Under the pieces are notes generated by a model. The model was not told where the DNA came from. It ran no database searches and worked only from the letters and a program-made list of their open reading frames with translations. This document shows positions 1 to 64,000 of a DNA stretch of 64,000 nucleotides, piece after piece. The DNA is from Flaccisagitta enflata (Eukaryota). Position 1 is the stretch's first letter. Each line of letters begins with the position of its first letter. The stretch spans positions 47,802,001 to 47,866,000 of the forward strand of contig OZ231126.1 in NCBI GenBank assembly GCA_965153355.1, in the 5' to 3' direction. The translations under genes and the position numbers were made by a program.

Positions 1-3000
1 GTATCAGTCTCAACCTCTTTAAGATTTAAGAATAAATCTAAAGGTATTTTAGGCTTTTGACCTAAAAAGACAAATTGTGGTGCATACCCAGTTGTCTGAA
101 GCACACTTATATTATAGAAGAAACAGGCCATTGCTAGGGTTACTTCATCCCATTCACTGCCATTGTCTGCGGCCATTTTGTAAATTACTCCTTTTAAGTT
201 TTTGTTGAATCTTTCACTTAAGTTGGAAGTTGGATGATAGGAAGATATGAAGTGCAGTTTAATTGAATTTATTTTGCAAAATTCTCGTAATGCTGGTGAG
301 TCTAACCCATTATCAGTAACTAAGGACTGGCAAAAGCCAAATCTTAAAATATACATTTTTTTAAAAGCTTCAACTATAGTAGCTCCTCTTAGGTCTGGGA
401 TAGCCTGAGCTAGTCCATATCTAGACCAACACTCAATGCCCGTGAGGACAAAAGAGTAGCCTTCTATTGATTCATTACTTAAACGCCCAATAGTATCAAT
501 AAATACTTTTTCATTTGGCTTGGAGGCTGTAATTTGTAAAGGAGGAACATTTCCTGTCCCACGTTGGTCAAACTGTTGACAGATTTTACATCTACTAACT
601 AGTAATTGAAGCTGATTTAGTAAATCAAATACATAATATTTTTCCATTATATTTCTTGCGGTTTTTTCTGCACTGTAGTGACCCATATTGTCATGATAAT
701 GATGATATAGGTCTGGTATCATATCTGGAGGTAATACTATTACTAGTCTATCATCGATTTTCCTCTTTAAGATCTTATCATCTATTTGAAATTTATTTTT
801 ATATTTTACATAACTTTTCAACTCAGGCTCTATTATTTGATTAAACTTCGGAAATTCTCCTTTCTTCAAATATGAAAAGAACTTTTTTATGATTTCAGAT
901 CCTTTTTGAATGGCTGGTATGTCTGTCTGGTCTGTAATTAAATTAATAGCTACCTCTGATCCCGTCGCAAATGTGCTCATCATTGGAAGCCATGAGCGAC
1001 TTGGGTCGACGTCATCTTGTCCATACTGCGCCAGTGCTTCTGACGCCGATAAATCCGGATGTGCTGCTGCTGCTGCTGCTGGTGATGGTAGTGCCGCTGC
1101 TGCGGCTGATGTCGATGCAGCAGAGTGATTTCCTCCAATCCACGGAGCAACGACTGCAGTCGCCGTTGGTGCCATCAAGGTGGCGTTTTTCATCGTCTTC
1201 ATTTTGGGAGCTCTTTTTGTCCACGTGGTCTTTTTCGCCCGCCACCACTCTTTTCTTTTTTCGTTCGCGGTCATTTTGCCTGAAATTGGAAGAATGGTGG
1301 ATAAGTCAGTATTTTCCCCCTTTTTAAGAGTAGGTTCTTCCGAAACTACATTGCACAGTGGGGAGATTTCTTCTGCTTCTGTAGGCAAAATGCGTTTTCT
1401 AATATTTTCCCATGTTTCAGCTGAATGGCGTGATAAACTGTCAACTGGTTTCATATAATTAGAGCTGCCTTTTTTATATATCACAGTAGTATTTTCTTTG
1501 TCTAAGACTGAATCTAAAAACTCAATGAGCCTATGCTGCCTTAGATACTTGCCACTAAAACCTAATTTTAAAGACGTTAATGCCTGGCAATCAATTCTAA
1601 TTATTACCTTTGTAAACCTAAGATAGTAATAAAATTTGCGAATTGCATAGTACAAACCTAATAACTCTCTCTCTGAGCTTCCTGCCTTCCGTTCTGTCTC
1701 ATTGAAAGCTCTACTTCCAAATGCAATTGGTACTTCTAGCCTTTTTATCTTTTTACTAGGTAATTCTATATCTTTTATTTGTGATAGGGAGTAGCCTACG
1801 CCCTCACCAGAAGAATCACAGGTCACTATCATTTCAGTATCATAAGTTGGGTGAGCTAATTGGGTAGCATTAACTATTTGACCTCTGACCTTATCAAAGG
1901 CCTTTGTATGTTCTTCTGTCCAGTAACTTTCAATTCTTTCGGGAAATTCTTTTTTAAGTAGATTATACAAGCATTTTACTGTTAAGCCGTATCCTTCACA
2001 AAAATTTCTATAGTAATTAGTAAACCCCAAAAATCTCATTATTTCCTTTTTTGTTTTAAGTGGCCTGTGCCAATTTTCTAGTACAGCAGTCTTAGATTTT
2101 TCTATGCTTATAAAGCTCTTGTCGGTATATAAGCCTAAAACCATAGTTCCATGTGTAAAAAGTTCTAGTTTATCTAAACGTATTTTAACATTGTATTTAA
2201 CTAGTTTTGAAAAAACTACCTTAAGTACTTTCCAATGAAAATCTGACCCGCCTTCAAAAGTGAAAACGAACCAGTCATCTACATACACGGCGACAAATTC
2301 TCTCACCTTCTTGCCATCAATGACCTCATCAATGCTTTCTACAATTTTGTTCATGCAAACCTGAAAGCTATTTGCACTACAGTACAAACCTTGCACAGTT
2401 CTCACATAAGCTAGATTACCTACATCGTTTGCCGTCGTGGTATGTAGGTACTTAATGCAATCACGATTGACTGCTACTGAGAAAAAACCTTGATTTATAT
2501 CGAATTTTGATAGGAATTCAAATCCTTGCATTTTATTTCTTAGTGTTTCTATAAATGGTAAGTTAGAAGACTGTGGTTTGCATATGGAATTAATCAATCT
2601 TGCGTCAGAAACAAGACGATATCCTTTTAAAGAAGAATAATCATTTTTACCTGGTTTCTTGACTAAAAAATTGCACATTCTGAATGCGCTTGCTTCCTCA
2701 GCCTTAACAAAAACTCCTGCACGGAGCAAATGCTCCTCCATTCTAGCTAATAGTTTTTGTTCTGGTAGGCTTTTCTTATAATTATTCTGGTAGGCACGTT
2801 TATTTTCATGAACCTCAAATTTTGTATTATGGAATTCGTACGGCACGCTGCCGATGTCGTAGTTATGACGCGAAAAACATGGCCTATATTCTTGAATTTC
2901 TTTTCTAACTCTGTTTTGTAAGTTTTTGTCACACATATTTAAATTTAGATCTTTTGAGTCGAGATTGAAAAATTCATAGTCATGGAACTCGTCTATAGGT

Positions 3001-4073
3001 CTTTCTATCTCATCTAAAATCCTGTAAATCGTTTCTGCTTCACTATCTGTTGGCCTTTCCCACACGTATTCAAACTTAGGTTCCATGCATACATCCTCAT
3101 TTTCAATGAACAATTCGGCTAAATTGAACAGTTTCTCACCTTTTCCGCGCTGTTGGGAGCCGCCTTTGAAATGCTGATTGGTCGCTGAACTTGCTTGCGT
3201 GATTGGCATCACCGCCATCGGCGATGCAGACATCGTCGTCGCGTTATTCGTCATTGGCATCGTCGTCGTCGGCATCGTCGTCATCGTCGTCCCCGTTGCG
3301 ATTGGCCTCGTCGACATTGTTGATGCTATTGCCGGCGCTACCGGCGCTACTGGCGTCATCGGCGCCACCACTGTTGTCGGCGGCGTCGCCGTTACTGTCG
3401 TTGACTTCGCTGTTGTTGCCGCTGTTTCTGCTTCTGTTTCTAATGTGTCGAGAAAGTCTTCTATTTCGCGGAAGAGAGTGCTGTCCGGCGTTGCGATTGG
3501 CGAACCCAAAAGCCTTTCTTCATCCTGTATTTGGGGTTTTGGGGGAAATGATTCTTTAATCAATTTGATATGGTCAGAAGAAGGGGATTTGTTTACAAAT
3601 TGTGTATATTTTATTTCACTTTTCCCTGATGGAGCAGAAATGGTTAATGTTTTTGACTCCATGTCGATTTTTGTTTTTAGTTTCTCCATGAGACTCAAAC
3701 CTATAATAGGATAGTCCCAAGCTAGATCTGCATTTACAACGAAAAAGTCAGTTTTTAGATCTATGTCTCCTATTCTAAGTCCAAACAAACCTATCCCCGC
3801 CCCAGGGATGCTATTTCCAGTTGCACCAACTAGATTTATCTCATTATTTAACGGTTTCAAATCAATTGCAAAATGTTTCTCTTTTTCAGAAATAAGTGAC
3901 CAATTTGAGCCAGTATCTGCTAAAGCAGTTATTATTTTATCCTTAAATCCTGTCTTTCTAAGGGTGATCTTTATAAAGATCCCCTTTTTACCCAATTTAT
4001 TAATATTATCTTGATTATTTCTGTCTTTTACTTCTGCCCAGAGTCTTTGAAGTTCTGGCCTCGATAGTTTAAA
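1..4073 (-). CDS. pol: Pol polyprotein (protease, RT, RNase H, integrase), partial, open to the window edge
   Basis: Manual translation gives ~1357 codons with no stop. PR: LADTGS (Asp 3917-3915). RT: YRLVSDARLIN, SKFDINQGFF, YVDD (2285-2274), FLGFTNYYRNF. RH: TCDSS, ERELL, VDSLSR. IN: HDNMGH..CKIC, FIDTIG, VTDNG, YHPTSNLSER. Confidence 0.96.
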
Positions 4074-5785
4074 GAATTTGGGCATCTAGCCTTGATATGA
4101 CCTAGTTTACCACATCGGTAACATTTAGTGTTTGATAAGTCCACAGCTGAAACCTTTTCTTGGGTTTTCTCTTGTTTTTGCAATTCTCTGTCCTGAATAC
4201 CAGCATTATTTCTCCTGTCTTGCCTATCTGGATTGTACATTCTAACTACAGGCAACTTTCCTTTGTAAGGAGTCAAACGTTGTTCTCTTTTTGAAACATT
4301 ATGTGGTTGTTGGTTTCTAATGTTATTCATAGTAATATCATTTCTAGGTTGAGCTTCTAAGATTAGCGAGTTGGACATCGCTTCCTCCATATTTTTTGGC
4401 ATGGAAAGCCTTAAATTAGCTTTTAAAGGATGTGCTAGTCCATCTAAAAACCTAAACAGGACTAGGTTATCAATTGTATTTGGTGGTAGGCCTACAAAGC
4501 ACTGAGTACTTAATCTTTTTAACTCTAGACCATATTCAAAAGCCTTTTCTCCACTTCGTTGCCTTCTTGCATTGAACAATTGCAAGGCTGTGGTCTGATT
4601 GGTTGAACTTACTGCTTTAATGAACAAATCAATAATCTGATTTAGGGTTAGATTTGTATTTTTTGTTTCATCTTCTGTCATAATTGAATCCAAAGTACTA
4701 TAGTAAGGCTCAATTACACTTGTACTAAGTCTGGCTAGTCCCTTTGCCTTTTTGACTTCTCCTGCGCTAAAAGCGCGTTTTACTATTTTGCCCCATGTCT
4801 CCACTGGGAGAGACGCAGAGCCAGTATACTTAGGAATCTGAATAGCACTGGGTGACTCTACTTTTACGGACACTTCATCTCCTTCTACTTCTATTTCTTG
4901 AGCTGGAGCTGCTTGTTTTGCGGAAGGTTGGGCGTTACTACTATTGCCACTACTGCTGCTACTATTGCCACTATTGTTGCTACTATTAGCAGCAGGGCTT
5001 TCTACAGTAACTGACCTTCTGCTTCTAGATTTAGGAATTTTACTCATCAGATCCTGATTTTCTAACTTTAACCTTGCTATCTCAGCTTTCATTTTTTTTA
5101 TCTCACTACCGCTATTGTTATTAGTCGCGACTCTCACCTCTTCAGTCATGCTTGATGGACTACTTGATGGACTGCTCGATGTTTCTTCCACGGCCAAGAT
5201 TTTGTCATCTGAGAATAGAACAGTTGGTTCAAAGTTAATTTCCTCTTGAATGGGGAATATTTTTTCTTCATATCTTTTATTTTTGTTTCCCACATTCACA
5301 ACCAAATCGAAGTGATCTGCTTTCATTTCTTCAAGTTTTAAGAATGTGATTAACCTATTTATATTGTACATCTCATCGTGACTTATGTCCAAATAGGAAG
5401 CTCCACTCAATATCTCAGAGAATTCACTAGCACCAAGATCTCTGAAGATTATTTTTTCTTCATGGATTCCCTTTTGCAGGTCTAAATAGCCTGGGAAACC
5501 GTCATTTGGTGATTTATACCCTTTTCTGTAGGCCTCAATTGTGTTCATGATTGGTTTGTCTTGTTTTTGAAAGATATTATCTAAGTCGGTTACCTTGGTC
5601 ATTTTTTCGTTAAAATCTAATCTAATTATTTGCATATTATGGTCATCATTGCATTTTCGATGACAACAGCTAACCATTTTGTTTTTTATGATAAAACGTA
5701 TGTCATCTTCTCCACACACTTTAAAATTGAAAGCTGTGACATGTTCTCCTTCGTTACATTTATCGAAACAGTAGCAAGTTTTCAC
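4028..5785 (-). CDS. gag: Gag-containing ORF (585 aa): non-Gag N-terminal ~200 aa, coiled coil, capsid-like core, CCHC zinc knuckle
   Basis: IPKYTG...W and RRQRSGEKAFEY..EL...FLDGL capsid-like motifs; CYRCGKLGHIKARC (4123-4082). The track start is GTG; the frame opens at 5803. Confidence 0.9.
   Translation of the reverse strand: MKTCYCFDKCNEGEHVTAFNFKVCGEDDIRFIIKNKMVSCCHRKCNDDHNMQIIRLDFNEKMTKVTDLDNIFQKQDKPIMNTIEAYRKGYKSPNDGFPGYLDLQKGIHEEKIIFRDLGASEFSEILSGASYLDISHDEMYNINRLITFLKLEEMKADHFDLVVNVGNKNKRYEEKIFPIQEEINFEPTVLFSDDKILAVEETSSSPSSSPSSMTEEVRVATNNNSGSEIKKMKAEIARLKLENQDLMSKIPKSRSRRSVTVESPAANSSNNSGNSSSSSGNSSNAQPSAKQAAPAQEIEVEGDEVSVKVESPSAIQIPKYTGSASLPVETWGKIVKRAFSAGEVKKAKGLARLSTSVIEPYYSTLDSIMTEDETKNTNLTLNQIIDLFIKAVSSTNQTTALQLFNARRQRSGEKAFEYGLELKRLSTQCFVGLPPNTIDNLVLFRFLDGLAHPLKANLRLSMPKNMEEAMSNSLILEAQPRNDITMNNIRNQQPHNVSKREQRLTPYKGKLPVVRMYNPDRQDRRNNAGIQDRELQKQEKTQEKVSAVDLSNTKCYRCGKLGHIKARCPNSLNYRGQNFKDSGQK
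4067..4073 (-). promoter_or_regulatory. -1 ribosomal frameshift heptamer U_UUA_AAC (gag to pol)
   Basis: TTTAAAC in X_XXY_YYZ phase just after the knuckle; the -1 frame reads straight into the protease. Confidence 0.85.
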
Positions 5786-8700
5786 AGTTTTGATATTGTT
5801 TTTTTATTTTATATAAAAGAATGCCATCTCCTGGTCTTATGTATTTTCTTATTTCTTTAATCACTCCGTTTTTGTCAAATGTTAGTCCTAGTTTTATGTC
5901 ATAATGAGAGTTAGAAAATGACAGATACTCATTTTGGTGTGTGTCGGCAATTTCTGCCATTTCTTTAAAACCCAGGGTAAACACATCACCATCTCCAGTA
6001 AAACTCGTCACACTTCTTTTCATCTTACTAAAAGGGTGTTTTTTAGAAACTAAAGGAAAATTCTTCAGCTCTAATATATGCCCCTTTTCAGTTGCCTTGA
6101 ACCCTAACATCATCAAATCAAAACTGTCCTCATACATAGTTGGCAATTTCTCAGCTAATTGAGGTTCCGGTTTTTCATGATAGAATGTTTCCTTCTTCCC
6201 AACGGGACTTTTGTTTTTTCTAGTTCCTTCGATCCTTTTAACACGCCCTCTCTGGTTTCTATACACAACTATGCGATTGTTGTCTCTTATATGGTCGTAA
6301 CGGTAATCACCACTTTTCTTTATACTTTTGGACGTTCTGTCCAAGTATTGTTCTATTGTCTCTTTTGAGTTCAGTGTCTCTATTTTTCCTCTTTCAATTT
6401 CATCACAAATCACACTGATAACTTCATCTTTACCATAGTCCTCCTCTCTTCCCCTCTGATCTTGATCACTGACCCTATCTTTTCCCCTCTGATCTTGATC
6501 ACTGCCCTTATCAAGATCTGCGATATGATTTATTTGACTCAAATAACTTTTATTTTCTATTGGTTTAACACAATCACAGGTTCGAGTGATACATTTTGAA
6601 ATATCAGTGTCTTGAGATTTGATTTCCTCAGGTTTCATTTTTTCAGCTCCTGTCATTGAACGGAAAAAGATTTCTTGATCTAGATCATTGGTTAAATCCG
6701 TGATTTTATGAAATTTTCCCCTAAAAAAGTCGTAATTAGGCGAGAGGTCAGGGGTCATTGACCTTGAGGGAAAGATTTTGAAATCTGCAGGTTCAAGTTT
6801 CAGTTGTTTCATTGGTTGATTAATGAAATATATATTTATATCTCCACCTTTGCTCTTTTCCACGACCAAAAACATTTCATGAACAACATTGCTTTTACCA
6901 TCTATCTGAAATTGCTCATAAAATTGATGAAACTTAACTAGTTTATCATTTACAAAAATGTGTTGTAATAGACCATTACGGAAAAATTTCATAGTGATAT
7001 CCATAGTCTTTAACCAAGTCTTATCGATTTTTATTTGGGTTTTATAGCTGTACTTATTTGTTATAATATCCTTGAAGTCATTCGTTTCATTATTTTCTTC
7101 CCATTTTTTAATCAGGTTTTCTGTCACAACTGGTCTAACTTGACCCTCTTTCTCATAAATCTCAATTTTTACCCCCTTTCCATCATTAGCAGTTTTTGCA
7201 GTGTAACGGAAAGGCTTGTAGATGTCTTCAGTAGCTCGTGTTTTGTATAAATATTCATTTTTATGATTTTTAGATGTAAAAGTGTAATCTGTTATTCCTA
7301 ACCTTTCTTGGCCCTTAATGATAAACACGTCTGAAATGCTATCCTTAACCTTTTGTTTTAAGACCTCCCAGTCGTCTTCTGGGTCCCCGCTTTGTTCTAC
7401 AAAAATATTATCTTTGGTCAAACAAATTAAGTCCTTTTGATCTAGGTTGGTTTCCATTTTAGAATTGAACTTATTGATTAATTTTAGGTCCTCATGAAAC
7501 TTATAATCAAACACGATTTGGGGTCTCATTTTAGGAAGTTTTGCGAATTTCCAATTTAATTGTCCTTTAAATGTGTCTAAAAATAGCTCCGCGCAGTCAT
7601 TTTTTCCAGAGTTCGGTTCTTTTGTTTTTTGTCTTATGATTTTTTCACAGATTGGTTTTTGTTCAAATTCCATATTTTCGTCGTCTCGATATTCGTTCAC
7701 ATCTTTTATTGCCATAACTTCTAGGTCATGGTTTAGAGATTCATTGATTTCCATTTCTTCCCTTTTTTCGTTCTCTTGTTTACCATGATTATGATTATTT
7801 GGACTGACTTCATTTTTATCATTGTTTTTATTTTCAAGCTCCTCATTATCACAATTATCATCATGATTTTTGTCGTAATCAAGTCCATCATCATGATCGG
7901 CTTCATACTCACGCTCGTCACAATGATCACCGCCGTTATCATTTACAGTGTCATTTCCACGATCTTCACTATCATCGCCAGGACTGTCATCACCTTCATT
8001 GCCACATTCATCTTGATCATCATCATAGTTATCACCATCATAGCCGTGACTGTCATCATGATCATCACCATCATCATTGTGATTATCATCATAATCATCA
8101 CCGTCATAGCTGTGACTATCATGATTATCATCACGACCACTATCATCATTTCCATCATCCTGGTCACTGTCATCATCTCCATCATTTTCACTATCATCAC
8201 TTTCACCGGAATAATCATCATCATCCCAATCATCATCCTCTGAGTAGTAAGTATCTGAGTCATAACTCTCATTGACTCCTTCTACTATGTCTTCCTCATT
8301 GATAGTGTGTAGCAATCTGTAGTCTAAACTGGATAACGGGATTTCCTCACTTCTTTCTTGTGCGTTCATGACTACGTATCTGCAATTCAAATTCCATTTA
8401 GCATGTTCTGTGAACGGGTCATCATCTGCCTTCCAACAGCTAAGACGAAGCTTGCAACCTACACACACTACTTTGTCTTCTATATAATTTAAGGAGGAAC
8501 AAAAACAGTTAGGCTCATGGTTAATTAAACTTGGTGGGTAATAGGTTTTCAAAAAACCCATGGATGCTAAAGTTACTGGGTTAGAGAGTTTTCCTGCGGG
8601 CCATTTACTCTTTTGAAAGCTCTTTATCCTTCGGGCCCTGTTGAAGAGTTCTGTTGTTTTATTCCCAAATGTCACAAACTTAGTCCTTCTTTTCTTCCCT

Positions 8701-10125
8701 TCTAAACATGCCCATATCTCAACGGGATGAGTGAAAAAACCTTGACTTACAGTCATTCCATCTTCATATCTTTTTATCGCGTCAACCCATTCTTTCCTAG
8801 GCTTTTCAGGGACATGAGTCAGAAACCTTGATACTAACTCTGCTGCTTCCCCACATGCAAGAGCCTCATCCTCTTTGTCAGGATAATTATCAATTTGATG
8901 TTCACAGAACTTCGTTCCAACATTCTCAACTTCATTCTCATAGATACATGCATTCTCACACAGCATTCCTTCCACGTGATTCGCACAGTATACGTGTTCC
9001 GCACAGTACTTTTCTGACGCAATGATGTCTGCTATCTGGTTTGTTAGTTTGTTTATCTCGTCTTCCTTCTTTACGTAAGGGAGTAAATATTTTGGGAAAT
9101 CATCTTGAAATTCACTTTTTATCTTTTGTAAATGTCTTAATACTTTTGTCATGACTGGCCTCGGGTCGGCTGGAATGGCCATGTCCTCGATAATAGGTAA
9201 TGTTAAACCTGGGATCCCGAGATGCAATCCAGATAAAAAGAAAACCCCATAGTAAGAGCCAAGTTGTTGGCGCCTGATGCGTACTATCTGAGCCGGTTCA
9301 AAGAAACCCTTAGCAGATAGGCTATCTTTTTTCAAACTTGGATTTAGGTACCAAAATTCCCCTAAGTGATCGACATAAGAACCTACGTTTAGAGTAGGCA
9401 AAAATGTTGGCTCTTGACAAACAAAACATCGACATTCCTTTGCATGTATTTTTTCCCCATAGACTACCCTTTTGTCTTCCATGCCTTTTGCTAAACCAGC
9501 CAGCTCGAGGGCTCTTGATATGTTATATTGAGTTAAGGTTTGGTTTCTTTTTTTCTCACTAATTGGGATATTTTCATAAATTTCTTCAAAATTATTGGCA
9601 GAGCCACTAGAGCGATATTCTACTCTGCCCATATTCCAATTATTCCTGTTGCTAAATTCATATAATTCCTGCAACTCTTTACTGTCTAGAAGTAAAGGCA
9701 TTACTAACCGTTTAGGTTTGATTCCATGCTGGATCCTGAAAATTTTTTCTTGCGGGATGTTAGTTGTACTTTCGTTGGTCTTAGTTTGATTTTGATTTTC
9801 ACAATTGTTTTTACTTAAATTTCGTTCGTTGCAGTTGATTTCATTTATTATTGTTTTTAATTTGGAAATAATTTTATGCGTAATTGCGATCAAGTCCTTC
9901 GTTTGTATTTCTTTAACGCCCTTAACGCATTCTGATATGAGATTCACTTCTTTAGCATCATTCGAGGTCAGGTCGTCTCCTTCAGACATCGTTAAAATCT
10001 TAATCTCTAAATTTTGTAAGTCAGTAAAGATCTCGTCTGGATTTGGGTTTTGTGATTCCCAGTGATGCGGAACATTAGAACACGAGTCCTCTGAATGCGT
10101 TGTATACGGCTGTTGTTGTTCATGC

Positions 10126-10218
<93 letters not shown>

Positions 10219-10397
10219 AACAAAACGATTAATCGATTCACATTTTGAAAATTTGGTTCATCGGCGAAAATTGTTGATATTGTTTGTATTGTTGTAGTCA
10301 CTACTTCTTGAGCGTATTGGCTGCAAGATTGCATTTGCAGCTCAGTGGCTTTTGCGTCTGCCACTCTTTGAAGAAGCTCCAGACTTTTCTCTGCCAC
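5760..10397 (-). CDS. Retroelement accessory ORF3 (1545 aa): polyQ, BIR (IAP repeat) domain, Asp-rich tract
   Basis: 4.6-kb ORF with Q31 at 10217-10125, BIR at ~8639-8373 and an acidic D/E/N tract at ~8270-7790. The track start is GTG; the first ATG is at 10334. Confidence 0.9.
8373..8639 (-). other. BIR domain (baculoviral IAP repeat) within ORF3
   Basis: RARRIKSF..KWP...LASMGF...DKVVCVGCKLRLSCWKADDDPFTEHAKWNLNCRYV has exact CX2CX16HX6C zinc ligands plus the R..SF..WP, LA.xGF and W...DDP..EH BIR signatures. Confidence 0.93.
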
Positions 10398-11803
10398 TCA
10401 CTTTTCAGTCTCATTCTTTCATTCAGACTTTCAGTCGTAATAGACGGATCATCGATCGGTGGCTGATTTTGCAGCTCTGAATTTATGTTAATGAGAGCCA
10501 AAATTGTTTCATATATTTCATTTCTATTCATACCAATGCTAGACCTCGTCTGAATGCCATTTGCGTCATTCATCTCAATTGCATCTTTTATTTGAAATGC
10601 TACATTCTCAGTTAGCGAGTTCGCAGAGAGCAAATTCTCGCCTTCTATCCTTTTTCCTTCCATGTAAAGTTCATGGAACTGATTTTTATCAAAAGTTTTA
10701 GGCTCAGGAGCCCCGTAGAGATACCAATCCCTAGCTTCTGCCCCTTTCACCTCCTCTATCGTGAACACTTTGTTTTGTTTTGTCTTAATTTCCATAGGTT
10801 TTTTCATTTTATGATACAAATGGCTCAATCTTTCTGCTATTTTGTCCTTTGAATTGTCACATACATGCCTGTTGGCCTTTGCCTTAAAGGCTGGACGAGA
10901 AATTTCAAGAATATCAAAAATGTTTTTTATTTCTTTTATTTTCTCTGTTTCTAGGAATTTTAGTATTCTAGCCTCAGATCTTTTCTGCATCTCCCTTGAT
11001 ACAATTTTAGTTGGATCGGAACACCCACAGTCGATCTCAGATACACCCTCAATAATGGTTTCCTTTTTGGTTGTTATTGCCTCCTGCAATTCGGTCACAA
11101 TTTTGTCAATCAGTTCGAGATAAATCAGATGATTAAAGCCTTGAGAGTTTTCTAATTCTTCTCCCCCCATCACAGCAGCTTCCATCATAGAGGTGAGTAA
11201 GTAAATGCGATCTCTAACAAAAAGCGGTACCTTTGGCTCGATTTTCATGCATTCATCTAACAGTTGTGTCATAGATTGGTGAAACTTTATTTCTAGTTTG
11301 CCTTCTCTATTGATCTCTATTGTCGCGTTATTGCAACGGGATTCCATGAAACATTCTTTCTTTGATACTTCAACCTTACCGTTCGAAGTGCTGTAATCCG
11401 GGTTTACAGGTCCTAACGTCGTTGATGGGGTCCTTTCATCGACGTTAGCAGGGTTTTGACCCTTCGTGGAATCGTGTCGATCCATTGGCGTCTTTTCACT
11501 TACCTGTCTTTTATGTAAAGATATGTCTGACTCTTTTCTCTCAAAGATGCCCAAGTCCATTTGTAAGACTGGTGGGAGAGTCTCAGACATTCCAGGAAAG
11601 ATTCTATGCCTGTCTATGTGATTCACTGTGGTGATCAGCCTAGCAAACCGCACAAGGCACAGAAAAAGATATAAAGATAAAAGAATCAAGAATTTAAACA
11701 AATAAAGGACTGGACTCGGATCGTAAGCGATTAAGAGAAGTCCTATCCCTCCGAGCTGAATCGATAATACAGTGAAAATTGATTCACTTGTCACGCTATT
11801 CAT
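10301..11803 (-). CDS. Retroelement accessory ORF2 (500 aa) with N-terminal hydrophobic/transmembrane segments
   Basis: Long ATG-initiated ORF inside the element. Residues ~8-55 are hydrophobic (IFTVLSIQLGGIGLLLIAY...VLYLFKFLILLSLYLFLCLV); the rest is charged and helical-looking. Confidence 0.8.
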   Translation of the reverse strand: MNSVTSESIFTVLSIQLGGIGLLLIAYDPSPVLYLFKFLILLSLYLFLCLVRFARLITTVNHIDRHRIFPGMSETLPPVLQMDLGIFERKESDISLHKRQVSEKTPMDRHDSTKGQNPANVDERTPSTTLGPVNPDYSTSNGKVEVSKKECFMESRCNNATIEINREGKLEIKFHQSMTQLLDECMKIEPKVPLFVRDRIYLLTSMMEAAVMGGEELENSQGFNHLIYLELIDKIVTELQEAITTKKETIIEGVSEIDCGCSDPTKIVSREMQKRSEARILKFLETEKIKEIKNIFDILEISRPAFKAKANRHVCDNSKDKIAERLSHLYHKMKKPMEIKTKQNKVFTIEEVKGAEARDWYLYGAPEPKTFDKNQFHELYMEGKRIEGENLLSANSLTENVAFQIKDAIEMNDANGIQTRSSIGMNRNEIYETILALININSELQNQPPIDDPSITTESLNERMRLKSEWQRKVWSFFKEWQTQKPLSCKCNLAANTLKK

Positions 11804-11945
11804 AAACGTCTCTGATGTCTACAAATGAACTGGTAGCAACATAAAGTTAAGTAAATGAATATGATTGCTAACACGAATGTTATCAAGGCTGTCTCTATTA
11901 CCGTTGATCTTTCTTTTTCCAGTCTATGAGTAACATTCAAGTTCA

Positions 11946-12212
11946 TTAATAATCCTCGTCCTCAAAAACTATTTGCCTAAACCACTTAAATATTAATCTA
12001 CCGTTTACTTCTTCCAAGCTAAGCAGCTTTTTTATTACCCTTGGTTTACTTCTTAGGACAGGTACTAAGAACGTAGACAGAAACTTACGAATTATACTAG
12101 AGATGAGTGTATTTCCAAAAGAAATAATCTCACTTTTATTTTTTCTTCTTACATGCACGTCTGTCTCAGTACAGATGACTTCTATATTACCGAGTTCAAC
12201 AACTTTACTCAT
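11946..12212 (-). CDS. Retroelement small ORF1 (88 aa), unknown function
   Basis: ATG-initiated, first ORF of 60 aa or more after the PBS, same strand as the element; no recognisable motif. Confidence 0.45.
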   Translation of the reverse strand: MSKVVELGNIEVICTETDVHVRRKNKSEIISFGNTLISSIIRKFLSTFLVPVLRSKPRVIKKLLSLEEVNGRLIFKWFRQIVFEDEDY

Positions 12213-12399
12213 CGCCTAGGAACCGGCAATAAATGTCGTCCTAAAAGGCGATAGAATCTAGGAAAAAGCACTCTTTACTTTAGCTACGACCTTAGGGTGT
12301 TTCACTCTAGATGATCAGGATAAGTCCTTTGATTAGTGTTTATTAAGATTCATCAAATTGCTATTAGGTTGTGTTAATTTATTTAAGCTATACAGTAGT

Positions 12400-12412
12400 A
12401 CCGCTGCCACCA
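12400..12412 (-). promoter_or_regulatory. Primer-binding site, tRNA-Leu type
   Basis: TGGTGGCAGCGGT is complementary to the 3' end ...ACCGCTGCCA-CCA of animal tRNA-Leu(AAG/TAG) and lies just inside the LTR end. Confidence 0.85.
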
Positions 12413-12417
12413 TAAAT

Positions 12418-13050
12418 TGTGTATATATATTAACTTGATCTTACTTAGTTTAATAGGTTCTAGTATAGCTAAAATTTAGTTCAACCTAGTTGTCATAGGG
12501 CAGCAATAATAAGATGTTTTTAAATGCTACAATATGAATTTATTGAATTAAGAAGTTAAGTATATTTAGCATATGATGAATCTTGGTTGTGGTAATAAGT
12601 AGTTTTGAGTTGCTACTAAAGACTAAGACAGAATTTAATTCTGAAGTCTGTCCTAAGGAGAATGGAAGATATAAGAAAAGACAACCTTACTATTTAGACT
12701 TTATCTAGTCTTAGCCAAGATGAATATCTGCTGGCTATAAAGACTGATGGTCTCACAACTTAGTCTATATGAAAACTCAAGACTTGTGATACACCTTAGT
12801 CTCTTTCCTCGAAAGCTCAAGATGAAATTTCTTCCGTCTAGTAGAGCTCAAATCCAGGAAGGATCTCTTCTCAGCTATTGGGGGGGTTTTTATACTACGT
12901 AGCCTTCCACGAGACCGTTGCGTGAAATTTCTCGAAGAGTCACGCAACCGATTTTGGGTTTCCCCAAAATCTAAAAATAGCAACATAGGAATGTTGGTCT
13001 AAGGAGGGTAGAGAGTGGAAGGAGAGAGGGGTTCCAGATTATTTAACACA
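12418..13050 (-). repeat. 5' LTR (~633 bp)
   Basis: Minus strand starts TGTGTTAAAT (13050) and ends ATATATACACA (12418), giving TG...CA inverted termini, with the PBS 5 nt downstream. Contains TATAAAAA (12894-12887) and AATAAA (12544-12539). The second LTR is outside the window, so boundaries are inferred. Confidence 0.8.
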
Positions 13051-13649
13051 TACCCCTCAAAAAAAATTTTGAAAATTTATAGATTCAAAATGTTTTCCAA
13101 AAAAAAATGTGCTTACAAAAATTTTTTAAAAAAATTTTTTTTTTAAAAAAATCAAGATTAAAAAAATTTGTTAAAAAAAAAAAAGCTGTATCAAAAATTT
13201 GTGATAAAATTTTTCTTGAAAAAAATTCTTAAGTCCAGGAAATAATGTTACTAGATACATCATAAATACCCTTATATTTTCTTAACCAATACTCAGAATT
13301 TACTGAAATCTTGCAGGGGAGCTTTAATTGATGCAATAAACCTAAACAACAAGTTTGAACAACATTGGTGGACCTTTACTACCCTTCCCCTATGTAAATT
13401 GCACAAGTCCAAGAATTAATATTACTACAAAAATAATAGGCAAAGGGTATCAAATATTTATGAATGTTGTTGAAAGTTGGTACACAGGTTAGTAATGCCC
13501 CAAAAACAACACTGACCAAGTTTCATCAACATCTGAGTTGTGGTTCTCAAGTTTTTAAGGGTTGACACGACGACGACGAACACACGACTCACTACACGAT
13601 CAAGGCTATGTTATAGTCCTCGACGTAAACTGATCGTCGAGGACAAAAA
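13051..13649 (-). mobile_element. Non-autonomous Helentron/HINE-like element, probably interrupted by the LTR element
   Basis: Minus-strand end TTTTT + 10-bp hairpin GTCCTCGACG/CGTCGAGGAC (13616-13644) + TATA + (GTC)n, the same layout as the other HINE-like copies here. Confidence 0.5.
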
Positions 13650-14039
13650 TCTTTAAGATGAGCGCAATTTGGTTTCTGTAGCTTTAGTCGTTTAGAAGTT
13701 ACAAATAAAAAAATAAACCTATATCCAAAATGATTGATTCTGCAAAGTTAGTTTAAAATATGTGAAACCAAATCATCTTTTACAAAATAAAAAGCTATAC
13801 AGAGAGCTTGAAATATACAAAACTCGAATCATCAGTAAGGTAAAGACATCATATTACCCCCTTGTACTTTCAGTATGAGGTTTTGGTCAATGCCTAGTGA
13901 ATTGATCAATGAATTGCCCAGGTGTCGGTATACTTTTTTCCAAGATTGTAGACGGTATCTACTGTAATTTGAGGAATATGTGACATTTCGGCTTCTTAAC
14001 GACATGATGCCTCATTCATTCCTAAATCTTTTAACACAG

Positions 14040-15246
14040 CTGTTGTTCCGTCCACCACATCTCCGGCGATAAATCGAGGCAAAACCCGCAAAAAGCAATC
14101 CCCGTCCGTCGCGCATCCCGTTGTTCTCAAAGGCTACTTGTCATCACACGGGCGCGATCAGTGGGGGAAACCGAATCGCGTCATCGGTGGCCAAACCAAA
14201 ACCATAATTATCAATCACGATCCTGATCCTGCTCTAGATTTCTACAATACAAAAACGAATCGAACTTTCTTTAAAATCCGCCCATGGGCGCCACACACGC
14301 CCGAACAACACTTTTGCGACAACGTCGAGTGCAGCCTGATCTACGTCCTGTGTGGCTTCTCAATCGTCTTTGTGTCAGCCTTTATCTACATAGCTTGCTG
14401 CGAAAGACGCAAAGTCACTCGTCAAATGCGAGCGCAGCAACGACGACAAATGTTTGATAGACGGGGATCGCAATCGATTTTTACCAGTGACAGCGGCAAC
14501 CTAACCGACATATCCAACGGAGTTGGCGACAGTGGGGAAGTCTTCCATGAACATCCGCCGCCACCGCCATCGTATTGGTCCAGTCAGGGGACAACGCGGC
14601 CCGCTCACTGCGGATATTTCAGAAATTCGTCCAGTTCAAGCACCACGGCTAGTGGTAGGTCGCTGCGATGGTGGCCCATTTCTCTCTGGGACAGTCTGCA
14701 GAATCCACTTCGAACGCTGCAACTGGACGTCCGAGAATTTGTCGACTCAAATCCGCCACAAAGGTAATGACCTATGACTATGAACAGGATCAACATACTA
14801 ACAGACAGAAGCAACTTTAGATAATGAAAAAGACAAAGAAAAAGAAATACGGAGAATGAGACAAAGGAAGAGAGACTTGCGGGGGGGGGGAGCCAAATGA
14901 ACATAAGAGAAACAAGGAAAGAAAATCAGAAAGAAAATAAGAAAACAAGGCCGGTCTAATACACGGCTACCCAAGTCGCGTGTGGGTGGGCAGGAGCGAT
15001 GTTAAAGACTAAATGAGGTCGCCCAAGGGCAATAAGTGGTCGGCGATACCCGTTGCCCTGCTTTGCATGATTGTCAATCGGAGCGAGAGGAAGCAAGACA
15101 GACGGACCACCCAACCAACCAATCGACATAGCAGACCACACAGTTGCCTGCGACATGGCGGATTATAAAGCCGCTTGCACGCGGCTCTTGAGATGAAAAA
15201 AGACCAAGAAACACAAAATCCAGTCATCCAAAGATCACACATGGTC

Positions 15247-15336
<90 letters not shown>

Positions 15337-18300
15337 AACGGAGAGAGAAATTCACTTCCATGACATACATTCCCTCGTATCACATACATTCCTCCGTATC
15401 ACTATGGCAAAATTAAGACATCTTTTTTCACATGGTCTTATTATAACGAACGACTCAAAATCATCCTTGTTTCTAGTCTCACGAGGGACTCATATCGCCT
15501 TCCTCTCGGTGTCTTAAATTGGAAGCAGATTGTGTCGCTGGCTTAGGAAAACCACATGGGAAATCAAAAGAGTTGATCCTAGTCCTCTTCGACATGGAAT
15601 TTCCGCGATAGAAAACCATCCAAAGTCATTCATTTTCTTCTCATCTCTCTCACACCACTCAGCATTTTCTAATTCTAGTCTGTCTCGAGAGAGCCCAAAA
15701 CGCATGAGACTGACATTTATTCAAGGCAACAGCGAAATCGAAAAGTTCTGTTTTCATCCTATTTTTAAGTGCGTCCTCGCACTTCTATAAGAGGTCATGT
15801 CCGTTGGTCAGTCAGTTGGTCGGTCGGTTGGTCGGTCACGCAAACGTTTGCAATGCGCAGAACGGCTGATTTTGACGTATTTCTTCATTACTACGTATCA
15901 CCTTTCATGCCTCACCACATTCATGTTTATTCATTCATTCATTCATTCATATATTCGTTCATTCATCAAAAACGTTCATTCACAAAATCTTAATCAAGCG
16001 AGGTGCACTTATTGGCCTTCACTTGGCCTTGTTTCAATATCACATGCGAATTCTCTTGACTGACTCAATAACTCAACAAAAACTCAACTACATAGCTAAA
16101 ATATCTAATGAGAACTCAACCGACCAACCAACTACTTAACCGATCAGCCATTCGACCAATTGAACAACCAACCGACCGACCGACCCAATTCCACCACAAC
16201 TAACCAGGTAATGAAAGCACCCCGAAAATGAGCAGGAATGACGAGCGAATGACATAATAACTGATTTAACTAAAGCTAGTGAAATATAATAATCACCAAT
16301 AGTAAAATCTGGCGCGATATTCCACAATATTTGCATCTTGATTCTGACAATTTCATTTTGAGTACAGGACGTGAGACCATAAGCCAGAAGAACAAAGGAA
16401 TTAAGCAAAACCTGCTTGTGTTTTCCAGGGCATAGCTTGCATTGACTACAAGGCCGTATGAGTACTATTGGAAGTTAATACAAGTCTTAGACGGACTGAC
16501 AGAAGCGGAAATGTGCGTTTTCATACTTATTCCACTTGAGCATCTTGTCACGACGTACCGACAGACCAAAGGACGGTAAAAAGCCTCATGGGGAGTCGCT
16601 GTCGAGCCACTAAAAATATCGACTACTTGGTTTCCTTTGGTGGATGAAAAGTTAATCTTAGCTATTTTCCGCTTGTCTGCTACCTTGAAGCCAAGCCTCA
16701 GGACGACCGGCGCAGTGGGGACAAAGATGGGGGTTAGTTTTCCATCAGAAATGGCAACAGTTTCTACTGTAGAAACGAGATCCGGCCATCCAACCAAGTG
16801 GAAAGTACAACAACTGTGCTGTCGATGTATTCGATTTCGGTCCAGTCATTTCACTGCAAATGTCTCCACGTTCCATGTGTCAGGACATGTGATTTCTAAG
16901 AAAGGGTTATTCTACGTATCAGGTTTACAGGCATATATTATTGACTTCTCACTGGAGACAAGTGTGTTAGGAACACTGTGTTCCAGATGGTATGCAATCT
17001 ACCTTCTATTTCTCTGCTCTCCTTGGACACGGACTTGTGACTATATAAGAGGCTTTTTATGAACTGTGAGTCCGACCGTACTATGTAACGCCAGAGTGCA
17101 AAAAGGCGCATTCCGCCTCTAGAACCCCCCCCCCCCACAGCGTCTGCGTCGATACTGTAACCGCGCGTTACTATTTAATTTTGTATCCCTTCGCATTACC
17201 TTTTGATTCCGTATTTCTGAGTTAAATTATGCCTTTTCTCAGGCAGCCAATGGCGGTCAACCTTAACGTAGCACATTCCATTCCTCAGCTCTACATCCAA
17301 ATGATAATCAAATGAATTCATGATCGGGTAGAATGACCTCGAAAGGCACCGCCTCGGCAACGCCTGCCTGCCTTTCGCTTCTGTCTGAGATTAATGGTTC
17401 TGTCGCCTCGGCGTTTCTCATTTGCGATCTATTCAATTGTACGGTTTACCGAACGCGCGCGGCAGGGCAGAACAAAAGCCATAATTCACACAAAAGAAAA
17501 GCTGCGTGAATTAAACCGAACAAAAAAAGCAAAGATCTTGTTTTGAATCGCGCACATGCAAAATACTCATCATATGGTATGTATACTATGTATATATCTA
17601 ACACACAAGTCTTTTCACATTACCAAGTCTTTTCACATTACCAAGTCTTTTCACATTACCAAGTCTTTTCACATTACCAAGTCTTTCCACATTACCAAGT
17701 CTTTTCACATTACCAAGTCTTTCCATTACCAAGTCTTTTCATTACCAAGTCTTTTCACACATTACCAAGTCTTTTCACATTACCTTTTCACATTACCATG
17801 TCTTGTTTTTCACATTACCAAGTCTTTTCACATTATTTCATTTTTCACATTACAAGTCTTTTCACATTACCAAGTCTTTTCACATTACCAAGTCTTTTCA
17901 CATTACCAAGTCTTTTCACATTACCAAGTCTTTTCACATTACCAAGTCTTTTCACATTACTAGGTCTTTTCACATTACTAGGTCTTTTCACATTATCCAG
18001 CCTTCCATCCATTGATCTGACACGCAGTCATCGCATAGATCTATTACCCACAAATCCCATTCCTGAGAGTCGTTCGGAATTTCTACCCCTGCCCAACCAC
18101 AACCCGCCCCTTTATTTACCACCAATCCACTTCTTATAACGTTATAAGTAACATCTACCAGGTTCAAAAGCAAGACGTTGCCCGTCAGAACAACATCGTT
18201 CAAGTTAATGATCATTTTTAGTTGCGGACACGCAACTCTATAAGAGGCTTTGTCGGTCTGTTGGTCCATTGGTCCGTGGTCATCGAGTTGAAAAGTGGGA

Positions 18301-20562
18301 AAACGAGCTTTTTTGATACTTTTTGTGTATGTTAGAGTGTTGGCGGTGAGTTGGGGTGTGGCTAGGGGTTGGATGCTCCTGCCCACCTGTCCGCAAGGAT
18401 ATTGTGACCCCGCGTCACTTGTTCTTCCAGGTTTTCCAACTTTTTCCTGAATAGTAAAAGTTCCTCGTTTGTCTTTCTTCTCGTTTCAATTCATTTTGTT
18501 TATTCGTTCGCTCGTGCGCCAGCCAATACCAGAATCTCCTACGCCTTTCTTTCATCCACTATCGTTGAGGTCTTTCTGTCCGTCTATTAAAGGCACGTTG
18601 CACCTTTTTATCTTTGACGTTTTAAGTCGCGTGCCACATTATGGTCCTTCGGTCGGTCGGTCATAAGCAAGTTTTCTACGCCGCCGCTTTCGCCTTACTG
18701 GCTCCCTTTATCATTGCCCCTGCCTACCCACATGCGACAGGGTGCCGGGTGTGCAGCCGGACTGTCTGTATCGCACCGCAAACGATTCATTCTCTAAACA
18801 CCCTCTCCATCCAAAAACCCTCTCCAATCTCCATCCATCCTCTCCCCCGATTTCCCTCTTGCTGTCTCCTGCCTACCTTTCCGTGCTCACGCAGGACGAC
18901 GCCATCGTCTCATAATGTTGATCGACATCTGGTGCCCCAGGAGTGTATCCGCGGCGTTGGTCTTTCTCCGTCGCACTGCATTAACAACGAGAGACGTTCT
19001 CCCCCGCCGCCATATAATACCATTATAGAAACGTCACAAGGTGAGCACAATCCTAGAAATGGAAGAGACAGGAGACAAGTGGTCTGAGCCGTTTAGCGCG
19101 TTACACTGACACTGATTAATTAGCCCAGGCTAGTAGTCGCAGGTTTTCGGCATTGCACTCGATTTTGATTAGAAAGGCTTGTAATGCCACTACAGAAAAA
19201 TCCTAAAAAGTAAAAACATGGGTGAAACAAGAACTGCCAAGAACAAACCGTTAGGAAGAAATTTTAAATAAGAGCGATGAGACCTCTGAAAAAGCAGTAT
19301 CCTGTGCTGTAATGGTAGGTATAATCCAATCGTACAAATACCACCAATCAATAAAGTCCTTAAAAGTATTTTCACATCGTAATCGACCAAAAATTACTTA
19401 TCCCCTAGTTTTTTCTTCAGCTCCATCCGTCCGTCAGTCTAACTGGTAAAAATCATGTCGGTTTTTCATGAGACGGAGAGTTGCATAATAACCAACCACT
19501 AAGGTCATGTACGACTGCATCAAGAAAACAGGCAGCATCTGTCCACTGAATAAAACATGCCTAAAATACTTGGTTCTGGACTAGACCGTAAAAAACCATA
19601 GGCCCCAATAGTGACCTATTGCCTCCCACCCGCACAAGACTGATGGTTTTCAGCCATAGATGGTCAAATGGATAAAAGGAAATCAGGCTCTTAGGCAGAC
19701 ACGGAAGAACGGTGAAGTTAGACAAAGCAAGAGGGTCTCCAAAAGACAATTTTGGCCGGTTAAGAGGGGAGGAAAACGGACAGGCGACAGTAGTGGCTAA
19801 GTGGAGCAGAAAAGGAGAGAAATCTAAGTAAAGATCCATTCACGCGAGGAAAGGGGGGGGGGAGATGGGAGTACCAAGAAGGCAGCATATAGTGATGATG
19901 CTAAGAGGGCGTGAGGGAGAAGAGGGGAAGGCGAGACAAGAGACAGGCCGAGGTTCAACCGCTATCATCGCTCCTATGAATACTAATCATAACTGCCTAG
20001 ATGAGAAAAAAAACTTTCCTTCCTCTTCGCAGCTTCCGAGTACGTGCCTGGAGAAGAGATGAGGGAGAGAAACCCCGCGAGTAATCCATATTTCCAAAGC
20101 TGTGACGACGTCGACGATGGAGACGATGGAGACGATGGAGACGATGACGATCATGATGATGATGGAGAAGACACCAATCCGATCCCCACGCGCGCGCCCA
20201 CGGGATATACGCTAGTCTCAGCCTCGCGGAAACCCCGTCGATATCATCCTCAACGAGTTTCCTCCAGGCGGACAGATGGGCTTCATCCTCCTGTGGGCGG
20301 GGGACATAAAGGACGGAACAAAAGAGAAACGGGCGGAAATGAGAAACGCGAGCAAGAAAAGAAGAAAGACCCGCAAAACCGACAAAGGAGATCGATGGCT
20401 GAAGAATACGCCTTTGAAATCGTACCGCTTGAAGAGGAGGAGGTGGTAGAGGAGGAGGACGACGCCAAAGACGACGGCGCAAAGGGAAACGCCCGCAGAA
20501 TTCCGATCCAAGCGACGTTCAGAAAAACCATTAACAATAAAGAAAAATATTATACGTTGTAG
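14040..20562 (+). CDS. 3' exons of an uncharacterised single-pass membrane protein with two PPxY motifs (exons 14040-14763, 18895-19040, 20033-20562)
   Basis: Three AG/GT-bounded exons join in compatible phases. TM segment LIYVLCGFSIVFVSAFIYIACC followed by basic residues, then PPPPPSY and SPPPPY, an acidic tail, and ...KYYTL*. Start codon not found. Confidence 0.65.
15248..15333. repeat. (GA)n microsatellite
   Basis: Directly visible. Confidence 0.95.
15762..16035 (+). mobile_element. HINE/DINE-1-like non-autonomous element
   Basis: TTTT-hairpin-CTATAAGAGG-(GGTC)n...GGCC hairpin-TTGTT. Confidence 0.55.
17606..17995. repeat. 18-bp minisatellite (CAAGTCTTTTCACATTAC)n, ~21 units
   Basis: Directly visible tandem array. 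Confidence 0.95.
18215..18424 (+). mobile_element. HINE/DINE-1-like non-autonomous element
   Basis: TTTTTAGTTGCGGACACGCAACTCTATAAGAGG...CCTGCCCACC...CTTGTT. Confidence 0.6.
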
Positions 20563-22898
20563 AGGGACATCGCTTGCCCTCGTTTTCCAGGCTACCCCGG
20601 GGAAATAAGGTAGCAGGAGGGGTCCTTGATTAATACGGTACGCTTTATTATTACGTCGACACCACTGAAAATCGAAGTAGTTATAATTGCAAACTTAAAG
20701 CGTAGATTAAATTAAATCATTCCACTTCCCGCTATCCCGCACATGAATTTTGATGGGCTATCGACCATCATACTATGTGGATAAACTATTAGGTTTTCAG
20801 ACCAAGTAGTAGCGATTCTGCAAAGGCAATAGGCATGTGGTCGGGTGTGTTAATATGTTAAAGGTCTTTTGATCAAACAATATTAGAGAATGGAAATAAA
20901 TAATGTAACACTCTTAAAATTTTTTTTTCTCAGTTTTTATTCATTTTCTACTCTTTTTTTCAAACCTCCATTTTGCCCCTAATAGCCCCTAATTTGTATA
21001 TTACTGTGTTGTTAATTAATTATCAGAAAATTAATTAAAAGGATTTTAAAGTTAAAATACTTTTAAATTATAATGCTACAAAATAAAATACCGAGTTTGT
21101 AAGCTGGGTGTAGTCACCAATAATATTTATATCTTTATTAATCCCTAATTGCTTTAAAACAATTATAATATTAATAGTTAAATTTTTAAAATACATTATT
21201 TTATTTCTTAAAATTAATAATGAGATTAAAACAACTTAAGCATATTGACACACCCGAGTCATGTGGTCCTTATGTCCCTCAGTTATGTTGATATACATCA
21301 GACTGAATTCATTAGTCTGTCCAATGACCATTTGTTCGCGACTGCTGATTAAACGGCCTACTGTTTTCTTCCTTTTAGCTTTACCGGACGTTTGTCTTTT
21401 TGTTTGACAAAATTTTAGCCTAAATGATTCGATCCGCAAAAAGGCTTCAAACATAAGTCATCCCAGACAGACTAATCAGTTTTTCGAAATAACAACTTAA
21501 TTGACAAAACTTTCCACAGTTCTCCTATCAATTTACGTAAGCATGAAATAATCTCGTTATACGGCGATATTGTCTTTTTGCATCTCCAGTTTGGTCATAT
21601 GTTCAGTGTTTTTGTGATAATCATTTTTTCTAATTTTCACATTTGCGCATTTTACTTGCGATCATTAAACACTTTTGGAATACTATGCAAAGCGACTTTT
21701 TCCATAAAATCTCACAGTAACTCTCCCAAGTCAACGTTTATAGGAACATCTGTACATCTAGCCACATCACCATACCCGTAAGAAAAATACAAGACGTTAA
21801 TCCCCAAAGTAGCGCAGTAGATCCCGTATAACCTTGACATGATAGGGGCTAGCATGTTGGAAAAATATTTAAACTTTAAAATGATGTTTGGATTACATTT
21901 TTTTTATATAAGAGACCAGTTTATAAGAGACAATATCCTGAGATTTGTCAAAATTTTAAGAACAAAATAAGAGAATGGCCAAGCTGAAACTGATTTTAAC
22001 TCTTTAAAGGGCTGCAACTCTGGACTGGGCGTGAATTTCAAGAATCGTTCTTATAAAGCAAATAGTGTTGACATAAGTTTTTATTCCCTAGCATATGTGT
22101 AAGTCACAGTGCAAACGAAGACGAAATTTGACCAGTCAAAGGGTGATGAAAATGAAGTTTGCATATTCATGAAATTTTTTTTACCATTCTTTAAAAAAGT
22201 TTATGGGCTGTTAAAAAATAAAAAATCAATGCAAAATCTTTTTTCGTTTAGGCGCTATATAAAAAAATAAAATTTAAAAAAATTGTTAAATTAAGGCCAA
22301 CTTCAAAAACATTTTTTTGTGTTTTAAGCGCTCCCATTTTGATGAAATTTGACATGGAGGTAGTACTTGATGTGAAGTACCTCCAGTTAAAATCGGTCTA
22401 CTTTAAGGGGGGTAATAACAGCATTTTTCATAAATATTTAAAAAAAAACATGTTTTTTTCTTAATTTAGATACCTGAAAATTATCACACATTGATTTTTT
22501 TTTCTATACAACTTATTTAGAGTCCATTTGGTGTACATGCCAAGTGTCAGGGCTATGAATCAATTTTTGGAAAGCTTGTTGAGTGAAAAAGGGCTTAAAA
22601 TTAGCAAATTTTGTAATTTTTGGTTGACAGCCCTTAAATGAATTATTATATAACACCCAAAAATGCCTCCCAGGGTCATGAACATTTTACAGGCATCACC
22701 AACAGACCCCTTAAGGAATTTTGGCCTATGGTTTGTAAGTTCCTGCAATGCTATATCAAAATTTTCAAAATTATGTTCTAAGAACATCAAAAAACTTTCC
22801 TCAATTGACATTGGTCATAAGAGTAGAAAAAACGAGCCCGGGCGGGCAACTCTATTCGTCATCAGCGCGATACACTTTTTTTTTATAGGAGACAACAT

Positions 22899-23586
22899 TT
22901 CTAGTCGCTGCCTAAGCGACTCTATAAGAGGGTGTGTCCCTTTATCTGAATGTCTGTCTGAATGTCTGTCTGAATGTCTGAGTGTCTGTAACGCGAAAAT
23001 TTTAATGACGCGAAATCGACTGAAAAACGGATTTCTGACCATAACAGCCCCTGCCTAGTGTCAATACAGCCCCCGCCCACTCATATACTGCCCCTGCCCA
23101 CTCACATCACTGCCCCTGCCCACCAGCAGCGACTACGGATTGGCCGTGTATCCGGCCTTGTTCAACTCAGCCTGGATGTTCTTAAAAGTATTTGAAGAAT
23201 GGAGACACGTTACTCTATAAGAGGCTTTGTCCGTCGGTCCGTTGGTCCGTTGGTCCGTTGGTCCGTCCGTCAGCATGAGTTGCATTTCCGCCCCTGCCCA
23301 CCCGTCCACAACTGGTGGCTGTGTATCAGGCCTTGTTCCTATTTTCATTTATCCTCCGTATTTGTTTCGCGAAAAACATTTCCAGCGTCATGCAAATTAG
23401 GATAAGAGGCAACATTTCTGTTTGTCTATCTAGTGGTCTCTGTCCGTTTTTAGAGGCTTTGTCCGTCCGTCCGTCCGTCGGTTGGTCGGTTGGTCCGTGA
23501 GCACGAGTCGAAAAGTGTGAAAACGCGCATTTCCGCCCCTGCCCACCCGTCAGCAACTGGTATTGGCCGTGTATCCGGCCTTGTTC
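22899..23586 (+). mobile_element. Three adjacent HINE/DINE-1-like copies
   Basis: Units share (CTATA)AGAGG-(GTCY)n...CCCCTGCCCACC...GTGTATC(C/A)GGCCTTGTT; units end near 23162, 23337 and 23585. Confidence 0.65.
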
Positions 23587-23949
23587 TTTCAATGTATGCA
23601 CAAATGTCCATAATTGTACATTTTGGTAACATTCTGGGCCCCCGCTACATTCATTCGTAATGACTACTACGAAGCAGGATCTTGACTAGGTTTACCTCAA
23701 CTTTCATTTGATCCCCATTCACTCAGATTCACCATCCTCATCTGGCGTAAGTCTTAACAGAAGCTAGACCAAAACACTACACTGCTATGTCAGTCCGACT
23801 GTCTCCCTCTGTCTGTCTCCTATTGTCTCTCTCCATTTGTCTATCTCCGTCAGTTTGTAAGTCTGTTTTTCTGCCAGCCTGTCTCCGTTTTTTTGTCTGT
23901 CAGTATCTCTGCCAGCCTCTATCTCCTCCTAGCTTTTTTACCGTCTCCG

Positions 23950-24000
<51 letters not shown>

Positions 24001-24041
24001 CACATTCTTACCCACGTCTTCTCATCGTTTTTTTCCAAATA

Positions 24042-26100
<2,059 letters not shown>

Positions 26101-27659
26101 TAGAAAACAAAATCTGCAAAATTCTGTCTGAGTGTTCTCGCGTGAAAGTCTAAGTTTGCATAGAAACGCACAAAATCAAAAAAACAAACACATGGCCCTG
26201 TTCTACATTCACTAGAGATCACAGCCATGTTCTTGGAAATGCAAAATTTGACTCGTGGAGGCAGTCTTAGACTTTCACGTCCAAGAAATAATATTTTCAA
26301 AAGCTCTCACTCTTGATTTTTTTTCTGTAGTAAGGTCAAAATAAGCAGAAAAAAACTTTCGGGAGGGTAAATTTTTGAGACCTAATGATGGTCAGGGTTC
26401 CAACTGACAAAGATTAAATGGCGGTTTTGTGTTTGAGTGACTTATGATAATACAATACATCAAAATTCCCTGACTTCTCTGAATATGCAAATTGGCTTCG
26501 CAACCAGGGGGAGGTACATATTTTTAGGGATTTTTGCTTTTTGGCTGGGAGTAAATACCAGCGAACGTAAGTAGTCGTACCGTAGGTCTATGGCACCACC
26601 CATGACCGGTCATTTAGTCTTCGGGTCTGTATCATACAAAGAAAATATGATATCACACTCAAAAGGTAGGAAAATGTCGCAACGCTAGATTCTCCCTTTG
26701 GTGGAATTTCCCAAATAGGTTTTTGCTATTCCCTTCTTGTTTCTGGACTTAGAATCGATTCAAGCATGTCGATAGGTACCTTAGCTATTCCCCCACTGGT
26801 GTAAAGGATGGAGGGAACAAAACGGAAAAGATTTGAGTGTGTTTTACACCTAAAAACTTGATGAAAAAATTGTTTTTTGACCGTCAACACTGCGACGTAA
26901 GCGCCAAGATGCTGCAAGACGCTTACCTTCCAGAGGCGACCTAGCCCCTTGGCAGACCCGTCTTAAAAAGTATATATTGACATTTTTTTGTATCAAAATT
27001 TCGTCCATTTTGGTCAAGTAGTTTGTCCTAAACATGGATTCCAAGTATAAGCTTCTATTTCAGGACTGGGCAGATTTCCCAATTAATTCTAGGAACTGTG
27101 CCAGTTAACATCACAATAATTTTTGAATCACATAAGCTATTAATTCAAAAGAGGCTTCAATCAGTGACGATTTTGAAGTAACTTAAAAATAAATTTCAGT
27201 TTATCTTTCATTAGAGATCAATCTTGTCTCTATAATATAAATAGTTACAAAATAATGAAAATGTAAACAAGTAGAATTCCAAATTTCTAATGGCGAATAT
27301 ATCAGATGGGAAAATACTTGTGGCACTTCAAATTTACGTAAAAGATAAACTACTTGACCTAAATAGCTAAAATTGAGATACAAATGATCTCTCAAGACTT
27401 GATCAATTTTAATTCCATGTCTTTTAGCATCAATGAGTAAAAGCTTATCAGAATCCGACAACTCAGGTGGATGACCCGGTATTGGGCCTCAGGGCGTGCT
27501 CGCCAGAGAGAGTTAAACTAACAAAGGGATTGAGCCCCTAAATGAGTGACTATCTGAAGGTGGAACAGATGCCATGGGCCGTTGATGATGTATTCTTAAC
27601 AATGCGAGCGGCTAATAACCACAGTACTGGAGCCCCAGATAATGCTCTAAACCAATAGT

Positions 27660-28390
27660 AACAGGTCACTCAAGGGCAATATGTGGTCAGCGATACCTGT
27701 TGCCCTGCTTTGCATGATTATGAATTGGAGTGAGAGGAAGCAGGGCAGCGGCCCCGAAGGGGACGAAGTCCTGTAGAACAGGGGACTTTCTTTCGTTCTG
27801 GCATTACGTCCCCCCTAGACCCTCTCAGGCCTGAAATCTGCCCTCTCAGCCCCAAATCTGCCCTCTCAGGCCTTGAATCTGAAAGGGCAGATTTAGGGCC
27901 TGAGAGGGCAGATTTCAGGCCTGAGAGGACAGATTTCAGGCCTGAGAGGGCAGATTTCAGGCCTGAGAGGGCAGATTTCAGGCCTGAGAGGGCAGATTTC
28001 AGGCTTGAAAGAACAAGTTTCAGGCCTGAAAGGGCAGATTTCAAGCCTGAGAGGGCAGATTTCAGGCCTGAGAGGAAAGATTTCAGGCCTGAGAGGGCAG
28101 ATTTCAAGCCTGAGAGGGCAGATTTCAGGCCTGAAAGGACAGATTTCAAGCCTGAGAGGGCAGATTTCAGGCCTGAAAGGACAGATTTCAGGCCTGAGAA
28201 GGCAGATTTTGGGCCTGAGAAGGCAGTTTTCAGGTCTGGAAAGGCAGTTTTCAGACCTGAGAAGGCAGATTTCAGGCTTGAGAGGGCAGATTTTGGGTCT
28301 GAAAGGGACCGGGGGGGGGGACAAACACATGAACGAACAAAAGTCCCGTGTTCTACAGGGCTTTGTCCCCTTCCGGGCCACTGCCCAAAA
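27660..28390 (-). mobile_element. Non-autonomous element with long sub-terminal IRs and internal 21-bp minisatellite (GGGCAGATTTCAGGCCTGAGA)n
   Basis: IR GGGCAGCGGCCCCGAAGGGGACGAAGTCCTGTAGAACA (27743) / TGTTCTACAGGGCTTTGTCCCCTTCCGGGCCACTGCCC (28386). Confidence 0.75.
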
Positions 28391-28523
28391 ACGGTAAGGA
28401 AAGGGTAGGTTATAAACACTTTTTTCGTAACAGCGTCATTTTTTGAGCAATCCTTCAATGTTCTTAAATTTTGAGCAGATTCAAGGCTTGAATGTTCTCA
28501 AATTGTTCTCAATTTAAACACAC

Positions 28524-29051
28524 TTTTTGGGCAGCGGCCCCAAAGGGCCCATGTCCTGTAGAACACAGGGGGGAATTTCGAGACGTCCGTCCTTCTGTCC
28601 GTCTTTCCGTCCGTCCTTCCGTCCGTCCCCCCCCGTTGACCATCAAGGCCTCAAATTAGCCCTCCCAGGACTCAATTTAGCCCTCCAGGCCTAAAATCAG
28701 CCCACTTGGTTTCAAATCAGCCCCCTCCCATGCCCTGAATCTGCCTCCCAGACCTCAAATCTGCCCTCCAGACCTTAAATTAGCCCTCCAAACTTAAAAC
28801 CAGCCCGCCAAACCTCAAATCTGCTCTCCAAGCCTTAATTATGCCCTCCAACCCTCAGATATGCCTTCAGTGGCATAAATCAGCCATCTAGAGCCCCCTC
28901 AGGACGGACGGACGTCTCGAAATTCCCCCCTGTGTTCTACAGGACATCGGCCCTTTGGGGCCGCTGCCCTGCTCTCACTCCACTTCTTCACTGGATCACT
29001 CAGCAGGGCATCGGGTACCGCTGACCATGTGCGATCCTTGGATGACTAGTT
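28524..29051 (+). mobile_element. Second, oppositely oriented element of the same family
   Basis: TTTTTGGGCAGCGGCCCC...GTCCTGTAGAACAC / GTGTTCTACAGGAC...GGGGCCGCTGCCC, degenerate ~20-bp internal repeats, and a homologous tail. Confidence 0.75.
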
Positions 29052-29420
29052 AACCTTCAATTAAAAGCGTTCTTAATTAGTTTTAATTAGTTTTAAGTTG
29101 GTCATTAAGGATAAAATGAAGGAAAATGTCAATGAAACAACAAAGTAGCAGATTTAAATGTTTTAAGTGAATCAAGATCAATAGTAGAAAAATATACGCT
29201 ATATAAAGTGAGACATGATTTGCTGACCAGAAAAGATACAGAGTCTGTCCATTTACACAGAACAATTAATTAAAAAAAAGGCAAGAAAAAAATGTTCTTA
29301 CATTTTTAAGCCTAATGTTCTTAAATTTTTGAAAAAATTAAGCCTTCGAATGTTCTTAGCATGTTCTTAAATCTTACAAAATTTGAAGCCTAATGTTCTT
29401 ATAAACTTGGTTCTTTTAAA

Positions 29421-29556
29421 AACAAGGCCGGATACACGGTAATCCAGTCGCGGACGGTTGGGCAGGAGCAGTAATGCAAAAACCGCTCGGAATTCAAAAA
29501 TGTGACGGACCTACCGACACGGCAAGGTGTAGAGTCGCGTGTCCGCGACTAAAAAA
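29421..29556 (-). mobile_element. HINE/DINE-1-like short element
   Basis: AACAAGGCCGGATACACGG...AGTCGCGTGTCCGCGACTAAAAA, the reverse of the family consensus. Confidence 0.6.
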
Positions 29557-31396
29557 GTGTAACAGAAATGCATCGGTTAAGGAGGGCATGAATGGGCTAT
29601 GACCAATAACGATAACAAATGATGGAAGCTACGGCTACTTCACGATAACAGCTATCTTCAAAGGCTCATGGCTCTAACTCAGTCCCGCCATGAGCTATAT
29701 TCATTTCCTGCCTCTTACATGTGTTTGACTCTGTGATTAAAGCTGCAGGGAGGGTGCCACACTTTTAGGGGTGAACTACTTTTATTTCACTTTCGTCTGT
29801 ATATAATTCAGCTGATTAGGAGTGGCTATGCAGTGGCACGCCGTATGCTGGGCAGTGCCAAATTCCTTAGCAACGACAACAAGAACATTAATAATACCAG
29901 TAAGGCCTTAGTTTCGTCAGAAGAACACTGTTTTAGTACTGTAGCAACTGTAAGTTCAGTTTGCATCCTGTAGCTCCTTGCCGCTACAAAAATCAGAGTT
30001 GTCAGTATGAGTCCACACAAGGCTCTACCTACATCCTCACTTCTGACATAGCAGGGATTTCCATTGACTATCATAGATAGCTCCTGACATAAAAATAGTT
30101 TGAATTGACTGGAATTGCCTGAAAATCGACAAGGATGAGCAAAATATAATCGATAATCAACCAAACGACCGTTATTGATATTAATGTATACTTTAATTTT
30201 ATGGTATTCATAGTCGCTCCCTTAAAAAATATTGCCTGGTTGTAATTTTTTCCAAACACGTCAATCGTGGTTAGGACTATAACAATCATATAGAGCTCAA
30301 AAGCCAGCAAAGAGCTTCAAAGCAAAGCTTGACACAGCTTCAAACCGGTAATGAGAGAACCCACGGGACATCATAGGTGAGCGTCATAACAGGGTGTGCT
30401 AAACAAAACCCGAAGTATCAGTGAAGCGCACTCCCACTTGGAATTATCCTAGTGGTGCTTTTGGCAATTTCAAGAATCTTTCTTATCTGATGTAGATTGA
30501 ATACATTTTTCGACGACTATCAAATAAATAGATATTTCTTGCGCCACCCTATCCTGGCTAAAAATTCCATGAACCCCCCAATCAGTCTTAAAAAGAGCGA
30601 CAGACAAACGGTAACGGCATGAGAGCGTGAGATCCCACCAAAGTATTGCCAAAGACATTTCGCGGCCATTCGGCGTGACTTTCGATGATAATATCAATTA
30701 GGGTAGTCGGCAATTTGGACAAATTTTACATATCGATATACATGGGCCCTTTGCACAAAAATCCAATAAAATTTACACAAGTAGGGGTATGGAATCAAAC
30801 AAGAAACTTTGTCGGCAAAACCATACTTTCTACGGGATTTTTTCATTGCCATAGGAAACCTATAGTTTATAGTTTAGCCGACATGGTTTAATCTTTAAAA
30901 TCAGACCTCTCCTTGTAGAAAAACCTTCTTTGGTACATTAATGCAATAACCAGGTGTATATCATACTTTTAAATGTAACCCTTGCCCCCGCCACCCTGAT
31001 ATTCATGTTAGCGAGAAAAAAAAACCCGGTGCATGACTGAGCTATGACAAAGAAAAATACGCAGAGATAAAACAATCATTCACTCGAAAAAAATTTTCAA
31101 CAATGAAAAGTTTCATAATTTTCAGAAATTGGAAGCCAGTCGATGCGACAGTCGCTCCTTATCGCTATATACAAATGAAAATGCAATTGTAAGGACAAAC
31201 AGACAGCAAAATTGCGTAACAACTTACTTGCTCACTAGGCCTACTCGTCCCATTTTCACAAAATAGTGTCTTTAAAAAAATGATGATAGCTCCTCAGTCT
31301 TCACTGTGGCAACGACGAAGGCGTTCACAAAAAAGAAAAAAAACAATATATCACAATGCAAATTTCGAAGCGTCTTTGTTAAGTGAGTCTACCGCC

Positions 31397-35527
<4,131 letters not shown>

Positions 35528-35944
35528 GGCGAGTCGATTCGACGAAAGATGTTATCGATTACAGATGAGACAAAATAATTAGAACAATTTAAACAGTTAA
35601 TTTACAGTAGTTTTTCTTTTTCAAGCGGGTTTGTTGGTTGTTGAAAAAATCGAAAACGTTCGCTCGCGCGCTCGTTCAAAGACGATGCGTGCGTACTAGG
35701 ACAACCCCATTATGTCTTTGTTACCAAAAAAGCAAAATTAGCAATTCTATAACTGAAAAGAGAAAAAAAGTGTTTCAATGAACATGGAATTAACTTTTCA
35801 ACGACTTATTTGGAAAGCTTTTTCTTAACACTTATGACATTTTTCATTAATAATTTGAACGAAAGAAGACCCGGGCCATATGGAGATGAAAGTCTATGGC
35901 CCTTGATCGTGACTCCAGAAATAATCGAGAGAAGCGTCAAATCT

Positions 35945-36739
<795 letters not shown>

Positions 36740-37395
36740 TTATCTTTTTATCGAAAACAAAACTAAAAACGCGGATAAAAATGGAAAAGATAGAGAGAAG
36801 AGGGAAGAATTTGTTCATAAGGTATATGTGTAACTTTTGGAATGAGTGATTAATACACGTGTAATAGAAATGAATAGTAACAATCAAATTGACTTAGTTT
36901 CAAACAGTGCGAGTGAAGATCTAATATGGCTAGTCGGAGTCCTCAAATGAACAATCCGCAACGACCAAAAGATCATACAACCCGTCGCAAAAGCAAATAA
37001 ATAAATCTGACAAAGTGACATGCAAATTTGTTTTGTCATCCAGGAAAGGACAGTAAACACAGAGATATCACCAACTACCGAAAAAATGAAAGATGTAAAT
37101 AATCCCACGGCATTACATTGCGTAATACGTGGCACCATAGAAGAGAGCGTTAAAACGAAAGGAGTAAAATTTTCGGCTTTCACTCAAGGAATTGATTTAC
37201 GAGACTACGCGAATCATTTTCGGTACTACGCGAATTAAAACGGAGGGGCAAGGAGTAAGAATGTATGTCAGAGACGGGCCTCTCTTTCTATGGACAGCTG
37301 GTTTTGGAATGTCGGTTTTTTATTCAATGGTCCTTGTTTCGTTTTTCTGCCAGAAGCACGGATGCAATATTATCACCATCCGATTTGTTTTCAAG

Positions 37396-38375
<980 letters not shown>

Positions 38376-38978
38376 AGTTTTTTTTTCTGTGAATCCCAAT
38401 TCTTTCGAATACCAATTTCTTTTCAATCCCAATCTCACTCTGAGAAAAATAAAGGTTTCGATTACACCTCAAAAATTATTTGCCGTTAACAAGGCTGCAT
38501 GTTGATGCAGTCAGGTAAAATCAAGATTATGATGATGATAATAAAACATCAAGATACGATAAACCAGGTGCAATTGTGGAGGATATACGACGACCATGAG
38601 CAAAGCCCGGATTTTGAAGCTGCCTGAAAACAACAAAGCCATTGCTACAGTCAATCGAATAAGGAAGTACGAAGACCCTTGCATAAAAAGCGCCCCATGA
38701 TATTGAATGCGCTACGCAATCCCAAAAGACAAAGACCCAGCTACCCCTCCTTCAGGGGAGCCACCTCCGTTAACGACTACATGTTCGTCATCGTGATGAG
38801 TCTTCCCTCTGCATTTCCCCCACGAAATTTACTTAGGACGAAAGAAATAACGCATCGCAAAAAAAAAGTCATGATGAAAGTTATTGAACAAGACACGTCG
38901 GGTGAGGAGAAAGGCCAATCTGCCATTCCCTCCCGTTGTTATTGATTCGTTCTCCCCGACGACATGATCACGATTCGA

Positions 38979-39660
38979 TCAGAAACCGTGAATTTTGAGT
39001 GACTCCTTTTGGCCGAGGCCGTTCTCCAATAGAAACGACTGCACATGCGCTCGCTGGTCACCCTGGAGGGAGAGAGGAACGAGAAAACAAATTTGTTGTA
39101 GTTCTATAGCTATATACCTTCTCACATAGTAGAGCTCTACTGGGAGAAAGAACAACGTTTCATGTCAAAAGCATATCTCTCACCTGCAACTGGATGACCT
39201 CTCCGTACTCCGGGTGCTCGATGACGGTACCGTTGCAGGCAAACTGTTTTTTCAGCGCCTTGACGATGCGTTTTTTGTCAAACTTCTCCGCGATTCCCTG
39301 TCACAAAAATGACAGTTAAAATGCGAGTACAAGACAGAATACAGCTCCGCGATCCCACCAAAAGAAAGCAGCAACATCATTGCGCCGATTTACCTGAACC
39401 GTGGTGAGGGTTTTGCGTCCGTTCCTTTGTTGGATTCGGATGTGAATGAGTGAGTCGCTATTCACACCCCCTCCCACATCGTCTTCGTTAACATCGAACG
39501 GGTCGAAGTTTGCAAGGTTCTGAATGCCAAGACGTTTTACACTTTAACATGAATCTTTGGCGGTAATTCCGCAAAAGAAATTGAGCCAGGGATTGAAAAA
39601 AAGCTCATAAAAGGTCAAAGGATGTTAAGTGAAGAAAAGCATTACCTGAAGTTGGGTCAT
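38979..39660 (-). CDS. EIF1: Translation initiation factor eIF1/SUI1; exons 39660-39646, 39519-39394, 39297-39184, 39062-38979
   Basis: MTQLQNLANFDPF...IHIRIQQRNGRKTLTTVQG...FACNGTVIEHPEYGEVIQLQGDQR...LKIHGF*. Not in the ORF track; assembled by hand. Confidence 0.97.
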
Positions 39661-40034
39661 TCGAAAAGGTGGTGTGGAACGACGGTTTGGAGAGAGAATG
39701 TGAAAAAAAGCGTTTATGTTTGATACTTGTGATACTGGTAAAGGACAAATGAATGTGTTATCAAATGACAAATGAGATGTCAGATGGCTACAGAGTTAGA
39801 GACCATAGCAAATTTCATGAGAGGATCAAAATCACAGACATATCAATCACGACTTATTAAAACACTAATGGACTAGTTTTTCAATTCATGACGATTGACG
39901 ATCACCAAGACGGAAGTAACGAAATTTCATAATTATTTTTGTAGTTATTTTTGATCAAGATGCTTTTTTTCATCACGTAAGCAATTAAATGCCAACCGCG
40001 CATCAGTTCCAGGTTCACCACACAATCCGTGGGA

Positions 40035-42908
40035 TCATGACACTTTGCGACGTCTTTCTAGGAGCTCCATGATCCATCCCCAAACTTCTAGTCCCATCTC
40101 TTCGCTGTTTTTGATAACAAAGGCGTGTTCATATCCTTCCTCGCAGAGATGAACGTCGCCCTCCGGAAACACTTCCTTCATTTCCCGATAATACGACATC
40201 GGGACCCACGCGTCCGTAGTTCCGTAGAAAAAGCGTAACTTCGACACGTTAGACTGGATGAAATCTGCCAAGGAAACACAGTGGGCCTTAATTGAATTTG
40301 GGTTGAAAAAAATCCTCAAAGGTATTGACTTACATCAGTGGGTACATCCTATAGTGGAGGATTGAAGTTGACCCTAGAAAAAGAACATCCCTTGAAAATT
40401 TTTGCAAAAATCACTAATAGTTTTAATAAAACGTTTTGAATTTTTAAAATATTTGATATTAAACTTTACGATCTATGTATTTCAAATTTCTGATTCAAGA
40501 TTCATATTCCTGGTAAAATCTCAAATCATTTATCAAAAAATAAAATTTTCATTTTCTACGCCACGATTACAAAAAGCCAATGATGGCCTAAAATATGAAA
40601 ATCTTACTCTTTCATGAAAGTATATAGTGTGACCTATCAAATGATTGGAAACTTCACCAGGAATATAAATCTTGAATCAGAATTTCGAAAAGATATATCT
40701 TTGAGATCGATACATACAGGGGCGTATTTGAGCCCAAATTTTTAGGGCAGCAAGCTAAAATCTGTGTCCCAATGAATCTTGTGTCCCAATGATTTTTTCT
40801 ATTACCAATATAACTAATTGTGCAACTTATATGACTAATTAGTATTGCTTTTAATGTAATTATTGTGTTATCATATAAAATAGTCTTGCTTTATTACAGT
40901 GTAAAATATCTACTATTTAAAGTATTAACAAGCACAAGGATGATGTTTTGACATGTGACGTAAAGCATAGTTAGTCAAAAATTATGTCACATTTAGATCA
41001 TTTTACTTTTCACCTCTCGGGGATAAAGCGGAATTGTTTTTTATCAGACATTTTTAAAGAGAATTGCGATTTTTTTTTAACAATTTAAGAATGAGACTTG
41101 ATTCAAATTGACTTGGTTGATGAAGGTCAAGGGCATGGACCTAAATAACTGAATGAATGGCCTAGGGGATGAATAGGCTCAGTAGATCGATCCCAGAAAA
41201 CCCAATTGTATTACAGCTGGAAACATTTCAATCTCTCTCTCTCTCTCTCTCTCTCTCGATGGGGTTTGTGCCCCAACAAAAAGGGCAGCAGCTGCTGCCC
41301 CTGACGCCCCATCAAATACGCCCCTGGATACATAAATATATAGGAAAATTGATACTTTTTGACAATTTTTGCATAAATTTTCAAAGAAAAATTTTTTCAA
41401 AAGGTTTACATCAATTCTTTACTATAAATTATACCTTCTAATACAAGTCACTACTATCGAGGACTTTTTTAATCCATACCCAATTAAGGCCCACTGTGGA
41501 AACGGGGAGTTTTGTATAACCTACGATGATGATAACGGAATCAAGAGCATTTTGGCCACAGTTTGGCCGCAATTTGACCTGACACTATAATACCATCACT
41601 CATTAACACACCTAAATCTAAATCGATGACCGTATTCGCCTCTTCGTAGTACAATTCCAGAACGTTAGCTACGCTCCGCGGTTGGCCCAGCGTCATCGTG
41701 GCGCGGTAAATGCAGTCTGGAATGTGGCCGCGACCCTGAAAGTAGAAACGGACGAGACTTTCGCGCCAAGAAGAAGGTAGAAGTCGGAATAGGTGAAGAG
41801 GAAACGCGAGCAACCAACACGGAATGTTGGATACGAGCGGCGTCAAAAATCGACCATTTGGACTTAACGCCATTCGTTCTAAAGAGGAACAATAAACAAA
41901 ATGGAAGATGCTCAATTACAACACGAGAAAAATTATCAGTGAGCCACTGGTAGGACGGTCATGGGCATAGCGGACGAACGCGACCCCAACTTCCCTTTCA
42001 CCTATGACTTCACCACATATATCAATCGACTTACCGATGGTTGGAAAAAGGAGATACGCTTTGAGAACCCGTTTCTTCAACTCTGGCTTCATTTTCTTCA
42101 TCATTTCGCAAATCATCCAACAGCCGATGGAATGACCGATGAGAATAAGATTGAGATCCGGAACCGCGGCGCCGCCTCCCGGTGAAGACCCGGCCGACGG
42201 TGCAGGGGCGGCGCCTTTATCGTCGCCGAGATGCATGGAAGAAGAGGATTCATTGACGTTACGTTGAACAGAAAGCGCCGGTGAGACAAGATTACGAAAG
42301 GGCAGCATGACGTGGTCTTTAATAAACGCGAGTTTGTGAGCTACCTGCCCACGCAGAGACCGATGCGGATCGCTCTGCTGAAACGGCGGCAAGTGTATCG
42401 GCTCAGAATCCCAATCAGGCTGAACGTGTCCGGCGTGGGAGACGCACCAAACGGGCAACGACCTTCCACTCGCCAAATGAAGAGTTTCCATGAAATACTC
42501 GTAATACTCTGGCACGCCCGGGTTGCCGGGTACGACAATGGCGAGAGTGCGAATGGAGTCGTCAAATGCGCCATATTTAATGACGTGAGTTAAGGTTCCA
42601 CGCACGGACACGAATTCGGCTTCCCGGCGCAATTTGGCGCGAAGACGAAGTCGCGCGGCTTCGGACGAGGAGGATGAGTGACGAGAACGTGGTGGCGACG
42701 CACCCGGGACGGTACCCGAGGGATCGGGGCCACCATCGTCATGGCCGTCCATCGGCGAGGATGAGAATTCGCGACGAGACGCTGTCAAGGCTCGGGCCAA
42801 ATCGGCCGTGCCTCCGTCATAGGCACTCGCCATGGGAGAAGAGAGTTTCCTGAGAAACGTGGTGGGTGAAGTCAACCGAGTCCATTTTGCATTAGAGAGC
42901 AAAATCAT
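40035..42908 (-). CDS. LDAH: Lipid droplet-associated hydrolase (alpha/beta hydrolase); exons 42908(or 42833)-42035, 41878-41612, 40264-40035
   Basis: VPGNPG..EYY, SHAGH, SL..QV.HK, GHSIG nucleophile motif, LLFPTIERM..SPNG, FYG.TD.WVP and HAF. Confidence 0.92.
40277..41498. mobile_element. CACAGTG-terminated non-autonomous DNA transposon (Chapaev/Transib-like) in an LDAH intron
   Basis: TIR CACAGTGGGCCTTAATTG / CAATTAAGGCCCACTGTG, with GAAA on both flanks. Confidence 0.8.
40717..41326. mobile_element. hAT-type MITE nested in the previous element
   Basis: TIR CAGGGGCGTATTTGA / TCAAATACGCCCCTG; 8-bp TSD GATACATA. Confidence 0.9.
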
Positions 42909-43525
42909 TCATGGTTCAGTTCTTGTACTCTTTCCCAAATAAAAGGAATTTGGTCTCAACCTGAAAATGTTCATATGGCAACATGTAACAAATCGATTCC
43001 TATCAGATATCACTGTCACAAAAAGATAGGCCTACTCTACCGCAATATTTCCTTTTCCTAGCTGACACCAGACAAACGCTCGCTACAATTGCACGAAGAA
43101 ATAAATTAACACAGGTTAAAAAGCGTACAAGTTCATGCAATTTGCAATCGGCTTTGATCAATCACCAAAACATCGCTTATCATTGAAGTGGGCTCTATTT
43201 GGGCAATCGAATGATTCTATTAAAAAAAATCGATTTGGACTTAATCTAAGCTCTCTGTCATCAATGCTGCAGTTGTACAGAATTACCATGGAAAAAATTT
43301 CTCTCATAACTTCAGCAATCAATTCTATACAACTACAAACAACCTACAACATACAGCTACATACAACATACATACAACACACACAACTACACGCAGCATC
43401 GATGATGGAGTGCCTAGATCACGTCCAAATGAATTTTCAAAAGAGATTGGGCTCTCAAGATGCAAATGGACCAAGAAAAGCGCTTGGAAATAATGTTTCA
43501 TCACAATGACCAAATTGAGCCCATT

Positions 43526-45054
43526 CTACTTATCCTTGAACATGACTAGAACTTTTTCGTTTGCGATACTTTTCTCATTGAACTTGCAACGCTCTAAATG
43601 TTCGCTCATCCTGAAAGATTCGTCAGTCAGAACCCAATTGTTCACGTTGGCGTTGTTACTGAAAAACCACCGATAATGAGAGACGCGCCATGCCGCGGCC
43701 GTGTCCTCGGTACCTGAGCATAATTATGGAAATTTGGTTAGCAGACAAATCCACGTTAATCGACATAAACCACAAGAGAACATTTGATAGTTCACTAAAA
43801 GCTACATATTACGCCATCAACTCAAAAAAATGAGTACATACCTTTGCTGATTTTCTTCCACACGGGCAAAACCAATCCTTTCTCCTCCAAAAGTCCAAAG
43901 CAAATTTCGCGAAAGAACTTGCAAGTGCGGGAAACTTGATTCAACGAGAATCCATCCAGATGCCGGAAAATGGCTTCCAACACTTCAGGCGGCAAAAGCG
44001 AGACGGAATCTTGTTGAGGGGATTCGCTTTGAATTTGAGGTTTCGCCCCAAAAGCGTCGAGTTGTTCGTCATAAACAATTTGCCCCGTTTCTGAAAATGG
44101 AGCTAATGGACGAACCACGAAAGGACAGCCCAACCTATTAAATGAGGCGGAAAGTTATAAACTGTGTTAGATTTGAACTAGGCCGGATAGACGGCTACCG
44201 AAGTCGCGTGCGGGTGGGCAGTCACCAGGTCATTTGGGCAAAAGCAGTTAGGCCAAAGAAATAAAATCATTGGGAAAAAAATCGAAAAACGTTTTTCGAT
44301 TTTTTGAGTTCCGGGTTAGGAATTAATGTTTCCCTTTTTCGCTTGAGACAATTTGGGAAAATTGGGTCAGAACTAGGCTCGCCCGTGGCTGGGGTTGAAA
44401 TTGGTACAGGGTGAAAGAGGGCACTTTTTTACACCTTCTGGAAAAAAGCAGGGCACTGTGGGACCAATACTTTAGGCGCTATGAATTTTTTAATCTTTTT
44501 TTATTTTCTCACATTTTCGGCACATTTTTCAAAGATCTATATTTTGCATTGATCTCAATTTTTGGCCCTAAGTAACAACAAAAATGAGTTCAGCAGAGGG
44601 CATAGGGAGGGAGGGTGAGGGAGGGAGGGAGGGAGAGCGTGGGAGGGAGAGGGAGGGAGGGAGGGAGAGGGAGGAAGGAGGGAGGAGGGAGGGAGGGAGG
44701 GAGGGAGGAAGAGGAGGGAGAAGAGGGAGGGAGGAGGGAGAGGAGGGAGGAGAGGGAGGAAGAGGGAGGGAAGGAGAGGGGGAGAGAGAGGGATGGAGGG
44801 AGAGGGAGGGAAGAGGGAGGAAAAGAGGAAGGAAGGGAGGGAGAAGGGGAGGGAGTGGGAGGAAGGGAGGAAGGGAGGGAGGGAGAGGGAGGGAGAGAGA
44901 GAGATGGAGAGGGGGAGGGAGAGAGGGAGGGAGGGAGGAAGAAAGTGAGAGGGGGATGGAGAGAGAGGGAGGAACAGGGAGAGGAGGAGGGAGAGAGAAG
45001 GAGAAGGAGAGGGGGATGGAGAGGGAGGGGGAGGGAAGGAGGGTGAGGGGGATG

Positions 45055-45143
<89 letters not shown>

Positions 45144-45228
45144 TGACAGAGAGTGACAGCCACAGAGAGAGAGACAGCGACAGAGACACAGCAAAACAGA
45201 CACAAACAACACACACATGCACACACGC

Positions 45229-45274
<46 letters not shown>

Positions 45275-48200
45275 CAGCCCTTAAGATTTTTTTCCGGTCG
45301 GCGAGAGCCGCCTTTACTGGTAAAAAAAGGTAAAGTGTGACCGACCGACCAACCGACGGACAAAGCGGGTTGTAGAGTCGCGTGCACGCGACTAAAATAC
45401 ATGTGTTCTTTTCAATTGCATTTACTTTCATAACAGTGCGCCGCAAAATAAGGTATCCCTCATAATTTAAAGCCAACAATCATCGTTTACCATCGGCAGC
45501 CATAGTCCGAGCTGCGCTTTTTACCTGGCCAGCGGGCATCTTCTCTCGACCCAACCTCCTAAACCGGAATCCACGACGTCATGCGCAAAGCGCGAGTGAC
45601 TCTCGAACTCGTCGCGCCGAAAATCCTGAGCGCACAAAAACGTGAACATGTTTTGGGGTTTGGGATATGAACGGCGCAGCATTTCTTTGTTGAGACGAAC
45701 AACGGCTGCACGAGACTTTTTCTTGTGGACGATAGGGGGCGATGAGGATGAAAAAGACGCGGCAGATTTGGCAAGTGAGGCAGTTGTGGTGGTTGAGGTT
45801 GAGATGGCAGCCGTTTGAGCTTTCGTTATGTCATAATCGATCGCAGTTGCCTTTGCCAACGGCGATTGTCCGTAGGAAGCGGCGAGTTGCTTGAGCCCGG
45901 CTAAACCAAAACCCATAATTTGACTAGCTTCGTGGTTAGTCCGAGATTCCTCCTCCAACTTGTTCTCGTTGAGCGACAAACCGTTAATGAGTCCCTCCAC
46001 TTGTGGCGCAGAACCAGACTCATCCTCCATACCCATCTCATTCTCGTTCGGGTAATCGCCAATAAAGCTCCAATCTACGACGACCTCTCGTCGCTCGTCA
46101 GATTCCTCCTCCCCGACTAAGTCAACGACGCCATTTTCTTCAAACTCGCCGCCGATAACTTTCAGAGGCGTAACGACAAAGACGCGCAAGTTACGCGAGA
46201 TACGTCTAGGACGAGTGCCGGCCGTGATTCGATCGGCTTTTCTCAACTCGATCGCCATGGAACGCATTCTTTGCACCGTTTCTGTCATTCCACGATAAAT
46301 CGCTTCATGAGCCACGCGGGATGTTAACGCGTCAATCATGGAGATTCCGCCTTCTTCCGCGACGTAGTCGTCGGGGAAACCATCGGTGAGAGCCCCGGCA
46401 TCGCGCAAATTCTTCCACGTTCTAGCCACCATCGCCAAATTAGGCGCGACTCTTTCGTCCAAATCTGCGGCCCACTCTTCCAAGTCCGACGCCACGTCGA
46501 GCAGTTGTTCGGCGATTTTCTTCGGGTAGACCACCAAATCCTCCATCACCGCGTCGGCGATTTCCGTCACTCGAGCCGCGTCCTTTTCTACGTTGAGCAA
46601 GATTTCGGCGACGTTTTCCGTTTCGACGCTGAGCAACGCTTCGACGCTGGGCAGATCAACGCCCGATAAAGATAGCAGAGAGCGCGACAGACGACCAAGA
46701 GATATGGGAGGAACGGCAGAAGGCGGAGAATTCCCATCGATGGATTCGCTGTCATGATCGCTTTTAACGTTATTATCATGGTATTTGTCGAAATTTTTAT
46801 TATTATTCAAGCTGTCGCATTGGCCGCACTGATTATCGGAATAAGAATTTGGTGCTCCTTTGACAATACCATTGGGGTGATCATCTGAAATGAAACAAAA
46901 GTTGATACCAGATTATATACGACATTCACTGGACACCCACATTATAGCGTTGGCAACGTTACTAGCTTTAGTACTTTAGTACAACGTTACTAGCTCTAGT
47001 ACTCAATGCTCGTCAAAGGTAACGATTCACACATAGGGTAGAGTGGGGTAAAATGGGTCAGCGGGGTAAAGTGGGTCACTTAACTTTTTTTTTAAATCTT
47101 GCTAAAATCTGTTGAAATGAAGCAATTTTTGCTTCTGATCTGGGGAAAAGGATGCCATATCCTCCTCCAAGACAGATAATTGCCCCTTGTTTGTAATATT
47201 TGGATGCATTGTGAAATTAAATAGTAAATTGATAAAAATTGTGCGTTGCTAGGCATAGAACCAACTTCTGGTTTCCATGGAGACCAAATAGAGGAAGAAA
47301 GCAATTACCCACTGCCTACGTACTACGGATGGACGGTTAAATATGAGCAGTAATAGTTTTCAGTTTTTATGTACAGTTAGCTTAAAAAGTAATTAAATTT
47401 AATTTAGTAATGTGGGGTAAAATGGGTCACCATGCTAAAATCATGAAATTTTCATCAAAATGCTGAAATATGCCTGTTATCCAATGTCATGGGTCAGAGT
47501 AAGTGAAATACAGCTCATTTCTGCCCTGAACATCTTGTTCCATTGTTGTTTAAAGATTTTATAATATAAATATAATGATCTGATACTAAACCGTTCTTTT
47601 CAAAAAAACTTATCATATAACCATATATTTTTTTGCCTTTAATTATTTTTTTTTAGATAAATTGGTACGTTAGGTCACTCATTTTTCACTAATGCGTTGT
47701 AGCCCTTCACTTGGAATAAAGTAGTGGTCGATATTTTTTGAAAGAAGGTAGGTGACCCATTTCACCCAACCTAGATGGGGTAAATTGGGTCGCCTACTTG
47801 TTTTAAAAAAGGGGTGGGTTGCCCTCTTTGCTCATTCCTAGGAGGCAATTTTCTTTTTTGTGGTAGTAGAGAAAACACACATTGTCTGTAATCAATCATA
47901 AAATTCTTCATTTTCATAAAAAAAATAAGAGATATTAAAGAAATAATCGAAAAAGTGACCCATTTTACCCCACTTCACCCTATCAAATGGAAACATTCAC
48001 CTGAGCTCACGGTGGCAAGACTTGATTGCGCCGCGGCGCTCTCGTTGGCGCCCCATATGAGTGGAATCTCCACCGGGGCTGCCGGATATTTCCGATTGAT
48101 GTTGTTCCTCAGCGCGCTTTTGAGCTTCAGCGGAATCGATCGACTCGCGTCTAACACACGTTGATCCCGATTCATCAACGCCACGTCCAGATAATCGCGA

Positions 48201-48712
48201 GAATCGCGGCCAATCGCGTGTCTACTGGACCCAGCCACCGCCTGGGACGCAGCGGCGGCGGCCGAACTGCGCATGATCGTCCAATCGTCGGTTGGGTTGG
48301 AGGCAGAACAAAGATCGTCGTCTTCCGCGCTTTGAGCACTGACGGTCGAATCCAACGGATCGGAGATCGACCATCGATTCCATTCAGCCATGCAACGAAT
48401 CACGGAGGCGGGACACGTCTGCAAATGCACGTGCATGTCGCCTCGTCGCAGTTCCCAAGCGCAGCCGTTGCAGGCATTAACGCAAGGGACGCGCTGAAAG
48501 AGGCAAACGAGACTAGCGTGGTCTCCGACTTGGCACGCGTGAGGCTCGAAGGAGCAACCGGCGTTAGGGCACCGAACTAATGGACAGCAAGCGCCACCGT
48601 CGATTTTACGATTACGCTCATGAGTTCGTCTGGAGAAGCAAGAGTTACATGGGGCGTGTAGAGCTTGTACAGCTAGTTGAGCGTGTAGAGCTTGTAGAAC
48701 GTGTTCCGCCAT
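43526..48712 (-). CDS. F-box only protein 30/40-like (TRAF-type zinc finger + F-box); exons 48712-48001, 46884-45525, 44134-43842, 43713-43526
   Basis: N-terminal CPLVRCPNAGC..H....H...C....VPCVN...GC and CPASVIRCMAEWNRW; FRRDEF..H...H.....L.GWVE.RCPLA..GCPF; F-box LPPEVLEAIFRHLDGFSL. Confidence 0.9.
44600..45270. repeat. Polypurine (GGA/GGGA) tract followed by (GA)n and (CA)n, intronic
   Basis: Directly visible low-complexity sequence. Confidence 0.9.
47036..47980. mobile_element. TA-flanked MITE (Tc1/mariner/pogo-type) in F-box gene intron 1
   Basis: TA-GGGTAGAGTGGGGTAAAATGGGTCA / TGACCCATTTTACCCCACTTCACCC-TA, with internal copies of the GGGGTAAAATGGGTC motif. Confidence 0.85.
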
Positions 48713-51373
48713 GGCTACATGAAAGTGGCACCCTCGCGCCTTTCAGTTTTAAGATTCAATATACTCATACTGTCTCGAGTTTTCCCCTCATTCTCAGCAA
48801 CTTCCACCTGTTGTAAAACAAAGAATGATTTTTATTCTTGAATTTTTTTCTAATTTCACGAGCAAATGATCATTTATTTTAACCTTTAACGCCTAATTAA
48901 GAAGGGGGTGTTACGCGATGAGAGAGAACGATAGACACAGAGGCGATTTGACAAGATAGATACACACAAATTGAGTTGTAAAAGCGGAATTGTGGAAACA
49001 AGAAATTGAGCTACATCGGTGTTAATTTTTTTTTTCTTCAAATTGATCACTGAATTTATTTTCTTTTGAAACTGATTCTTTTATTCTTTGATGGGGGATG
49101 AAGTTACGAGTCTTTGGGTAAGGAATAAAGATTAAAGGAAAAGAAAAAACAATGATCGGTGATGACTAGCGTTAAAAATCATTTGCGGGGACACACAGAA
49201 CTGTTTTCTTCTTTTTTTTTTGTTACACAAAAGCAACATAAACGGAGGTATATGACAAAAACGCAAACCCGCGCCGCGTGTCAAAAAAGAAAAAAACTTT
49301 ACAAAAACTTTACAAAAAGGGTCTGAATGTAACAGTGTAAAAATGATTGTAAAATTCACTGCGTTCATTAGAGGAGCGAATAGAACAAAATACGGAATTC
49401 GATGAGGAAATGGTGGCTCTGAAAAAAAAAAACTGCTTAAACTTAAACATCTATCCTACGATCTCACTCAGCGGTTAAGTAAATCCTAACCAATCAACGG
49501 AAGAAACTAAAGTTAAGCTTCGTTCATTACGACCTGAATTTGAAAGAAATCCCTTGTTAATTTAGAAATCTTAAATACATTCAGTTCAGTTGCACTTGAA
49601 TAAATCTAAGCCACCTTATCCTCTCAGAAAAGCGCGAAAGACGAAGCGAAAATTTCGCGAAATAAGCATCTTGACAGTACATAACCAGCAAAGCATGAGA
49701 CGTACCAGAAAATTTGACTAGAGAGGGTAATACACAAACAATCTTGTGAAGCAAAAAAAAAAAAAGTTCGTAGAATCCTAAAAAAACGAGATTAAGTCGA
49801 AGACATGGACTAGAATTTGACAGGAGACGTATTCAGAAGAGCAGGGAATGGATAAACAATATCAATTGGAATCTTAGAATCTAAGCTTGAATAAAGTGTC
49901 CTTTTCAAAATCGGAGAACCTTACATCCATTTGTAAATTTCTCTTTGACGCCCTTAAAAAAAGAATAGTCCAGCTCTGATTCTGACTGACATTTTGCCAT
50001 ATACATTTTACTATCAATAAGAACGATCACGTACATCGAAATAGGCGCGATTTGACATGAGAGAGAATTCGAACTCGGGAATAATTCAATATTCTGTTTT
50101 CAAAATTCTCGAAAGACAAAAAAAAAACGGAAGTAAATCTCGTGAAAGTTCTCGACGAAGAACTCCCTCGGTAACATCACAGTGGCGTGAGTGGCCAAAA
50201 AACCACTTGGAATTTATGAGGATGTGGAGTATTAACGATTGGTGAAAACAATGGAAAGAACTAGAGGACTAAACGGGTTTGCGGTAAAAATTAAATTATG
50301 CTTAGTAACTACAAACTGTATTTTCCTTCACCTAATTGATCTAAATATATTTTTATTAGATACACAATTTTGTCAAAAAGAAAAACCCCGCAAACCCGCT
50401 TTGCTACAAAAAAGGCAATAACTGACCTATGAAAAGAACGTTGAGTATCCTTTGAAAAATAAACTACTAAGTACATGAATTCTTCCCGCTCCCTCATCCA
50501 TTACCAAGTTCGGTAAAATTCATCGGTGGTAACGGGCTAGCTAACGGGCAACGAGAAGAAAAGGGGTGGGGGGGATGAGATGAAAGGTCCAACACTGAAA
50601 AGAAATGAAAGCAAACTGTGTTGATGAATTATCTTTGGTGTAATGAGAACAATGGTTACACCATCCACTGCGTATAATTGCCTTCCTCACCCACATCGGG
50701 CAATTCTTTTGCGCGAAAGAACCTTTCTGATATGACACGAAAACAAAGAGCCTTGATAACGAGATTTCATCCCCTTCCCGATGCATACGAATATGCAACT
50801 AAGTAGAACATTCGAACAGACGGCCAACACGAAGAGAAATGATACCCAAAAATTTTGATTCGAGATGATCTTAACCAGATGCCGACCGCTTAGCAAATTT
50901 TTAATTGAAAAACAAACATATGTATGTCTCACTTCATCATGATATTACATATCATGAGGTTGCTGATAGCTCTAGATAAAACGATAGGTTTTTTTTTGGT
51001 TTGAAGGATCACACAGTTGCGGCGCAAGACCCAGGGGGGTGCCAGGAGAGAGACTAGGACGTAGTAAAACTCTCCCTCTTCAAAATGCATTGGAAAAGAA
51101 ACGTTTTCTGATACAACTGCGCCAAAACATTTCATTTCCAGTGCGAATCGGAACGCAGCGCAAATGCATCTTGTGGTGTTGGTTATTCAAAGTTGATATG
51201 TAATCCATAAAGTCGGGAAAAATTTTTTTCCGCACAAAATCTTTTTGCTAGAAATCTGGTGCTTATCAAATGTGCCAGTGGTAGTTGTCTAACTACGACA
51301 AAAACATTTACTACTACAAGCTCCAGTGAGAAAATTTCTTTTCCTTGACAAGCTGTTAGCCAGAGTCACTCCA

Positions 51374-54300
51374 TCATTTTTCACTTTTTTCCGCGGTAGC
51401 TGAGGAAGCTTTCCCCTTCCCATCATCAGTTTCTTCCTCCTCCTCCTCCTCATCGTCTCCTTCCTCCTCGTCCTCTTGGTCCTCACTCACATCGCGTTTC
51501 CCATCATCGTCGCCCCCTTGTTCTTCCTCCACAACATCCAAAACCTAAATTCAAAAGATTGAATATTGTGGTAGCAACTTTGTCTAACTTACATTTATTT
51601 CTCAAAAAGCCTCGTCGCATTGATGCGCTAACTTGGAAAAAAAGCGTTCATTCCAAAAAACTTTGGAGCACTGCTCCAAAATGAATGAAGCCATAAAAAT
51701 CAGATCAAATTGGTCTCATTTGAAGGGCTGTTTAAATCTTTAAAATGCAACCAAACTGATATCTGTGGCTTAATTCGTTTTGGAGCAGCGCTGCAACGTT
51801 TTTTAACAGGGTGTCCAATAAATTTGGCAAAACATAATTGAACATAAACCATGCTTCTAGGCGACCCAGTAAGCTGAAATTTGGAAAGTATTCTCCCATT
51901 TAGTTCCTTTCTATACAGTACTAGTATCGAAGAACTGTAAAACTGTAGGGAAGCCATATCTGCCAAACGGCTAGGATTCATAATTAAATTCTTTACCACA
52001 TAATGCACCTATAGGTCTACTATGTTGTTTAAGGTTTTGGAGCCATTCCAATAAATTCATTTTTCTTTAGTCCAAAAATTTTTCTTTCAGTTTTTTGCTC
52101 ATTTGGACTAAAAAAATTACACTAAAAAAAAAAATCTCTCATATGTATATTAGTTAGACACATTTACACAAATTTCATTTTTTGTTGGGGATTTTGAGCC
52201 AATTTTTGTAGCTATGGCACCCAAAACTCAAAAAACACAAAAAGTGGTATATTTACTAGGGTTTTCAATAAAATTGCCTGATTTTTGGCGTGGTAGTAGT
52301 TTTAGGACTCACTAATAAGTGTGCAAAATTTCAGCTCTTAAAATGAAATTTTGATACAATTATGAAATTTTGAAATTTTCACAAAATGCAGTGTAGGACA
52401 ATTTTCCATCAAAATTTTTTTTTTTCAAATAAAAAATTCTGTCGATTGTCATATTTTGATATAATTAATAACAAATTAAGAGTCTCTAAAAAATTTTTTG
52501 GGCTAGCCCTAGTTGAAAAAAAATTTTTTCTCAAAAATTGCAAAAATGACCCATTTTTTGAGGTTGAATAAAAGCTGTTCCTGTCATCTGATCATCTTCA
52601 TTTTTGGTAGAGTTGTTACCTGTTATCTACCCTAACTTCACCTAAAATTTGAGCTCACTGCGTCTTACGGTTACGGAGATATTGACATTCAAAGTTACTT
52701 TGTCAGAGCAAAATCAGCAAAATTTGCATTTTGGCCATTTTTGAGCTTGCATAAGATTTTATTTTTTCTTTCAGATACATTCTATTTTGCTGAAGTTACT
52801 CAAATTTAGGCATATATTCATATTCCAGAATTTCACATTTGTCAGTGAAGCCGTTTTAGTGTTATGATGGTCCAAAGTTTCAAAAAACGCCAATTTTTTA
52901 ACAAAAATTATAAAGAAAATTTTTCAAAAAAATTGAAAAAAAAAGTTGTCTTCAGGGTTTTGGATCTGGGCGAATTAGATATTTTCCTATTGTTTTGACC
53001 CCCCCTTTGTAAACCATTTTTTGAAAATTTTTCGCCAATTTTTTACCCAAAGATTTGGTGGAAAAATTGGCGTTTTTTGAAACTTTGGACCATCATAACT
53101 CTAAAACGGCTTCACTGACAAATGTGAAATTCTGGAATATGAATATATGCTTAAATTTGAGTAACTTCAGCAAAAAAGAAGGTATCTGAAAGAAAAAATG
53201 AAATTTTATGCAAGCTCAAAAATGGCCAAAATGCAAATTTTGCTGATTTTGCACTGACAAAGTAACTTTGAACGTCAATATCTCCGCAACCGTAAGTTGC
53301 AGTAAGCTAAAATTTTAAGTGAAGTTAGGGTAGATAACAGGTAACAACTCCACCAAAAATGAAGATGATCGAATGACAGGAACAGTTTTTATTCAACCTC
53401 AAAAAATGGGTCATTTTTGCAATTTTTGAGAAAAATTTTTTTTTTCAACTAGGGCTAGCCCAAAAAATTTTTTAGAGACTCTTAATTTGTTATTAATCAT
53501 ATCAAAATATTACAATTGACAGAATTTTTTATTTGAAAAAAAAAAAATTTGATGGAAAATTGTCCTACACTGCATTTTGTGAAAATTTCAAAATTTCATA
53601 ATTCTATCAAAATTTCATTTTAAGAGCTGAAATTTTGCACACTTATAAGTGAGCCCTAAAACTACCACCACGCCAAAAATCAGGCAATTTTATTGAAAAC
53701 CCTAGTAAATATTCCACTTTTTGTGTTTTTTGAGTTTTGGGTGCCATAGCTACAAAAATTGGCTCAAAATCCCCAACAAAAAATGAAATTTGTGTAAATG
53801 TGTCTAATATACATATGAAAGATTTTTTTTTAGAGTAATTTTTTTAGTCAAAATCAGCAAAAAACTGAAAGAAAAATTTTTGGACTAAAAAAATGAATTT
53901 GTTGGAATGGCTCCAAAACCTTAAACAACATAATAGTCCTATTGGTGCATTATGTGGTAAAAAGTTTGATTATGAATCCTAGCCGTTTGGCAGATATGGC
54001 TTCCCCAGAGTTTTACAGTTCTTCGATACTAGTACTGTATCAAAATGCGGAGATTTTTAAAGTAATTATGCCTAGGACAAACTCTTTAATTTTGTGGGAT
54101 TTTCACCAATAAAACATCGCAGAGGATAGCAACCTTTTAACTATATTTTACATCAAATTTGGTGTCCAAATTTGGTCAATAAATAGGTGGGTATACATCA
54201 TTGAAGCAGAAAAGTTAATCTTTCTCAAAATTGTCCATCAAAGCCATTTTTTTATCCAGACCACTTGCGATGAACCTCTTTCCTTATAGTGATATCTATC

Positions 54301-57300
54301 TTGGATTTCTGTTGTCAATTGGATAAAAGATATTCACAACTAATCGGGAAAAACGTCGAAGTCAGTCTTGACTTTTTGACATATTAGAGAAAAACATGGT
54401 TTTCATTTTCTTATGCGGAAGTTGAGCATCTCCATCGACCGATTGGTCCCTCCAACAAAATTCATGAGGTAAGTAAATTTGATAATTCTCTTTCATTTGG
54501 CACCAAGCAGAATGCTCTACGACAAATATCTTTCGCGTTATGATTTTTTAAAGATTTATTTACAAAAAATTCAAATTGAATTATTTTCTATGATTTTGTG
54601 TAAGATCAATAAAGGAGTGTAGCTATGTTTGTTTGAGCATGCAAATACAAGAAAAAATGTCAGAGAGCAGAGCTGCTCATCTGTGAGGGTGTTTTAAAGT
54701 ATTCTAGCTCATTTAGCTTATTTAGCTCGCTCTTTTTTCTGATTTCAAAACATAAATATAAATATTTTGATTTAAGCATGCAATTAAAAGAAAGCATATC
54801 AGTGAGCACAGCTGGTTGTCTGGTTTAGTGATTTTGAATATTGCAGCTAATCTAGCTCATTTGGCTCAATCCTTTTTTTCAATGCATACAATTATTCTTG
54901 ATTTGATCTAACAAAAAAAAAATAGCAGTGACTGAAGAGAAAAGCTTGGTGAAAAGTGAACAACGCTTACGACTTTTTACCTCACGGCGGCAGCCGCCAT
55001 TACTGGTAAACCTTTATGTTTGACCATTATCTTAACGGAAAAGATAAGTTCAAAATAGTTTTTGAATGCACTTTTGAAATTTTGCCATATTTATTGGACA
55101 CTGTTATTTCCAAGATGGTACTAAAGGTTCCCTTACCCCGTTCGCGTCGCTCTTTTCTTCCTTCGAACCCTTTTTGTTGTCTTGATATTCTCCGATAATA
55201 TCGTTGACCGTGTCGCGGAATTTCGGCCAAAACTTCTCCGGAATCGTGATGGCAGTCCGGAAGTTAGTGCGAACCTTGAGGGAAGAGGTTATGATAAATG
55301 ATAAATCTGACGAAAAGCGGCTTGTAATCAAACAAAAGAGAACATAAATAAAAACGGTTGTCTCTATATTTTACAATCAAATCTAATAAAAAGAAACGAT
55401 AATATATTAAAACAACTTTAAGAACAGGGAATGAAATTAAGTATTTTAAAATTCGACTGCAAAATGCAACTTTTAAAGACCATCTCCACTAACTGACCTC
55501 TGAAACTCGAAGGAAAGTTCCGCGTTCGTTATTTCCGGTGTCAAAGTAGAAAATTTTGTTATCGGCGCGCATAAATCTGGAGGCTGGGAGTTTGGCGACT
55601 CCCGCCGCTTCATCGGCGTCGTCGCCCCCATACTCTTCCAACAAGTCCGTCAGCGCGTCGCGAAACTCAATCAGACCCTGGGCGGGAATCGCGATCTGCG
55701 ACCGACCGCCTTGATTCCGTCTGTTGGGGGGTGAGGAGAGATTAGAACTTCATAAATTTAGAAAGGACAATTAAACCCTGCCATAATGGATCTGAGAGAA
55801 ACTGAAATCTGCCTACATCGAATATTTCATAATCTATTCATAACAATTTCCTTCAATTCCTATGAAGGTAATAACAAAAATGCGCCTTCAAAAAATACAA
55901 TTTTTTGGTCCCATAACACCCGCTAATGCGGGGTTTTACTGTATGAAGAGGGGAATAACCATGTATCGGTGGCAAAGAATGCGTGAATGCGCTGGATCAT
56001 GAAGGAGCGAGTGATAGAATGTGTTGGGGACGATGGTGTGTGAGCCCACGGAGAAAAAGCAAGTGCCGTAGTGAGTGATTGCAACGCAACTTAGATAATC
56101 AGCGCTTCCATGAATAATTCAAAGACGAAAGTTTTGGAATGCTTTACCCAGGATTCGTTTGAGAAACTCTCAGAAAGCGTCCGCGTTGATTTTCTTTCAG
56201 ATCGAGATAATATCTCCTGTTATCTTTGACGATGATTTCGCTCTTCAGTTTTCCATCGTCGGGAAGGTTCTCTTGACTAGGTGGACCCAATGATGCGTAA
56301 TGCTCGCTGAAGTCCTGAGTAGATGCCCAGATAGGAACGTATGAATGTACTATCTAGGAAATGAATATACGGACACCTAACCATGATCATAGCAGCTAAA
56401 CTTGAATAACCCATGCAAAAAATGAAAGCAGATCAACAAACTAAGACAAAAACTCTTCCATTCAAGACCAAGCAGAGCTCAGTGGCTTCATCCGTTTTCA
56501 AATGACAGCGTTTTGAAGAAAAATAGTCCTTTTACCAACCTTATTTTGAGGGTTTCAATATAAATTTCCTTGGACAACCTACATTGGAAAAGCCCTTAAA
56601 TCTAGACGGATTAACCAAATCCATTATGCTTGACCTCATTAGATAACATTTTTTAATGTAGTTTTTGATTGTTAAAAACGTTAAAGGCTACAGTGAAACA
56701 GATTGCTGTAAAAGTATCTAATATCAATGGAAAACACAACTGATTCAATGATTTCTTTGTTACCTTTTGAGAAATCAGGGATATATCTATTCAAGTTAAA
56801 AAATCATAGACCAATCCCATTCCCATAGAAACTGAAAACTGAGACACTTGATCGAACAAAATACCCTATGACTGTAAATTGATTCATTTGTTTATAGATT
56901 TCATTCAGTGGATAAAAAGGCTAAGTTTTATTCAGCTGCCCGTATTTTTATTTGCTAGATACAGTAGATCTCGTCTAGACTTGAGATAACGGGGGCAAGC
57001 ATTGTAGATTAACAAATGAAGCCAGGGGATTGATATTTGGAACATAGACTAATAAAATGATGCTTTATTGCCCATGATAGTTGGTTGCCATGGAAACGCA
57101 TTTCCATGTATTTACGCTAAAGTATCAATATTTTGAGAAATTTTTTGAGGGAACATTGCTTAAAATCAAATTTGCTACAACTTTCCCACAGTATGTTCTG
57201 TAAGAATGTCGCTCGTTTAGCGGTTGCTAGGGGTTGTCACACATGGATACGCTCCCTAGCAACGGCCAAACGAGCGATATTCTTACAGAACATACTGTGG

Positions 57301-58404
57301 GAAAGTCATAGCAAATTTAATTCTAAGCAATGTTCCCTCAAAAAATTTCTCAAAATATTGATATTTTAGCATAAATACATGGAAATGCGTTTCCATGGCA
57401 ACCAAGTATCATGGGGAATAAATCATTCCTTTATTAATTTATATTCCAAATATCAGCCCTCTAGTTTCATTTGTTCTTCTATAGTGCTTGCCCCCATTAT
57501 CTCAAGTCTAGACGAGATCTACTGTAGTAATTAACTTCTCGCATTCACTTTCGTCAGCGAGAGGCGATTTTGCACAAAGAATTTTCGGAGCGAATTCTAT
57601 TCTAGGGCAGGATTAAATGGGTGGCTCAAAGGACCCTTTAAAACCTCTCTTTGTACGTATTTCTCCTCAAAAAACTCTGTACCACCTCTGTAATCACCTC
57701 TTTGCAGTAGGATAAACGACAATCAACCTACTAAACAGTGACAAGTTTGTTAACTCACCGTGAGATGATCTCGAAACTCCGACGCCGTGAACATAGAAAG
57801 AAGCAGCCGAGACTTTTTGCCTCCGGCTCCGACCTCGGCTATCTTCATAAACCGTCCGCGGCGATTCTGTTTAACGTCGAGATAGAATCGCTTTGACTGA
57901 ATCTGAAGCATTTTCGTGGCCAATTCCTCCTCGTGACCCCCGCCACCATCCCCGTCGAGCAAGTCGGATGAAGCAGACCCGCCGGCGGCGCCCCCAACCC
58001 GATTACCGCCACCCGAATCGCCGCCACCTCCGCTGCGAGAAGCTCCGGCGCCGCCTCCACGCCCTGACAAACGTGAAGAAACTTAATTATAAGGCGGGGA
58101 ATGGCCGTTCGGTTGTAATTAACAATAGCGGACCAACAAATACCACATATCATTCAAAGATTACTAAATTACTAATAACCAATAAGAGAAATGACAAGAT
58201 CTTAGCCCATTTAAAGTAAATTTTCATTATTCTTGGATCTGCTAAAGTAGAGGTCAATCTATCACAACAGAGTTTAGTTTTCAGGTTTTTACATTTTCTA
58301 CGGATCTACGATACCAAATCGTATCACAAGTGTTCCAACCAACTTTCCTTGCCTCCAGGCTCACCTCTATTGGGACCAGCTCCATGTCTGTGCTGGTCGC
58401 TCAT
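51374..58404 (-). CDS. PURA: Pur-alpha; exons 58404-58365, 58063-57759, 56314-56148, 55720-55498, 55274-55137, 51544-51374
   Basis: Gly-rich N-terminus; three PUR repeats ([64 protein letters not shown]); acidic tail. First and last exons are less certain. Confidence 0.93.
51916..54037. mobile_element. 2.1-kb foldback element with ~1-kb inverted arms, TA-flanked, in the last PURA intron
   Basis: TA-CAGTACTAGTATCGAAGAACTGTAAAACT...AGTTTTACAGTTCTTCGATACTAGTACTG-TA; arms at ~51916-52897 and ~53062-54037. Confidence 0.93.
56962..57524. mobile_element. TA-flanked palindromic MITE in a PURA intron
   Basis: TA-CAGTAGATCTCGTCTAGACTTGAGATAA...TTATCTCAAGTCTAGACGAGATCTACTG-TA. Confidence 0.9.
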
Positions 58405-60032
58405 TCTCTTGCTGTTGCATTGAAAATATTTCGCAGTTCGGTATTCATGGGTGCATGGAGAAAGGCAGACGTGGAAAATGAACTAGACGAGGATGAGCCC
58501 AATATTTATTGATTTAATGTATTCAAATCTCTAAATGCCGTTAGTTTGTTTTTTGGTTTTTTTTTGTTTTTTTTTTAATTTTAGTTTGAAACTCCTTACA
58601 AATTTGATTTCCTGATTGCAATCGTTTGAGTACTATTGTTTTTTTATTAAATGAAGCGATGATAAATCCTTTCCCAAGTAAATAAATCCAAGACGCAAGC
58701 TTGCGGCAGTAGACCTATCGGTCGAGCTCACTCCAACAAGGGTCAAGAAGGGGAACCGACCTGTCATAGACGAGAGTAAGGAAAAATCATATTCGAAAGC
58801 CGACAAAATTTTTTATCATAGACATGGGGCGACCACAATTGAACTCGAATGAAAACATAAAACAATATTTTGACTTTTCAGTACCAACGATAATTTTCAA
58901 CAGCTTAAATATTAGCGTGTGACGGTGAGATACAAAGAGTCGAAATCATTGTATCCGCTGCGTGGTCACCCACAATATATAGACATATATCACCTTCCAC
59001 TATTCCACAACGAATAAAAAGAAGTGAGCCCTTCTTCGGAGCTTTTTAAGCGATGGACCGAATCTACAGCTAGGTGGTTGGTGGGTAGAAACTTTCCACT
59101 GGGGAAAGTATATGGCGCTACGTCTACGAACGGGAAACAGAAAAGCGCTGAATCGACCCCCTCAACTGTTAAAGGCAAAACAAATGAGACAATTCCGACG
59201 TTCCATGGCCCCATGGGGAAATGAGGGAATAATGGAAGGCGCACAAGGGTTGGGGTCGAGTGGGGAGCGTTTAAAACGGTAAATTTGTCTCTTATCTATG
59301 GTTCATTCATTCATTCATTCATTCAATCATTCGATGCAAGCAGCAGAGATCAATTTCCTAACAAACAGGTGATTGCATAAACCGTGACTTGTCACAAATT
59401 TCTTGGATCGATAGGTCAATAGTGACCAAACTATGAAACCACGCTTTGTCCTGTGATCAGATGTAAAACACTAGAAGTTTTCACAACCATGCAGCAGGGC
59501 AGGGCAGGCGCGCCGAGTGAAAGTTCGAGGGGTAGAATGTTTCTTACTAGTTGGGGCCCAAAGCACTACACTTTGTACAGTCTAAAACCGATGATATAAT
59601 AAATGTGAACTGACAGTGAACGTGTCAAAACAAAATAAAGATAAGTTATGAAAATCTATGTTTAGCTAAAAAACACTAAAAGAGAATGAGAGGAGAGAGA
59701 GGAGAGGAGAGAAGAAAGAAAGAGAGAAAGAAAGATCGACCAAGACAGCTTTGCAAACGTATGCTTTGCGTTAGTATCTTGGAATGCACGATATTGTAAA
59801 ATTTGAGAGAAAGTCAACAGAGAAGGTTGAAAGAAGGGCCAATGGAGTCAGATAGGAAGGGGAGGAAAAGTAGAGAAGGGTATAAAAAAAGGAGAAAGAA
59901 GGAGAAAGTAAAAGAAAGTAAGAGTAAAAGAGGAAATGGAAAAAAAAAGGAGAGGAGCCGTTAGTCACTATACTATGGTTTGAATCGTGATCACGCAGCA
60001 TCATCAGCGGCCGGCGTGACCACGTCCTCGCG

Positions 60033-62705
60033 TCATGAGGGTTTATCGATGATGGCGACGGCGGCGTAACTTCGCCCGATCGTCATGCAAGTTGGAAGGA
60101 AAGTCCAAGTATCCGTCCGCGGGTTGTAGTACTCAACCGAAACGAGATTTGACGAACCGTCATCTCCACCCACCACGTACAAATAGCTGGAATACAAAAA
60201 AAAAAAGGCATTCAAATAAACCCTCGGATTGCTGTGCTAAAATCATCGGTTTCGCCATCGCAAAGGGGACATCGTTGGGCTCAGGGATTGGGAATTGACC
60301 ATAACGAAGTTGGTGACAAAAGATTTGGATCATTCTCGATTGCTCCATTGTACATGAATATCGCATGATAATCCCCCGCGATCGACACAGACCAGTAGAT
60401 TTATCAACCAGTTCTCATAATGAACTGCCGTCATTCTTCATTTTCATCGTCTTGGCGAATTGGACAGCTTACTCGCGGTCTGCTTGCGAGGTTAAGGATT
60501 CGAGGCGAATTCTTCGGTTTACCGTCTGAACAGAGGTGCCGAGCTGATACTCACCCGTTATGCGCGACGACGCCGGCGTTGCGTCGACACAGATGCATAT
60601 CGGCGACGTTGGACCACTGATTGGTTTCGGGATTGTAAACCTCGACGCTTTTACGCACGAGCGGGCCGTCGTGTCCTCCAACGGCGTAGAGCTTCCCTTC
60701 GAGCACGCCGACGCCGGCTCCTGACCGCCGCGTCGACATTTCACAAATGAGGATCCATTGATCGTTGTCCACGTCGTAGCGCTCCACCGTGCTTAGGCAC
60801 TGACGAGAGGCGCCGTCGTATCCGCCGACGGCGTACAAAAATCCGGCGAGAACGCCAACACCCACGCTGCTCCGACGCGTCGACATCGGAGCGATCATTC
60901 GCCACTCGTTTGACTGGATGCAGTACACTTCGGCGCTGTTCAAACCTGTTTCAAAAGGCAAACGTCAAGACTATCAAAGATCAAGACCATCAATAATATC
61001 ACCACCACCACAATTACCACAAGTGTTGAGTGCATATCATGAGTTCATGACATATATAGAACCCTTATCATGTTTATGACAGCCGATTGATCAGATACCA
61101 AACTGACGATAAACCTGAAGAACCGTCGAAACCGCCGACGGCAAAGATTTGATTGTTTAGGACGGCGGCGCCCAGCGTGGATCTTCTTGCCTCCATGGAA
61201 GCGACGTTAGACCATGTGTCCTTCAGTGGGTCGAAGACGTCCACGGTCCGTACGCGTAACGAACCGTTGAAACCACCGACGGCGAAAACCTGAGAGTTTA
61301 CGACTGCCACGCCAGCGCGACATCTGGTGGGCGTCATAGGGGGGGGGGGAGAGGAAATAGAAATAGATATGATCAGATCAGAATATCAAGCGTATGAAAA
61401 GGGCTGGTCAAATTTGGATAAATTTTGGGCAACCTTTGGGCTATTGAGCCTCTGAGTCATTGAGTTTTGAGCCTATGAGTCCAAAACAAGCCCTCAGTCG
61501 ATGGAAATTTATTTTAACTGATGGAAGAAGACTATGAAGCTAAATACACAACCTGGTGACTTCAACCAATCATGTCCTTGATGTTGAGGTTTGGCATAAC
61601 AAAACTGTCACTTATTACCAACATATACTGAAGACTTTTGGTCCAGTAGTTTTAGAGTTATAAAAGTTTACAATAACGCACTTCAATCCGAAGACGGTGT
61701 ACTCTTGCCTTCTCTAAGCACCCTGGAGGACGTATTAACACACCTTCTCGAGGGCATTTCGGCCATTTGGTACCAACGCTCTTCTTTAAAATCGTAGCAC
61801 TCGACGCTGCGAATGGCCTTTGGTGCTTGACCCCCGATGACTAGCAGGACCTTTGGTCGACCCACGGGGGCGCGGGGGCGCGTCCGAGGGGTTTTGTAAA
61901 GCGTCTTTTGGTCGGGCCTAACCGGAAATGGTTAAGTCTCGTAAAGTGTCTTTTGCCAACGCGTCTTTTCAAATGAAAATGAAGATAACTTCCTCATGGG
62001 AGAGAAGAGGCAAACGTCATCAGTTCTTTTTTTTCAAATATTGGTCAGACAAATACCTACCTCAACAAGTGATATTTCATAGCTTCGATGAGAATATCCT
62101 TGCAGAACGAGTTGCTCTTGACTAAGGCGGATTCTTCCACATTGCTCACCAAATATTCTTGATCCAACAAAGGAAGACGCACGTATTGAAGAAGCTGGCC
62201 GATCTGTAGGAAATAGCATATAGGAGTGCAGTGGTCTAAGGTTGAGTGAGTAACAAACACCAAATTTGAGAGTATGCCAATGAACACCACCCAATTGACA
62301 ACACATCGCAGGTCAAAGCTAAACGATTCTCACTTGCTCTTGACGCGAAGGAAGATCGTGATTAACCCAGGCAATGATGGATTCGAAGACTTTCTCTTCA
62401 GATGGAACGGACAAGTTATCCGACTGAACGAGAGAGATAACCTTCTCCACACTCAATGCAAGGAATTCCTCGCCTGCAAAAGATTATAAATATATAAGAA
62501 TCAAATACAGCAACATCCCGCTAAAAGCCAACAAGAAGTTACGAAAATCCGCCTAGGACAAATTTAAAATGGTTTTCTTTCACACGCCCATTGCTCACTA
62601 TTGATTGTGAAACAAAACCCGACTTTGTCCAGTTACATTAGGCTAACGTACTACGTAAACCTTTTCCCACTTTGTTCATATACCGGCAACGACTTCGCAA
62701 AAGTG
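60033..62705 (-). CDS. Kelch / KLHL2-KLHL3 family BTB-BACK-Kelch protein, 3' part; exons 62705-62684, 62473-62334, 62203-62061, 61917-61744, 61323-61115, ~60944-60555, ~60187-60033
   Basis: BACK domain (EEFL..., EEKVFE...W, VRLPLL), then [61 protein letters not shown] and [14 protein letters not shown] exons lie beyond the window. Confidence 0.95.
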
Positions 62706-64000
62706 CTGTTATTTGTGGTTTATAGAAAAATTAAGATCAGACGAAGAAGAAATCAGATAGCTTAAAAAATGATAGAGAAGAGGAAATGAAAATTGATTTA
62801 ACAATAAATGACAGATTTAAAATGATAGACGAAAATTAACAGATTTAAAATGACAGATGAAAATTGGCAGATTTAAAGGACAAATTTAAAAGATCAGAAT
62901 GAAATACATGTAAAGTTGTAAACATAAAGAAGAAAGAAATTAGTCCTAACCAGAGCGGGCTGTGGACCGTCTTAAAAGATTAAGACTGGGTTAAAGCTTC
63001 CATCCCCAATTATTCTCTGGTAAAATTAAAAGAGCACCTCTTGTATCATAAAACTTGCATATAGATTGAAATACAACAATCTAAATGAGAGTAAAATGAA
63101 AGCAGGCGCCCTTATCTTTAATAACAAAGTATAATACGAAAAGGAAAAGGAAAAGTGAACATAAAAAGTGGTCATGAAAGATGAAAGGAGAGATATACAG
63201 AAAGACCAAGACAAAGCATGAGCATGGAAAGAAACCATGAAGGTAGAAAGGTCAAAGTGAAATGAAACATCATGAGGGAAGGTTGAAAAAGAGAGCTCCA
63301 AAACTGAAGCCCATAGAAACAAAAAGAGTGGTCATGAAGAGGAAAATGAGTGTCAAAAGGAATTAGAGGAATGAGGGTTGGGAATTGACCAATGGGGAAG
63401 AGGTGGTTAAGAAAAGATTAGGATACAATCTGGGTAAGAAAAAGGCGAAGAAAAAGGGGAAATAGTTAGTAATTTTAAATCATCTAGTTTACCGCATATC
63501 TTTACAAAGATGCTAACATTAGTATATTATAATATACTATAATTTAATATAATCCAATATATTAACTTAGGTTAGCATAAAATGACACATTTTAACCGTT
63601 ATTTAAAAAAAAAAAAAAAAATTCATTTTTTGTTTTATGACAAATGTAAACTCTAAAGGAGAATGACAAAGACCCCTAAATTCCCAACAATGATAAGAAG
63701 CAAGAAGCAAAAACTCAACTAGTTTACAAATTAATTAACTATCGAGTAAACTAATTAACTGACTAGTATAGGGAGGGGTGTTAACCTTTCAGAGCTGGGC
63801 TACATAATAACATCCAGATGAAAGCAATATAATAAATTCAAGCTACATAATAACATCTGAATTTATTATATTGAGCTAGCTAGTTAGTTATTGGCTAAGA
63901 GTGGTAAATCTATGTGTATTGTTTTCTGGTATGGGTTGGGAAAAGGAAGGGATCATTGAATTAGGAAGGGCACTATCTGGTGAAAGGTTATCTTGTGGGT

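Follow-up and report, generated by a model that had tools for sequence, protein, structure and literature searches.

The first 13 kb of the window, a stretch of 64,000 nucleotides of DNA, hold the 5' part of an LTR retroelement, Metaviridae-like and of the Ty3/gypsy type, from a marine animal; its 3' LTR, PPT and target-site duplication lie beyond the window. All features described below are on the minus strand. The 5' LTR (12418..13050) measures 633 bp, ends in TGTGT...ACACA, and contains TATAAA at 12894-12889 and AATAAA at 12544-12539. The primer-binding site (PBS) TGGTGGCAGCGGT (12400..12412), a 13-mer beginning with TGG, starts 5 bases 3' of the LTR. Its assignment to tRNA-Leu is tentative; no tRNA genes were found within the window. 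Three DNA runs were compared with the window, of which X1 and X2 derive from organism A and X3 is a marine metagenome from a separate study. An LTR contig assembled from X1 (540 nt, 12509-13048) had a depth of 498, versus approximately 206 for the internal contigs. The LTR-to-internal ratio was thus 2.4 in X1, and it was approximately 3 in X2 and approximately 1 in X3, contig depth not being equivalent to copy number.

The PBS lies within a leader of 614 nt (11804..12417) that has seven upstream ATGs and holds ORF1 (11946-12212; 88 aa from ATG to stop). It is followed by ORF2 (10301-11803; 500 aa from ATG to stop), ORF3 (5760-10334, 1524 aa from ATG to stop; 5760-10397, 1545 aa from stop to stop), an open gag frame (4028-5803; 549 aa from its first ATG, 591 aa from stop to stop), and an open pol frame (3..4085; 1361 aa) that runs past the left edge of the window. 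The first-pass annotation had placed ORFs of 88, 500 and 1545 aa between the LTR and PBS and an open gag-pol on this strand, and these positions are correct. The element is unusually long for its type, integrase ending only after 13 kb or more, and more than 2,000 extra codons, including a BIR domain, do precede the capsid region. The 500- and 1545-codon frames far exceed chance expectation at 62% A+T. The reading of ORF1 as a cargo gene was not sustained: it is not longer than chance ORFs nearby (on the plus strand of the same 14.5 kb, four further ORFs that begin with ATG have 83-152 aa) and a Pfam search returned no match, so that it is unsupported as a gene and has probably arisen by chance or is an upstream ORF. 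As set out below, ORF2, ORF3 and the gag frame are a single gag ORF of approximately 2,590 codons, which opens with the ATG at 11803 and closes with the stop at 4028, and the additional codons extend Gag at its N-terminus.

Pol and the capsid region

The pol frame encodes, in the order PR-RT-RH-IN required for Ty3/gypsy (Metaviridae-type) elements, a protease (3684-3941, pol aa 49-134; a weak gag-asp_proteas match, E 1.4e-3, with a DTG at the start of pol), a reverse transcriptase (RVT_1; 2019-2660, aa 476-689), an RNase H (RT_RNaseH; 1512-1922, aa 722-858), and an integrase with its zinc domain (Integrase_H2C2; 570-731, aa 1119-1172) and core (rve; 231-524, aa 1188-1285). The best match among solved structures was Ty3 Gag-Pol (7q5b, E 1.8e-28). 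In a tree with 31 word-search matches, to each of which pol is at most 30% identical, its end branch was the longest.

The capsid-like region and nucleocapsid occupy 4037-4861 of the gag frame and include a single CCHC knuckle (4076-4126; Pfam, E 1.5e-4). Pfam made no call for the capsid region; hhalign against the Ty3_capsid/Retrotrans_gag region (generic gypsy gag L007) gave a probability of 84.6% and an E-value of 6.7e-6 over 45 columns, so that of the two assignments that of the capsid is the weaker. Within the gag/pol overlap (4028-4085), the heptamer TTTAAAC (4067..4073), when read in the gag frame, falls into the X XXY YYZ register and is proposed as a candidate site for -1 frameshifting into pol; folding of the sequence 3' of it was no better than that of shuffled sequences (z 0.44). 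The element shares PR-RT-RH-IN, the CCHC knuckle, a TG..CA LTR and a PBS adjoining the LTR with Ty3 of yeast and ordinary Ty3/gypsy elements, but differs from these by approximately 2,000 additional residues N-terminal in Gag.

Modules of the extended Gag and its BIR domain

From its N-terminus, Gag consists of a putative hydrophobic hairpin, conserved modules to which no fold could be assigned, a BIR domain, acidic repeats, two more conserved modules, the capsid-like region and the CCHC knuckle. A hydropathy scan detected two hydrophobic segments in ORF2 (aa 7-27 and 29-60), and this pairing at the N-terminus likely represents a membrane hairpin, which remains a putative feature. It is followed by module A (ORF2 aa 189-443) and, within ORF3, by a polyQ tract (10111-10218), the Cys-rich module B (approximately aa 234-590), the BIR domain (8373..8630), a variable region of acidic repeats (7962-8185), a middle module (6612-7220), and module C (5844-6413); module D (5255-5728) lies in the gag frame. 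The BIR domain excepted, none of the approximately 1,900 extra residues matched Pfam or solved structures.

Relatives were retrieved with ORF3 aa 346-1545 as the query in a search that exhaustively covered 1.84 billion representatives. There were 257 matches at E <= 1e-3, and among the best 150 of these, 5 fell outside the BIR stretch and the others at the BIR domain. The ORF3 modules were matched by the proteins P0041, P0034, P0165, and P0048. Two metagenome proteins, each approximately 30% identical to the element in the window, are encoded by single ORFs. P0041 (1067 aa) is collinear with ORF2 plus ORF3: its residues 213-465 are 30% identical to module A (E 3e-35), and a second match covers ORF3 aa 234-487 (E 2e-32). 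The N-termini also align, in that P0041 begins where ORF2 has its ATG and carries its hydrophobic segments at the same place. P0034 (1385 aa) is collinear with ORF3 plus gag, with matches to ORF3 aa 322-676 (E 3e-43) and aa 1329-1518 (E 9e-16) and to gag-frame aa 26-183 (E 2e-8), while its residues 1107-1385 are 42% identical to gag-frame aa 315-589 (E 1e-61). The layout is kept in P0033, P0034, P0041, P0048, and P0165 at only approximately 30% identity, which points to selection having acted on the extension over a long time.

The BIR domain (ORF3 aa 590-675) was recognized by Pfam as PF00653 (E 1e-12 and 2.6e-13), and the nearest solved chains were BIR chains of BIRC2 (cIAP1; E 1e-8). The Cys-Cys-His-Cys zinc ligands are kept, in agreement with the Cys-x2-Cys...His...Cys pattern of the IAP-type BIR fold of approximately 70 residues; in the alignment, C, C and H do not vary across 4/4 rows, and both rows that extend to the last Cys have it. 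The CW..DDP..EHAKW stretch aligns with the BIRC2 chain, and the relatives vary at two aromatic positions. Type II BIR domains have a peptide-binding groove that accommodates an N-terminal Ala motif, and such a groove is a candidate feature here. The element has the fold signature and zinc ligands in common with baculoviral and cellular IAPs; in contrast to these, it has a single BIR domain with a 17-residue insert, without RING or CARD, inside a retroelement Gag.

A BIR domain has been described in the planarian element Burro/GYPSM1, which is likewise an oversized, gypsy-like LTR element with a giant polyprotein, and whose extra domains hint at interference with apoptosis (PMC6431247). The element in the window could therefore descend from the Burro lineage, residing in another host with its domains rearranged, but we consider this unlikely. 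As described in PMC6431247, Burro encodes all parts in one ORF of 4,873 aa, starting with a Gag with 2-3 CCHC knuckles, followed by BIR, MATH/TRAF, ankyrin, Smc, BCL2-like and env-like parts, and then pol. According to that description, BIR placement, CCHC number and pol frame all differ: the Burro BIR domain sits between gag and pol, and pol is part of the same ORF, whereas here the BIR domain is N-terminal to the capsid and its one CCHC knuckle, and pol is in the -1 frame. At E-values up to 5, Pfam matched no piece within the window to any of the other motifs reported for Burro (MATH/TRAF, ankyrin, Smc, BCL2-like, env-like). Moreover, an LDAH-like protein of the host had no close named relative, and no flatworm was present among the 120 matches listed for it.

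Continuity of the gag frame

In the window as assembled, ORF2, ORF3 and gag are separated by stops. ORF2 and ORF3 overlap by 97 nt (10301..10397) with a -1 step, and ORF3 and gag overlap by 44 nt (5760..5803) with a +1 step at a run of seven A (5805-5799). Near 10391 and again at 5799/5800, a one-base difference in length separates the window from the contigs of all three DNA runs, in both places at full contig depth. Because the contigs differ by one base inside each overlap, the ORF2, ORF3 and gag frames are continuous, and the two one-base breaks arose either in this copy or in its assembly. The listed X1 pieces contained no further gaps. Overall, we regard it as highly probable that this locus is a Ty3/gypsy-type element whose gag is a single giant ORF.

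The first-pass annotation had instead proposed three cargo ORFs. Three separate accessory genes (88, 500, and 1545 aa), each translated alone in the manner of Ogre ORF1 or the small ORFs of MDG1, would agree with the stops in the assembled window, and separate ORFs upstream of gag are known in other Metaviridae (bioRxiv 10.1101/2025.03.14.642691; PMC6431247). This arrangement is nevertheless very improbable, since the stops occur only in the short frame overlaps and are read through in the contigs of all three runs, a single ORF runs across the junction in P0041 and in P0034, nothing in the relatives corresponds to the tails of ORF2 and ORF3 that are out of frame, and ORF1 is of chance length. 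The published systems also differ from the element in their organization. Members of the Drosophila MDG1 group carry sORF1 and sORF2 upstream of gag and, like the element, for which this is a prediction, encode a membrane-spanning product 5' of the capsid; as described, that product is specified by a separate ORF of approximately 70 aa with one transmembrane segment (bioRxiv 10.1101/2025.03.14.642691), whereas here two hydrophobic segments lie within the first 60 residues of a 2,590-aa ORF. Cer1 of C. elegans and plant Ogre are gypsy-type elements that likewise have additional coding sequence 5' of or within gag. According to the respective descriptions, the extra product of Cer1, CERV, is made from a spliced mRNA and lacks a BIR domain (PMC10309623), and in Ogre ORF1 is a frame of its own and the LTRs are very long (PMC6431247).

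Alternatively, the copy may be intact and its junctions sites of programmed recoding, by a -1 shift at ORF2/ORF3 and, at the seven-A run of ORF3/gag, by either transcript slippage or a +1 shift. The presence of this run would fit such a model, as would the -1 shift that the element probably already uses for pol. However, the in-frame state exists as DNA at full contig depth in all three runs, no slippery heptamer was seen at the ORF2/ORF3 junction, and P0041 and P0034 are plainly in frame; recoding is very improbable.

Evidence that the extension belongs to the element came from several sources. Its relative synonymous codon usage (RSCU) correlates with that of gag/pol (0.88) and not with that of three host ORFs (-0.34), composition is uniform along the element, and contig depth is even over the extension in the three DNA runs. 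Individual contig pieces bridge the pol/gag junction (X1, 3352-4876), the gag/ORF3 junction (X1, 5477-6087; X3, 5169-6964), and the ORF3/ORF2/leader region (X1, 10229-12355). On the basis of codon usage, even depth, and the order of parts shared with the relatives, the extra coding sequence is part of the element. An origin of the extra 6 kb as a nested insertion or misassembly, which the first-pass annotation had named as outcomes that would overturn its proposal, or as a captured host gene, has nothing but the unusual length in its favor and is for practical purposes excluded by contigs that bridge the junctions at even depth, codon usage that fits gag/pol and not the host ORFs, and relatives at 30% identity with the same order of parts.

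Age, expression and proposed role of the element

The window is approximately 99.7% identical to the X1 contigs, with 36 differences in approximately 11.5 kb. Among the 32 coding substitutions considered, taken from 40 of 397 table rows, those listed for pol plus gag comprised 8 synonymous and 2 non-synonymous changes, and the corresponding numbers were 7 and 10 in ORF3 and 1 and 2 in ORF2; in these listed substitutions, the extension is less constrained than pol plus gag. Gaps elsewhere, of 2 bases in ORF3 (X3 contig) and 23 bases in pol (X2 contig), indicate that broken copies exist. In the polyA RNA run X9, of which 12.16 million records (approximately 6% of the run) were read, 303 reads were placed, all as partial fits at the low-complexity positions 3248-3291, and within that fraction of the run essentially no reads fell on the rest of the 13 kb. 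The earlier description of the element as young and potentially active is compatible with the near-identity to the X1 contigs, while the two frame breaks of the copy as assembled and the near lack of RNA reads in the part of X9 that was covered speak against it.

Based on its parts, a replication cycle can be proposed. Transcription would start in the LTR, and a tRNA would prime at the PBS. Ribosomes would produce the giant Gag, and those that slip into the -1 frame at TTTAAAC would go on to make a Gag-Pol with a length of at least 3,934 aa; the protease would cleave both precursors into mature proteins. The hydrophobic hairpin would tether assembly to a membrane. The BIR domain may bind the exposed N-terminal peptides of caspases or IAP antagonists, and such binding would let the cell survive during replication of the element, in the manner of baculoviral IAPs. 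By analogy with these proteins, an anti-apoptotic function of the BIR domain is put forward tentatively, at somewhat less than even confidence. The suggestion that the element carries host-manipulation genes is thus plausible for the BIR domain, and does not extend to the other extra parts.

Retrotransposons are usually regarded as minimal gag-pol machines. In the literature consulted, Burro was the one described animal LTR element that was found with apoptosis-related domains. We give evenly balanced credence to the possibility that the present element represents a previously undescribed, old lineage of retrovirus-like elements of marine animals with a membrane-anchored Gag of approximately 2,600 aa, in which an IAP-type BIR domain was gained independently of Burro and of baculoviruses; this would be a third convergent case of a mobile or viral genome armed against host cell death, here inside its structural protein. 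For annotation, the locus illustrates how a frame error or mutation of a single base can give one giant ORF the appearance of several cargo genes. With respect to biology, if this is a second lineage next to Burro, from another host and with its domains in another order, capture of BIR domains by retroelements would be recurrent. The single BIR domain of approximately 90 residues offers a compact module for asking whether transposons manipulate host cell death.

Layout of the element

The element runs on the minus strand from 13050 to the left edge of the window. Its 633-bp LTR (13050-12418) has TGTGT...ACACA ends and contains TATAAA (12894-12889) and AATAAA (12544-12539) motifs, and five bases beyond it lies TGGTGGCAGCGGT (12412-12400), the primer binding site (PBS), putatively for tRNA-Leu. 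A leader of 614 nt with seven upstream ATGs precedes the ORF2 ATG at 11803, followed on the same strand by ORF2 (10301-11803, an ATG ORF of 500 aa), ORF3 (5760-10334 as an ATG ORF of 1524 aa, 1545 aa from stop to stop), the gag frame (4028-5803), and the pol frame (3-4085), which continues past the window edge. Pfam assigned a BIR domain to ORF3 (aa 590-675, E 1e-12), a CCHC motif to gag, and RVT_1, RNase H, integrase zinc-binding and rve domains to pol, and the first part of pol also gave a weak match to an aspartyl protease, DTG included. These coordinates agree with the ORFs, LTR, PBS string and gag/pol described in the first-pass annotation. The 88-aa ORF1 of that annotation is likewise present (11946-12212, minus strand), but its length does not exceed chance, as four ORFs of 83-152 aa occur on the other strand of the same 14.5 kb; with Pfam also blank, it was dropped as a gene. 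The remainder of the window contains no second copy or fragment of the element, and the searches for tRNAs (ARAGORN) and for RNA families (Rfam, gathering score) returned no matches.

Continuity of the frames upstream of pol

Codon phases derived from the frame coordinates place a -1 step between ORF2 and ORF3 within a 97-nt overlap (10301-10397), and a +1 step between ORF3 and gag within a 44-nt overlap (5760-5803) that includes a run of seven A. Window positions 1-14000 were compared with four public runs, i.e., two DNA runs of one organism, coded A (X1 and X2), a marine metagenome of another study (X3), and a polyA RNA run (X9). Contigs of all three DNA runs displayed a one-base length difference from the window inside both overlaps, carried at full local contig depth, and thereby render the three frames continuous. 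Over about 11.5 kb, 36 positions distinguish the X1 contigs from the window, and the X1 pieces listed have gaps only at the two junctions; X2 has some window-specific letters in common with the window, yet its frames are continuous at both junctions. The two frame breaks are therefore either private to the window copy or errors of its assembly.

An exhaustive search of 1.84 billion representative proteins with ORF3 aa 346-1545 yielded 257 matches at E <= 1e-3. Among the best 150 of these, five (P0033, P0034, P0041, P0048 and P0165, all ENA metagenome proteins) have matches beyond the BIR stretch, and the others match at the BIR. P0034, a single ORF of 1385 aa, is collinear with ORF3 and then the gag frame. 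In ORF3 it matches aa 322-676 with the BIR included (28% identity, E 3e-43) and aa 1329-1518 (E 9e-16); in the gag frame it matches aa 26-183 (E 2e-8) and aa 315-589, where the CCHC knuckle lies (42% identity, E 1e-61). P0041, a single ORF of 1067 aa, is collinear with ORF2 (aa 189-443, E 3e-35) and then ORF3 (aa 234-487, E 2e-32); its initial Met lines up with the ATG of ORF2, and two hydrophobic segments stand at the N-terminus of both. P0048 and P0165 add matches to two other parts of ORF3. The matches indicate that the order of the parts is kept in elements that are only about 30% identical. The three DNA runs and the collinear single ORFs P0034 and P0041 thus argue strongly against the earlier description of three cargo ORFs; ORF2, ORF3 and gag form one ORF. 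A word-index search with ORF3 at near lengths gave 4140 candidates, none of which reached E <= 1e-3. Metagenome and viral contigs were scanned for related loci with a capsid-nucleocapsid alignment; all 22 loci confirmed in JGI metagenome contigs were weak, matching through CCHC or at 23-27% across the capsid region, and none contained extension modules. The 107 pattern matches in viral contigs included no relatives.

The resulting giant Gag starts on the minus strand at the 11803 ATG and ends at the 4028 stop, which gives about 2,591 codons. Its parts from the N-terminus on are a hydrophobic hairpin (ORF2 aa 7-27 and 29-60), module A in ORF2, a polyQ run of 36 CAA/CAG units, the Cys-rich module B in ORF3, the BIR domain (ORF3 aa 590-675), an acidic region of 33/66-nt repeats, a middle module in common with P0165, module C in common with P0034 and P0048, module D, and a capsid-like region with one CCHC knuckle. 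The closest solved structures of the BIR are BIRC2 (cIAP1) BIR chains (E 1e-8), and its zinc ligands are retained across the family. Assignment of the capsid is the weakest structural call: Pfam was blank, and the putative capsid region aligned by hhalign with the Ty3_capsid/Retrotrans_gag region of L007, a generic gypsy gag locus, over 45 columns at 84.6% probability. Outside the BIR, the extension, i.e., the coding part 5' of the capsid region, matched nothing in Pfam or among solved structures; structure searches with ORF2, the C-terminal part of ORF3, and profiles A3, A5 and A2 returned BIR and zinc-knuckle matches only. For P0033 and P0165, the ESM Atlas models were poor (pLDDT 0.44 and 0.32, respectively), with only the BIR or nothing visible.

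The extension is integral to the element. Its codon usage correlates with that of gag/pol (0.88) and not with that of three host ORFs of the window (-0.34), base composition is even across window positions 1-12000, and contig pieces bridge the junctions at even depth, in X1 at pol/gag, gag/ORF3 and ORF3/ORF2/leader, and in X3 at gag/ORF3. Codon usage, composition and junction-bridging contigs make a nested insertion or misassembly untenable.

The pol frame is -1 relative to gag, with an overlap at 4028-4085 that contains a TTTAAAC heptamer (4073-4067) in the X XXY YYZ register of the gag frame. A slip at this heptamer would produce a Gag-Pol of at least 3,934 aa within the window. A hairpin following TTTAAAC was dropped as stimulator, the downstream fold being no better than that of shuffled sequence (z 0.44). 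Judged by sequence comparison, pol is very divergent though of the Ty3 kind, with 7q5b as best solved match (E 1.8e-28) and 24-30% identity to the best word-search matches. In a FastTree of RT-RNase H (32 rows, without named reference elements) it forms the longest end branch and falls outside the chromodomain clade, its placement being unsure. Long spacers with much Ala, Thr, Pro and Met, two in number, separate protease from RT (pol protein aa 135-476, about 2660-3680 nt) and RNase H from integrase (aa 860-1119, about 730-1505 nt); the former includes 9/15-nt repeats at 3248-3291, where many RNA reads fit partly.

Variation, expression and surrounding sequence

In X3-X6, four marine metagenome runs from another study, 34-59% of the sampled element words were present, and no RNA run was among those listed by the run index. 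Together with the near-identity to X1 contigs, these words show the element to be common in the host's natural populations. Some X3 pieces reach only about 94-95% identity (44 differences in 727 letters and 42 in 875), so there are older variants as well. In the 40 rows listed out of 397, 32 coding substitutions were tallied, with synonymous versus non-synonymous counts of 8 to 2 in pol and gag, 7 to 10 in ORF3, 1 to 2 in ORF2, and 1 to 1 in ORF1; within these rows, constraint is clear for the enzymes and weaker for the extension. Four-base insertions (GATC or TCGA) at 770, 5436, 6228 and 7438 were seen in X2 only and could reflect a library artefact instead of real variants.

The first-pass annotation had put the element forward as potentially active, naming RNA-seq coverage as a check. 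In 12.16 million X9 records (about 6% of the run), 303 reads matched the element, all of them partly and at the low-complexity stretch 3248-3291, and the other 13 kb was essentially without reads in this portion; that sample therefore gave no sign of expression.

Host coding pieces lie on the minus strand at 41919-42908, 33027-33446, 60551-60964, 45521-46912 and 47975-48742, and their codon usage is opposite to that of the element. One is an LDAH-like ORF (PF10230 relatives) with 98% identity to a metagenome protein and 31-37% to its best named matches from fish, mollusc, insect and echinoderm; flatworm proteins were absent among the best 120 matches listed. This ORF places the host among the animals, at a distance from the named species matched. 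Others are presumably a proteasome ATPase Rpt6-like exon and Kelch repeats, and there are two further long ORFs. In X1 and X2, the poly(A/T)-rich flank at 13077-14000 is covered at depths between 2e5 and 8e5, versus about 200 in the element, with many contig ends at 13264, 13418 and 13449 and some contig joints stepping back about 165 bases; it seems to hold a very abundant short repeat, dispersed or tandem. A repeat of about 275 bp occurs twice, 22.7 kb apart (34376-34651 and 57105-57369, 86-88% identical), and long micro- and minisatellite arrays (periods of 8, 18, 21 and 24) are numerous across positions 14000-64000, e.g., at 15209-15389, 24923-25238, 27795-28382, 33413-33844, 37916-38322 and 44790-45100.

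Proposed function and comparison with known elements

The LTR would drive a genomic RNA that includes the 614-nt leader with its seven upstream ATGs, from which giant Gag would be translated and, rarely, Gag-Pol, and the protease would release the parts from these precursors. Retroviral Gag is placed on the membrane by a lipid anchor; by analogy, the N-terminal hairpin could bring the precursor to the membrane here. Baculoviral IAPs delay cell death, and the BIR might, as a tentative proposal somewhat short of an even chance, act similarly by binding caspases or IAP antagonists at their exposed N-terminal peptides. Alternatively, it could bind a histone tail in the manner of survivin, or be a plain protein-docking module.

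In the literature searched, the planarian Burro/GYPSM1 was the sole BIR-bearing LTR element found. Burro is described as having an N-terminal Gag and, between gag and pol, the BIR along with parts of the MATH/TRAF, ankyrin, Smc, BCL2-like and env-like kinds, all in one 4,873-aa ORF (PMC6431247). The two elements are alike in having a BIR and, judged against that description, differ in that the extras and BIR of the window element precede the capsid and CCHC; by Pfam, none of Burro's further parts was found in the window element. The small ORFs of the MDG1 group, Cer1 and Ogre also have coding capacity 5' of the capsid, in a different form.

The first-pass observation of a giant gypsy element with long coding sequence between PBS and gag was borne out, and its interpretation found support in part, the reading as separate cargo ORFs being largely refuted. 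The element represents a divergent lineage of the Ty3/gypsy type with a giant, BIR-bearing Gag that is probably membrane-anchored.

Follow-up and report, generated by a model that had tools for sequence, protein, structure and literature searches.

We are highly confident that a stretch of Flaccisagitta enflata DNA encodes a genuine BIR domain inside the Gag polyprotein, about 2590 aa long, of a gypsy-like retrotransposon. By the window we mean the whole stretch that was analyzed, 64,000 nt of contig OZ231126.1 (positions 47,802,001-47,866,000). Large DNA viruses are textbook examples of the capture of IAP or BIR genes, and retrotransposons are usually seen as defenseless against the DNA-damage and death pathways of their hosts. 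In the literature that we searched, we found no description of a BIR inside the Gag of an LTR retrotransposon, and BIR capture by a retrotransposon is apparently undescribed there.

The BIR domain and its insert

The BIR domain lies on the minus strand at 8373..8630 and corresponds to residues 590-675 of an open reading frame of 1545 aa (ORF2), as placed by Pfam, phmmer against the PDB, AlphaFold (AF2) and Foldseek. The minus-strand translation of 8373-8639 gives the peptide RARRIKSFQKSKWPAGK ... HAKWNLNCRYV, matching its quotation in an earlier note on this DNA. That note had called the peptide an IAP-type BIR domain, and the Pfam search bears this out, with a match of ORF2 to BIR (PF00653) over profile positions 1-69 of 70 at an E-value of 1e-12 and 48.9 bits, where the gathering cut-off is 22.9 bits; as a sequence match this is far beyond chance. 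The zinc-ligand pattern that had been pointed out, CVGC-X16-H-X6-C, is present as C-x2-C-x16-H-x6-C in Cys645, Cys648, His665 and Cys672 of ORF2 (minus strand, 8382..8465), and these columns are near-invariant in an alignment of 38 sequences. Among the relatives of the element described below, the ligands are kept in P0004, and the sequence of P0003 stops short of the last Cys.

Over the 28 residues bounded by the first and last zinc Cys, the window BIR and BIR3 of cIAP1 can be aligned without a gap, and 14 of the 28 are identical. Its best phmmer matches in the PDB are BIR3 of cIAP2 and cIAP1 (E about 1e-9), while the type I BIR1 of cIAP2 is a much weaker match (3.3e-4) and survivin chains match at E-values of about 5e-6 to 5e-4. 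A structure prediction, which had been proposed as a check, gave a confident AF2 model (pLDDT 87.9, pTM 0.78) with the predicted arrangement of a BIR fold, that is, N-terminal helices, a three-stranded sheet and C-terminal helices. Foldseek with this model returned 149 PDB matches at E <= 0.001, the top one being cIAP1 BIR3 (probability 1.00, TMt 0.73). Judged by sequence and predicted fold, the nearest known type of the window BIR is type II, the BIR3 of cIAP and XIAP, in agreement with the likeness that the earlier note had drawn. That note had also seen no RING, and neither a RING nor any further Pfam family was found in ORF2 at E up to 1, except a low-complexity TFIIA match; in most of the 96 cellular BIR proteins that we scanned there is a RING-type family, usually zf-C3HC4_3.

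The window BIR differs from cellular ones in a family-specific insert of about 20 residues with a conserved H-x3-C-x-C (minus strand, 8472..8546; ORF2 aa 618-642), delimited by AF2 and alignments. The Cys/His-containing insert had been noticed earlier between the GF and DKV motifs, where it indeed lies, and AF2 places it between strand 1 and strand 2 (model residues 44-68). Cellular BIRs align to the window BIR with a gap of ~21 residues at this point. The distance from WP to Cys is 26-27 residues in 201 of 251 measurable BIR cores, and among the BIR cores compared the H-x3-C-x-C insert is confined to the element's relatives, its His and both Cys being invariant in the window, P0003 and P0004. 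In the AF2 model the insert adjoins the sheet that forms the peptide groove. We consider its His and two Cys, together with a conserved Cys before the central Trp, a candidate second zinc site. In one HMMER alignment the insert falls opposite the 'WP...LA.AGF' segment of cIAP1, a no more than suggestive sign of an origin by partial duplication of the N-terminal half of the BIR.

The surrounding element and its relatives

The features of the element all lie on the minus strand, and by its domain order it is a Ty3/gypsy-like LTR retrotransposon, the LTR evidence being limited to a putative 5' LTR in the window. Along frames of 591 and 1361 aa, Pfam finds a gag CCHC followed by protease, reverse transcriptase, RNase H and integrase, the Ty3/gypsy-like order. 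The gag proper (4028..5803) consists of a capsid-like region and a CCHC zinc knuckle (4076-4126), identified by Pfam zf-CCHC and by the relatives, and pol (3..4085) encodes aspartic protease, reverse transcriptase, RNase H and integrase before it runs off the window (gag-asp_proteas 0.012, RVT_1 5.9e-19, RT_RNaseH_2 1.1e-21, Integrase_H2C2 2.5e-8, rve 6.5e-5). Within the gag/pol overlap there is a T_TTA_AAC (UUUAAAC) heptamer in the gag frame (4067..4073), with pol in the -1 frame. Heptamers of this type serve as -1 frameshift (slippery) sites, and pol may be expressed behind this one in that way.

The putative 5' LTR (12418..13050) begins with TG and ends with ACA, with a TATA-like box in between near 12895. 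In run X1, read depth is 490-498 over it, against about 206 over the internal part (~2.4-fold), and a single 540-bp contig with a depth of 498 covers exactly 12509-13048. Its borders had to be inferred because the 3' LTR falls outside the window; a target-site duplication was not seen either. The region of ~2.4-fold depth with the TATA box precedes ORF1 and does not separate ORF2 from gag. Five bases past the putative LTR end, a possible primer-binding site was read in the sequence (12398..12412, beginning with TGG); a tRNA scan of the window for comparison with it found no tRNA gene.

ORF1 is an open reading frame of 505 aa and, when counted from its first ATG, covers 10301..11803. It is the putative N-terminal part of the giant Gag-like polyprotein, with one hydrophobic segment at aa 7-27 and a second at aa 29-60. 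ORF2 (5760..10397), delimited by the list of open reading frames, Pfam and alignments to relatives, contains a polyQ run, a conserved Cys-rich domain, the BIR, an acidic tract and a conserved C-terminal region. The Cys-rich domain (8673..9434; aa 322-575) is directly upstream of the BIR and aligns with P0003, P0004 and P0005. It had no Pfam family and no usable match in the ESM Atlas, and a fold model of 367 aa covering it and the BIR, from an alignment of three sequences, was unusable at a pLDDT of 40.6. Pfam searches with ORF1, this upstream domain and the C-terminal 856 aa of ORF2 gave no significant match. The acidic low-complexity tract, rich in D, H and N, follows the BIR (7848..8300; about aa 700-850) and is missing from P0004.

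The four abutting frames overlap by 97, 44 and 58 bases and are open across 11.8 kb. In the window copy as assembled, ORF1, ORF2 and gag are out of register. Contigs of three DNA runs from two studies have a one-base length difference from the window inside each of the first two overlaps, which by codon arithmetic brings ORF1, ORF2 and gag into register, and translated from these sequences the three would be a single polyprotein of about 2590 aa. Read depth is equal over ORF1, ORF2, gag and pol, and internal depth about 1-2 times that of the flank marks the element as low-copy. Where the run contigs differ from the window, 16 of 30 listed changes are synonymous, against about 20% expected if all changes are equally likely; the count covers 30 of the more than 400 differences listed, and a transition bias would raise the expected share. 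We found no RNA support in the one polyA RNA run, of which about 6% was read and in which 303 reads gave partial fits only, with no joint or splice. The loose ends of these reads pile up at a simple repeat near 3255-3290, and the result speaks neither for nor against expression. No RNA data set was among those listed as containing this sequence.

Across 1.84 billion representatives and 5.8 billion clusters, the searches turned up only four distinct relatives (P0003, P0004, P0005 and P0154); P0153 shares the cluster of P0003 and is nearly identical to it. Three of the four, metagenomic sequences at 27-35% identity, show the same fusions, collinear in single open reading frames. In P0004 a single frame takes in the upstream domain and the BIR as well as the ORF2 C-terminus and gag-CCHC, and gag is 42% identical to the C-terminus of P0004 (E 7e-65). 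P0154 joins the ORF2 C-terminus to gag (gag identity 35% over 97% of the length of P0154), and P0005 joins ORF1 to the N-terminal part of ORF2, with ORF1 homologous to its aa 213-465 (E 2e-35). The window BIR and that of P0003 align without any gap over 97 aa (39%, 93 bits), and the alignment with that of P0004 needs 1 gap (35%, 79 bits), while the best cellular BIR reaches 64 bits and needs 21 gap positions. The zinc ligands, the R..F..WP..G.K.NP..LA..GF motif and the His and two Cys of the insert are invariant in sequences that are 29-39% identical overall. The insert of ~20 residues with H-x3-C-x-C that P0003 and P0004 have in common points to one old BIR capture that was retained: the domain would have been taken once from a host IAP, in the ancestor of a small element family, and would have gained its insert and stayed while the remainder diverged to about 30-39% identity.

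A homology search of a protein collection with ORF2 aa 300-720 found no match among entries of near length, nor did a search of the same collection, again at near lengths, with the alignment of upstream domain and BIR, which missed even P0003, a member of the collection. In JGI metagenome contigs this alignment gave 108 pattern matches, 0 of them confirmed, and a gag alignment gave 23 loci, in none of which (0/23) did tblastn find a match to BIR, ORF1 or ORF2; these loci had generic gag knuckles only, plus pol in 3.

In the window the BIR ORF does not share the frame of gag, and one LTR is visible, which would also fit a BIR outside the element, belonging to an IAP-like exon of the host or to a chimeric assembly beside a gypsy insertion. 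This is largely refuted, and we regard it as extremely improbable, given that the independent contigs span both junctions with the frames in register, the three relatives hold the same collinear order at 27-35% identity, depth is even over the four reading frames, and none of the 96 cellular BIR proteins scanned has the element's architecture. That the BIR is retrotransposon-encoded, as had been claimed, is supported, and it lies within the Gag polyprotein rather than in a neighboring gene.

The peptide groove and what it may bind

The groove positions of cIAP1 BIR3 we take to be L307, C309, W310, D314, E319 and W323, and in the phmmer alignment the window has the identical residue at all six. 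The earlier note had described the groove as intact, which stands for the window copy and is true in part for the two relatives that have a BIR. The groove Leu and the two acidic positions are retained in all three family BIRs (window, P0003 and P0004), but the position of W310 is W in the window and P0003 and F in P0004, and that of W323 is W in the window, Gln in P0003 and Phe in P0004. By these residues, the groove is mostly kept in the window copy and partly kept in its relatives. BIR grooves require a free N-terminus. Among the close fold and sequence matches is PDB 7trl, 'human BIRC2 BIR3 domain in complex with histone H3', and going by this title a BIR3-type groove also binds the N-terminus of histone H3, which would allow a different, equally mechanistic reading.

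In the explanation that we prefer, the polyprotein would run from a hydrophobic N-terminus through ORF1, the Cys-rich domain, the BIR and the acidic tract to a capsid-like Gag with a CCHC knuckle, and pol would follow in the -1 frame behind UUUAAAC. The groove of the BIR would still bind free N-terminal 'Ala-x-x-x' peptides, and a BIR carried by Gag without a RING would most likely act as a sink for death activators bearing an IAP-binding motif (IBM) or for caspases, so that apoptosis would be blunted in cells expressing the element. An anti-apoptotic function of the Gag-borne BIR is plausible, though we would put it slightly below an even chance; for the structural statement, the groove-binding step and this function taken jointly, we consider the balance to be even. 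That the domain would protect germ or stem cells from dying, as had been proposed earlier, is no more than conjecture.

That the BIR was kept inside Gag across elements just ~30-39% identical suggests that the element gains from it, possibly by blocking the death of the host cell during jumping or by reading the free N-terminus of a protein, histone H3 for instance. It seems to us somewhat unlikely that there is a lineage of LTR retrotransposons with a working IBM-binding Gag BIR that holds off host apoptosis or docks on H3 tails. If true, a retrotransposon would here be seen for the first time to encode a module of apoptosis control. Either function would extend the host-derived accessory domains of LTR elements by a new kind and would also provide a simple, testable system of one domain of roughly 115 residues and a few peptides.

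The survivin BIR reads the H3 N-terminus; among other retroelements there are tethers derived from Gag and, in chromoviruses, an integrase chromodomain. A serious rival to the anti-apoptotic function, which we nonetheless hold to be unlikely, is that the Gag BIR recognizes histone H3 by its free N-terminus (A-R-T-K) and holds the particle or pre-integration complex on chromosomes, for example at mitosis, for access to the nucleus or for steering integration. The binding of H3 by a BIR3-type groove in 7trl is in its favor, as are a single BIR without RING, as in survivin, which matches at E about 5e-6, a location in Gag rather than in a free accessory gene, which fits a structural or tethering role, and the retention in 3/3 family BIRs of the acidic anchors for a free amino terminus. 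However, the survivin match is ~3-4 orders of E-value worse than that of cIAP BIR3, and the groove aromatics vary among the relatives, which weighs equally on the anti-apoptotic reading.

The same variation, a groove only partly conserved in the relatives, is what one might expect of a captured BIR that is merely carried along, or that serves as a structural zinc module of Gag without ligand binding. The 20-residue insert near the groove-forming sheet, the low copy number and the shifted frames of the window copy as assembled also fit this, but it is quite improbable in our view, given the invariance of the zinc ligands, the N-terminal motif and the insert's His and Cys at 29-39% overall identity, reading frames that have stayed open over the length of the element and an excess of synonymous changes among the listed differences. 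The element also encodes a protease, and the BIR sits within the polyprotein to be cleaved, so its groove, with its need for a free N-terminus, might bind a neo-N-terminus cut by that protease in Gag/Pol and control assembly or maturation. No specific internal motif points to such a site; this idea is conjecture, and we think it very improbable.

Comparison with other BIR proteins

The BIR3 domains of cIAP1/cIAP2 (BIRC2/3) and XIAP and the BIR of ML-IAP have the same fold as the element's BIR, the same C-x2-C-x16-H-x6-C and the same R..F..WP..LA..GF. In contrast to cellular type II BIRs, the element's BIR has the H-x3-C-x-C insert of ~20 residues, and, compared with cellular IAPs, the element has one BIR, without RING, CARD or UBA, which lies about 1060 residues into a retrotransposon Gag polyprotein. 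Survivin (BIRC5) is similar in having one BIR, no RING and an acidic 'DDDP..EH' core, but it is a weaker sequence match than cIAP BIR3, its type of C-terminal coiled-coil helix is absent from the element, and its context is different.

Host-derived accessory domains are known in LTR retrotransposons, such as the integrase chromodomain of chromoviruses and the extra ORFs of giant Ty3/gypsy elements. In those elements, as here, a host protein-interaction domain was added to the polyprotein; here the domain is a BIR and is placed in Gag. Viral IAPs are known in baculovirus (Op-IAP/Cp-IAP) and in entomopox-, irido- and asfarviruses. According to the available portions of two papers, IAP-like genes also occur inside WSSV-like repeats of shrimp genomes (PMC3124438, PMC2838849). 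Both are cases of a selfish or parasitic element with a host-derived BIR, as here, but viral IAPs are free-standing genes of DNA viruses, usually with 2-3 BIRs and often a RING, whereas here one BIR is fused into Gag.

In bivalves, gene models of IAPs contain LTR and non-LTR retroelement domains, and the hard clam has had a burst of intronless single-BIR IAPs; as far as the available portions of these papers go, the pattern is interpreted as retroposition of host IAP genes (PMC8917759, PMC7831173). These portions report the BIR and retroelement domains in one predicted gene and the single-BIR copies as intronless and dispersed, and they do not describe the BIR as a Gag domain, unlike in the present element. 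If the Gag-borne BIR of this element is a working module, some of the 'retroposed, intronless single-BIR IAP genes' of invertebrates may be genes of retrotransposons rather than of their hosts. Counts of the IAP family in invertebrates call for caution, as BIR-bearing ORFs of transposons could pass as host genes.

The BIR domain and its insert

The peptide quoted in the earlier note as an IAP-type BIR domain is the exact translation of window positions 8373-8639 on the minus strand, and it lies in a frame of 1545 aa from stop to stop (ORF2, 10397..5760, minus strand). Pfam's BIR family (PF00653) matches this frame at aa 590-675, corresponding to window 8373-8630, with an E-value of 1e-12 and 48.9 bits (curated cut-off 22.9), covering profile positions 1-69 of 70, and the zinc ligands C-x2-C-x16-H-x6-C are found. 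Pfam detected neither a RING nor any other family in the 1545-aa ORF. Among all PDB chains, the top sequence matches are cIAP2 BIR3 (2uvl, E 1.1e-9) and cIAP1 BIR3 (6w74 and others, E 2e-9), followed by NAIP, ML-IAP, XIAP BIR3 (~3e-6), survivin (~5e-6) and DIAP1, while the type I BIR1 of cIAP2 reaches just E 3.3e-4. Between the first and last zinc cysteines, 14 of 28 residues are identical to cIAP1 BIR3, without gaps.

An AlphaFold2 model of window 8328-8675, built from an alignment of 38 sequences, has a mean pLDDT of 87.9 and a pTM of 0.78. Foldseek found 149 PDB matches to this model at E ≤0.001, the best being cIAP1 BIR3 (probability 1.00, TM 0.73 on the target, 31% identity). The predicted structure shows a BIR3-like fold and zinc site, and with cIAP BIR3 leading by both sequence and fold, the identification of a BIR domain is confirmed.

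In the model, strand 1 (residues 41-43, FLK) and strand 2 (residues 69-71, VVC) are separated by 25 residues with pLDDT 73-81. We surveyed this spacer in 371 BIR cores from the matching proteins; the upstream WP/WS motif could be located in 251. The motif is 26-27 residues from the first zinc Cys in 201 of the 251; the same spacing is 46 residues in the window BIR and 45 in P0004, one of the metagenomic protein relatives of the element. Long spacers also occur in a few cellular BIR matches among the surveyed cores, and H-x3-C-x-C is absent from every one of these. BLASTP alignments of the window BIR to P0004 (35% over 104 aa, 1 gap, 79 bits) and to P0003, a second metagenomic relative (39% over 97 aa, 0 gaps, 93 bits), run uninterrupted through the insert, and the best cellular BIR (64 bits) requires 21 gap positions. 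The insert's His and its two Cys do not vary among these three sequences, and neither do the zinc ligands or the R..F..WP.G.K.NP..LA..GF motif. One HMMER alignment matched the insert to the N-terminal half of cIAP1 BIR3, so the insert may have arisen by partial internal duplication, a suggestion that we hold loosely.

The element and its Gag

We compared window 1-14500 with contigs from two DNA sequencing runs of the source organism (X1 and X2) and from a marine metagenome of another study (X3). Four minus-strand frames adjoin one another in the window: ORF1 (11818..10301, 505 aa), ORF2, gag (5803..4028, 591 aa, with a zf-CCHC knuckle) and pol (4085..3, more than 1361 aa, continuing beyond the window). 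Pol contains the Pfam families protease, RVT_1 (5.9e-19), RNase H (1.1e-21), Integrase_H2C2 (2.5e-8) and rve. It is in the -1 frame, and the gag/pol overlap holds, in the gag frame, T_TTA_AAC, a classical slippery heptamer. Upstream of ORF1 come a leader and then a stretch at ~12418-13050 with a TATA-like box, where X1 depth is 490-498 compared with ~206 over the internal part of the element; one X1 contig of depth 498 covers exactly 12509-13048. We read this stretch as a putative 5' LTR, next to which, at 12412, is a site starting with TGG. No target-site duplication is visible within the window, and the 3' LTR falls outside it.

The contigs of all three runs differ from the window by one base in length within each of the two overlaps 10301-10397 and 5760-5803. 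By codon arithmetic, each difference shifts reading from the upstream to the downstream frame ahead of the upstream stop, so that ORF1, ORF2 and gag form a single frame of ~2590 codons in the run contigs, with an ATG at 11803, a stop at 4028 and the BIR at about residues 1059-1144. The out-of-register frames of the window reflect either a mistake in assembly or a genuine variant.

When ORF2 aa 230-720 was searched with HMMER against 1.84 billion representatives, 489 matches reached E ≤0.001, and among the 150 matches listed, three reach beyond the BIR. P0003 (342 aa, E 1.2e-52) has the upstream domain and the BIR. P0004 (1385 aa, E 1.5e-38) has both, matching ORF2 322-676 with its aa 3-352 (E 4e-44), followed in the same single ORF by the ORF2 C-terminal region (E 6e-16) and gag with its CCHC (42% identity, E 7e-65). 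In P0005 (1067 aa), an ORF1 homologue (E 2e-35) is fused to the N-terminal part of ORF2. P0154 (1331 aa), a further relative, matches 97% of the gag frame with 35% identity (E 3.5e-86) and reaches on upstream to the C-terminal region of ORF2 (E 2e-12); it begins downstream of the expected BIR position and is uninformative on the BIR. All four come from metagenome assemblies. The relatives independently point to the same giant Gag. We scanned 96 of 147 cellular BIR proteins (P0006-P0101) and found no retroelement family in any of them at E ≤1e-5; they are multi-BIR proteins of the ordinary sort, some with RING, CARD or UBA domains and some without. The claim that the BIR is retrotransposon-encoded is confirmed, and more precisely the BIR is one domain of a giant Gag.

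There is good evidence for the anatomy of this BIR-bearing Gag, and full-text literature searches found no description of a Gag from an LTR retrotransposon with a BIR in it. That selfish elements capture BIRs is already known. In the nearest papers, LTR or non-LTR domains in oyster IAP gene models are interpreted as signs of retroposition (PMC8917759), the hard clam has a burst of 42 intronless single-BIR IAPs (PMC7831173), and shrimps carry IAP-like genes inside WSSV-like repeats derived from a DNA virus (PMC3124438, PMC2838849).

Several other features of the element were observed. The leader has an 89-codon open frame (11946-12215, minus strand) that lacks a Pfam match and may be an upstream ORF. 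Two hydrophobic segments, at aa 7-27 and 29-60 (window 11624-11785, minus strand), open the giant polyprotein and are common to ORF1 and P0005; such a membrane-hairpin-like N-terminus is unusual for a Gag. A run of 32 Gln is found near the ORF2 start (10125-10220, minus strand), and directly after the BIR is an acidic Asp/His/Asn-rich tract of ~150 residues (7848-8300, minus strand) that is missing from P0004.

Peptide groove and possible roles

The window BIR is identical to cIAP1 at the positions matching the groove residues L307, C309, W310, D314, E319 and W323. Among the family BIRs, the Leu and the two acidic residues are conserved in 3/3, the central Trp is W/W/F and the last Trp is W/Q/F, so the intact groove claimed earlier holds for the window copy and only partly for the family. 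We infer that the BIR would bind a free Ala-type N-terminus and, lacking a RING, would act as a sink for death activators or caspases bearing an IAP-binding motif while the element is expressed. This anti-apoptotic sink, the earlier note's reading, is our best guess, and a tentative one.

Alternatively, the BIR could tether the element to chromatin via the histone H3 N-terminus. Survivin, a single RING-less BIR, reads H3, and a position inside Gag would fit a particle-bound tether; a crystal structure of cIAP1 BIR3 with H3 also exists (7trl). The tether is a strong rival, with a probability of its own that we put as rather low. That the BIR is a relic is unlikely, and self-recognition of N-termini made by the protease is very unlikely. 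We give almost no credence to the BIR not being part of the element.

Copies, variants and the rest of the window

Depth in the internal part compared with the flank (14037-14500) is 180-250 versus 128 in X1, 74-250 versus 226 in X2 and 8-11 versus 5 in X3, which indicates one or few near-identical copies of the element. The X3 contigs show that wild marine samples contain the element or something very closely related to it; one of them, over 8118-8993, for example, differs at 6 of 876 letters. Within the BIR, the sole listed difference between window and contigs (8415) is synonymous. In a small, selected list of 30 coding differences, 16 are synonymous, compared with the ~20% expected were every change to have the same probability; this points modestly to purifying selection on the element. 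The X2 and X3 contigs have a 12-base in-frame extra segment at 7796, a length variant inside ORF2 absent from the window and X1. Only X2 has 4-base GATC or TCGA duplications (770, 5436, 6228 and 7438), which look like a library artefact, e.g. ligation junctions, rather than biology.

Directly outside the putative LTR, the summed depth over 13069-14036 is enormous in every DNA run (818,278 and 173,255 in X1, against ~200 for the element). Many short rearranged contigs lie there, and the stretch is a dispersed or satellite repeat of very high copy number. An open frame at 41916-42908 (minus strand) matches lipid-droplet-associated hydrolase (PF10230, E 5.4e-28) and is probably a host-gene exon. 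Another at 47975-48742 (minus strand) contains a TRAF-like zinc finger (PF15965, E 8.5e-21) and is a fragment of a host signalling gene, whose pathway family is one with which cellular IAPs cooperate. Nested long inverted repeats, whose arms measure 428, 406 and 157 nt (91-94%), and two smaller hairpin-like repeats 86-88% related to each other (51908-54045; 34243-34830; 56960-57526), resemble elements of the foldback or MITE type. Several long micro- and minisatellite arrays, whose periods are 8, 18, 21 and 24 nt (27795-28382, 33413-33844, 24923-25238, 37916-38322, 44790-45200 and 17551-18044), produce spurious long ORFs on both strands.
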